From positions 1-44,443 of the forward strand of contig DASYPG010000622.1 of assembly GCA_036006885.1 (NCBI GenBank): DNA of 44,443 nt, in the 5' to 3' direction. Source of the DNA: Burkholderiales bacterium (GTDB taxonomy: Bacteria; Pseudomonadota; Gammaproteobacteria; Burkholderiales; SG8-39). The position numbers were made by a program, and so were the translations under genes. Under the pieces are notes generated by a model that did no database searches, had not been told where the DNA came from, and was given only the letters and a program-made list of their open reading frames with translations. Below, one piece after another: positions 1 to 44,443 of this stretch (the stretch's first letter is position 1; every line of letters begins with the position of its first letter).

Positions 1-146
1 CCCCGCCGATCGGGCTGACGCTGGAGTACGCGGTCGAGTTCATCGGCGACGACGAGCTGGTCGAGATCACGCCGAAGTCGATCCGCCTGCGCAAGCGCCA
101 CCTGAGGGAACACGAGCGCCGGCGGGCCGATCGCGCCGCCGCTTAG
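1..146 (+). CDS. typA: GTP-binding protein TypA/BipA, C-terminal end (5' partial, runs off the window)
   Basis: The frame starting at nt 3 reads [47 protein letters not shown], with TAG at 144-146. The ...[12 protein letters not shown]...L...R tail is the conserved BipA C-terminus as I recall it. Confidence 0.65.
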
Positions 147-149
147 GGC

Positions 150-2096
150 CTATTCCTGCGCCAGCAGGGTGGTCACGTAGTTCAGCGCCTCGCGCGCGCT
201 GTGCGTGTCGTAGCCGTACTCGTCGACCAGCCGCTTCTCGACCACCGAGATCTTCTGCCGCGTCTCGTCGTCGGGCCGCGCGCTCGAGGACACCAGGCGC
301 AGCACGTCGCGTCGCTGCTCGAACAGGTACTGCTTCACCGCGTCGTGCAACAGCGCGTGGCTGGCGAGGGTGAAGTTCTCGCCTCGCTTGTAGGTGCCCA
401 TCGCTTTCCTCACCACCTCCTGGCGGAAGGAGAGCTTGCCCGAATCCGAGACCTTGATCTTCTCCTCGACGTTGCGGAGAAACCGCTCGTCGGGCTTCCT
501 CTCCTCGTTGGTGATCGGGTCCTTGACGGAGCGGTTGTCTAGCGTGGCCTCCACCTCGTCGAGGTACTTGTCGAGCAGCTGCTGGGCTTCCTGCTCGAAG
601 GACACGAAGAGGGCCTTGTGCACGTCCTCCTTGACCCAGCGGTTGTAGAAGTCCTTGCGCACCGTGACCAGGAAATCGACCAGGCGCGTCTTGCGCTTCG
701 CGTCCATGCGCGCATCAGACTCGATCGCGTCCTTGAGCGCGATCAGCACCTCCATGCTGGTCAGGCTCTTCGCGCTCGACTGGATGATGGCGTTGGAAAG
801 CGCGTTGATCACGAAGCGCGGTGATACGCCGGCGAGGCCCTCGTCGGGCGCGTGGGCGCGGATCTTTTCCAGCTCGCCGCGCGCGACGCCCTCGACCTCC
901 TCGCCGGCGTAGAGCCGTGCCTTGGTGCTGAGTCCCGGCCCCTTCTCCTGGCCGTCCTGGAGGCGTGACAGGATCGCGAACACCGCGGCGACGTGCAATG
1001 CATGCGGATCGAGGTGCACCTCGCGGAACGCCTGCGTCGAGGAGGTGAGCTTCCTGTAGATGCGCGCCTCGTCCTTGTACGAAAGCGTATAGGGCACCTG
1101 GATGATCACCATCCGGTCGAGCAGCGCCTCGTTCTCAGGCTCCTGCAGGAACTTCCTGAACTCTGCGAGGTTGGTGTGCGCGATGATGGTTTCGTCGAGA
1201 TAGATGAGCGGGAAACGCGAGACCTTGACGTTCTTTTCCTGCGTCAGGGTGAGCAGCAGGTACAGGAACTCGCGCTTCACCTTGAGGATCTCGATCATCT
1301 CCAGCAGCCCGCGGCTCGCGGCGTACACCGCGCCCGACCAGGACCAGGCGCGCGGATCGCCTTCGTCGCCGAACTCCGAGACCTTCGACAGATCGACCGA
1401 GCCGACCAGGTCGGCGATGTCCGCGGTGGTCGGGTCGTGCGGGGCGTAAGTGCCGACGCCGACCCGGCCGGCTTCGGAGATGAAGATCCGCTCCACCTGC
1501 ATCTGCATGAAGTCGCCGGAGAATTCGCGCGCCAGGCGGGTCGCGCACAGCGGGCAGAGCTCGCCATGGATCTCGACGCCGTAGGTCTGGCGGAACTGCG
1601 AGCGCAGCGTATGCGGCACCAGGTGCAGCGGCGATTCGTGCACCGGGCAGCCCTGCACCGCGTAGAGCGCGCCGGGCTCGGTGTGGCTGTATTCCTCGAG
1701 GCCGCGCTTGACCAGGATCACCAGGCTGGACTTGCCGCCCGAGGGCGGACCGAGCAGGAGCAGCAGCCGTCTGCCGACCTCGCTTCCGGCGCTCGCCGCC
1801 TTGAAATAGTCGACCAGCCGGTCGAGGGTCTCCTCGATGCCGTAGAGCTCGTCCTCGAAGACCCGGCAATGCAGCTGCCCTGTGTCGTCGGCGAGGCCCT
1901 CGCTGCGGAACATGTCCCAGACGTACTGGTGACTCGAGCGGACGATGCCCGCCGGATTCTTCGGGAAAATCGACTCCAGGAAGGCGCCGAACGTGCCGGA
2001 CCAGGGCGCCGCGCGATGATCCTTGCTGAAAGTGTCCAGCGACTTCAGGAAGTTCGCGTGCCGCTCATCACCAGCCACGCCGGTGAGGTTTTTCAT
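150..2096 (-). CDS. prkA: PrkA/YeaG family serine protein kinase (AAA-type P-loop)
   Basis: 648-aa ORF. Walker A motif LLLLLGPPSGGKSSLV, with length and end-to-end composition typical of YeaG/PrkA. AGGAGG lies 8 nt upstream of the ATG. Confidence 0.9.
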   Translation of the reverse strand: MKNLTGVAGDERHANFLKSLDTFSKDHRAAPWSGTFGAFLESIFPKNPAGIVRSSHQYVWDMFRSEGLADDTGQLHCRVFEDELYGIEETLDRLVDYFKAASAGSEVGRRLLLLLGPPSGGKSSLVILVKRGLEEYSHTEPGALYAVQGCPVHESPLHLVPHTLRSQFRQTYGVEIHGELCPLCATRLAREFSGDFMQMQVERIFISEAGRVGVGTYAPHDPTTADIADLVGSVDLSKVSEFGDEGDPRAWSWSGAVYAASRGLLEMIEILKVKREFLYLLLTLTQEKNVKVSRFPLIYLDETIIAHTNLAEFRKFLQEPENEALLDRMVIIQVPYTLSYKDEARIYRKLTSSTQAFREVHLDPHALHVAAVFAILSRLQDGQEKGPGLSTKARLYAGEEVEGVARGELEKIRAHAPDEGLAGVSPRFVINALSNAIIQSSAKSLTSMEVLIALKDAIESDARMDAKRKTRLVDFLVTVRKDFYNRWVKEDVHKALFVSFEQEAQQLLDKYLDEVEATLDNRSVKDPITNEERKPDERFLRNVEEKIKVSDSGKLSFRQEVVRKAMGTYKRGENFTLASHALLHDAVKQYLFEQRRDVLRLVSSSARPDDETRQKISVVEKRLVDEYGYDTHSAREALNYVTTLLAQE

Positions 2097-2133
2097 GCCT
2101 TGCCTCCTGGAGACGGTATTCGCGCCTCCTCCC

Positions 2134-2155
2134 CGCTGCGGACTCGCTGCGGACT
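2134..2155. repeat. Perfect tandem 11-mer (CGCTGCGGACT x2) between the amine oxidase stop and the prkA start
   Basis: Read directly from the sequence: 2134-2144 is identical to 2145-2155. Confidence 0.9.
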
Positions 2156-2156
2156 A

Positions 2157-3401
2157 TTAGACGCCTTTTTTTAACACCTCGCGAGCAGCGCGTTCGCCGC
2201 TGCGCAGCGCACCCGCCACGGTCCCGGCTTCCTCGGCATCGGTGGCCTCGCCGGCGAAATAAAGCGTGTCTTCGAGCGCCTCGGCGAGGCGCTCGCGGGC
2301 GCCTTCGCCGCCGACGCGCACGTAGCTGTATCCGCCGCGCGCATAGGGGTCGTCGTGCCAGTCCTGGACCAGCGCGGCCCCCAGCTCATCCTTGAGCTTT
2401 CCATTTCGGAAAACCATTCCTACGGTTCGAAGCGCCGCGGCCAGCAGCGCGTCCCTCGACGAGCCGGTGAGGCGCGCCGCTTTCGGGCCTCCGGCCCAGG
2501 CGGTCAGGAGCGGCGCGCGCATCGGCAGGGGGGTCCAGAAGGTCGGGAATGGCGCTTCCGGGACATGAAAGAACGCGACCTCGGGAGCGCGCGCTTCCCA
2601 GAAGCGTGTGTGGAAGCGCATCGCCACCCGGATCACCGGCCCTGAAGCGAGCTTGCTCAGGGCCGATCGCTTGGTTTTCAGAGGAGGGGAAAAACGAACC
2701 AGGCCGGATTGCAGCACGCCCAAAGGAAGCGTTACGACGGCGCGCCGCGCCCGGAACGCAAAGGCCGGTCCCTTTACCACCACCCCGCCGCGCTTCCACT
2801 CCAATGTTCTGACGGGCGAGTCCAGGCGCAGGCGCGCGCCGCGCGCCACGACCGACTGCGCGAGCCAATCGATGAGCGTTCCGTACCCGCCCTGGGGCCG
2901 CGGCTGCGAAGCGCCGAGCGAGCCGCCCGCGCCCCATTCCTCGAGGATCGAGCGGGCGCTGACGCGCGCCGGGTCGGCCGCATCGAAGCCCTGGACCATC
3001 ATGCGCGCGAAGGTTTTGGTCTTCCGGCTGACCCGGGTGCGGGCGAGAAGCGCGGCGAACGAGATGTCGCGCTCCAGCCGCGGGGCATGCCGGACCGCGC
3101 GTTGCGCCTCGGCGAAGGCGTTCATGCGGCGCAGGCGGCCCCGCTCGTGGTAGCGCTGCTCGCGCGTCGAGTCGACCGCCGCGATGCCGGCCTCAGCCAG
3201 GAACGCCTGCGTGGACGCCGCCTCGCCGTGGATGAACTCGGCGCCGAGCTCGACCGGAATGTCCAGTCCGGGCAGGCGGCGCGTCCAGCAGCGCCCGCCG
3301 ACCCGCTCTCGTGCCTCAAGGACCAGCACCGAGCGGCCGGCGCGCGCCAGCTCGCTGGCTGCCGCGAGCCCGGCCGCGCCCGCGCCGACGACGATTACGT
3401 C
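2157..3401 (-). CDS. Flavin-containing amine oxidase family protein (FAD-dependent); the start codon is unresolved
   Basis: ORF 2157..3329 has amine-oxidase-like sequence (VLEARERVGGRCWT..., GEATD...GTVAGALRSG C-terminus). The FAD Rossmann motif DVIVVGAGAAGLAAASELARAGRSV is encoded in the same frame at 3330-3401, upstream of the first ATG/GTG/TTG. Confidence 0.75.
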   Translation of the reverse strand, partial: DVIVVGAGAAGLAAASELARAGRSVLVLEARERVGGRCWTRRLPGLDIPVELGAEFIHGEAASTQAFLAEAGIAAVDSTREQRYHERGRLRRMNAFAEAQRAVRHAPRLERDISFAALLARTRVSRKTKTFARMMVQGFDAADPARVSARSILEEWGAGGSLGASQPRPQGGYGTLIDWLAQSVVARGARLRLDSPVRTLEWKRGGVVVKGPAFAFRARRAVVTLPLGVLQSGLVRFSPPLKTKRSALSKLASGPVIRVAMRFHTRFWEARAPEVAFFHVPEAPFPTFWTPLPMRAPLLTAWAGGPKAARLTGSSRDALLAAALRTVGMVFRNGKLKDELGAALVQDWHDDPYARGGYSYVRVGGEGARERLAEALEDTLYFAGEATDAEEAGTVAGALRSGERAAREVLKKGV

Positions 3402-3423
3402 AAGCCGTGTTTCAGGCTTCGTC

Positions 3424-4386
3424 CTATTCCACCTTGACGTTGGCGTCGGCGACGACCTTGCGCCACATGCCGATTTCCTTCCGGATTTGCGCGCCGAATT
3501 GCGCCGCGCTGCCGCCCGCAGGCGCGACGCCGTCAGTCTGCAGCTGCGCGGCCGTTTCCTGGAGGCCGAGCACCTTGGTCACGTCGCGGTTGATGCGCTC
3601 GACGATCGGCCCGGGAAGCCCTTTGGGACCGATCAATCCGTGCCACAGGACGACCTCGTAGCCCGGGACGCCGGATTCCGCGACCGTCGGCACATTCGGC
3701 AGCGCGGGAATGCGCTTCGCCGTCGTGACTGCCAGCGCGCGCAGCTTGCCCGACTGCACATGCGGCATCGCGGTCGCGGTGCTGCTGAAGAACACATCGG
3801 TCTGGCCGCCGATCGTGTCGGTGAGCGCGGGCCCGGTCCCCTTGTAGGGGATGTGGTTCATCTTGACGCCGGCCAGGGTGTCGAAGAGCTCGGTCGCGAG
3901 ATGAATCACGCTCCCCTGCCCGGACGAAGCGAAGTTGATCTGCCCGGGCTTGGACTTGGCGAGCGCGACGAGCTCCTTGATGTTGTTCGCGGCGAGCGAG
4001 GGTCGGACGACGACGAGGAGCGGCCCCTGCGAGATCTGGATGATCGGCGTGATGTCGCCTACCGGGTCGAAGTGGAGCTTGTAGACGCTCGGATTGACCG
4101 TGTAGCTGGAAGCGATCAGCGTCAGCGCGTAGCCGTCGGGCGGCGACTTGACTCCCTGCTCGATGCCGAGCACGCCGCCCGCGCCAGGCTTGTTCTCCAC
4201 GATCACCTGCTTACCGAAGCTTCCGGTAAGCCGCTGCGCGATGAAGCGCGCGATGAAGTCCGAGCCGCCACCGGGCGCGAAAGGCACGATGATGCGCACC
4301 GGCTTCGTCGGATAGTCTTGAGCGCTCGAAGCGAAGGCAAGCGTCGCGGCGAGCGCGAGGGCGAATGCGCGGAGAGCGTTCTTCAT
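3424..4386 (-). CDS. Bug-family (TctC-like) tripartite tricarboxylate transporter substrate-binding protein
   Basis: MKNALRAFALALAATLAFASSAQDYPTKPVRIIVPFAPGGGSDFIARF... is a signal peptide followed by the hallmark Bug N-terminus. GGAG lies 8 nt upstream of the ATG at 4386, so the longer ORF start at 4413 is unlikely. Confidence 0.9.
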   Translation of the reverse strand: MKNALRAFALALAATLAFASSAQDYPTKPVRIIVPFAPGGGSDFIARFIAQRLTGSFGKQVIVENKPGAGGVLGIEQGVKSPPDGYALTLIASSYTVNPSVYKLHFDPVGDITPIIQISQGPLLVVVRPSLAANNIKELVALAKSKPGQINFASSGQGSVIHLATELFDTLAGVKMNHIPYKGTGPALTDTIGGQTDVFFSSTATAMPHVQSGKLRALAVTTAKRIPALPNVPTVAESGVPGYEVVLWHGLIGPKGLPGPIVERINRDVTKVLGLQETAAQLQTDGVAPAGGSAAQFGAQIRKEIGMWRKVVADANVKVE

Positions 4387-4429
4387 CGCGAGTTCTCCAA
4401 AACGATGCTCCAAAGCGGCATGAAACGAA

Positions 4430-5254
4430 CTAGCCCGGCCGGGTCGCGTTCCAGGCTCCGCTCGCCGACGTGCCGTCGATGCGCTTGCCGTTGACAGTGC
4501 CCTTGTAATCCACGCCGCCGGCGCGGAACGTGATCTCGTTGCCGCGGAGCTTCCCGTCCTGCAGCGGCACGGTCTTGCCTCCCGAGCTCAGCGTGCCCGA
4601 CACTTTCTGGAACTCCTGCTTGAGCGCGAGCTCGCCCTGGGGGAGCTTCCACGCCCCGTCCACCTTGGCCGGGACGATCCACAGGTACGCGGTGCACCAG
4701 GAGCTGCAGCCCTCGCCGACCGTGGCGGTCTCGTCGGCGTTCCATTCGCCCATCGTGAAGCTGTTCGACACCACGCGGGTGCCGGGCTTCATGCCGAGGA
4801 TTTTCGGCCGCAGCTTGATGTTGATGTCAGGGAGGAGAAACATGGTGATGACGCTCGCCTGCGAGAAGTCGCTCTTGAAAAGGTCAGCCTGCTGAAAGCT
4901 TGCCTTTCCGTTCATGCCCTCCTTCGCGGCGTTGCGCTTGGAGAGCTCCACCATGTCGGGGTTGTATTCGATGCCGAGGGCCCGCGCGCCGCGCTTCGCA
5001 GCGGTGATCACGGTGCGGCCGTCGCCGGAGCCGAGATCGATCACGTAGTCGTTCGGCGTCACTTTCGCCATGTCGAGCATCTTGTCGACCAGCGCCTGCG
5101 GCGTGGGCACCCAGACCACGTCCTTGCCGGACTGGCCGACGTGGGGCTCGAAGCTCGTGCCGGACTGGGTCTGCGTCTGCGCCATGGAGCACGCGCTTGC
5201 GACGATGATGAGCGATGCGAGCGCGGCGTCTCGCACGTACCTGAATGCGGTCAT
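4430..5254 (-). CDS. Class I SAM-dependent methyltransferase with an N-terminal signal/lipoprotein-like peptide and a beta-rich C-terminal domain
   Basis: Motif I VIDLGSGDGRTVITAA. N-terminus MTAFRYVRDAALASLIIVASAC. AGGAGA lies 5 nt before the ATG at 5254. The ORF extension to 5632 is antisense to the ABC ATPase Walker A region. Confidence 0.75.
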   Translation of the reverse strand: MTAFRYVRDAALASLIIVASACSMAQTQTQSGTSFEPHVGQSGKDVVWVPTPQALVDKMLDMAKVTPNDYVIDLGSGDGRTVITAAKRGARALGIEYNPDMVELSKRNAAKEGMNGKASFQQADLFKSDFSQASVITMFLLPDINIKLRPKILGMKPGTRVVSNSFTMGEWNADETATVGEGCSSWCTAYLWIVPAKVDGAWKLPQGELALKQEFQKVSGTLSSGGKTVPLQDGKLRGNEITFRAGGVDYKGTVNGKRIDGTSASGAWNATRPG

Positions 5255-5405
5255 TCGTTTCTCCTGAAGGGGAAGGGGCCGTAGGGGGATGGTAAGAAGG
5301 AAAAACTGTAACGCAAAATCGAGCGTCTTGAAGCCTCGGCGGCCGGCGCGGCGCCATTTTTGGGCGATAATCCGCCCCCTTGAACCGTTAGAGCACCCAG
5401 GTTTG

Positions 5406-6329
5406 ATGATCAGGATCGACAACCTCGTGAAGTCCTTCGGGGCGAAACGGGCGGTCGACGGCATCTCGTTCACCGTCGAGCGCGGCGAGGTGCTCGGCTT
5501 CCTCGGCCCCAACGGGGCCGGCAAGTCGACCACCATGAGGATGATCACCGGCTTCATGCCCCCGACCGAGGGCAAGGTCGCCGTCGGCGGCTTCGATGTC
5601 GCCGAATCCCCTCTGGAGGCGAAGCGCCTCATCGGCTACCTGCCTGAGAACGCCGCGGCCTACCCCGACATGACGGTGGAGGGCTTCCTCAGCTTCGCCG
5701 CCGAGCTGCGCGGGCTCTCGAGGAGCGCCCGCAGGAAGGCGCTGCACCGCGTGATCGAGCGCTGCTTCCTCGACTCGGTCCTGCACCAGTCGATCGATAC
5801 CCTGTCGAAGGGCTACCGGCACCGCACCTGCCTCGCGCAGGCGCTGATCCACGATCCGGACGTGCTCATTATGGACGAGCCCACCGACGGGCTCGACCCC
5901 AACCAGAAGCACGAGGTGCGCAACCTCATCCGCGAGCTCGGCCGCAACAACAAGGCGATCGTGTTCTCCACCCACATCCTGGAAGAGGTCGACGCCGCGT
6001 GCACGCGGGCGATCATCATCGACCGCGGCAGGATCGTCGCCAACGGCACCCCGGAGGAGCTGCGCGCCATGTCCGAGCTTGCCGGCGCCGTCACGCTGCA
6101 GGCGCGCGGCGCGAGCGCCGAGCGCCTGGCGGAGCTCGGCCGGGTGGAGAAACTCAACGGCGCCTTCCGCATCTATCCGAAGGACAAGTCGAGGGCGGCG
6201 CAGCTCGCCCAGGAAGTGGTCGAGATGGTGAATCTCCACGGCTGGAAGGTGGAGGGCATGTTCAGCGAGCGCGGCGAGCTCGACGAGGTGTTTCGACGCA
6301 TCACGCTTCCCGACACGGTGAAGAAATGA
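5406..6329 (+). CDS. ABC transporter ATP-binding protein (ABC-2/GldA-like)
   Basis: Walker A GPNGAGKST, signature LSKGYRHR, Walker B VLIMDEPTDGLD. The protein starts MIRIDNLVKSFG. Confidence 0.9.
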   Translation: MIRIDNLVKSFGAKRAVDGISFTVERGEVLGFLGPNGAGKSTTMRMITGFMPPTEGKVAVGGFDVAESPLEAKRLIGYLPENAAAYPDMTVEGFLSFAAELRGLSRSARRKALHRVIERCFLDSVLHQSIDTLSKGYRHRTCLAQALIHDPDVLIMDEPTDGLDPNQKHEVRNLIRELGRNNKAIVFSTHILEEVDAACTRAIIIDRGRIVANGTPEELRAMSELAGAVTLQARGASAERLAELGRVEKLNGAFRIYPKDKSRAAQLAQEVVEMVNLHGWKVEGMFSERGELDEVFRRITLPDTVKK

Positions 6330-7060
6330 GAGTCGTCTTCACGATCGTGAAACGCGAGCTGGCGAGCTACTTCAGCTCGCCGGTGGCCTACGTCTTTCTG
6401 GTGATCTTCCTGCTCCTCACCGGCTTCTTCACCTTCACCGCCGGCAACTTCTTCGAGCGCGGCGAGGCGAGCCTGGCGGCGTTCTTCGGCTGGCATCCGT
6501 GGCTCTACCTCGTGCTGGTGCCCGCGGTGGGCATGCGCCTCTGGGCCGAGGAGCGGCGCTCGGGGACGCTCGAGCTCCTGCTCACGATGCCGGTGGCGCC
6601 CTGGCAGGCGATCGTCGCCAAGTTCCTCGCGTCGTGGATCTTCATCGGCGTGGCGCTCGCGCTCACCTTCCCCGCGGTCATCACGGTGAACATCCTCGGC
6701 GACCCGGACAACGGCATGATCGTCGCCGGCTACCTCGGCAGCTTGTTCCTCGCCGGGGCCTACCTCGCCATCACCTGCATGACCTCGGCGATGACGCGAA
6801 ACCAGGTCGTGGCCTTCATCGTCTCGGTGGTGCTGTGCCTGTTCCTGATCCTCGCCGGCTTCAACCCGGTGACCGACCTGCTCGCGCGCTGGGCGAACCC
6901 CGCGGTGGTCGACACGGTGGCGGCGTTCTCGGTGGTCACGCATTTCGACGGCTTCCAGCGCGGCGTGATCGACCTGCGCGACCTGGTGTTCTTCCTGTCG
7001 GTGATCGGCTTCGCGCTGTTCGCCACGGGCGTCATCATCCGCGGACACCGAGCTGGTTGA
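6326..7060 (+). CDS. ABC-2 type transporter permease (GldF-like)
   Basis: 244 aa and polytopic (MRVVFTIVKRELASYFSSPVAYVFLVIFLLLTG...). ATGA overlap with the ATPase stop. Confidence 0.85.
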   Translation: MRVVFTIVKRELASYFSSPVAYVFLVIFLLLTGFFTFTAGNFFERGEASLAAFFGWHPWLYLVLVPAVGMRLWAEERRSGTLELLLTMPVAPWQAIVAKFLASWIFIGVALALTFPAVITVNILGDPDNGMIVAGYLGSLFLAGAYLAITCMTSAMTRNQVVAFIVSVVLCLFLILAGFNPVTDLLARWANPAVVDTVAAFSVVTHFDGFQRGVIDLRDLVFFLSVIGFALFATGVIIRGHRAG

Positions 7061-7061
7061 T

Positions 7062-8909
7062 ATGAAGTTCAAGAAATACGATCAACTCATCTATTCCGCG
7101 GTGGGGCTGGCGGCGCTGCTGCTGGTGCTCGTCGCGGTGAACTTCCTCGTCTCGCGCGTGCCGGCTCGCGTCGACCTCACCGACGGCGACCTCTACACGC
7201 TCTCTCCGGGCACGCGCAAGATCCTGCGCGGGCTGCAGTCGCCGGTGAAGGTGAAGCTCTACGTCTCGCAGGGCGAGAGCGTGCCGGTGCAGCTGCGCGG
7301 CTTCGCGCAGCGCGTGGAGGACACGGTGCGCGAGTTCAAGCAGGCCGCGGGCTCGAACCTCGTGATCGAGCGCTACAACCCGAAGCCCGACTCGGAGGAG
7401 GAGGACGCGGCGCAGCTCGACGGCATCGAGCCGCAGCAGCTCTACACCGGCGAGCAGTTCTATCTCGGCATCGCGGTGAGCCAGCTCGACCGCAAGCAGG
7501 CCATCGCGGCCGTATCGCCGCAGCGCGAGCGCCTGCTCGAGTACGACCTCATCCGCGCCATCGCGCGCGTGGGCAATCCGGAGCGGCCCAAGATCGGCCT
7601 CATGGCGGGCCTGCCGGTGCTGGGGGAGAGGTTCAATCCGTTCACGCGGCAGAGCTCCGAGCCCTGGGTGCTCGCCAACGAGCTCAAGCGCGACTTCGAC
7701 GTGAAAGAGGTGCCGATCGGCGCGAAGGAGATCGACAAGGACATCAACGTCCTGCTGCTCATCCATCCGCGCGACGCGCAGCCGCAGACCGAGTATGTCC
7801 TCGACCAGTTCGTGCTGCGCGGCGGGAAACTCATCGCCTTCGTCGACCCCTACGCGTATTTCGACCAGAACCCGACCATGCCCGGTATTCCGCCCGAGCC
7901 CTCGAGCTCGACTCTGCCGACGCTGTTCAAGGCCTGGGGCGTGACGATGGATCCGGGCAAGGTGGTAAGCGACGTCGTGTTCGGCTCCGGCGGCGGGCAG
8001 CGCTACACCCCCACGGTGCTGTCGCTCAACCGCACCGCGTTCAGCCGCGACGACATCGTCACCGGCCAGATCGAGACGCTGCTCTACGCGTTCGGCGGCG
8101 CCTTCGAGGTCAAGCCGCAGGAAGGCCTGCGCGTCACCGAGCTGGTGAAGAGCTCGCCCAACTCCATGCTGGTCGACAACGCGAACGCCGCCAAGTCGGG
8201 CGACGAGGCGACCAAGGCCTTCAAGCCCTCCGGCAAGTCAATGCCGCTTGCGCTGAGGCTCACCGGCAAGTTCAAGACGGCTTTCCCCGATGGGCTCAAG
8301 GAAGGCGACAAGCCGGTGCCGAACACCCCGGCGCTGCGCGAGTCGAGCGGCGAGAACTCGGTGATCCTGGTGGCCGACGTGGATCTCCTCGCCGACGGCG
8401 CGGCGGTCGACGTGCAGGAGGTGTTCGGCCGCAAGGTCGTGGTGCCGTCCAACGGCAACCTCGCCTTCGCCATGGGGATGGTGGAGCAGTTCGCCGCGGG
8501 CAACGACTTCATCTCGCTGCGCAGCCGCACCGGCGCGTTCAGGCCGCTCACCGTGGTGCGCGAGCTCGAGGCCGAGGCGCAGAAACAGTACTTCGGCAAG
8601 ATCCAGGCGCTCGAGGAGGAGGTGCAGAAGACCACCGCCAAGCTGCAGGAGCTGCAGAAGTCGCAGGGGCCGGCGGGCAAATCGGCGCAGCTCCTTTCCC
8701 CCGAGCAGCAGGCCGAGCTCGAGCGCTTCCGCAAGACCGTCGCCGAGGCGCGGCTGCAGCTCAAGGAAGTGCGCAAGAACCTGCGCCAGGACGCGGAGAG
8801 CCTGGTGTTCTGGACCAAGGTCGCCAACATCGTGCTGATGCCGCTTCTGGTCGCGCTGATCGGGCTGCTCGTCGCGTTCGTCGGTGGCAGGCGAAGGAAA
8901 GCCGTATGA
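7062..8909 (+). CDS. GldG-like ABC transport auxiliary component (N- and C-terminal TM anchors, C-terminal coiled coil)
   Basis: 615 aa. N-terminal TM helix, long periplasmic body, coiled coil (EAQKQYFGKIQALEEEVQKTTAKLQELQK) and a C-terminal TM helix. It sits directly after the ABC-2 permease, as is typical for GldG. Confidence 0.8.
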   Translation: MKFKKYDQLIYSAVGLAALLLVLVAVNFLVSRVPARVDLTDGDLYTLSPGTRKILRGLQSPVKVKLYVSQGESVPVQLRGFAQRVEDTVREFKQAAGSNLVIERYNPKPDSEEEDAAQLDGIEPQQLYTGEQFYLGIAVSQLDRKQAIAAVSPQRERLLEYDLIRAIARVGNPERPKIGLMAGLPVLGERFNPFTRQSSEPWVLANELKRDFDVKEVPIGAKEIDKDINVLLLIHPRDAQPQTEYVLDQFVLRGGKLIAFVDPYAYFDQNPTMPGIPPEPSSSTLPTLFKAWGVTMDPGKVVSDVVFGSGGGQRYTPTVLSLNRTAFSRDDIVTGQIETLLYAFGGAFEVKPQEGLRVTELVKSSPNSMLVDNANAAKSGDEATKAFKPSGKSMPLALRLTGKFKTAFPDGLKEGDKPVPNTPALRESSGENSVILVADVDLLADGAAVDVQEVFGRKVVVPSNGNLAFAMGMVEQFAAGNDFISLRSRTGAFRPLTVVRELEAEAQKQYFGKIQALEEEVQKTTAKLQELQKSQGPAGKSAQLLSPEQQAELERFRKTVAEARLQLKEVRKNLRQDAESLVFWTKVANIVLMPLLVALIGLLVAFVGGRRRKAV

Positions 8910-9961
8910 ACGCGCGGCTCGCCGCAATCCTCGTCGTGCTGCTGGTCGTCCTCGGCGGCGGCGCGCTGCTTTACCAATACCAGGAGAGCAGCCAGCGCCC
9001 GGTCAACGCCGACACGCTCGGCCGCCCGCTCCTCAGGGATCTCAAGGCGGCCGAGGTCGCCTCGATCCGCATCGTCGAGCCGAAGGCCACCCTGACCGTG
9101 CGGCGCAAGGACGATCGCTGGGTGCTCGCCGAGCGCGCAGACTTTCCCGCCGACGTGGCGAAGGTGCGCGATTTCGTGGTGCAGGCGCTCTCGCTCAAGG
9201 TCGGCCAGAGCGAGCCGATCGGCGACAAGGACCGCGCGCGTCTCAACCTCGACGAGAGCGGCACCCAGGTGGAGTTCGGCGGCGCCGAAGGCAAGCCGCT
9301 CTCGAAGCTCAACGTCGGCAAGAAGTACTTCAAGCGCGAGGTCGACAACCCCGACAAGGCGCGCGCCGATGGCCGCTTCGTCGCGCTGCCGGGCGAGCCG
9401 AAGATGGTCTACATCGTCGCCGACCCCCTCGGCCAGGCCACCACCCGCAGCTCGGAGTGGATCGACAAGACCTCGTTCAAGGTGGAGAAGGTCAAGACGC
9501 TCGAGGTGCGCTACCCCGAGGGCGGCGGCTATCGCATCGAGCGCGACGGCGACAACGCCGATTGGCGCCTCGCCGGCGCGCGGGCCGACGAGAAGCTCGA
9601 GGTCACGAAGGCGAACGCGGCCTCGTATTCGCTGGGGCTGCTGGAGCTCGCCGACGTGGCGCCGCCGGGCACTACACTCGAGCAGCCGGTGTCGATCCAG
9701 GCAGCCACCTTCGACGGCCTGACCTACACCATCCGGGTGGGCAAGCTCCAGGGCGACAACTATCCGGTCGGCTTCAGCTCTTCCGGCACCCTGCGCAAGG
9801 ACGACAAGGATGCCGAACGGATCAAGAAAATCGAGGAGCGCCTGCCGCGCGAGAAGCTGCTTTCGAGCTACGTGCTGCTCATCCCGAAGTCCAAGCTCGA
9901 AGATACGCTGAAGACGCGCGCCGAGATGCTCGAGAAGAAGGACGACCCGAAGAAGAAGTAA
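8906..9961 (+). CDS. DUF4340-like membrane-anchored protein, fourth gene of the ABC-2/GldG operon
   Basis: ATGA overlap with the gldG-like stop. N-terminal anchor MNARLAAILVVLLVVLGGGALL. Its position after GldG is typical of DUF4340. The family assignment is from memory. Confidence 0.65.
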   Translation: MNARLAAILVVLLVVLGGGALLYQYQESSQRPVNADTLGRPLLRDLKAAEVASIRIVEPKATLTVRRKDDRWVLAERADFPADVAKVRDFVVQALSLKVGQSEPIGDKDRARLNLDESGTQVEFGGAEGKPLSKLNVGKKYFKREVDNPDKARADGRFVALPGEPKMVYIVADPLGQATTRSSEWIDKTSFKVEKVKTLEVRYPEGGGYRIERDGDNADWRLAGARADEKLEVTKANAASYSLGLLELADVAPPGTTLEQPVSIQAATFDGLTYTIRVGKLQGDNYPVGFSSSGTLRKDDKDAERIKKIEERLPREKLLSSYVLLIPKSKLEDTLKTRAEMLEKKDDPKKK

Positions 9962-9968
9962 GCGGCAA

Positions 9969-9995
9969 ACGGGCCCGGGGATGCCCCAGGCCCGT
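9969..9995. terminator. GC-rich hairpin between the convergent DUF4340 and ACT genes (candidate bidirectional terminator)
   Basis: ACGGGCCCGGGG-ATG-CCCCAGGCCCGT forms an 11/12-bp stem with one mismatch. There is no clear T-tract. Confidence 0.45.
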
Positions 9996-10018
9996 CAACG
10001 ATCCCTGCAAGAAATAGC

Positions 10019-10396
10019 TTACAGATCGGCCATCACGGAGCGCTGCGACCTCCACGCGCTGAACGCGAGCAGAACCACCAGCACGACCGCGGACACGATG
10101 AACACCGACTGGCCCAGGGTCGCCGGCGGCAGCGAAATGCCGGTCGCCGCGGGTTCCGCGGCCGGGGTCATCTTCACCGCGTACATGCCGGTGTAATTGA
10201 GCGCCTTGATCTCGGCGGCAAGCTTCTCCTTGTCGACTTGGGCGAGACCGAGTCGAATCTTCAGCAGCCGGGCGCCCGAGGGCAGTTCGGTGACTTTCTG
10301 GCCCTTTACGGTATAACCCTTGCGCGTCAGGAAGACCACCAGCCCTGCAAGCGAGCCCGCCTTGTCGGCGCCGCTGATCGTAATGACTGTTTCCAT
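10019..10396 (-). CDS. Small ACT-domain protein with a C-terminal transmembrane tail
   Basis: METVITISGADKAGSLAGLVVFLTRKGYTV... is an ACT-like beta-alpha-beta start. The C-terminal hydrophobic segment is SVFIVSAVVLVVLLAFSAW. Confidence 0.6.
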   Translation of the reverse strand: METVITISGADKAGSLAGLVVFLTRKGYTVKGQKVTELPSGARLLKIRLGLAQVDKEKLAAEIKALNYTGMYAVKMTPAAEPAATGISLPPATLGQSVFIVSAVVLVVLLAFSAWRSQRSVMADL

Positions 10397-10530
10397 GTTC
10401 GTCCCTCTGTACCCGGCGGCTACGATGTTGGCGGCGTTCTAGCACCGGGTCTTGGCAATTCGTCCTAAACTGCAGCAGAAATCACTGCCGTTCGTAGAGT
10501 CTTGGCGGGCAAAGTTCCTGGGAGGCCGTC

Positions 10531-10974
10531 GTGGAGGTGATTGATCCGCATGTTCCCGAGGTGTTCACGGTGATCCAGCTCGCCGTCGCCCCGGTGTTCT
10601 TGCTGACGGCGATCGGCACGATCATCGCGGCACTCAATATCCGGCTGGGGCGCGCGGTCGACCGCCGCCGCCACCTCGAGTCGCAGCTCCCTGCGATGGC
10701 GGCGGAGGAGCAGGCCTGGGCGCGCGAGGAGCTGGAGGTGATCGCCCGGCGCATTCGCTTCGTCTATTACGCGATCACGGCCGCGGTGATCTCGGGGCTG
10801 TTCGTCTGCCTGCTCATTGCGGGCGCCTTCATCGGCGCCTTCGTGCGGGTGAGCCTGTCCTACACCATCGGCGCGATGTTCGTCTTCGCCATGCTGGCCC
10901 TGATCGCGTCCCTGCTTTTGTTTTTACGCGAGATTTTCCTCGCGGTATCGACGCCCAGGCACGTCGCCCGCTAG
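10531..10974 (+). CDS. DUF2721-like integral membrane protein
   Basis: 147 aa with a GTG start and three hydrophobic segments. The pattern VIQLAVAPVFLLTAIGTIIAALNIRLGRAVDRRRHLE resembles DUF2721 as I recall it. Confidence 0.55.
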   Translation: MEVIDPHVPEVFTVIQLAVAPVFLLTAIGTIIAALNIRLGRAVDRRRHLESQLPAMAAEEQAWAREELEVIARRIRFVYYAITAAVISGLFVCLLIAGAFIGAFVRVSLSYTIGAMFVFAMLALIASLLLFLREIFLAVSTPRHVAR

Positions 10975-11048
10975 GGGCCGGCCGGTTCAGGCGCTTCTGC
11001 GGTCCGGGCCTTTTCGGGCCCTTCCTGCCGTCCGGCCCGTCCGGGCCC

Positions 11049-11078
11049 TTACATACCGCGGCGCGTTGCTGCTATAAC
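11049..11078 (+). promoter_or_regulatory. Candidate sigma70 promoter of the EF-G-like gene
   Basis: TTACAT (11049-11054), 18-nt spacer, TATAAC (11073-11078). SD GAGGAGG at 11088-11094 and GTG at 11102. Confidence 0.4.
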
Positions 11079-11101
11079 TCCCCGGACGAGGAGGCAAACC
11101 C

Positions 11102-13144
11102 GTGTCAAATTCGATCGAGCGTATAAGGACGCTTGCGCTGGTCGGCCAGTCCGGTTCTGGAAAGACCAGTCTGGCCGAGGCGCTGCTCGCAAAGGCGGGA
11201 GCGATCCCCGCCGGCGGCAGCGTCGAGCGCGGCACCACTGCATGTGACTACACCCCGCTTGAAAAGCAGCTGCAGCATTCCCTGAAGCTCGCGGTCGCAA
11301 GCTTCGAGACTCAAGACACCCGCATCCACCTGCTCGACACCCCGGGCTACCCCGATTTCCTCGGCCACGCCCTGCCGGCGCTCGCCGCGGTGGAAACCGC
11401 CGGCATCGTGATCAACGCGCAGAACGGCATCGAGATGATGACCGGCCGCTTCATGCAGTGGGCGGCGCGCCGCGGGCTCGACCGCCTGGTGATCGTGAAC
11501 AGGATCGACGCCGACAACGTCGACCTGGAGGCCCTGCTCGAGCGCATCCAGCAGACCTTCGGCAAGGAATGCCTGCCGCTCAACCTGCCGGCCGGCGGCC
11601 GCAGCAAGGTCTCCGACTGCTTCTTCGCGCCTTCGGGCGATGCCGACTTCTCGTCGGTGGAAGAGGCCCACCGGCGCCTGGTCGACCAGGTGGTCGAGGT
11701 CGACGAGAAGCTGATGGAGACCTACCTCGAGAAGGGCGAGGTGACGCCCGAGGAGCTGCACGGACCGCTCGAGCGCGCCCTGCGCGAGGGCCATCTCATC
11801 CCGGTCGTCTTCACGTCGGCGAAAACCGGCGCCGGCATCGGCGAGCTGATCGACGTCATCGCCCGGCTCCTGCCCAATCCGTCCGAAGGCAATCCGCCGG
11901 TGTACATCAAGACGATGGGCGACAAGACCGAGGAGCTGCGCGCCGAGCCCGACACCAAGAAGCACGCGCTCGCGCACGTGTTCAAGATCGAGATCGATCC
12001 CTATATCGGGCGCGTGGCGGTTTTCCGCGTGCACCAGGGACGGCTCACCTCGGGCGGCCAGCTCTTCATCGGCGAAGGCAGGAAGCCGATCAAGCCCGGG
12101 CACCTCTACATGCTGCGCGGGAAGACCCAGACCGAGGTGAGCGAGGCTCTGCCGGGCGACATCTGCGCCATCGCCAAGATCGACGACATCCAGTTCGACC
12201 ACGTGCTGCACGACTCGGCCGAGGACGCGCACGTGCACGCCCGGCCGCTCGAGCTGCCCACCTCGGTGTTCGGGCTCGCGGTGCAGCCGAAAAAGCGCGG
12301 CGACGAGCAGAAAGTGTCCGATGTCCTGCACAAGATTTCAGCCGAGGACCCGTGCTTCCGCATCGAGCACAACTCGCAGGCGAACGAGACGGTCATGCGC
12401 GGCCTCGGCGAGATGCATCTCAAGGCGGTGCTCGAAAAGATGTTGTCGCAGTACAAGCTCGAGCTCGACACCAAGCCGCCCTCGATCCCGTTCCGCGAGA
12501 CCATCGCGGTCAGGGCCGAGGGCCATAGCCGCCACAAGAAGCAGACCGGCGGCGCCGGCCAGTTCGGCGAGGTGTTCCTTAAGGTCGAGCCGTTGCCGCG
12601 CGGCACCGGCTTCGAGTTCGTCGACAGCGTGAAGGGCGGTTCGATCCCGAACCAGTTCATCCCGGCGGTGGAGAAAGGCGTGCGCGGCGTGCTGGAGACC
12701 GGCTACATCGCGGGCTACCCGCTGCAGGACGTGCGCGTGATCGTGTACGACGGCAAGAGCCATCCGGTCGACTCGAAGGAGGTCGCGTTCGTCTCCGCCG
12801 GGCGCAAAGCGTTCCTCGACGCGCTCGGCAAAGCGCGTCCGATCGTGCTCGAGCCGATCGTGAACGTCGAGATCATCGCGCCCGAGGCGAAGATGGGCGA
12901 TGTGGCAGGCGAGCTCTCCGGCCACCGCGGCCAGATCAAGGGCTCCGACTCGCCGCGTCCGGGCACGGTGCAGATCACCGCGCAGGCTCCGCTCTCGGAG
13001 CTCGAGCACTTCCCCGCGCGGCTGAAGTCGCTGACCGCAGGGCACGGCACCTACAGCATGGAGTTCAGCCACTACGAGGCGGCGCCGCCCCAGCTCCAGC
13101 AGAAGCTCGCCGCGGCGCACAAGCCGCAAGCCGAAGCGGAGTAG
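11102..13144 (+). CDS. Elongation factor G paralogue (EF-G-like GTPase, non-canonical motifs)
   Basis: 680 aa. G1 GQSGSGKT, G3 DTPGYPDF, G4 NRID. The domain IV segment HKKQTGGAGQFGEV aligns with HKKQSGGRGQYGHV of E. coli EF-G, and the domain V/C-terminus is collinear. Confidence 0.9.
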   Translation: MSNSIERIRTLALVGQSGSGKTSLAEALLAKAGAIPAGGSVERGTTACDYTPLEKQLQHSLKLAVASFETQDTRIHLLDTPGYPDFLGHALPALAAVETAGIVINAQNGIEMMTGRFMQWAARRGLDRLVIVNRIDADNVDLEALLERIQQTFGKECLPLNLPAGGRSKVSDCFFAPSGDADFSSVEEAHRRLVDQVVEVDEKLMETYLEKGEVTPEELHGPLERALREGHLIPVVFTSAKTGAGIGELIDVIARLLPNPSEGNPPVYIKTMGDKTEELRAEPDTKKHALAHVFKIEIDPYIGRVAVFRVHQGRLTSGGQLFIGEGRKPIKPGHLYMLRGKTQTEVSEALPGDICAIAKIDDIQFDHVLHDSAEDAHVHARPLELPTSVFGLAVQPKKRGDEQKVSDVLHKISAEDPCFRIEHNSQANETVMRGLGEMHLKAVLEKMLSQYKLELDTKPPSIPFRETIAVRAEGHSRHKKQTGGAGQFGEVFLKVEPLPRGTGFEFVDSVKGGSIPNQFIPAVEKGVRGVLETGYIAGYPLQDVRVIVYDGKSHPVDSKEVAFVSAGRKAFLDALGKARPIVLEPIVNVEIIAPEAKMGDVAGELSGHRGQIKGSDSPRPGTVQITAQAPLSELEHFPARLKSLTAGHGTYSMEFSHYEAAPPQLQQKLAAAHKPQAEAE

Positions 13145-13148
13145 CGGC

Positions 13149-13976
13149 GTGCATTTCGTGCGCGCGGGGCACGGCGCCCCGCCGCTCCTCTTCGTCCACG
13201 GTTTTGCTTGCCGCCTTGAGGACTGGCAGGCACAAATCCAGCACTTCGAAAAAAGCCACACCGTGGTGGCATGCGACCTCCGCGGCCACGGCGAGACGCC
13301 CGGCCGCCCACACGAATGCTCGATCACGCACTACGGCGGCGACGTCGCCGCGCTCGTCAATCATCTCGAGCTGAACGGCTGCATCCTGATCGGCCACAGC
13401 ATGGGCACGCGCGTGGTGCTGGAGGCGAACCGGGTGCTTGTTTCCTCCCACTACCCCGAGCGGGTGGGCGGCATCGTGCTGATCGACGGCAGCCGCTCGG
13501 GCAGCGGCGATCCGGATGCCGCCGAGGCGGCCGCGCGGGCAGCGGTCGAAAAGGCCGGCTACCCCGCCTTCGCCGAGCACCTCTTCCGCCAGATGTTCTT
13601 CACGCCCTCGCCCGAGGCCGACGCGATCGTCGCGCGCGCGCTGCGGCAAAGCGCCGAGTTCGGACCCCTCCTCTGGCCCGCCATGGCGCGCTGGGATGCC
13701 GCCGAGATGGATGCGGCGCTCGCCGCCGTGCGCGCACCGCTCCTCGCCATCCAGAGCACCACGCGCGACGCGCAGCTACGCCGCTCGCCTCTCAAGGCGG
13801 GTCAGAGCACGCCCTACCTCGATCTCATCCGCAGTTCGGTTCCGGGCGCGACCATCGCAGTCGTCCCGGACACCGGGCACTTCACCCAGATCGAGGCCGC
13901 CGGCGAAGTCAACCGTCTGATCGGCGATTTCATAAGGGAATCGGGGTCAGACTCCCGAAGTTACTTCGGGCGATAG
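13149..13976 (+). CDS. Alpha/beta-fold hydrolase
   Basis: HGF oxyanion region LLFVHGFAC, nucleophile elbow GHSMG, C-terminal PDTGHF histidine. It starts 4 nt after the EF-G-like stop. Confidence 0.85.
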   Translation: MHFVRAGHGAPPLLFVHGFACRLEDWQAQIQHFEKSHTVVACDLRGHGETPGRPHECSITHYGGDVAALVNHLELNGCILIGHSMGTRVVLEANRVLVSSHYPERVGGIVLIDGSRSGSGDPDAAEAAARAAVEKAGYPAFAEHLFRQMFFTPSPEADAIVARALRQSAEFGPLLWPAMARWDAAEMDAALAAVRAPLLAIQSTTRDAQLRRSPLKAGQSTPYLDLIRSSVPGATIAVVPDTGHFTQIEAAGEVNRLIGDFIRESGSDSRSYFGR

Positions 13977-14359
13977 TCCGACGGGGCTTCGGCTGGCGGT
14001 TCACCGGACGGCGGAGGCGGCGGGGTGCGCGCCGCCGAGCGCTCCGGCTGCGAGCGATCCGAGTATGTCCCGCTGACCGGCACCTTGTGGCCGCGCGCGA
14101 ACATGCATTGCGCGAAGGCATTGTCGTAGTGCCGCTGAAGCCGGACCGTCGCCGCGTACGAGTCGTCCGAGCTTTGCGCCGCGCCTTTCCCGACTTCGGA
14201 GAGCGCGAATCCACGGCACTCCTGGTCGTCGGAGTGGAACTGGTCGAAGCTCTTTCCGGTTCCGGGCAGAACGAGGATGCTCGGCGCGGTGGGCAACGGC
14301 GGCGGCGATGCGCAGGCCGCGGCGAGCGAGGCTGCGAGGACGAGGGCGGTCTTTCTCAT
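13961..14359 (-). CDS. Small lipoprotein (hypothetical)
   Basis: MRKTALVLAASLAAAC has a lipobox. Two Cys-containing conserved-looking blocks (DQECRGFA, YDNAFAQCMFARGHKVP) and a Pro-rich tail. ATGA overlap with the upstream gene. Confidence 0.6.
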   Translation of the reverse strand: MRKTALVLAASLAAACASPPPLPTAPSILVLPGTGKSFDQFHSDDQECRGFALSEVGKGAAQSSDDSYAATVRLQRHYDNAFAQCMFARGHKVPVSGTYSDRSQPERSAARTPPPPPSGEPPAEAPSDYRPK

Positions 14360-14712
14360 TTGGTCGGCGCGGGCGGCACGCGCTCCCAGCCGCTCGGGCA
14401 CTCCTTCACGTAGGGATAGTAGCCTTCCGAAGCATCGCAGTAGTACCACCAGCGTTCGCTGCTCGGCGCGGTTTGCTTGGCCGGCGTGCTTTGCTCGATA
14501 TAGGTCGTCGGCTGCTGCGGTTGAACGACGATGGCAGGCGGATAGTAGTAGTACGGCGGCGGGTAGTACCAAGGGCCCCAGGGTCCCCGATACGGATAGC
14601 CGAACCCGACCGCGACACCCACGTGCGTGTGCGTGTGACGGGCGAGCGCCGGCTCGCTGGCGAACACACACGCAAGCGCAAGAAAGCATGCAGCGAACGC
14701 CGCGGTGCGCAT
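14356..14712 (-). CDS. Secreted Tyr/Pro/Trp-rich small protein (hypothetical)
   Basis: Signal peptide MRTAAFAACFLALACVFASEPALA, followed by RHTHTH, GFGYPYRGPWGPWYYPPPYYYYPP, and the C-terminal WWYYCDASEGYYPYVKECPSGWERVP motif. Confidence 0.6.
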   Translation of the reverse strand: MRTAAFAACFLALACVFASEPALARHTHTHVGVAVGFGYPYRGPWGPWYYPPPYYYYPPAIVVQPQQPTTYIEQSTPAKQTAPSSERWWYYCDASEGYYPYVKECPSGWERVPPAPTK

Positions 14713-14889
14713 GCGTTGAGCCTACACCGCGCCGCCGCCGCGAAAAAGGGGCGGAGCAATTTCCCCGCGGTCGGCGTGACCATGTCGTCGCCGCCGCTAC
14801 ATCGCCATCGTGCGGTCAAGAACAAGTCGATGCGCCCGATCGCCGTGATAGAGTCGGCGCCGACCCAGCGGCATCCATGGACTGCTGAG

Positions 14890-15150
14890 ATGATCGAACG
14901 CTTCGTGCCTGGGCTGCGGCGGCTGCTAGGTTATCGGCGGGAGTGGCTGAGGGCGGATCTGGTGGCCGGGGTCTTGGTGGCGGCGGTGGCATTGCCCACC
15001 GCGATCGCCTACTCGCAGCTGGTCGGCTTCACGCCCATCGTCGGCCTCTACGCGGCCATCCTGCCACTGGTGGCCTACGCGCTGTTCGGGACTTCGCGAC
15101 AGCTCATCGTGAATCCATCAGGCCCGAACCCAGGATGCCGATTGGCATGA
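14890..15150 (+). pseudogene. SulP-family anion transporter, N-terminal remnant (about 75 authentic residues)
   Basis: MIERFVPGLRRLLGYRREWLRADLVAGVLVAAVALPTAIAYSQLVGFTPIVGLYAAILPLVAYALFGTSRQLIV is a typical SulP N-terminus. The match ends near 15110, and the ORF stops 13 codons later. Full-length SulP proteins are around 500-600 aa. Confidence 0.65.
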
Positions 15151-15260
15151 GAGGTGTCCTTGGGCTACTCCTTCTTCCCGGTTAATCCAAGCCCTTCGTC
15201 TCGAGAAACTTGGAAAGCAGTCCGACTACCGGCGCTGCGGGATGCTGCCTGCCTGACCTG

Positions 15261-15773
15261 TTACTTCACCGACTCGGCGCCCGCCTTGCAGACCACCTCG
15301 TCCTGCGAGCCGGTGCCACCCGAGCAGCCGATCGCGCCGATCAGCTGGCCGTTCACCACGATCGGAATGCCGCCGCGTGAGGCGATGACGTCGTCGAGCG
15401 TCAGCAGGTAGTTGTTGCCGCCCTGTACGCCGGCCTCGAACGCCTTGGTCTCGCGCCGGTACATCGCGGCCGCCCGAGCCTTGTGCTCGGAGATCGCAAT
15501 GGAGCCGAGCTGCGCGCCGTCCATGCGAGCGAAAGCAACCAGGCGCCCGCCCGAGTCGACCATCGCGACGTTCAGCTTCCAGCCGCGCTTCTTCGACTCG
15601 GCAATAGCGGCGCTGATCGCTGCCTGCGCCTTGTCGAGCGAGATCGGCGTGCCGTAGGGAATGTCGTTCGGCATCTTGTCCGGAACGTTGTCCATCGGAT
15701 TCGGTTGCTGCGCCATGGCGCAGGTTGCAAGCGCGAGCGAGGCGCTCGCGAGGACCGCTCTCACATGTTTCAT
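15261..15773 (-). CDS. GlcG/HbpS-like (DUF336) protein, exported form
   Basis: Signal peptide MKHVRAVLASASLALATCAMAQ. DUF336 core VAMVDSGGRLVAFARMDGAQ...GGIPIVVNGQLIGAIGCSGGTGSQDE. GAGAGGAAA RBS. Confidence 0.8.
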   Translation of the reverse strand: MKHVRAVLASASLALATCAMAQQPNPMDNVPDKMPNDIPYGTPISLDKAQAAISAAIAESKKRGWKLNVAMVDSGGRLVAFARMDGAQLGSIAISEHKARAAAMYRRETKAFEAGVQGGNNYLLTLDDVIASRGGIPIVVNGQLIGAIGCSGGTGSQDEVVCKAGAESVK

Positions 15774-15812
15774 TGTTTCCTCTCTGGGTGAACTGACTAC
15801 GCAGGTAAACAC

Positions 15813-16223
15813 TTATCCAAGCGCTTTGATTCCGGCGGCGATGATCTGCTCGTCCTCGTGCGACTGTACGCCCGAGGCGCCGATGCCGCCGACGCAGACG
15901 TTGTCGACGACGATCGGCAGGCCGCCCTGCACCGGCGTGATGCCCGGCATGCCGAGCATCGAGTTGCGGCCCGCCTTGATGCGCTCCTCCCACACCAGCG
16001 TCGAGCGCCGCGTTTCCGCCGCGGTCTTGCCCTTGGCGATGGCGGCGCGCGCGTTGAAGGGCGAAGCGCCGTCCATGCGGATCAGGTGCAGCAGGTGGCC
16101 GCCGTCGTCGAGGATGGCGATGGCGACGATCCAGTTAAAAGGATAGGAAATTCCTTCGCGTCCGTTCCGCGAAATGCGCGCGCCTGCGGCGTGTCCGGGT
16201 CGCTGAGCGGTACGTCTCGCCAT
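15813..16223 (-). CDS. GlcG/HbpS-like (DUF336) protein, no signal peptide; start uncertain
   Basis: Core IAILDDGGHLLHLIRMDGAS...GGLPIVVDNVCVGGIGASGVQSHEDE. The N-terminal 30 aa are atypical. Confidence 0.7.
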   Translation of the reverse strand: MARRTAQRPGHAAGARISRNGREGISYPFNWIVAIAILDDGGHLLHLIRMDGASPFNARAAIAKGKTAAETRRSTLVWEERIKAGRNSMLGMPGITPVQGGLPIVVDNVCVGGIGASGVQSHEDEQIIAAGIKALG

Positions 16224-16453
16224 GATCGATCCTGGCCGCGGCTGCGCGCCCGGCACCCAAAAGCGGTCTTATGGCAAATAATCTTGACCGCCTGCGCGGA
16301 TGCGGCGCCGGCCGCAAACGCAAAGCCGGCAGCGAGCGCGATTCCTTCCGCGGTTTTCACCATGCGCATTTTTGCGCTCCGAAAGTGGGCGGATTCTAAA
16401 CCGGAACAGCGCGCAGGGCGGGTACCCGGATGACGCCGCGGCCCGCGAATTTC

Positions 16454-16492
16454 TTGACCGTCGGGAATTGCGGAGTACACTGAATAAATTCC
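16454..16492 (+). promoter_or_regulatory. Candidate sigma70 promoter of the Rieske operon, with an inverted repeat over the -10 element
   Basis: TTGACC (16454-16459), 16-nt spacer, TACACT (16476-16481). The inverted repeat GGAATT (16464-16469) / AATTCC (16487-16492) brackets the -10. Confidence 0.4.
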
Positions 16493-16505
16493 TGAGGGGG
16501 ATCGG

Positions 16506-16817
16506 TTGGGCTGGCAAGAGGTGGCGGGCGCGCAGTCGCTCGGCGAGGACGAGGCCATCGGCGTGGTGCTGGGCGACAAGCCCGTCGCGCTGATCCGCAG
16601 CGCCGGCAAGCTCTACGCGCTGCACAATGTCTGCACGCACCAGTTCGCGCTGCTTTCCGACGGCTATGTCGAGGACGGCTGCATCGAGTGTCCGCTGCAC
16701 CAGGGGCGGTTCGATCTCGAGACGGGCGAGCCCAAGGCGCCGCCGGTCACCGAGCCGGTGCGCGTCTATCCGGTGAAGTCCGAGAACGGCAGGGTGTTCG
16801 TCGACCTCGATGGCTGA
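16506..16817 (+). CDS. Rieske-type [2Fe-2S] ferredoxin component of an aromatic ring-hydroxylating oxygenase
   Basis: 103 aa with a TTG start. CTHQ...17 residues...CPLHQG (CxH/CxxH Rieske ligands). Confidence 0.85.
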   Translation: MGWQEVAGAQSLGEDEAIGVVLGDKPVALIRSAGKLYALHNVCTHQFALLSDGYVEDGCIECPLHQGRFDLETGEPKAPPVTEPVRVYPVKSENGRVFVDLDG

Positions 16818-18048
16818 GCGCATCGTCATCGTCGGCGCCGGGCAGGCGGGGGGCCGCGCCGCCGAGGCGTTGCGCGCGGCCGGGAATGTCGGCGAGATCG
16901 TGCTCTTCGGCGAAGAGCGCCACCGGCCCTACGAGCGGCCGCGGCTCTCGAAGAGCGTGCTCGCCGGCGAGGAGCCCGCCGCGACCGCGAGCATGCATCC
17001 GCAGGAGTGGTACGCCGCGCACGGCATCACGCTGCGCACGCAGCTGCGCGTCGAGGCCATCGCGCCGAAGAGCCGCGCGGTGATCACCGCCGATGGCGAG
17101 CGCCTCGAATATTCGAAGCTTCTGCTGTGCACCGGCAGCCGCGTGCGGCCGCTCCCGGGGGCGCCGGACGTCGCCGGCGTCCATTACCTGCGCACGGTGG
17201 AAGAGAGCGAGCGTCTCGCCGGGGGATTGCAGCCGGGCCGGCGCCTGGTGGTCATCGGCGGCGGCTTCATCGGGCTGGAGGTCGCCTCCAGCGCGCTCAA
17301 ACGCGGGCTCGAGGTCACGGTGGTGGAACGCCAGCGCGCGCTCCTCGACCGCGTGCTGCCGGGCCAGATCGCCGCGCGGGTCGCTGCGCTTCATAGCGCG
17401 CAGGGCGTGAAGCTGCGGCTCGGCGCGCCGGTCGAGCGGATTCAGGCAAACGGCTCGGGCAACGGTGGCGTGAAGTCGGTCGAGCTCGCCGACGGCACGC
17501 AGCTCGCGGCCGATATCGTGGTGATCGGCGTCGGCATCATCCCGAACACCGAGCTCGCCGAAACCGCGGGCGCCGCCTCCAACGACGGCATCGTGGTCGA
17601 CGAGCACTGCCGCACCACGCTCGAGGACATCTACGCGGCGGGCGACTGCACCAACCACTACAACCCGATCCTCGGGCGCCGCGTGCGGCTCGAGTCCTGG
17701 CAGAACGCGCAGAACCAGGCGATCGCAGCGGCCCACAATATGGCCGGCAAGCCGCGGTCCTACGCCGAGGTGCCGTGGTTCTGGTCCGACCAGCTCGGCA
17801 CCAACATCCAGATGGTCGGCGTCGCCGAGCCCGGGATGGACATCGTGTGGCGCGGCGAGCGCCTGGCCTTCGGGCTGCTCGACGGCCGCCTGCGCCTCGC
17901 CCTCGGGTTCAATATGGGCGGCGAGATCCGCTTCGCGCGGCGCCTGATCGAGGCGCGCGCTCAGGTTTCAGCCCGGCGCCTGGCCGATGCCGCGGTCGGG
18001 CTCAGGGACCTTCTCACGGAGGCGACATGTTCAGCGTCAACACCGTAA
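16810..18048 (+). CDS. FAD-dependent NAD(P)H:ferredoxin reductase (pyridine nucleotide-disulfide oxidoreductase family)
   Basis: FAD motif IVIVGAGQAGGRAAEAL, NAD motif LVVIGGGFIGLEVAS, and PYERPRLSK. 8-nt overlap with the ferredoxin gene. Confidence 0.9.
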   Translation: MAERIVIVGAGQAGGRAAEALRAAGNVGEIVLFGEERHRPYERPRLSKSVLAGEEPAATASMHPQEWYAAHGITLRTQLRVEAIAPKSRAVITADGERLEYSKLLLCTGSRVRPLPGAPDVAGVHYLRTVEESERLAGGLQPGRRLVVIGGGFIGLEVASSALKRGLEVTVVERQRALLDRVLPGQIAARVAALHSAQGVKLRLGAPVERIQANGSGNGGVKSVELADGTQLAADIVVIGVGIIPNTELAETAGAASNDGIVVDEHCRTTLEDIYAAGDCTNHYNPILGRRVRLESWQNAQNQAIAAAHNMAGKPRSYAEVPWFWSDQLGTNIQMVGVAEPGMDIVWRGERLAFGLLDGRLRLALGFNMGGEIRFARRLIEARAQVSARRLADAAVGLRDLLTEATCSASTP

Positions 18049-19322
18049 TCCACCAGCCGGGCAGCTTCGCCAAGGAGCAGCTCGACGAGTCGTTCGAGTA
18101 CAAGTGGCCCGAGGGCGGGCTGCAGTACATCCCGGACTGGGTCTACACCAGCCCGGCGATCTACCAGCGCGAGATCGAGCGCATCTTCCACGGCGCGACG
18201 TGGAATTTCGTCGCGCTCGAAGCCGAGATCGCCAATCCCGGCGACTACAAGCGCTCCTACGTCGGGCCGACGCCGGTGGTGGTCGCGCGCGACACCGATG
18301 GCAGCGTGCACGTGTTCGAGAACCGCTGCGCGCACCGCGGCGCGGAGTTCTGCCGTGCGCAGCGCGGCAACACCAAGGAATTCGTCTGTCCCTACCACCA
18401 GTGGACCTACGACCTGAAGGGCAACCTGCAGGGCGTGCCGTTCAAGCGCGGCATCAAGGGCGAGGGCGGCGGCATGCCGAAGGAGTTCAGGAACGAGGAG
18501 CACGGCCTCTTTAAGTTCAACGTGACGACGCTGCACGGCGTGGTGTTCGCCTCGTTTTCCAAAGACGTGGAGCCGATCGAGCAGTACCTCGGGCCCGAGA
18601 TCCTCAGGGACTTCGAGGTGGTCTTCAAAGGCCGCAAGCTCAGGATCCTCGGCTACTACCGCAACGAATTGCCGGGCAACTGGAAGCTCTACCACGAGAA
18701 CCTGAAAGACCCCTACCACGCCACGCTGCTGCATTCCTTTCTCGTCACCTTCGGCCTGATGGTCGCGGGCAGCAAGAACGGCATGATCGCCGACGCGAAG
18801 GGCCGCCACGGCACGCTCGCGTCCGCCAAGCCCGAGAACGTAGCCGAGGCGGTCGGCGCGGTGAAGGGCGAGATGCGCGCCTATCGCGAGGACTTCAAGC
18901 TCGCCGACGGCCGCTTCCTGCAGTACGTGCGCGAGTTCGACTCGCCGTGGTCGGTCACCATGCAGACCATCTGGCCGAACCTGATCGTGCAGCGCGAGCT
19001 GAACACGCTGGGCGTGCGCCACATCGTGCCGAACGGACCGCACAGCCAGATCATGCTGTGGACCATGTTCGGCTACGACACCGACGACGAGGAAATGGTG
19101 CGCCATCGCCTGCGCCAGGGAAATCTCATGGGTCCCTCCGGCTTCCTCGGGCTGGAAGACAACGAGGCCATCAAGTTCGTGCAGGAAGGGCTGCGCCGCT
19201 CGCCGTCCGACAAGGGCGTGGTCAAGCTGGGCGGCACCACGCAGGGCACGACGCACGCGGTGATCGACGAGGCGGCGATCCGCGGAATGTACGCCTACTA
19301 CCGCAAAGAAATGGGCCTTTGA
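18027..19322 (+). CDS. Rieske non-heme iron oxygenase alpha subunit (salicylate-5-hydroxylase/NagG-like by eye)
   Basis: Rieske CAHRGAEF...CPYHQW. Mononuclear iron motif ENLKDPYHATLLH. GGAGG lies 6 nt upstream of the ATG at 18027. Confidence 0.9.
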   Translation: MFSVNTVIHQPGSFAKEQLDESFEYKWPEGGLQYIPDWVYTSPAIYQREIERIFHGATWNFVALEAEIANPGDYKRSYVGPTPVVVARDTDGSVHVFENRCAHRGAEFCRAQRGNTKEFVCPYHQWTYDLKGNLQGVPFKRGIKGEGGGMPKEFRNEEHGLFKFNVTTLHGVVFASFSKDVEPIEQYLGPEILRDFEVVFKGRKLRILGYYRNELPGNWKLYHENLKDPYHATLLHSFLVTFGLMVAGSKNGMIADAKGRHGTLASAKPENVAEAVGAVKGEMRAYREDFKLADGRFLQYVREFDSPWSVTMQTIWPNLIVQRELNTLGVRHIVPNGPHSQIMLWTMFGYDTDDEEMVRHRLRQGNLMGPSGFLGLEDNEAIKFVQEGLRRSPSDKGVVKLGGTTQGTTHAVIDEAAIRGMYAYYRKEMGL

Positions 19323-19831
19323 TGTATCCGGGCTACGAGATGGCGCCGCCGGATCCGCGCACCACGCGCGAGCTGCGCCTGGAGATCGAGGAATTCCACG
19401 CCGCGTATTGCTGGACGCTCGATTGCGGCGATGTCGAGCACTGGCCCGAGTACTTCACCGAGGACGCCGTGTACCGCATCACTGCGCGCGAGAATGCCGA
19501 CGCCGGCCTGCCGGTGGGCCTGGTTTACGCCGATTCCAGGGCGATGATCCGCGACCGCGCCTTCGCGCTCAAGCACACGCAGATGTATGCGCCGCGCACG
19601 CTGCAGCACCTGGTGACCAATGTACGGGTGCTGCAAGCCAAGGGCGACGCGATCAAGGCGCAGTCGAACTACCTGCTGCTGCAGACGCTGGTCGACGGTC
19701 CGACCACGATCCAGCAGTCGGGGCGCTATTACGACACCTTCGTGCGCAAAGGCGGCAAGCTCCTGCTGAAAGAGCGCCAGTGCATTTACGACACCGTGCT
19801 GATCGCCAACGACCTGGTGCTGCCGGTCTAG
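19322..19831 (+). CDS. Ring-hydroxylating oxygenase beta subunit (SnoaL/NTF2-like)
   Basis: 169 aa. TGATG junction with the alpha subunit. EIEEFHAAYCWTLDCGDVEHWPEYFTEDAVYRI is typical of beta subunits. Confidence 0.85.
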   Translation: MYPGYEMAPPDPRTTRELRLEIEEFHAAYCWTLDCGDVEHWPEYFTEDAVYRITARENADAGLPVGLVYADSRAMIRDRAFALKHTQMYAPRTLQHLVTNVRVLQAKGDAIKAQSNYLLLQTLVDGPTTIQQSGRYYDTFVRKGGKLLLKERQCIYDTVLIANDLVLPV

Positions 19832-19851
19832 CCGGCCAAGGAGGATTTGCC

Positions 19852-20343
19852 ATGCCTGTCGCCCGCCATCCGCTGCCAGCCGAGCTGGCCGGCGTCCCGC
19901 TCAAGGAGCTGCTGCGCCGGCACGTCGGGCGCTTTCGCGACAAGAAACCCGACTGGAGCGCGTTCGATGACGCGAAGATCGAGGGCTACAAGCGCGCCCA
20001 GCACCGCTTCATCGGCGGCGGCGGGTCCGGCAAGCACGACGATCCCAGCGTCATCCCGGCGCGCGGCTTCACGCTCTCGATCATGTACGTGAAGCCGGGC
20101 CAGGGAAATGCCGCGCATACCCACGAGGTGGAGGAGTGCTTCTTCGTGCGGGAGGGGATGCTCACCGTGTTCGTCGAGGACGAGCACGGCAATCGCGAGC
20201 AGACGCGCCTTTCCGAGTGGGAGTGCATCGCGTGCCCGCCGGGTGTGATCCACGGCTACGTGAACGACAGCCTGGAGCCGGTGTACTTCCATGCGGACGA
20301 GCAGCTCTATGCAAGGCGCGACGCGCACTTGAAGGCCGGGTGA
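19852..20343 (+). CDS. Single-domain cupin metalloprotein
   Basis: Cupin motif 1 PGQGNAAHTHEVEE, motif 2 CPPGVIHGYVN. AGGAGG RBS. Confidence 0.8.
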   Translation: MPVARHPLPAELAGVPLKELLRRHVGRFRDKKPDWSAFDDAKIEGYKRAQHRFIGGGGSGKHDDPSVIPARGFTLSIMYVKPGQGNAAHTHEVEECFFVREGMLTVFVEDEHGNREQTRLSEWECIACPPGVIHGYVNDSLEPVYFHADEQLYARRDAHLKAG

Positions 20344-22691
20344 CCAGGTTCGTCGGACAATCGGTGCTGCGGCGGGAAGACGACCGCCTGCTCTGCGGCG
20401 GCGGGCAGTACGTCGCCGACCTGCAGCTGCCGCGGATGCTGCACGCGGTGTTCGTGCGCAGTCCCGTGGCGCATGCGCGCATCCGCTCGGTCGACAAGTC
20501 GCGCGCGCAGCAGGCGCCGGGCGTGGTGCTGGTGCTCGACGGCAGCGAGCTGCAGGCGGCGCTGCCGCCGGTGCGCGACAACCAGCTGCCGCTGCCCGGT
20601 AAATGGAAAGCCGCGATCGAGCATCGCATCCTCAATCCGCGACAGCCGCTGCTCGCGGTGGACAAGGTGCGCCACGTCGGCGAGGCGCTCGCGGTGGTGG
20701 TGGCCGAGTCGCCGGCCGAGGCAGAGGACGCCGCGGAGCGGGTTGCGGTCGAGTACGAGGATCTGCCGGCGGTGGTCGATCCCGAAGCCGCGCTGAAGCC
20801 GGGCTCGGCGCTGGTTCACGAGCGGCTGCAGACCAATGAGATCGGCTGGTTCGCGGTGCGCAAAGGCGATGCCGGGCGCGCATTGGCGGGCGCGCCGCAC
20901 CGCATCCGGCGCCGCTTCGCGCATCACCGCTATGCTGCGATGCCGATGGAATGCCGCGGTGTCGCCGCCGACTACGACCGGCGCACCGGCAGCTACACGG
21001 TCTGGTCCTCGACACAGGTCGTGCACTGGGTGCAGCGCGAGACCGCCACGACGCTCGGCGTCCCCGAAGCGCGGGTGCGCTGCATCGCGCCGGACGTGGG
21101 CGGCGGCTTCGGCCTGAAGGGCCACGTCTATCCCGAAGACATGCTGCTGCCGTTCCTCGCGCGGCGCGTCGCGCGGCCGGTGCGCTGGCTGGAAACCCGG
21201 CGTGAGCACCTGAGCTGCTCGTGCCATTCGCGCGACCAGCTGCACGATGCGGAGATCGGCTTCGACGGCGAGGGACGCATCCTCGCGTTGCAGGACCGTT
21301 TCACTGTCGACTGCGGCGCATGGAATCCGCTCGGCGTGGCGGTCGTGTACAACACCGCGGCGCATCTGTGCGGGCCTTACCGCATCGCCCACCTCGACAT
21401 CGAAGCTCGCGTGGCGGCCACCAACAAGGTACCGAATGCGCCCTATCGCGGCGCCGGACGCCCGGAGGCCACGCAGGTCATGGAGCGGCTGGTGGACCTC
21501 GTGGCGCGCGAGCTCGGCCTGGAGCCGGCGGAAGTTCGCCGCCGCAACATGGTGGCCGCTCACGAGATGCCGTTTGCGCTCGGCATTCCTTATCGGGACG
21601 GCGAGCCGGTGGTTTACGACAGCGGTGACTATCCCGCGGCGCTGGCAAAGGCGCTCGATGCCCTGGGGGGCCTGGAGCCATTCCGGCGGCGCCAGCGCGA
21701 GGCGCGCGCGCAGGGCCGCTATCTCGGGCTCGGCCTGGGCTGCTATACCGAAGGCACCGGGGTGGGCCCGTTCGAAGGCGCCACGGTGCGCATCGACGGC
21801 TCGGGGAAGATCTGCGTGTTCTCCGGCGCGGCCGCACAGGGGCAGGGGATGGAAACCGTCTTCGCCCAGATCGCGGCCGACGCCTGGAGCGTGACGCCCG
21901 ACGACGTAGCGGTGGTGCTGGGCGACAGCGCTGCGATCCCGATGGGCTTCGGCACGCTCGCGAGCCGCTCCACGGTCAACGTCTCGGCTGCGATCCGGCA
22001 GGCGAGCGACAAGCTGCGCGAAAAGGCCTTCGCCATCGCCGGCCACCTGCTGGAATGCGCCGCCGCCGACCTGGAGCTGCGCAACGGCGCGGTCGGCGTT
22101 GCCGGGGTCCCGGGCGCGCAGGTCTCGCTCGCCCAGCTGGCGCACGCTTCGCGTCCCGGCTGGGACCACCGCCGCCCGAGCGGCGTCGACGCCGGCCTGG
22201 AAGAGACCCACTACTACGAGCCGCCAACCGTCACCTGGGCCTACGCCACCCACGCGGCCATTGTCGAGGTCGACGTCGAGACCGGCCGCGTGAAAATCGA
22301 GCGCTACGTGGTGGCGCATGACTGTGGCGTGCTGGTGAACCCGATGCTGGCCGACGGCCAGGTGGTCGGCGGCGTGGTGCAGGGCGTCGGCGGCGCGCTC
22401 GCGGAGGCGATCGCCTACGACGCGCACGGCCAGCTCCTCAGCGGCACGTTGATGGACTACGCGATGCCGATCGCCACCGACGTCCCCGGCATCGAGCTGG
22501 TGCACCTGCAGACGCCCTCGCCGCTCAACCCGCTGGGCGTCAAGGGACTGGGCGAAGGCGGCGCGATCGCGCCGCCGGTGACGCTCGCCAACGCGGTGTG
22601 CGACGCGCTTTCGCCGTTCGGCATCGAGCTCAACGAGACCCCGATCCGGCCGGAAAAACTGATGCGGAATCTTTCGTCATGCCAGCGCTGA
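20340..22691 (+). CDS. Molybdopterin-dependent hydroxylase large subunit (xanthine dehydrogenase/CoxL family), copy 1, with no adjacent S/M subunits
   Basis: 783 aa. GTGA overlap with the cupin stop. PDVGGGFGLKG, APYRGAGRPEA, C-terminal VKGLGEGGAIAPP. Confidence 0.9.
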   Translation: MTRFVGQSVLRREDDRLLCGGGQYVADLQLPRMLHAVFVRSPVAHARIRSVDKSRAQQAPGVVLVLDGSELQAALPPVRDNQLPLPGKWKAAIEHRILNPRQPLLAVDKVRHVGEALAVVVAESPAEAEDAAERVAVEYEDLPAVVDPEAALKPGSALVHERLQTNEIGWFAVRKGDAGRALAGAPHRIRRRFAHHRYAAMPMECRGVAADYDRRTGSYTVWSSTQVVHWVQRETATTLGVPEARVRCIAPDVGGGFGLKGHVYPEDMLLPFLARRVARPVRWLETRREHLSCSCHSRDQLHDAEIGFDGEGRILALQDRFTVDCGAWNPLGVAVVYNTAAHLCGPYRIAHLDIEARVAATNKVPNAPYRGAGRPEATQVMERLVDLVARELGLEPAEVRRRNMVAAHEMPFALGIPYRDGEPVVYDSGDYPAALAKALDALGGLEPFRRRQREARAQGRYLGLGLGCYTEGTGVGPFEGATVRIDGSGKICVFSGAAAQGQGMETVFAQIAADAWSVTPDDVAVVLGDSAAIPMGFGTLASRSTVNVSAAIRQASDKLREKAFAIAGHLLECAAADLELRNGAVGVAGVPGAQVSLAQLAHASRPGWDHRRPSGVDAGLEETHYYEPPTVTWAYATHAAIVEVDVETGRVKIERYVVAHDCGVLVNPMLADGQVVGGVVQGVGGALAEAIAYDAHGQLLSGTLMDYAMPIATDVPGIELVHLQTPSPLNPLGVKGLGEGGAIAPPVTLANAVCDALSPFGIELNETPIRPEKLMRNLSSCQR

Positions 22692-22708
22692 GCAGGGAGG
22701 TGAGGTAA

Positions 22709-24082
22709 ATGGCGATCCACGTAAAGTGCGGCACGCTCTTCACCGGCAGCGAGGATGCCGAACGCAGCCGGCAGACCTTGATCGTCGACGCCCACGGCCG
22801 GCTCGCCCATGTCGGGCCCACCGACCGCGCGCCCCCTGCCGCCGAAGGCGACGAGGTGCTGGATTACGCGGATCTGTTCGTGATGCCGGGGCTGCACGAC
22901 GTGCACACCCACCTCGCCTACGGCAACGCCAAGACCGAGGAGGACATCGATCTCTACCAGCCGATGGAGTTCCGCGCGCTGCGCGGCCTGTTCTTCGCGC
23001 AGAAGTGCCTGTCGGCCGGCTACACCTCGATCTGTGCGCCGGGCGACGCCGGGCAGATCAGCCTCTCGGTGCGCAATGCGATCAACTTCGGCCTGTTCGA
23101 CGGGCCGCGTGTCACCGCGGCCGGACGCTATCTCACCACGCGGCAGGGCCTCACCGACTGGTATCCGACCTGGATCGGCGTGCCCGACACCTCGATCGGC
23201 CGCCTGGTGACGAGCCGCGACGAGTCGATCGAGGAAATCCGTGTGCAGGTGAAGAACGGGGTCGACTGCATCAAGGTCGCCTTGGACGGCGTGCAGCGCC
23301 GCCCGGACGGCGAGCTGATCGCCGCTTTCAACCAGGAGGAGATCGACGCCATCGTGCGCGAGGCGCATCGCCTCGGGCGCAAGGTGGTGGTGCACGCGCG
23401 CGGCCGGGAGGCCACGCTCTACGCCGCGCGCGCGGGCGCCGACCTCATCTTCCACGCCTACTACCTCGACCAGGAATGCATCGACGCCATGCTCGAGAGC
23501 GGCTCGACGATCGGGCCGACGCTCACCTTCCCGAGGAACATCGTCGATTTCACCCGTCCCAGCGAGCCGGCGTTCCTCAAGGGGCGCATCGGCGACGTGC
23601 AGCGCGAGTACCAGACCGCGTGCGACAACCTGCGCAAGGCGCGCCACGCCGGCATCCCGATGATGACCGGCAGCGACTCGGGCTTCGCGGTCACGCCTTA
23701 CGGCGAATGGCATGCGCGCGAGATCGAGATCTTCGTCAACGACCTCGGCTTCACCCCGGCGCAGGCGCTGCGCGCGGCGACGCAGGTCACCGCGGGGTTC
23801 ATGGCCAAGGGCACTTCGCTCGGCGTGCTCGAGCCAGGGCGTGCCGCCGACTTCATCGCGCTGGCCGGCTCGCCGCTGAAGAACGTCGCCCTGCTGCAGG
23901 ACAAGAAGCGCATCCGGCATGTGCACCTCGCCGGCAAGCGCATCGAGCTGCCCGATCGTCCCTACGACCCGCGCGAGGTGACCGACCAGGCGTGGACCAA
24001 CTGGAACGACCTGTATACCCAGTCGCGGGTGGCCGAGCTCGGCATCCTGCCCGAACGCAAAACGTGCGCCGTTTCGCCCTGA
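22709..24082 (+). CDS. Metal-dependent amidohydrolase-superfamily protein
   Basis: MPGLHDVHTHLAYG (HxH), VVVHARG, TGSDSGF (catalytic Asp region). GGGAGGTGAGG RBS. Confidence 0.85.
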   Translation: MAIHVKCGTLFTGSEDAERSRQTLIVDAHGRLAHVGPTDRAPPAAEGDEVLDYADLFVMPGLHDVHTHLAYGNAKTEEDIDLYQPMEFRALRGLFFAQKCLSAGYTSICAPGDAGQISLSVRNAINFGLFDGPRVTAAGRYLTTRQGLTDWYPTWIGVPDTSIGRLVTSRDESIEEIRVQVKNGVDCIKVALDGVQRRPDGELIAAFNQEEIDAIVREAHRLGRKVVVHARGREATLYAARAGADLIFHAYYLDQECIDAMLESGSTIGPTLTFPRNIVDFTRPSEPAFLKGRIGDVQREYQTACDNLRKARHAGIPMMTGSDSGFAVTPYGEWHAREIEIFVNDLGFTPAQALRAATQVTAGFMAKGTSLGVLEPGRAADFIALAGSPLKNVALLQDKKRIRHVHLAGKRIELPDRPYDPREVTDQAWTNWNDLYTQSRVAELGILPERKTCAVSP

Positions 24083-24834
24083 TCGGCTATGGCGCAATTG
24101 CCGAAGAGATGGTGCGCTGCCTCGGCACGCTGGACGAAATGCCGGCGCTCGCCGGCGTGCTGGTGCGCCGGGAACGGCAGGCCGGGCTGGCGGGCAGGTT
24201 CGCCGTCGTGAGCGACGTCGACGCCTTGATGGCGCTTCACCCCGAAGTGGTCGCCGAGTGCGCCGGCCATGACGCGGTGAGCGAGTTCGGCGCGCGGGTG
24301 CTCGAGCGCGGTGCGCACCTCCTGTGCGCCTCGGTCGGCGCGCTGGCCGCGCCGGGCCTCGCGTCGCGGTTGGCGCGAGCAGCAGTGGCGGGCGCACAGA
24401 TCCTGATTCCCTCGGGCGCCATCGCGGGCGTCGACGGGCTGCTCGCCGCGCGCAGCGCCGGACTGCAGCGCGTCACCTACACCTCCATCAAGCCGCCGGC
24501 GGCGTGGGCGGGCATGCCGGCGGACCGGCGCGAGGTGTTCTTCGAAGGCAGCGCGCGCCAAGCGGCGCTGCGCTACCCGCAGAACGCCAACGTGGGAGCG
24601 ACCGTGGCCTTTGCCGGGCTCGGGCTCGATCGCACCCGGGTGCGGCTGGTGTCGGACCCGCAGGCGAGCGGGCCGCTCGGGATCATCGAGGCCGAGGGCG
24701 ACTTCGGCCGCATGCGCTTCGAGATCCTGGCCTACGCGTCGCGCAACCCGAAGACCTCGACGCTGACTGCGCACAGCATGGTGATGGCGCTGCGCGAAGG
24801 CATGGCCTTCGCGCTGCCGCCTCAGGACGCGTAG
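24064..24834 (+). CDS. Aspartate dehydrogenase-like (NadX/DUF108 family) NAD(P)-dependent dehydrogenase
   Basis: GTG start. RFALIGYGAIAEEM Rossmann start, SGAIAGVDGL and PQNANVGATVA blocks typical of the family. 19-nt overlap with the amidohydrolase. Confidence 0.7.
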   Translation: MRRFALIGYGAIAEEMVRCLGTLDEMPALAGVLVRRERQAGLAGRFAVVSDVDALMALHPEVVAECAGHDAVSEFGARVLERGAHLLCASVGALAAPGLASRLARAAVAGAQILIPSGAIAGVDGLLAARSAGLQRVTYTSIKPPAAWAGMPADRREVFFEGSARQAALRYPQNANVGATVAFAGLGLDRTRVRLVSDPQASGPLGIIEAEGDFGRMRFEILAYASRNPKTSTLTAHSMVMALREGMAFALPPQDA

Positions 24835-25487
24835 ATGATCACGCCCATCGCCGTGGGATTGAAGCCGTTGCAGGGATTGCGCTCCTGCGGACAATTCGAG
24901 ATGCCGACCACCAGGTCCATCTCCGCGCGGAGGTCATAGTGATCGCCCGGCTTGCTGGTCGGCTCGCGGATCTCCATATTGCCGCGCTCGTCGACCTCGA
25001 CGCGCATGAAGGGCACGAAGGCGTCGGGAATGCGGCGCGCGCTGAACCCCCAGTCCTTCAGCGCCATGGCGAAATTGTCGCGGCAGTTTCGCGTGCCGGC
25101 GACGCCATAGCGGACGCGGTTGACCTCCTCGCTGCACATCGGCCCGTAGGCATAGCTGAGCTCGTTCGAGTAGCCGGTGATCGTCATCATGGGGTTGCAG
25201 ATCACCGAGTACAGCACGTTACCCTTCACCAGCTCGCGCCGCTTGTTGATGAGCAGGCTGTTGCCCATGCTGAGCTCTTCGCTCAGGTCGCGCTGGTTGA
25301 AGCACACGAGGTCGGGGACCTGCTTGCCCTCCATGTCGACGAAGCGCAGGCTCTCGCCCTCCTTCATGGTGAGCGCCGCGTATTCGCGCGCGGGGATGAC
25401 GAACTCGCGCAGCACCTTGCCGGGCAGCGGATGGGTGCGCAGCACCTCGCGCGCGCGCGCTTCGCGCGCAAGCAATTCTTTAGACAT
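24822..25487 (-). CDS. DUF1989 (urea-carboxylase-associated family) protein
   Basis: MSKELLAREARAREVLRTHPLPGKVLREFVIPAREYAALTMKEGESLRFVDMEGKQVPDLVCFN... fits my recollection of the family pattern. The ORF extension to 25691 is unlikely. Confidence 0.75.
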   Translation of the reverse strand: MSKELLAREARAREVLRTHPLPGKVLREFVIPAREYAALTMKEGESLRFVDMEGKQVPDLVCFNQRDLSEELSMGNSLLINKRRELVKGNVLYSVICNPMMTITGYSNELSYAYGPMCSEEVNRVRYGVAGTRNCRDNFAMALKDWGFSARRIPDAFVPFMRVEVDERGNMEIREPTSKPGDHYDLRAEMDLVVGISNCPQERNPCNGFNPTAMGVIIYAS

Positions 25488-25536
25488 GGCCGGCATTCTA
25501 TTAGAGTTGTCCAACGCAGGTTCTTGGGAGAGAGCG

Positions 25537-26625
25537 ATGACGATTAGCTTGCGAACCGGGATCACCGCCGCGGCGCTCGCCGCGTGGATGCTGTCTATGC
25601 CTGCCGCCTTCGCCCAGGGCGCCAAGCCGACGGCCGCGGCGCCCACCACGCTCAGCTTCAACTGGGAGGGCGCGTACGGCCGCGCCAACATCCTGGTGTG
25701 GCCGTTCCGGCCGGGCGGCCGCTACGAGCAGCTCGTGACCCAGCACACCAACGGCACGGTGAAGCTTGACATCAAGGACAAGCTGTTCGGCCTGATGGAT
25801 TCGGCCTTCGCCATCGGCGACGGCCGCGTGGCGATGGGCACGCAGTCGATTCCCGCCGCGAGCGGCACCTACCCGCTGCTCGATTTCGGCGGCATCCCGG
25901 GACTGTTTTCGGAGATGCCGAACGGCGCCACGGAATACGCCAATGCGCTGCTCGACCCCGCCATGACGGCGGCGATGGACGAGTACACCAAGCGCGCCGG
26001 CTTCAAGGTGCTCGGCGCCGCGATCAGCCTGGCGAACAACTCGCTGTGGGGCAACAAGCCGATCCGCACGCTGGCTGACTTCAAAGGCGTCAAGATGCGC
26101 GCCTCGGGCCGCACCCAGACCTCGGCGCTGCGCGACCTCGGCGGCAGCCCGCTCACGCTGTCGATGGCGGAGATCGAGCAGGCCCTGAGCCGCGGCACGG
26201 TCGACGCCATCACCACCAGCAAGAGCTTCGGCGCCGAGCGCGGCCTGACGCAGCTCGCCAAGTACGTCTCGATCTGGCCGATCACGCCGATCTTCCCGCA
26301 GGTCATCGCGATCAACTTCAAGGTCTGGGACAAGCTCACGCCGGAGCAGCAGCAGGGCCTGGTGCGCGCTTCCGCGCAGCTCACGCGCGAAATGCCGACC
26401 GCGCTCGAGCAGATGGACATCGTCTACACGCTGTGGATCCGCTCCACCAAGACCGAGATGGTGATCCCCGAGGACGCGGAAGTGAAGAAGGGGATGGCGC
26501 TGATGCAGCCGGTGGTCAAGGAATGGATCGACACCGCCGGGCCGGAGGGCAAGCAGGTGCTGCGCATCGCCGCGCGCCACGCCAAAGGTCCCTCGGCAGG
26601 CCTGATCGCGGAAATGGCCAAGTAG
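25537..26625 (+). CDS. dctP: TRAP transporter substrate-binding protein (DctP family)
   Basis: Signal peptide MTISLRTGITAAALAAWMLSMPAAFAQG. The DctP-like block LRDLGGSPLTLSMAEIEQALSRGTVDAITT. Followed by dctQ and dctM. Confidence 0.8.
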   Translation: MTISLRTGITAAALAAWMLSMPAAFAQGAKPTAAAPTTLSFNWEGAYGRANILVWPFRPGGRYEQLVTQHTNGTVKLDIKDKLFGLMDSAFAIGDGRVAMGTQSIPAASGTYPLLDFGGIPGLFSEMPNGATEYANALLDPAMTAAMDEYTKRAGFKVLGAAISLANNSLWGNKPIRTLADFKGVKMRASGRTQTSALRDLGGSPLTLSMAEIEQALSRGTVDAITTSKSFGAERGLTQLAKYVSIWPITPIFPQVIAINFKVWDKLTPEQQQGLVRASAQLTREMPTALEQMDIVYTLWIRSTKTEMVIPEDAEVKKGMALMQPVVKEWIDTAGPEGKQVLRIAARHAKGPSAGLIAEMAK

Positions 26626-26632
26626 GGGGCGC

Positions 26633-27154
26633 GTGCACAAGCTAGGCCGCGCGGTGGACCGGCTCTCGCATGCCGCGGGCTATCTCGGCGCGCTCGTGCT
26701 GCTGGGCATCATCGTGCTGACGATGACCGAGGTGGTCTCGCGCTACGGGCTGAACCGGCCGCTCATCCTGAGCGACGAGTTCGGCGGCTATGCGCTGGTG
26801 GCGATCAGCTGCCTCGGCCTGGCCTACTGCGCGCAGGACGGCGGCCACATCCGCATCACCTTCCTGGTCGAGCGCCTCGGCCGGGCGAGCGGGCCCCTGC
26901 GCGTCGCCACGCTGGTGCTCGGCCTGGTCTTCGTGTCGCTGCTCGCCTGGGTCTGCTGGCAGTTCCTGGCCGATTCGTTCGCCCGCAACATGCGCTCGAA
27001 CTCGCTGCTCATGGTGCCGCTCAAGTGGCCGCAGCTCGCCATGCCGGTGGGCTTCACGCTGTACGCGGTGGTGCTGCTCGTGCAGCTGGTGCGCGCGTGG
27101 CGCGAGCTGCGCGCGGGACGCAGCGTCGACCGCTTCGGCGCCGGGGAGCGCTAG
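26633..27154 (+). CDS. dctQ: TRAP transporter small permease (DctQ)
   Basis: 173 aa with four hydrophobic segments. N-terminus LSHAAGYLGALVLLGIIVLTMTEVVSRYGLNRP. Confidence 0.85.
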   Translation: MHKLGRAVDRLSHAAGYLGALVLLGIIVLTMTEVVSRYGLNRPLILSDEFGGYALVAISCLGLAYCAQDGGHIRITFLVERLGRASGPLRVATLVLGLVFVSLLAWVCWQFLADSFARNMRSNSLLMVPLKWPQLAMPVGFTLYAVVLLVQLVRAWRELRAGRSVDRFGAGER

Positions 27155-27178
27155 CTGACTCCCGAGCTCGCCACCCTG

Positions 27179-28450
27179 GTGCTGATCGGGTTGCTGCTCG
27201 GGCTGCTGGCGCTGGGTCTCGAAGTCGGCCTCGCCATGGGCCTCGCCGCCGCGGTGGGCCTGGTATTCATAGTCGACAAGCCCGCGGTGCAAATGGCGTG
27301 GAGCGCCTGGGAGTCGCTCAACTCGTTTACGCTGCTCGCCATGCCGCTGTTCATCTTCATGGGAGCGGTGTTCTCGCACAGCGGCGCCATCCATCTCATG
27401 TTCGCGGCGCTCGACAAATGGCTCGGCTGGCTGCCCGGCGGCCTCGCCGCGGTGGTGCTCGCGGCGAACGGCCTGTTCGGCGCGGTGTCGGGCTCGAGCG
27501 TGGCGGCGGCCGCCACCTTCAGCATGATCGCCTATCCGGAGATGGAGAAGCGCGGCTACGACGCGAAGCTCTCGCTGGGCTCGATCGCGGTGGGCGGCAC
27601 GCTCAGCGTGCTGGTTCCGCCCAGCCTGATCCTCATCGTCTACGGCTCTTGGGAGAATGTCTCGATCGCGCAGCTGTTCGCCGCCGCTGTGCTGCCGGGC
27701 CTGATCCTGATGCTGCTGCTGATCCTCAGCGTGGTGGTGATGGTGAAGCTGCGCCCCGAGCTCGCGCCGCGCTCCGCCCCCGCGAGCTGGAGAGAGCGCC
27801 TGCTTTCGATCGGGGACATGGTGCCGTGGCTGCTGGTCGTCGTCCTGGTGATGGGCTCGATCTTCGGCGGATTGATGACGCCCACCGAGGCGTCGGGCCT
27901 CGGCGCGGTGCTGTCGCTGATGGTAGCCTGGTACTACGGCAACCTGAGCTACCGGATGACGCGCGATGCGCTCCTGTCCGCGGTCAAGGTGACCGCCATG
28001 CTGGGGTTCATCATCGTGGCCGCGCGCCTGCTCGCATTCGTGTTCCAGGACCTCGGGGCGACCGCAAAGCTCGCCGGCGCGGTGCTCGGGCTGGAGCTGG
28101 GCACCTACGGCACCATGCTTGCCATCGTGGTGCTCTACCTGATCCTCGGCATGTTCTTCGACTCGATGGCGATGATGCTCCTCACCCTGTCGTTTGTGAT
28201 GCCGATCGTGCTCAAGCTCGGCTATCACCCGGTGTGGTGGGGGGTCACCTTCGTGCTGCTGGCGGAAATCGGCCTGGTGACGCCGCCGTTCGGGCTCAAC
28301 CTGTTCACCATCAACGGCGTGCTGCCGAAGTTCTCGGTGATGACCATCGCGCGCGCCTCGCTGCCGTTCCTCGCCGTGATGCTGTTGATGATCGGCCTGC
28401 TCATCGTCTTTCCGCAGATCGCGCTGTGGCTGCCGCGGCAACTCTACTGA
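27179..28450 (+). CDS. dctM: TRAP transporter large permease (DctM)
   Basis: 423 aa and polytopic. The GTG at 27179 is the first start after an in-frame TAG. Confidence 0.9.
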   Translation: MLIGLLLGLLALGLEVGLAMGLAAAVGLVFIVDKPAVQMAWSAWESLNSFTLLAMPLFIFMGAVFSHSGAIHLMFAALDKWLGWLPGGLAAVVLAANGLFGAVSGSSVAAAATFSMIAYPEMEKRGYDAKLSLGSIAVGGTLSVLVPPSLILIVYGSWENVSIAQLFAAAVLPGLILMLLLILSVVVMVKLRPELAPRSAPASWRERLLSIGDMVPWLLVVVLVMGSIFGGLMTPTEASGLGAVLSLMVAWYYGNLSYRMTRDALLSAVKVTAMLGFIIVAARLLAFVFQDLGATAKLAGAVLGLELGTYGTMLAIVVLYLILGMFFDSMAMMLLTLSFVMPIVLKLGYHPVWWGVTFVLLAEIGLVTPPFGLNLFTINGVLPKFSVMTIARASLPFLAVMLLMIGLLIVFPQIALWLPRQLY

Positions 28451-28451
28451 C

Positions 28452-29507
28452 ATGAGCAACGCCATCGTCGGCGGCGCGATGCTGCCGCACGCGCCGCAAT
28501 TCTTCACCCAGCCGCAGTCCGAGGACCGGGCCACCATCGCCAGCGTGCAGCAGGTCGCGAAGCGCATCGGCGAGCGCCTGAAGGCGCTCGCGCCCGAGGT
28601 GTGGATCTGCATCTCGAACGACCACGCGTTCCAGTTCTTCCAGCGCGTGGCGCCGCCGTTCACGCTGCACGTCGGCGCGCGCGTCGAGGGCGAATTCGCC
28701 GGCCGCCGCTTCTCGCACCCGATCGCAAGCGATCTCGCCTTCCGCCTGGTGCGCGAGCTCTACACCATGGGCTTCGACCCGGCGTTCACCAGCACGGCGC
28801 AGGCGGACTACGCGCTCGGCATCCCGCTCGCCCATGCCGGCATCGAAGGGCCGATCCTGCCGATCTTCGTCAACGCCTACCTGCCGCCGCAGCCGCCGAT
28901 GGAACGTTGCTACGCCTTCGGGCGTGCGCTCGCGCAGGCCCTCGAGCGCGCCGGCGTGCGCGCGGCGCTGATCGCGAGCGGCGGCATGTCGCATTTTCCC
29001 GGCACCGAGCGTTATGCGAATCCCTGTCTCGACTGGGACCTGCGCACGCTTGAGCCGTTGAAGCGCGGCAACCTGCGCTCGCTGCTGGGCTACGACGAGC
29101 GCGAGCTGGACGACACCGGCAATATCGAGCTGCGCTGCTGGGCGATCGCCGCCGGTGCGCTGGGCGAGCGCAAGCCGGACGTGGTGCAGATGGATCCGAG
29201 CTGGCACCACAATTACGCCTCGCTCGGCTGGTGGTCGCCGCCTCCGAGCCAGGCGCCCGCGCCGCACTATCCCAGCATCGCGCCCGAGCTGGTGAACCTC
29301 AGCGAAGCGCTGCATCGCCTGGCGAACGATGCCGACGCCCGCCGCCGCTATGCCGCCGACCCGGCCGCGTTCGGCGACGAATGCGGCGTGAGCGGCGCGC
29401 AGGCGGCGGCGCTCGCCGCGATGGATACGCGGCGGCTGAACGCCCTCGGCGTGCACCCGCTGCTCGCGTTTCTCGCCGAGCTGCACCTCACCAGAGAGAA
29501 AAGCTAG
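28452..29507 (+). CDS. Class III extradiol ring-cleavage dioxygenase, LigB-like domain fused to a LigA-like C-terminal domain
   Basis: N-terminal GGAMLPHAPQF, ISNDHA and ASGGMSHFPG blocks (LigB type). The C-terminal ~80 aa (LHRLANDADARRRYAADPAAFGDECGVSGAQAAALAAMDTRRLNALGVHP) resemble the PCA 4,5-dioxygenase alpha chain. The domain order matches gallate dioxygenase. Confidence 0.75.
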   Translation: MSNAIVGGAMLPHAPQFFTQPQSEDRATIASVQQVAKRIGERLKALAPEVWICISNDHAFQFFQRVAPPFTLHVGARVEGEFAGRRFSHPIASDLAFRLVRELYTMGFDPAFTSTAQADYALGIPLAHAGIEGPILPIFVNAYLPPQPPMERCYAFGRALAQALERAGVRAALIASGGMSHFPGTERYANPCLDWDLRTLEPLKRGNLRSLLGYDERELDDTGNIELRCWAIAAGALGERKPDVVQMDPSWHHNYASLGWWSPPPSQAPAPHYPSIAPELVNLSEALHRLANDADARRRYAADPAAFGDECGVSGAQAAALAAMDTRRLNALGVHPLLAFLAELHLTREKS

Positions 29508-29980
29508 TCGATGCGCAGCGGTCCGCGACCGTATTCGTTGTTGGCCTCGATCAGGCGCGCGAGCGTCGCCATGAAGACATCGCGCTCCTTCTGGCTGAGC
29601 GGCGCGCACATACGGTCCTGCGCGCGCTGCATGCTGGAAAACATCGCCGCGGTGAGCGCGCGGCCGCGCGGCGTGATCCTGGCGAGGCGCGCGCGCCGGT
29701 CGCGCGGATTGGCCTTGCGCGTCACCAGCCGGCGCTTTTCCAGCCGCGAGAGCACTTCCGCCGTGCTGGTGCGGTCGAGGCCGAGCTCCTCGGCGAGCGA
29801 GCTCTGGTCGAGCTCGCCGCGGAAGCTGAGCGCGGTGAGCAGGCCGTACTGCACCGGCGTCAGGCGCGACTCCTTGCATTCTTCGAGGAACAGCGCGCAG
29901 TGGATCTGATGCAGCCGCCGGATCAGGTAGCCGGGTCGCGACCACAGCGGCAGCCGCGTCTCGCGCGCGGGGGAATTCAT
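29504..29980 (-). CDS. MarR-family transcriptional regulator
   Basis: 158 aa. GYLIRRLHQIH..., winged-helix block LTPVQYGLLTAL...LDQSSLAEELGLDRTSTAEVLSRLEKRRLVTRKANPRDRRARLARITPRG. Confidence 0.85.
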   Translation of the reverse strand: MNSPARETRLPLWSRPGYLIRRLHQIHCALFLEECKESRLTPVQYGLLTALSFRGELDQSSLAEELGLDRTSTAEVLSRLEKRRLVTRKANPRDRRARLARITPRGRALTAAMFSSMQRAQDRMCAPLSQKERDVFMATLARLIEANNEYGRGPLRID

Positions 29981-29990
29981 GGCGCGCGAG
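29960..29990. promoter_or_regulatory. Perfect 9-bp inverted repeat bracketing the overlapping divergent start codons of marR and the amidase gene
   Basis: CTCGCGCGC (29960-29968), 13 nt (GGGGGAATTCATG), GCGCGCGAG (29982-29990). The ATG on the minus strand is at 29978-29980 and the ATG on the plus strand is at 29979-29981. Confidence 0.5.
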
Positions 29991-31370
29991 TCTAGCGCCT
30001 TTCCGACCGCGCTCGACATCGCGCGGCGGGTGCGCGACGGCGACGCCTCCGCCGTTGCCGTCGTCAACGACTGCCTCGGGCAGATCGAGAAATTGCAGCC
30101 GAAGCTGAGCGCCTTCGTCACCGTGTGCGCCGACGAGGCGCGCGCGCAGGCGGCCGAGATCGACCGCGCCCGCGCGGCCGGCAAGAAGCTCGGGCCGCTC
30201 GCCGGCGTGCCGGTATCGGTGAAGGACATCCTGAATACCAAGGGCGTGCGCACGGCGTGGGGCTCGCGCCTGATGGAGAACAACGTGCCGGCGGAGGACG
30301 CCGTCGCGGTGCAGCGACTGAAGGACGCCGGCGCGGTGATCATCGGCAAGACGACGACGCCCGAATTCGCCTACAAGCTGCTCACCGACTCGCCGATCTC
30401 GGGCATCACGCGCAATCCGTGGAACCCGGAGCTCACGCCCGGCGGCTCTTCGGGCGGCTCGGCGGTCGCGGTGGCGGCGGGGATGGGGCCGCTCTCGCTC
30501 GCCACCGACGCCGGCGCCTCGACCCGCCTGCCGGCCGCCTGCTGCGGCATCCTCGGACTCAAGCCGACGCTCGGCCGCGTGCCGCACGGCCAGGTGCCCG
30601 ACGCCTTCAACAACTTCATCCACCTCGGCGTCATGGCGCGCACCGTGGACGACTGTGAGCTGATGCTCAATGCCATCGCCGGCGCGCATGCAAGCGACCC
30701 CTGGTCCCAAATTCGGGGCCAGGACCGCAATTCACAAAAGCTGCGCATCGAATGGCGTCCGCTTCTCGGCAACACGCTGCTCGACGACGAAATCCGTGCT
30801 CGATGCGAAGCCACCCTGGGCGAGCTGGACGCCGAGCTGCGCACGGTGGACGAGCCGTTCGAGAACGCCGAGGCGCCCTGGCGCGTGCTGCAGCAGTCGA
30901 ACTGGGCGGCGCGCTACTTTGCCAAGCTCGCCGAGGTCGAGGCGAAGATCGAACCCGGTTTCGCCGCCGGCATCCGCGCCGGCGGCGCCTACAGCGGGCA
31001 GCAGCTCCTCGCCGCGACGGTCAAGCGCACCGAGTTCTTTCGCAAGGTGCAGGGCTGGTTCGAGCGCTGCGACCTGGTGGCGACGCCGACGATGAGCCGG
31101 CCACCCCTCGCGGTGACGCACGGCGTGGACCAGCCGATCACGATCAATGGAAAACCGGCGGGCGACCTGCGCGTTGCCTGGGCGCCGTACCTCAACGTCT
31201 TCAATCTCACCGGGCATCCGGCGCTCAGCATTCCCGCCGGCTTCACGCGCGATGGCCTGCCGGTCGGACTGCAGCTGGTGGCGCGCTGGCACGCCGAACA
31301 GGATCTGTTTAACGCGGCGCGCCTGGTGGAGAAGGCGCGGCCATGGGCGCACAAGCGCCCGCCTGACTGA
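29979..31370 (+). CDS. Amidase-signature family amidase (GatA-like)
   Basis: 463 aa. GVPVSVKD (catalytic Lys region) and GGSSGGSAVAVAAG signature. Confidence 0.9.
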   Translation: MARESSAFPTALDIARRVRDGDASAVAVVNDCLGQIEKLQPKLSAFVTVCADEARAQAAEIDRARAAGKKLGPLAGVPVSVKDILNTKGVRTAWGSRLMENNVPAEDAVAVQRLKDAGAVIIGKTTTPEFAYKLLTDSPISGITRNPWNPELTPGGSSGGSAVAVAAGMGPLSLATDAGASTRLPAACCGILGLKPTLGRVPHGQVPDAFNNFIHLGVMARTVDDCELMLNAIAGAHASDPWSQIRGQDRNSQKLRIEWRPLLGNTLLDDEIRARCEATLGELDAELRTVDEPFENAEAPWRVLQQSNWAARYFAKLAEVEAKIEPGFAAGIRAGGAYSGQQLLAATVKRTEFFRKVQGWFERCDLVATPTMSRPPLAVTHGVDQPITINGKPAGDLRVAWAPYLNVFNLTGHPALSIPAGFTRDGLPVGLQLVARWHAEQDLFNAARLVEKARPWAHKRPPD

Positions 31371-31393
31371 ACTTCAAACTGGAGGAGGCAACC

Positions 31394-32496
<1,103 letters not shown>

Positions 32497-32500
<4 letters not shown>

Positions 32501-34860
32501 GCGAAGGCAAGCCCGGCCAGGGTGTCGGCGCGCGCCTGCTGCGCAAGGAGGACTCGCGCCACCTCCACGGCCGCGGCAGCTTCGTGCCCGACATGATCCT
32601 GCCTGGCCAGCGCGAGGTGGCGTTCTTCCGCTCGCCGGTGGCGCACGCGCGCATCACCGCACTGCGCCGGCCCGCCGGCAGCGAGGGCCGCATCTTCTTC
32701 CGCGAGGACATGCCCGAGGTCAAGGCGATCGTCGCGCCCTCGTCGCTGCCGAGCTTCAAGCTCTCGGAGCAGCACCCTCTCGCCCACGGCAAGGTGCGCT
32801 TCGTCGGCGAGCCGATCGCCTGCTGCGTCGGCCGCACGCGCGCCGAGGCCGAGGACCTGGCCGAGCAGGTCGAGGTGGACTTCGAGGAATTGCCGGCGCT
32901 GGTCGATGCGCACAAGGCTCGCCTCGATCGCGCCAATCGCATCCACGAGGAATGGGACGACAACCTGTATCTCACGCTCTCGCTCGACAACGGCTTCGAG
33001 GCCGAGTCGAAGAAAGCCGACGTGGTGGTGAAGCGCGAGATCGGGCTTTCGCGCCAGTCGATGAACCCGCTGGAAGGCAAGGGCACGCTCGCGGTGTGGG
33101 ACGACCGCGCCAACCAGCTGGTGCTCTACAGCTCCTCGCAGACGCCGCACCTGCTGCGCATCGGCATCGCGCGTTTCCTCGGCCTGCCCGAAGAGAAGCT
33201 GCGCGTCATCGCGCCCGATGTCGGCGGCGGCTTCGGCTACAAGTGCATCGTGTTCCCGGAAGACCTGTGCGTCGCGTGGCTGGCGTTGAGATACCGCAAG
33301 CCGTTCCGCTACATCGAAGACCGCCGCGAGCACCTGGTCGCCGGCGCCAACTCGCGCCAGCACCATTACAACCTCACCGCGTACGCCAGCAAGGAGGGCC
33401 GGCTCCTCGCTTTGGATGCCGAAGTCACCATCGACGGCGGCGCGTACTCGAACTGGCCGTTCACCATCGGCCTCGAGCCCGGGCAGGCGACCGGCAACCT
33501 GCCGGGGCCGTACGACTTCCGCGGCTACCGGGTGAAGACCTATTGCGTCGCCACCAACAAGCCCGGTTTCCTCCCCTATCGGGGCGTGGCGCGCACCGGC
33601 GTGTGCTTCGCGATGGAGCTGATGATCGATGCCATCGCGCGCGCCGTCGACAAGGATCCCTACCAGGTACGGCTGATGAACCTGGTGCGTCCGGAGCAGA
33701 TGCCCTACGACAACGTCGCGCGCAAGCACTACGACAGCGGCGACTATCCGCGCGCGCTGCAGATGGCGCGCGAGCAGCTCGACGTCGAGAAATGGCGCGA
33801 GCGCCAGAAGCGCGGCGAGCCCGACGGCCGCATCATCGGCCTCGGCTTCGCCAGCTACTGCGAGCAGTCGGCGCACGGCACGAGCGTGTTCGCGGCGTGG
33901 GGCCTGCCGATGACGCCGGGGTACGACCAGGCGGCGGTGAAGCTCACCGCGGGCGGCGGCCTGGAAGTCCGCATCGGCGTGCAGTCGCACGGCCAGGGCA
34001 TGGAAACGACGATGGCGCAGCTCGCGCACCAGGTGCTCGGCATCGACGTCGCGCGCGTGCAGGTGGTGCACGGCGACACCGGCACCACGCCGTTTTCCAC
34101 CGGCACCTACGCTTCGCGCTCGATCGTCATGTCGGGCGGCGCCGTGCTGAACGCGTGCAAGGAGCTGATCCCGCGCTTCGTTCGCATCGGCGCGCATCTC
34201 ATGAAATCGCCCGAGGCCGAGTGCCGCTTCGAGGGCGGCAAAGTGGTCGGGCCCGCGGGCGGCGTGAGCCTCGCCGACATCGCGGAAGCCTGGTACATGC
34301 GCCCCGAGCGGCTGCCCGACAACGTCGACCGCCAGGGGCTCGAGGCCTCGCTCGCCTTCAAGCCCAAGCGCGACACCGGCGCCTTCAGCTACGCGTCGCA
34401 CGCGGTCGCCGTCGCCGTCGATCCGGAAACCGGGCAGGTGGAGATCCTCGACTACGTGGTGGTCGAGGACTGCGGCACGCTCGTCAATCCTGCGGTGGTC
34501 GAGCACCAGGCGATCGGCGGCATCGCCCAGGGCATCGGCACCGCGCTCTACGAGGAGCAGCAGTACGATGCCAACGGCCAGCCGAATGCGTCGACCCTCG
34601 CCGACTACCTGATCCCGGGGCCGACCGAGATCCCGAACATCCGCATCTTCCATCTCGAATCGCCGTCGCCGTATACCGAGCTCGGCATCAAGGGCATGGG
34701 CGAGGGCGGCGCCATCGCCCCGCCGGCGGTGATCTTCAACGCGGTCAACAACGCGCTCGATCCCCTCGGCGTGGAAGTGCGCGAGACACCGCTCACGCCG
34801 GAGAAGCTGCTCGCCGCGATCGAAGCGGCGAAGGCGATGCCGAAGCGGGAGGCGGCGTGA
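32497..34860 (+). CDS. Molybdopterin-dependent hydroxylase large subunit (CoxL/XDH family), copy 2
   Basis: 787 aa. GTGA overlap with the binding-protein stop. PDVGGGFGYKC, LPYRGVARTG, IKGMGEGGAIAPP. Confidence 0.9.
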
Positions 34861-35660
34861 AGGCCGCCGCGTTCGACTACCTGCGGCCGCGCGATGTCGG
34901 CGAGGCGCTCGCCGCTCTGCGGACGGCGGACGCGAAGGCCATCGCCGGCGGGCAGTCGCTCGGGCCGATGCTGAACCTGCGCCTGGCGCGACCCAAGCTG
35001 CTGGTCGACGTCTCGCGCATTCCGGCCCTCAAACAGATAGAGGACGAGGGCGATGCGTGGCGCATCGGCGCCGCGGTCACCCACGCGGAGCTCGAGGACC
35101 GGCCGCTGGCCGGCTGCGAGCCGCTCGCCAAGGTGGCGCGCTTCGTGGCGTATCGCGCCGTGCGCAATCGCGGCACGGTGGGCGGCAGCCTGGCGCACGC
35201 CGATCCCGCGGCCGATTGGCCGCTGGTCTGCGCCACCTTGGGCGCCACGGTGCGCGTCATCGGCGCATCCGGAAAGCGCGAGGTAGAGGCCGATGCATTC
35301 ATGACGGCGGCGTTCACCACGCAGCTTGGCGACGACGAGATCGTCGAGTCGATCCGCGTGCCGAAGCTCGGTGCCGGCGCGCGCTGGGGCTACTACAAGT
35401 TCTGCCGCAAGACCGGCGAGTTTCCGCAAGCCGCAGCGGCGCTGCTGCTCGATCCGCAGCGGCGCATCGCGCGCCTCTTCGCCGGGGCGCTCGACCGCCC
35501 GCCGCAGCCCCTCGATACGGTATCGCAGGCGCTGGCCGAGCACGGCGGCGCGAGCGCCGACATGGTGAACGCGGCGCTGGCGCGCGTGGCGCCGGGCCTC
35601 GGACCCGCGGCGCGCAAGCTGCGGGCGACGGCGGTGCAGCGCGCCATCGCGCACGCATGA
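34857..35660 (+). CDS. FAD-binding medium subunit of the molybdenum hydroxylase (CoxM-like)
   Basis: 267 aa with a GTGA overlap. AIAGGQSLGPMLNLRLARP and RNRGTVGGSLAHADP motifs. Confidence 0.85.
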   Translation: MKAAAFDYLRPRDVGEALAALRTADAKAIAGGQSLGPMLNLRLARPKLLVDVSRIPALKQIEDEGDAWRIGAAVTHAELEDRPLAGCEPLAKVARFVAYRAVRNRGTVGGSLAHADPAADWPLVCATLGATVRVIGASGKREVEADAFMTAAFTTQLGDDEIVESIRVPKLGAGARWGYYKFCRKTGEFPQAAAALLLDPQRRIARLFAGALDRPPQPLDTVSQALAEHGGASADMVNAALARVAPGLGPAARKLRATAVQRAIAHA

Positions 35661-36760
35661 AGACGATTCAGCTCACGGTGAACGGCGAAGGCGTGCAGGC
35701 GCTGGTCGAGCCGCGCACGCACCTCGCCGACTTCCTGCGCGACCAGCAACGCCTCACCGGCACGCATCTCGGCTGCGAGCACGGCGTGTGCGGCGCCTGC
35801 ACCATCCTAGTCGACGGCCAGCCGGTGCGCTCGTGCATCACCTATGCGGTGCAATGCGAAGGCGCCGAGGTGCGCACGGTCGAAGGCTTCGAGGACGACG
35901 CGCTGATGAAGGAGCTGCGCGCCGCGTTCTCGCGCGAGTACGCGCTGCAGTGCGGCTTCTGCACGCCCGGCATGCTGATCGCGGCGCGCGACCTCGTCCT
36001 GCGCCTGCCCGGCGCGGACGAGCGGCGCATCCGCGAAGAGATGTCGGGCAACCTCTGCCGCTGCACCGGCTACGTCGGCATCGTGCGCGCGATCTCGTCG
36101 GTGGTGCAGTCGCGCCGCGCGTCGAACGAGGCAGTCGTCACGGAGCTGCCGGGCGCCCCGCCGGCGCCGCGCTTCACACCGGTGGCCGCAAAGAAGGCGC
36201 AAGCGGCGCAGCCGGTGACGGTGGGCGCGGGCACGCGCCTCGAGGACCAGGTGACGGTCCAGCATCCGCTGGACCGCGGGTGGGCGGTGTTCGCCGACAT
36301 GCCGGCAGTGGCGGCGTGCCTGCCCGGCGCGGAGATCACCGAGAGCAACGGCGATGCGGTGAAGGGCAGGATCAGCGTCAAGTTCGGGCCGCTGCGCGCC
36401 GCCTTCGCCGGCGGCGCCACGCTCGAGCGCGACGAGGCGGCGAAGCGCGGCGTGATCCACGGCGCCGGGCAGGACGCGCTGTCGTCCTCGCGCGCGCGCG
36501 GCGACATCGCCTACCAGCTGTTCGACGCCGGCGGCGGCGCGACGCGCATCGCCATCGGCATCGACTACAGCCTGCAGGGGCCGCTGGCGCAATTCTCGCG
36601 CGGCGGCCTGGTGAAAGAATTCGTCGGCCGCATGGTGGCGGAGTTCGGCAGGAACCTGGACGCGCATCTCGCCGGCGGCGCGCGCCGCGCGGCCGAGCTC
36701 GACGCGGGCGGCGTGTTCTGGAAATGGCTCTGGACGCGATGCAAGGCGCTGTTCAACTAG
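35657..36760 (+). CDS. [2Fe-2S] small subunit (CoxS-like) fused to a CoxG-like SRPBCC domain
   Basis: ATGA overlap. N-terminal GCEHGVCGACTILVDG and QCGFCTPGM...CRCTGY clusters. After an Ala/Pro linker, residues ~190-350 look like CoxG (GRISVKFGPLRAAFAG..., LAQFSRGGLVKEFVGRMVAEFGRNL). The tail is GVFWKWLWTRCKALFN. Confidence 0.8.
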   Translation: MKTIQLTVNGEGVQALVEPRTHLADFLRDQQRLTGTHLGCEHGVCGACTILVDGQPVRSCITYAVQCEGAEVRTVEGFEDDALMKELRAAFSREYALQCGFCTPGMLIAARDLVLRLPGADERRIREEMSGNLCRCTGYVGIVRAISSVVQSRRASNEAVVTELPGAPPAPRFTPVAAKKAQAAQPVTVGAGTRLEDQVTVQHPLDRGWAVFADMPAVAACLPGAEITESNGDAVKGRISVKFGPLRAAFAGGATLERDEAAKRGVIHGAGQDALSSSRARGDIAYQLFDAGGGATRIAIGIDYSLQGPLAQFSRGGLVKEFVGRMVAEFGRNLDAHLAGGARRAAELDAGGVFWKWLWTRCKALFN

Positions 36761-36774
36761 GGGAGGCACAGTCA

Positions 36775-37032
36775 ATGAAACCATGCAGAGCGGTGGCGGC
36801 AGCGTTGCTGGGCGTGTTTGCAGGCGCGGCCTGGGCGCAGGACAAGCTCGCGGTGCGCCTGGACTGGACACCGTGGGGCATTCACGCGGCGATCCATCTC
36901 GCCGCCGAGAAGGGCTGGTTCAAGCAGAACGGCATCGATGCCACCGTCGAGGACGGCAACCGGGCTGGTATCTGGGACACGCCTGGTACACGCTGCTCGT
37001 CACGCTGGGGGGCTTCGCGCTGGCTGTGCTGA
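36775..37032 (+). pseudogene. NMT1/THI5-like (nitrate/sulfonate/taurine type) ABC substrate-binding protein, N-terminal 62-codon remnant
   Basis: MKPCRAVAAALLGVFAGAAWAQDKLAVRLDWTPWGIHAAIHLAAEKGWFKQNGIDATVEDGN is a signal peptide followed by a typical family start. Similarity ends near 36960, and the frame terminates at 37032. Confidence 0.65.
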
Positions 37033-37589
37033 TCGGCGTGCTGCTCGCCATCCTGATCGTGGAATCGCGCCTGCTCGAAAAGAGCATCTATGCGCTGATC
37101 GTCGGCCTGAACAGCGTGCCCAAGGTGGCGGTGGCGCCGCTGTTCGTCATCTGGCTCGGCACCGACGCCGAGCCGAAGATTGCCATCGCATTTCTCATCG
37201 CCGTGTTCGCGATCGTCATCGACGCGGTGCTCGGCCTGAAGTCCGTGCCGCCCGACATCCTGGATCTCGCGCGCTCGCTGCGCGGCGGGCGCCTCGCCAC
37301 GCTGTGGCGCATCCGCTTTCCGTGCGCGCTGCCTTCGCTCTTCGCCGGCATGAAGGTGGCGATCGGCCTGGCGCTGGTCGGCGCGATCGTCGGCGAGTTC
37401 GTCTCCTCGCAGCGCGGTCTCGGCTACGTCATCCTGAGCGCGCAGGGCATGTTCGACACCGCGCGCGTGTTCGCCGCCATCCTGGTGCTGGCGGCGATGG
37501 GCGTGGCGCTCTTCTGGCTCATCGCGGTGCTCGAGCGCCTCGCCATCCCGTGGCATGCATCGCAGAAGGAACCCGTTTCATCCCACTAG
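36960..37589 (+). pseudogene. NitT/TauT-type ABC permease lacking roughly its first 50-60 residues (fused out of frame to the binding-protein stub)
   Basis: From 36960 a different frame reads PGWYLGHAWYTLLVTLGGFALAVLIG...SQRGLGYVILSAQGMFDTARVFAAILVLAAMG... (SsuC/TauC-like). The ORF-track N-terminus (36783-36959) is the binding-protein stub read out of frame. No ATPase gene is nearby. Confidence 0.65.
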
Positions 37590-37602
37590 AGAAGGAGTCA
37601 CC

Positions 37603-37977
37603 ATGGCACTCGTCCCCATCGCCAAGCAGGGCAACTACCTCCACATCTACGACTTCAAGGTCGATCCGGACCACATCGACGACTTCATCCGCCTGTTCAA
37701 CCAGTTCGACTACTCCGACGCCAACCCGATGCACAAGTCGCCGGCGCAGGTGAAGGACGGCGCGCTGGTGCAGGACGTGAAGGACCCGACGCGCTTCTGG
37801 CTGATCGGCGAGTGGGCCGACATCGAGGTGCACGCGCGGATTCTGAAGGAGTTCAAGGGCATCAAGCCCGAGTTCATCAAGCACATCGTCGGCGGCAAGT
37901 TCACCCCCGACTACGGCAAGGTGGTGTCGGCGACTCCGCAGCACATCCTCGACAAGGCGCAAAAAGAGCGGGCGTGA
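37603..37977 (+). CDS. Small hypothetical protein, possibly of the ABM/dimeric alpha-beta-barrel superfamily
   Basis: 124 aa with a GAAGGAG RBS. Pattern LHIYDFKVDPDHIDDFIRLFN...FWLIGEWADIEVHARI. The fold assignment is tentative. Confidence 0.4.
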   Translation: MALVPIAKQGNYLHIYDFKVDPDHIDDFIRLFNQFDYSDANPMHKSPAQVKDGALVQDVKDPTRFWLIGEWADIEVHARILKEFKGIKPEFIKHIVGGKFTPDYGKVVSATPQHILDKAQKERA

Positions 37978-38618
37978 AGCTCTACACGTTCTTCCGCTCG
38001 TCGACGTCGTACCGGCTGCGCATCGCGCTCGCCTGGAAGAAGCTGCCGTACGAGCCCGTGTACACCAGCCTGCCTGGAATGAAGCACAAGGACCCCGCTT
38101 TTCTCGCGCTCAACCCGCAGGGACTGGTACCAGCACTGGTGAGTGATGAAGGCAAGGCGTACACGCAGTCGATGGCGATGATCGAATGGCTCGACGAGCG
38201 CTATCCCGAGCCGCCGCTCATGCCGCGCGGCCGCGAGGAGAAGTGGTATGTGCGCTCGGTGTCGCAGATCATCGGCTGCGAGATGCACCCGCTCAACAAC
38301 ACGCGGGTGCTGAAGTATCTGAAGAGCGCGTATGGCCTGGACGACGGCAAGGTCAACGGCGACTGGTACCCGCACTGGATCGCCGAGGGCTTCCAGGGCC
38401 TGGAAGGCTTTCTCGCCTCGGAGAAGCGCTCGGGCGCCTACTGCTTCGGCGAGCAAGTCACGATGGCCGACGTCTGTCTCGTGCCGCAGGTGTTCAATGC
38501 GCAGCGCTTCAATTGCGACCTCAAGGCGTATCCCACGGTGATGGCGATCTTCGAGCGCTGCATGAAGCTGCCGGCGTTCTCGCAGACCCGGCCCTCGACA
38601 CAGGGAGACGCGGCCTGA
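37974..38618 (+). CDS. maiA: Zeta-class glutathione S-transferase / maleylacetoacetate (maleylpyruvate)-type isomerase
   Basis: GTGA overlap. KLYTFFRSSTSYRLRIALAWKKLPYE (the SSxSxRxRIAL motif of zeta GSTs), LNPQGLVPAL, QSMAMIEWLDERYPEPPLMP. Confidence 0.8.
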   Translation: MKLYTFFRSSTSYRLRIALAWKKLPYEPVYTSLPGMKHKDPAFLALNPQGLVPALVSDEGKAYTQSMAMIEWLDERYPEPPLMPRGREEKWYVRSVSQIIGCEMHPLNNTRVLKYLKSAYGLDDGKVNGDWYPHWIAEGFQGLEGFLASEKRSGAYCFGEQVTMADVCLVPQVFNAQRFNCDLKAYPTVMAIFERCMKLPAFSQTRPSTQGDAA

Positions 38619-39496
38619 CGCTCCCGCAGCAGCCGTATTTCGGCTACTCCACCATCGTCGACCGGCCGCAGTTCTCCTGGCCCGGCGGCAAGCGCCTCGC
38701 GTTCCACCTCTGCCTCAACCTCGAGGCGTTCGCCTATGACACCGGCCTCGGCATCTCGTACTCGCCGGGCCTGCCGCATCCGAACTCGTACAACTGGGGC
38801 TGGCGCGAGTACGGCAACCGCGTGGGCGTGTGGCGGCTGATCAAGCTGTTCGACCAGCTGGACCTGCCGGTCTCGGTGCTCCTGAACAGCGAGGTCTACG
38901 GCCATTGCCCCGAGGTGGTGACGGCGCTGCGCAGGCGCGGCGACGAGATCGTCGGCCACGGCCGCACGAACTCGGAGCACCAGAACGACTTCAAGGAAGA
39001 GGGCGAGCGGCAGCTCATCGCCGAGGTCACCGGCGCCATCCGCCAGCACGAGGGAAAGCCACCCGCCGGCTGGCTATCGCCCGGCGTGAATCCGAGCAGG
39101 GTCACGCCCGACCTCCTGCGGGAGGCGGGCTACAAGTACCTGCTCGACTGGCCGATGGACGACCAGCCGGTGTGGATGCGAACGCGCAGCGGCCCGATCC
39201 TCTCGCTGCCATACCCGCACGAGGTGAACGACATTCCGATGATCGCGCTGCATCACGGCACCGCGGACAGGTTCGCCGAGATGATCATCGACAACTTCGA
39301 AGAGATGCTCGAGCAGTCGCGCGAGCACTCGCTCGTCTACGGCGTCTCCATCCACGCCTTCCTCGTCGGCCAGCCGTACCGGCTGCGCCATTTCCGCCGC
39401 GCGATGCAGCACATCCGCCAGGCGCCCGACCGCGTCTGGTTCGCGACCACTGGCCAGATCGCCGAGCACTACGCGAAGCTTTTTCCGGCCGGTTAG
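38615..39496 (+). CDS. Polysaccharide-deacetylase-fold hydrolase (PuuE/allantoinase-like); start uncertain (CTG at 38615 or TTG at 38513)
   Basis: QQPYFGYSTIVDRPQFSWPGGKRLAFHLCLNLEAF..., IVGHGRTNSEH, LLDWPMDDQPVW. The conserved part begins at the maiA stop. GGGAGA lies 6 nt upstream of the CTG at 38615, which overlaps the TGA (CTGA). Confidence 0.7.
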   Translation: MTLPQQPYFGYSTIVDRPQFSWPGGKRLAFHLCLNLEAFAYDTGLGISYSPGLPHPNSYNWGWREYGNRVGVWRLIKLFDQLDLPVSVLLNSEVYGHCPEVVTALRRRGDEIVGHGRTNSEHQNDFKEEGERQLIAEVTGAIRQHEGKPPAGWLSPGVNPSRVTPDLLREAGYKYLLDWPMDDQPVWMRTRSGPILSLPYPHEVNDIPMIALHHGTADRFAEMIIDNFEEMLEQSREHSLVYGVSIHAFLVGQPYRLRHFRRAMQHIRQAPDRVWFATTGQIAEHYAKLFPAG

Positions 39497-39506
39497 CGCT
39501 TCCGGA

Positions 39507-39727
39507 GTGTCCAATGTCTGGCGCCCAGGCGTGGTCGAAATGCTTCGCGCGCATGGCGTCGAAGTGGTCTTCGGCCTCTGCGGCGACACCGCGTGGCGGC
39601 CTTCGAGCACTGGCTCGTCCACGGCGCGGGCCATGCCTGGTCGGGCGGCGACGGCTCCGCCGTGTACGCGGACGCGAAGGGGCCGGATGCGTCGCGCGAG
39701 ATGCTGCGCTTCTTTCGCGTGCGATAA
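39507..39727 (+). pseudogene. Remnant of a thiamine-diphosphate enzyme (acetolactate-synthase-like N-terminus, about 28 codons), then an unrelated or frameshifted tail
   Basis: The frame from 39507 reads SNVWRPGVVEMLRAHGVEVVFGLCGDT, the typical first beta-alpha-beta of TPP enzymes, and then loses similarity. Another frame ends ...GAGHAWSGGDGS...REMLRFFRVR with a stop at 39725-39727. Confidence 0.45.
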
Positions 39728-39732
39728 GCACG

Positions 39733-41964
39733 CTACCGCTTCGCGGCCTGGATCATCTCCCACAGCCGCGGCGGCGAGAGCGGCAGGCTCCTCGGCTGGA
39801 CGCCGAGCGCCGCGAGCGCCGCGGCGACCGCGTTGCCGATCACGCCGCCCACCGAGATGAGGCCGCCTTCGCTCGCGCCCTTCGCGCCGCCCATGAGGCC
39901 GATGTCCGTCGGCGCGTGCTCCATCACGATGCCGCGCAGCGCGGGGAAATCGCTCGCGCTCGGCAGCAGGTAGTCGGCGAGCGAAGCGGTAAGGAAGTTT
40001 CCGTCGCGGTCGTATTGCAGGTGCTCGAGGAACGCGCCGCCGAGGCCCTGCACCAGCGCGCCGATGAGCTGGCCGTGCGCGGTGAGCGGGTTGATGACGC
40101 GGCCCATGTCCTGCACCACCACGTAATCGAGCAGGCGCACGTGCCCGGTCTTCGGGTCGACCGCGACATGCGCCGCCGCCGTGCCGTAGGAATAGGTGTG
40201 GCGAGTGTTGGCGTACGAGGCCTCAGCCGTGATGCCGTGCGCCGCGAGCGCCTTGAGATCCACATCCTCGAGGTTGAAATCGCTCGAGGCACGGCCGAGG
40301 CGCTGTGCCACCTTCTCCTTGATCTCGCGCGCGGCCAGCAGCACCGCGGACCCGCCCATGACGGTGGCGCGGGAGTGGTAAGAGCCGAAGCCCTCGGCGA
40401 CGCCGGTGGTGGAACCGTGGAAGATGCGGATGCGCTCCATCGGCAGCCCCAGCGCATCGGCGGCGATCTGCACCATCACCGTCTCGACGCCCTGGCCGAC
40501 GTTGGTGGAGCCGACGAAGACCGAGACGTTGCCGTCGGGGTCGAGCACGATGCGCGCGCCTTCGCGCGGGCCCGTGGCGCCGCCTTCGATGTAGCAGCCC
40601 AGGCCGAGCCCGTGGTAGCGGCCGTCGATCAATTTGCCTTGCAGCTGCTTCTTCTCCTCCCACCCGAATTCCTGAAGGCAGCGATCGAGCGTGAGGCGAT
40701 AGTCGCCGCTGTCGAGCTCTTCCTTCTTCTCCGGCGGACGCGCGGTGGCGATGGGGTAGGGCATCTCGGCGACCGTCGGCAGGTTGCGGCGGCGGAACTC
40801 CACCGGGTCGATGCCGAGGTCCTTCGCCGCCATGTCGAACAGGCGCTCGCGGAAGAAGTCGCTCTCGTAGCGGCCGGGTCCGCGGTAGGTGCCGACCGGG
40901 CACTTGTTGGTGAGCAGCGCGTGCGACTCGACGTGGTAGTTCGGCACGCGGTAGCAGCCCGACAGAAACTGCGCGACGTTGCGCGCCGGGATCGAGCCGT
41001 TGGCGCGGAAGTAGGCGCCCATGTCGACCCACACTTTCCCGCGCAGCGCGACGATGGTGCCATCCTTCTCGCACAGGAGCTCGAGCTCGCAGTCCATCTC
41101 GCGTGAGTGGTTGGCGGCGAGCAGGTTCTCGCGCCGGTCCTCGATCCACTTCACCGGGCGAGCGAGCTTGCGTGCAGCGAACGGGATGAGGAAGTCCTCG
41201 GGATAGAACTCGCCGCGCACGCCGAAGCCGCCGCCGACGTCGCCCTCGATCATGTCGATGCAGTCCTCGGGCAGGTCCATGTTCTTGGAGAGGGTCCGGC
41301 GCGACTGGAACGGCACCTTGGCCACGCCTTCGACCGTGAGCTTGGTGCGCGCGCCGTCCCACGAGGCAAGCACGCCGCGCGGCTCCATCGTCACCGCGGT
41401 GTGGCGCTGCACCGAGAAGTGCTCGCGGCGCACGTAAGGCGCCCCGGCGTTGAGCGCGTCGCCTTTGGTTCCGGTGTACGTCTGCGCGAGGTTCGAGCCC
41501 TGCGCTTCGAACAGGAGCGCCTCGCCTTTTTCCGCCGCGCGCCGGTCGGGGACCGGCGCCAGCGGCTCGATGTCGAGCTCGATCGCATCGGCGGCGTCTT
41601 CGGCCTGCGCGAGCGAATCGGCCACCACCACGGCCACCGGCTCGCCGACGTAGCGCACCTTCGCCTGCGCGATCACCGGCTGCTCGAAGGGCACGACCTC
41701 CGGCGTCGGCAGCAGGCGCAGCGGCACGGTGGGCACGGTGCCGCCGTCCTTGGCGATATCCGCGGCGGTGAAGATGGCGCGAACGCCCGGCATGCTGCGG
41801 GCGTTGCGGATGCTCACGTTGCGCAGGATGCCGTGCGGCACCGAGCTCCTCACGATCGCCGCGTGCAGCATGCCTTCGCGGTGCAGATCGTCGACGTATT
41901 GGCCGCGCCCGCGCAGAAGCCGCAGGTCCTCGATGCGCTCGATCGGCCGCCCGACGTAGCTCAT
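39733..41964 (-). CDS. Molybdopterin-dependent hydroxylase large subunit (CoxL/XDH family), copy 3
   Basis: 743 aa. MSYVGRPIERIEDLRLLRGRGQYVDD..., GDVGGGFGVRGE, GTYRGPGRYE, GAKGASEGGLISVGG. ATGA overlap with copy 4. Confidence 0.9.
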   Translation of the reverse strand: MSYVGRPIERIEDLRLLRGRGQYVDDLHREGMLHAAIVRSSVPHGILRNVSIRNARSMPGVRAIFTAADIAKDGGTVPTVPLRLLPTPEVVPFEQPVIAQAKVRYVGEPVAVVVADSLAQAEDAADAIELDIEPLAPVPDRRAAEKGEALLFEAQGSNLAQTYTGTKGDALNAGAPYVRREHFSVQRHTAVTMEPRGVLASWDGARTKLTVEGVAKVPFQSRRTLSKNMDLPEDCIDMIEGDVGGGFGVRGEFYPEDFLIPFAARKLARPVKWIEDRRENLLAANHSREMDCELELLCEKDGTIVALRGKVWVDMGAYFRANGSIPARNVAQFLSGCYRVPNYHVESHALLTNKCPVGTYRGPGRYESDFFRERLFDMAAKDLGIDPVEFRRRNLPTVAEMPYPIATARPPEKKEELDSGDYRLTLDRCLQEFGWEEKKQLQGKLIDGRYHGLGLGCYIEGGATGPREGARIVLDPDGNVSVFVGSTNVGQGVETVMVQIAADALGLPMERIRIFHGSTTGVAEGFGSYHSRATVMGGSAVLLAAREIKEKVAQRLGRASSDFNLEDVDLKALAAHGITAEASYANTRHTYSYGTAAAHVAVDPKTGHVRLLDYVVVQDMGRVINPLTAHGQLIGALVQGLGGAFLEHLQYDRDGNFLTASLADYLLPSASDFPALRGIVMEHAPTDIGLMGGAKGASEGGLISVGGVIGNAVAAALAALGVQPRSLPLSPPRLWEMIQAAKR

Positions 41965-44174
41965 CGCGCTGCTTGGATGATCTCCCACACGCGCGAAGGC
42001 GTCAGCGGAAGAACGCGCGGCACCGCGCCGAGCGGCGCGAGCGCGGCCGCCACGGCGTTGGCGACGACGCCGCCTACCGCGACGATGCCGCCTTCGCCGG
42101 CGCCCTTGGCGCCGAGCGGATTCACCGGCGAGGGCACGTCCTCGAGCACGAACGCGCGCACGCTTGGGAAATCGGTCGACGTGGGCAGCAGGTAATCGGC
42201 GAGCGAGCCGGTGAGGAATTGGCCGTTCTCGTCGTACTGGAAGTGCTCGAGGAGCGTTCCGCCCAGGCCTTGAACCGCGGCGCCGACGATCTGGCCGTTG
42301 GCGAGCAGCGGGTTCACGATCTTGCCGATGTCCTCGACCGTGACGTAGTCGATGACGCGCACATGGCCGGTGCGCGGATCGACCGCGACGTGCGCCGCGG
42401 CCGTGCCGCTCGCGTAGGTGTGCCGATGGTTGTGGAAGGTGGTTTCCACCGAGATCGGGGCGAGCGCCTTCAGGTCGACATTTTTCAAACTGCCAACGTC
42501 GTGACCCAGACGTTTGCCGATCTCGTCCTTCAGTTCCTTCGCCGCCATCAGCACCGCCGTGCCGCTCATGACGGTGGAGCGCGAGTGGAACGAGCCGAAG
42601 CCTTCCTTCACTGCGGTGGTCGAGCCGTGGAAGATGCGAAGCTTGTCCATCGGCAGCCCGAGCGCGTCCGCGGCGATCTGCACCATCACGGTCTCGAGCC
42701 CCTGGCCGATGCTCGTGCCGCCGACGAACACGCTGACGCCGCCGTCGGCGTCGAGCACCATGCGCGCGCTCTCGCGCGGCCCCGCCGCGCCGCCTTCGAT
42801 GAAGCAGGTGAGCGCGATGCCGTGGTAACGACCGTCGACCAATTTGCCTTGTAGTTTCTTCTTTCCCTCCCAGCCGAATTCCTTAATGCAACGATCGAGC
42901 GCGATCTCGTAATTGCCGCTGTCGAGCTCCTCCTTCTTCTCGGGGAGATTGAGCGTGGCGAGCGGGAAGGGGAACTCGTCCTTGCGCGCGAGGTTCTTGC
43001 GCCGGAACTCGACCGGGTCGACGCCGAGCTCGCGCGCGGCGAGGTCGAACATGCGCTCGCGGAAGAAATCGGCCTCGAAGCGTCCCGGCCCGCGGTAGGT
43101 GCCGACCGGCGTCTTGTTCGAGAGGAACATCGTCGACTCGATGTGGAGGTTCGGGATGCGGTAAGGTCCCGACATCATCTGCGCGCAGTTCCTCGGCACC
43201 ATGGTGCCGTTGGCGCGCGCATAGGCGCCCATGTTCACCCAGATGTGCCCGCGCAGCGCGAGCACCGTGCCGTCCTTCTCGCAGGCGATCTCGAGCTCGG
43301 CCTCGATCTCGCGTGAATGGTTGGCGGCGAGCAGGTTCTCGCGCCGGTCCTCGACCCATTTCACCGGGCGGCCCAGCTTGCGCGCGGTCCAGGGGATGAG
43401 GAAGTCCTCGGGGTGGAACTCCCCGCGCACGCCGAAGCCGCCGCCGACGTCGCCCTCGATCATGTCGATGCAGTCCTCGGGGAGATCCATGTTCTTCGCG
43501 ATCACCTTGCGGGACTGGAACGGCACCTTGGCCGCGCCTTCGACGGTGAGCTTGGTCTTCGCGCCGTCCCAGGTGGCCAGCAGCCCGCGCGGCTCGAGGC
43601 ACACCGCCGAATGGCGGTTGGTGGAGAGGCGCTCGCGCCGCACGTACGGTGCTTTCACCGAAAGGGCGTCGCCCTTGGCGGCGATGTAGCTGATCGGAAT
43701 GTTGGTTCCCGCCTCCTCGATGAGGAGCGAGCTGTTCTTGACCGCGGTTTCGCGGTCGGGCACCGGGGCGAGCGGCTCGATGTCCGCCTCGATCGCGTCG
43801 AGCGCGTCCTCGGCCTGCGCGAGCGTGTCGGCGACCACGATCGCGATCGGCTCGCCTACATAGCGCACCTTCTTCTTGGCCATGCACGGCTGCTCGAAGG
43901 GCAGGAGCTGGTCGACCGGCATGAGGCGCACGGGAATCGCCGGCACCTTGGCATTGCCCGGCGCGATATCCTCGCCGGTGTACACCGCGCGCACCCCGGG
44001 CATCGCGCGTGCCTTGCCGGTATTGATGTTCCGAATCCGGCCGTGGGGGACCGAGCTCCGAAGGATTGCGGCGTGGACCATGCCGTCCCTGTGCAGATCG
44101 TCGACGTACTTGCCGCGTCCGCGCAGGAGACGCAGGTCCTCCAGGCGCTCGATCGACTGTCCGACGTAGCTCAT
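41961..44174 (-). CDS. Molybdopterin-dependent hydroxylase large subunit (CoxL/XDH family), copy 4 (tandem paralogue of copy 3)
   Basis: 737 aa. MSYVGQSIERLEDLRLLRGRGKYVDD..., GDVGGGFGVRGE, GTYRGPGRFE, GAKGAGEGGIVAVGG. ATGA overlap with the upstream 2Fe-2S subunit. Confidence 0.9.
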   Translation of the reverse strand: MSYVGQSIERLEDLRLLRGRGKYVDDLHRDGMVHAAILRSSVPHGRIRNINTGKARAMPGVRAVYTGEDIAPGNAKVPAIPVRLMPVDQLLPFEQPCMAKKKVRYVGEPIAIVVADTLAQAEDALDAIEADIEPLAPVPDRETAVKNSSLLIEEAGTNIPISYIAAKGDALSVKAPYVRRERLSTNRHSAVCLEPRGLLATWDGAKTKLTVEGAAKVPFQSRKVIAKNMDLPEDCIDMIEGDVGGGFGVRGEFHPEDFLIPWTARKLGRPVKWVEDRRENLLAANHSREIEAELEIACEKDGTVLALRGHIWVNMGAYARANGTMVPRNCAQMMSGPYRIPNLHIESTMFLSNKTPVGTYRGPGRFEADFFRERMFDLAARELGVDPVEFRRKNLARKDEFPFPLATLNLPEKKEELDSGNYEIALDRCIKEFGWEGKKKLQGKLVDGRYHGIALTCFIEGGAAGPRESARMVLDADGGVSVFVGGTSIGQGLETVMVQIAADALGLPMDKLRIFHGSTTAVKEGFGSFHSRSTVMSGTAVLMAAKELKDEIGKRLGHDVGSLKNVDLKALAPISVETTFHNHRHTYASGTAAAHVAVDPRTGHVRVIDYVTVEDIGKIVNPLLANGQIVGAAVQGLGGTLLEHFQYDENGQFLTGSLADYLLPTSTDFPSVRAFVLEDVPSPVNPLGAKGAGEGGIVAVGGVVANAVAAALAPLGAVPRVLPLTPSRVWEIIQAAR

Positions 44175-44443
44175 TTCTTGTAGGCCGGGCGGGCGGCGTA
44201 GACCGCCTCGACGATGTTCACGTGGCCGGTGCAGCGGCAGATGTTGCCCGAGAGCACGTCGCGGATCCGGTCCTTGTCGGCGTCGGGCTCCTCGGTGAGG
44301 AGCGCGTGCGCGGTCATGAGCATACCGGGGGTGCAGAAGCCGCACTGCAGCGCGTGGTGCTTGCGGAACGAGGCCTGCAGCGGCGTGAGGTCCTTGTCGT
44401 TGGAAATTCCTTCGACGGTGGTGACCTTCGCGTCCTCGGCCTG
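44171..44443 (-). CDS. [2Fe-2S]-binding small subunit of a molybdenum hydroxylase (CoxS-like), 3' part only (5' end outside the window)
   Basis: The reverse translation reads ...VTTVEGISNDKDLTPLQASFRKHHALQCGFCTPGMLMTAHALL...LSGNICRCTGHVNIVEAVYAARPAYKK, then stops. Confidence 0.85.
   Translation of the reverse strand, partial: QAEDAKVTTVEGISNDKDLTPLQASFRKHHALQCGFCTPGMLMTAHALLTEEPDADKDRIRDVLSGNICRCTGHVNIVEAVYAARPAYKK

Follow-up and report, generated by a model that had tools for sequence, protein, structure and literature searches.

CoxL1, a 783-aa large subunit of the CoxL/QorL type encoded within a Rieske oxygenase operon, is probably the catalytic, molybdopterin-carrying subunit of a molybdenum hydroxylase that belongs to the CoxL/QorL branch and has the canonical L-M-S composition. 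This would be an ordinary LMS enzyme, except that its FAD (M) and 2Fe-2S (S) partners would be supplied in trans; the probability of the two statements together is put at about 0.72. The gene was studied in the window, ie the whole 44,443-nt stretch of DNA analysed, a contig from a Burkholderiales assembly.

The operon and its surroundings

The first-pass annotation had described a 783-aa CoxL gene directly behind genes for a ferredoxin, a reductase, alpha and beta subunits and a cupin, followed by an amidohydrolase, and both its coordinates and this gene order were confirmed. The GTG start at 20340 overlaps the cupin TGA (20341-20343) to form GTGA at 20340-20343, and the long open reading frame ends at 22691. 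The operon holds all of the genes previously listed, but extends one gene further, to an aspartate-dehydrogenase-like gene at 24064-24834, giving eight genes of which CoxL1 is the sixth. Only one promoter-like match was found between 16200 and 25200. The features are as follows.

16454..16481 (+), sigma-70-like promoter site, TTGACC-16-TACACT, by consensus match alone
16506..16817 (+), Rieske-type [2Fe-2S] ferredoxin; Pfam Rieske, best NCBIfam model AndAb, below cut-off
16810..18048 (+), ferredoxin-NAD(+) reductase; Pyr_redox_2 and Reductase_C, AndAa-like, below cut-off
18027..19322 (+), Rieske oxygenase alpha subunit; Rieske and Ring_hydroxyl_A, ATG at 18027 with GGAGG upstream
19322..19831 (+), Rieske oxygenase beta subunit; Ring_hydroxyl_B / SnoaL_4
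19852..20343 (+), single-domain metal cupin, 163 aa; Cupin_2, ATG at 19852
20340..22691 (+), CoxL1, Mo-hydroxylase large subunit; three Pfam domains, Gln226, Glu739, GGGFG at 254-258
22709..24082 (+), Amidohydro_1 metallo-amidohydrolase, by Pfam
24064..24834 (+), aspartate-dehydrogenase-like NAD enzyme, GTG start, last gene of the operon; tblastn 64% to the corresponding gene of locus L001
32497..34860 (+), CoxL2, paralogous large subunit, 38% identical to CoxL1
34857..35660 (+), CoxM, FAD subunit, candidate partner in trans; FAD_binding_5
35657..36760 (+), CoxS-CoxG fusion, candidate partner in trans; Fer2, Fer2_2, COXG

The ferredoxin, reductase, alpha and beta genes make up a set like that of the three-component Rieske oxygenases (salicylate 5-hydroxylase/AndA/terephthalate group), with every NCBIfam equivalog scoring below its cut-off. 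The closest solved chain to the alpha subunit is the large component of salicylate 5-hydroxylase (7c8z, E 9e-132), and the alpha TGA and beta ATG have one base in common (TGATG). The cupin carries a 13-aa in-frame deletion relative to all of its relatives, seen as an alignment gap after F146. Among solved chains the amidohydrolase, which accompanies CoxL1 in the orphan loci, is closest to carboxypeptidase/prolidase-like and ochratoxin-type amidohydrolases. The last gene, which shares its first 19 nt with the amidohydrolase gene, falls in the NCBIfam aspartate dehydrogenase subfamily (227 bits, cut-off 177).

No gene with Fer2_2 or FAD_binding_5 was found within the operon (16506-24834). The nearest M and S genes are CoxM and CoxS-CoxG, 12.2 kb downstream of CoxL1 and behind CoxL2, in agreement with the earlier statement that the operon lacks 2Fe-2S and FAD genes and that the nearest are 12 kb away behind a second copy. 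That second copy is present, but the window contains four large subunits and not two, the others being at 39733-41988 (-) and 41961-44180 (-). The contig end truncates a second S gene, at 44171-44443 (-). CoxL2 also begins with a GTG (32497) that overlaps the preceding stop, that of DctP2, as GTGA, and CoxS-CoxG comprises two [2Fe-2S] domains and an SRPBCC domain. With CoxL1 and CoxL2 only 38% identical, one S subunit common to both is not a given. Besides the Rieske oxygenase, cupin and amidohydrolase, the island has genes for a TRAP importer, a LigB dioxygenase and an amidase. A MarR gene at 29504-29980 is a candidate regulator common to the two operons.

Integrity of the CoxL1 gene

Pfam Ald_Xan_dh_C, MoCoBD_1 and MoCoBD_2 were matched across the whole 783 aa (PF01315, PF02738 and PF20256, residues 20-716), ie the large-subunit domain set of the xanthine oxidase/Mo-hydroxylase enzymes, an a/b-hammerhead and two molybdopterin-binding domains in about 750-800 aa, is present. 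The start is backed by homologues of 778-790 aa which align from residue 1-4, and loci L088 and L090 have a GTG start and N-terminal residues identical to those of CoxL1. The closest solved relative is QorL (1t3q_B, E 2.7e-165, full length); Q226, E739 and G254-G258 of CoxL1 align to Q224, E743 and GGGFG of Qor. The first-pass annotation had raised degeneracy of the Mo-cofactor contact residues as a possibility, and this is absent: the Mo-site Gln, the catalytic Glu and the GGGFG pterin loop are all kept, and are invariant in 81 family sequences. The loop at residues 368-374 reads PYRGAGR, with YRGAGR invariant across the family. The best NCBIfam model is CODH_aero_grp5, at 750 against a cut-off of 950. 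CO dehydrogenase was considered and rejected on the active-site loop, which is PYRGAGR and not the form I loop with the Cu-binding Cys, (A/S)YRCS(F/L)R; the form I model TIGR02416 gives CoxL1 499 against a cut-off of 991.

The gene is intact and under purifying selection. Among orphan orthologues, ie large subunits without adjoining M and S genes, dN/dS is 0.14-0.20 with dS up to 0.95, and of 332 columns that are conserved among the linked members, orphans keep 301. A functionless relic, left behind after partner loss, might be suspected from the absence of cognate M and S genes and from the deletion in the adjacent cupin; an intact frame, the retention of every catalytic motif, the dN/dS values and the persistence of orphan L genes across reshuffled gene orders make this reading extremely improbable.

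Linkage of L to M and S in the family

The family tree covers 83 distinct loci. M and S adjoin L in 21 of them, either as M-S-L or as M-S divergent from L, and these linked loci, in distant relatives, often lie beside the same cupin (60-66% identity). At 38 of the 83 loci neither M nor S is present within 5 kb on both sides. No M or S gene was found in the available sequence of the window's clade (17 tree rows, 14 distinct loci, six of the latter with 5 kb or more of flanking sequence on each side), a clade made up mostly of Burkholderiales-labelled MAGs. The M-S linkage has also gone in many alphaproteobacterial lineages. An ancestral linkage of L to M and S was lost in the window's clade, and CoxL1 is best described as part of an ordinary three-part enzyme whose partner genes have been lost from its side. 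It had been proposed that homologous operons might always carry S and M genes that were simply lost here; this holds in part, for the distant orthologues and for the loss from the locus in the clade.

A survey of the recurrence of the cupin-CoxL adjacency had been suggested. The gene order of the operon, with the Rieske genes ahead of CoxL1, is repeated in three metagenome contigs (90-96% identity), and the cupin occurs near distant M-S-L operons. Only the closest relatives, those with identities of 90% and above, have CoxL1 embedded among Rieske genes. This bears on the other arrangement that the first-pass annotation had entertained, in which electrons would pass from CoxL1 to the co-encoded Rieske ferredoxin, and from there to the oxygenase or back to the reductase, bypassing S and M. 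The presence of ferredoxin, reductase, alpha and beta genes in one operon, the translational coupling to the cupin gene and the same order in those three contigs would suit such a scheme. Against it, locus L001 (83%) has CoxL1 in a separate AspDH-CoxL operon, with the Rieske genes in a different, oppositely oriented one. No Rieske genes were found in the available sequence, several contigs being short, of ten further orphan loci (L004-L012 and L068, 73-77%), and no such Rieske set accompanies the M/S-linked relatives. With the Rieske genes missing from most orphan loci, ferredoxin coupling is unsupported, and to our knowledge no member of the Mo-hydroxylase family works in this way; we regard it as very improbable.

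Search for cognate M and S genes

The source genome has 16 S matches and 11 M matches. At this L distance orthologues would be expected to show 51-62% identity for M and 62-73% for S, against own-genome best matches to the family of at most 45% (M) and 60% (S), ie no cognate S/M pair at orthologue level was found in the assembly (92.8% complete, 716 contigs). With the assembly 93% complete and in 716 pieces, a cognate M-S pair may have escaped assembly, and CoxL1 might then be served in trans by dedicated partners encoded on an unassembled or unbinned part of the genome. The S/M genes found at the ends of contigs C385, C529 and C700 leave room for this, as does a solitary M on C426, flanked by genes for a beta-eliminating lyase and an NMT1-like protein. 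That M is the best own-genome match to family M, and its 43-51% identity is at the low edge of the orthologue range. The contigs carrying S or M without L that were inspected, including C426, C491 (the C-terminus of an L followed by S) and C413 (S at the contig start), gave no clear partner for CoxL1. The low identity of the assembly's S genes to family S argues against a dedicated pair, and so does a complete chromosome, G001, whose family orphan (L072) is the sister of the M-S-L locus L070. No orthologue of the L070 M or S was found in G001, where matches are at paralogue level only (S at most 59%, M at most 47%), so a family orphan has been kept there without any cognate M or S. A dedicated pair is thus considered unlikely. 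G001 has 44 L matches and 19 S matches, all of the latter within about 5 kb of an L as read from their coordinates; in the genomes examined L genes are about twice as numerous as S genes.

That excess might be taken to mean that CoxL1 acts as a stand-alone homodimer without Fe-S or FAD, passing electrons to a soluble acceptor or O2, or catalysing a non-oxidative reaction. All of the listed solved relatives are, however, multi-subunit or multi-domain enzymes with Fe-S centres. In solved Mo-hydroxylases the face that binds S covers the buried pterin, and that face, as predicted, is conserved in the orphans (below). A stand-alone enzyme is rated improbable.

The island S subunit as a possible partner

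Modelling of CoxL1 with the S domain of the island gave an ipSAE of 0.95 in three runs, against 0.00 for the best of three controls; contact agreement between runs is at least 98%, with a partner pLDDT of at least 92. In calibration the mark was reached by 58 of 80 solved complexes and by two of 110 mismatched pairs. The CoxL1-S score may mirror likeness to solved L-S complexes and cannot separate one S paralogue from another.

In the window's orphan clade, 12 positions that are invariant in linked members have been replaced, and five of these lie in predicted S contact. Given 31 invariant positions in predicted S contact this is an enrichment (odds ratio 7.1, Fisher p = 0.004), for an interface that is itself predicted and substitutions that fall along essentially one lineage. 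The replacements fit adaptation to a different S, if the modelled interface is correct. The predicted S-contact surface is at least as conserved in orphans as the remainder of the protein (entropy 0.46 vs 0.51), which speaks against both the Rieske bypass and the stand-alone homodimer.

Orthologues of S-CoxG, at 67-80% identity, were found in all five of the other genomes examined that carry window-clade orphans. In one (G006) the orthologue is within the same island; in G004 CoxL1 and the S-CoxG module are on different contigs, as they are in G008 and G009, judged there from contig names. A sample of 150 other genomes of the order yielded neither CoxL1 nor S-CoxG orthologues and so provides no contrast for co-occurrence, and the co-occurrence may stem from a common pathway or from relatedness of the genomes rather than from subunit sharing. 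The earlier proposal that S and M are borrowed in trans is nevertheless the one favoured, by the M-S-L arrangement at 21 of the 83 loci, the purifying selection, the 301 of 332 retained columns and the predicted S interface.

Comparison with known enzymes

The nearest solved system is QorMSL of Pseudomonas putida 86 (1t3q), whose Gln224, Glu743 and GGGFG are matched by the aligned residues of CoxL1. Like Qor, CoxL1 would be an N-heteroaromatic hydroxylase of the CoxL branch, as far as likeness of sequence can indicate. Qor was solved as a three-subunit complex, whereas the CoxL1 operon has no S or M gene; the active-site loop is AYRGVGF in Qor and PYRGAGR in CoxL1. The link to QorL is a best-hit relation to 1t3q_B, and CoxL1 differs in its context of TRAP transporter, amidohydrolase and cupin. 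Four-component hydroxylases with an SRPBCC/CoxG-type component exist, such as the 3-hydroxypyridine dehydrogenase HpdA. The island S differs from that type in carrying a fused CoxG/SRPBCC domain instead of a separate subunit, and its gene is beside CoxL2, not CoxL1.

The second-best solved relative of CoxL1 is KdhLMS of Paenarthrobacter nicotinovorans pAO1 (7dqx, E 1.6e-145). In the pAO1 nic cluster another pathway gene lies between kdhL and kdhMS, and the holoenzyme is still L-M-S (PMC10494377, PMC8305194). This layout is a precedent for a detached L gene. There a single gene separates kdhL from kdhMS and the subunits are mutually dedicated, whereas the M and S genes nearest to CoxL1 lie at a distance of 12 kb, behind a different L, and are no orthologues of the family M and S. 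Form II ('putative') CoxL proteins have a YRGAGR-type loop where form I has its Cys-containing one, and are encoded in coxS-coxL-coxM clusters (PMC13240472). CoxL1 shares YRGAGR with the form II loop AYRGAGR but has Pro where that loop begins with Ala. The form II order is S-L-M, unlike the M-S-L or divergent M-S arrangement of linked members of the CoxL1 family, and CoxL1 has no partners in cis. A full-text literature search returned nothing on the sharing of S/M subunits and no paper on the present gene set.

Proposed origin and significance

In the ancestor, M (FAD) and S (2Fe-2S) genes stood beside L. The linkage was lost in the window's clade and L was reshuffled among pathway genes; in this window it came to lie behind the cupin, inside the Rieske operon. 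CoxL1 would need S to accept electrons from the pterin and M to pass them onward, and both would reach it in trans. The likeliest source would be the CoxM and CoxS-CoxG 12 kb downstream, common to CoxL2, and failing these another of the 16 S and 11 M matches of the genome, which also has an M-S pair on contig C212. Our guess, held at slightly less than even odds, is that M and S-CoxG of the island itself supply CoxL1. Still more tentatively, CoxM and CoxS-CoxG (34857-36760) may serve both CoxL1 and CoxL2, the CoxL1 lineage having remodelled its S contacts at 126, 286, 500, 673 and 703 after losing its own M and S, and the excess of L genes would then represent mix-and-match hydroxylases working on common S/M modules.

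To judge from sequence likenesses, the gene content points to an island for the catabolism of a carboxylic acid, either aromatic or N-heteroaromatic. Hints of an aromatic or pyridine carboxylate come from the resemblances to AndA, salicylate 5-hydroxylase, a prolidase-type amidohydrolase and aspartate dehydrogenase, and from the nicX/nicC-like neighbours at locus L090.

The significance for the window itself is modest: its 'orphan' would be an ordinary catalytic subunit moved into a Rieske operon by rearrangement, and not a new kind of wiring between molybdenum enzymes and Rieske systems. Of wider interest is the pattern: in the genomes examined L genes outnumber S genes by about two to one, G001 kept its L after loss of the cognate M and S, and the replaced residues cluster in the predicted S contact. 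Subunit sharing, if it were demonstrated by experiment, would explain why CoxL-like genes so often stand alone, genes to which annotation routinely gives the wrong name of CO dehydrogenase, and would alter the way in which CoxL-like genes are counted in metabolic surveys.

The CoxL1 operon

The window is one entire 44.4-kb contig of an assembly of 4.6 Mb in 716 contigs (93% complete, 68% G+C). The presence in a Rieske oxygenase operon of an orphan gene for a molybdenum hydroxylase large (L) subunit, CoxL1, is confirmed, as are the coordinates of the first-pass annotation and its GTGA overlap, in which the CoxL1 start GTG at 20340 sits together with the cupin stop. Within the eight-gene operon, neighbouring genes overlap or are at most 20 nt apart, a single promoter-like site lies at 16454-16481, and no convincing internal terminator was found in the operon. 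Neither a 2Fe-2S (S) nor a FAD (M) subunit gene is present in it, as had been claimed; the nearest pair follows the paralogous large subunit gene CoxL2.

Genes of the CoxL1 operon and the nearest M and S genes
From 16506, Rieske ferredoxin, operon gene 1 of 8
From 16810, reductase, gene 2
From 18027, oxygenase alpha, gene 3
From 19322, oxygenase beta, gene 4
19852-20343, cupin, gene 5
20340 (GTG) to 22691 (+), CoxL1, 783 residues, gene 6
From 22709, amidohydrolase, gene 7
24064 (GTG) to 24834, aspartate-dehydrogenase-like gene, gene 8
32497-34860 (+), CoxL2, second large subunit
34857-35660 (+), CoxM, FAD subunit
35657-36760 (+), CoxS-CoxG fusion, 2Fe-2S subunit

CoxL1 has all three Pfam domains characteristic of the large subunit of a molybdenum hydroxylase. 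Its start is well supported by alignment with homologs of 778-790 amino acids from residue 1-4, and by orthologs on the two closest contigs (L088 and L090) with the same GTG start and identical N-terminal residues. The CoxL2 GTG overlaps the DctP2 stop in the same way (GTGA, 32497-32500). CoxM has 267 amino acids, with Pfam/NCBIfam matches (FAD_binding_5) only over about the first 200 residues, and no CO_deh_flav_C domain was reported in it at the threshold used. At 39733-44443 (-) two full-length large subunits, each other's closest relatives in the tree, lie in tandem behind one S gene cut by the contig end, another instance on this contig of L outnumbering S.

Directly upstream of the operon is a pair of HbpS-like (PF03928) genes (15261-16256, -); a further one is found about 10 kb from a CoxL1 ortholog, beside small Fer2 proteins (L004:1-295), and weaker matches (34-35%) occur at loci L017 and L027. 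An in-frame gap of 39 nt after F146 (20287-20292, codon 146/147) leaves the window's cupin without 13 residues that all four aligned relatives (69-94% identity) have after the second metal-binding motif; the function of this cupin may be impaired, or a short stretch may have been collapsed by assembly. A second cupin, 63% identical and without this gap, is encoded on another contig of the same genome (C356:16360-16875), where searches for S, M and L domains gave no match.

Integrity and class of CoxL1

The best solved relative of CoxL1 is the large subunit of quinoline 2-oxidoreductase, Qor (1t3q_B, E 2.7e-165), followed by KdhL of nicotine catabolism and then by CO dehydrogenases. Degeneracy of the Mo-cofactor contact residues, raised in the first-pass annotation, was not found. 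The alignment to Qor shows that CoxL1 retains the Gln bonded to the Mo oxo group (Qor Q224), the catalytic Glu (Qor E743) and the GGGFG loop, and all three features are invariant in 81 family sequences. The active-site loop, PYRGAGR, is of form II type by the published motif definitions (PMC13240472), and identity as a CO dehydrogenase was rejected because the loop lacks the copper-binding Cys of the true enzyme. With dN/dS at 0.14-0.20 and dS up to 0.95 among five orphan orthologs, the gene is under purifying selection and not degenerate.

Linkage of M and S across the family

Eighty genome loci were retrieved and scanned with the window proteins and with every S and M domain that the genome of the window encodes, and a tree was built. 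M and S genes lie directly beside L in 21 of 83 distinct family loci, neither is found within 5 kb on both sides in 38, and 24 are too short for a call. Alphaproteobacterial and marine lineages have the order M-S-L; in linked relatives labelled Polaromonas, Burkholderiales or beta-proteobacterium the M-S pair is divergent from L, and on one short contig (L016) only a divergent M is seen. The same cupin (60-66% identity) adjoins many linked operons. Since both the outgroup clade and several subclades include linked loci, the family is one of normal three-subunit enzymes in which linkage was lost more than once. The suggestion that homologous operons always carry S and M genes simply lost here is borne out in part: distant orthologs have the pair beside L, and this clade lost it from the locus. 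The window falls in a well-supported clade of 17 tree rows, which stand for 14 separate loci, most of them with a Burkholderiales label; the sequence examined of these 14 showed no M or S gene, and six of them are flanked on either side by 5 kb or more. The closest known layout is that of Kdh on pAO1, alike in that the L gene is detached from its M and S genes: a hydrolase gene separates kdhL from kdhMS, and the subunits nevertheless form an L-M-S complex (PMC10494377, PMC8305194).

The predicted S-binding face

At 301 of the 332 columns that are at least 90% conserved in linked members, the orphan clade of the window keeps the same residue. CoxL1 was modelled together with residues 1-160 of the island's CoxS-CoxG fusion, which make up its S domain, in three runs with three controls. 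The ipSAE was 0.95 in all three runs, with at least 98% of contacts in agreement and partner pLDDT of at least 92, and 0.00 in the best control; in the calibration of the method, the mark was reached by 58 of 80 solved complexes and by 2 of 110 mismatched pairs. Since solved structures of L-S complexes exist for this family, the high score may come from recall of an interface already known. The model shows CoxL1 as a protein that still resembles S-binding subunits, but it does not single out, and is no proof of, this S as the partner.

The 54 contact residues predicted from the model are no less conserved in orphans than the rest (entropy 0.46 and 0.51, respectively). Twelve positions at least 95% conserved in linked members are replaced in the window's orphan clade, and five of these (126, 286, 500, 673 and 703) are among the 31 invariant positions in predicted contact (odds ratio 7.1, Fisher p 0.004), an enrichment that depends on a modelled interface and on the substitutions of a single lineage. 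One would expect such a pattern for a contact surface retuned to a different S; no enrichment of replacements in the predicted S contact was found in alphaproteobacterial orphans.

Gene order in relatives

Three metagenome contigs (L088, L089 and L090, with 96%, 96% and 90% protein identity) have exactly the gene order of the window, down to the 4-nt overlap of cupin and CoxL. The cupin-CoxL adjacency thus recurs in these contigs; at 83-85% identity the gene set is retained in a reshuffled order. At L001 the AspDH and CoxL genes form one operon, and the TRAP, cupin, ferredoxin, reductase, alpha and beta genes another on the opposite strand. At L004-L012 and L068 (73-77% identity) the operon order is CoxL-DctPQM-amidohydrolase-cupin, and no Rieske genes were found in the sequence examined. 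As the Rieske genes form a separate operon at L001 and were not found in the sequence examined of L004-L012 and L068, the genes that stay with CoxL1 are those for the TRAP transporter, amidohydrolase and cupin, not the Rieske system, and embedding in the Rieske operon is a recent local rearrangement. The proposal that CoxL1 draws on the co-encoded Rieske ferredoxin/reductase instead of S and M has this adjacency in the closest relatives as its sole support; it is not supported overall, as purifying selection on L persists in orphan loci where Rieske genes were not found, and CoxL1 keeps its predicted S-binding face.

Pathway context

Salicylate 5-hydroxylase and terephthalate dioxygenase are the nearest relatives of the oxygenase alpha, which also matches AndA below the cut-off; the amidohydrolase is nearest to carboxypeptidase/prolidase-like and ochratoxin-type amidases. 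Two DctP binding proteins are also encoded in this catabolic island, along with a single DctQ-DctM pair, an extradiol dioxygenase of LigB type, an amidase and a DUF1989 protein. At L083 the M-S-L operon has a LigB homolog (59%) nearby, and the operon at L090 abuts nicX- and nicC-like genes. A carboxylate of an aromatic or N-heteroaromatic compound, or an amide of such a carboxylate, is the probable substrate of the island. On the L090 contig, genes for NicX-like, FAD-monooxygenase (NicC-like), TctC and alpha/beta-hydrolase proteins (2010-6051) precede the Rieske-cupin-CoxL operon, which hints at a 2,5-dihydroxypyridine-type lower pathway.

Candidate sources of S and M for CoxL1

CoxL1 is 65-70% identical to seven linked relatives. 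Linked trios with L identity of 62-70% have orthologous M subunits 51-62% and S subunits 62-73% identical, whereas the best matches in the window's genome to the subunits of those seven are 37-45% for M and 51-60% for S, values at the level of paralogs. As the window's assembly is incomplete, a complete chromosome was sought. L072, on the 3.4-Mb chromosome G001, is the orphan sister of L070 (M-S-L); the best S and M in G001 are at most 59% and 47% identical, respectively, to the L070 subunits. The cognate M-S pair is gone from G001, where L is a full-length open frame.

The first candidate partners of CoxL1 are the island's own CoxM and CoxS-CoxG. The genome of L001 (G006) has the same island, with MarR, amidase, DctP, CoxL2 (90%), CoxM (82%) and CoxS-CoxG (78%) directly after the Rieske genes. 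Five other genomes with CoxL1 orphans of this clade were checked, and each has a full-length S-CoxG ortholog (67-80%); 150 other genomes sampled evenly from the order gave no ortholog of CoxL1 or S-CoxG. This co-occurrence fits subunit sharing, and equally two consecutive hydroxylations in one pathway or genome relatedness; the two modules are on different contigs in G004 and, by contig names, apparently in G008 and G009. A second candidate is a solitary M gene (FAD_binding_5 and CO_deh_flav_C) on the 3.4-kb contig C426 (L091:1228-2310, -), the best match in the window's genome to the family M (43-51%). It is flanked by unrelated genes for a beta-eliminating lyase and an NMT1-like binding protein, and no S or L gene was found on that contig. 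A full-text search with narrow terms found no literature on S/M modules common to different L subunits, though such work may exist.

The earlier suggestion that CoxL1 borrows S and M in trans is supported indirectly, by the absence of a cognate pair from the assembly, purifying selection and the retained predicted S-binding face. Matches in the genome of the window number about 24 for L, 16 for S and 11 for M. The alphaproteobacterial chromosomes G001 and G002 (3.4 and 3.9 Mb, with L072 and L070, respectively) have 44 and 47 L domain matches against 19 and 20 S matches, a very large expansion of solitary L genes; by their coordinates, none of the 19 S matches in G001 is more than about 5 kb from an L domain match. 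Counts of L and S in further genomes were 32/15, 26/14 and 10/9. With L above S in every count, solitary L genes are the rule in the genomes examined.
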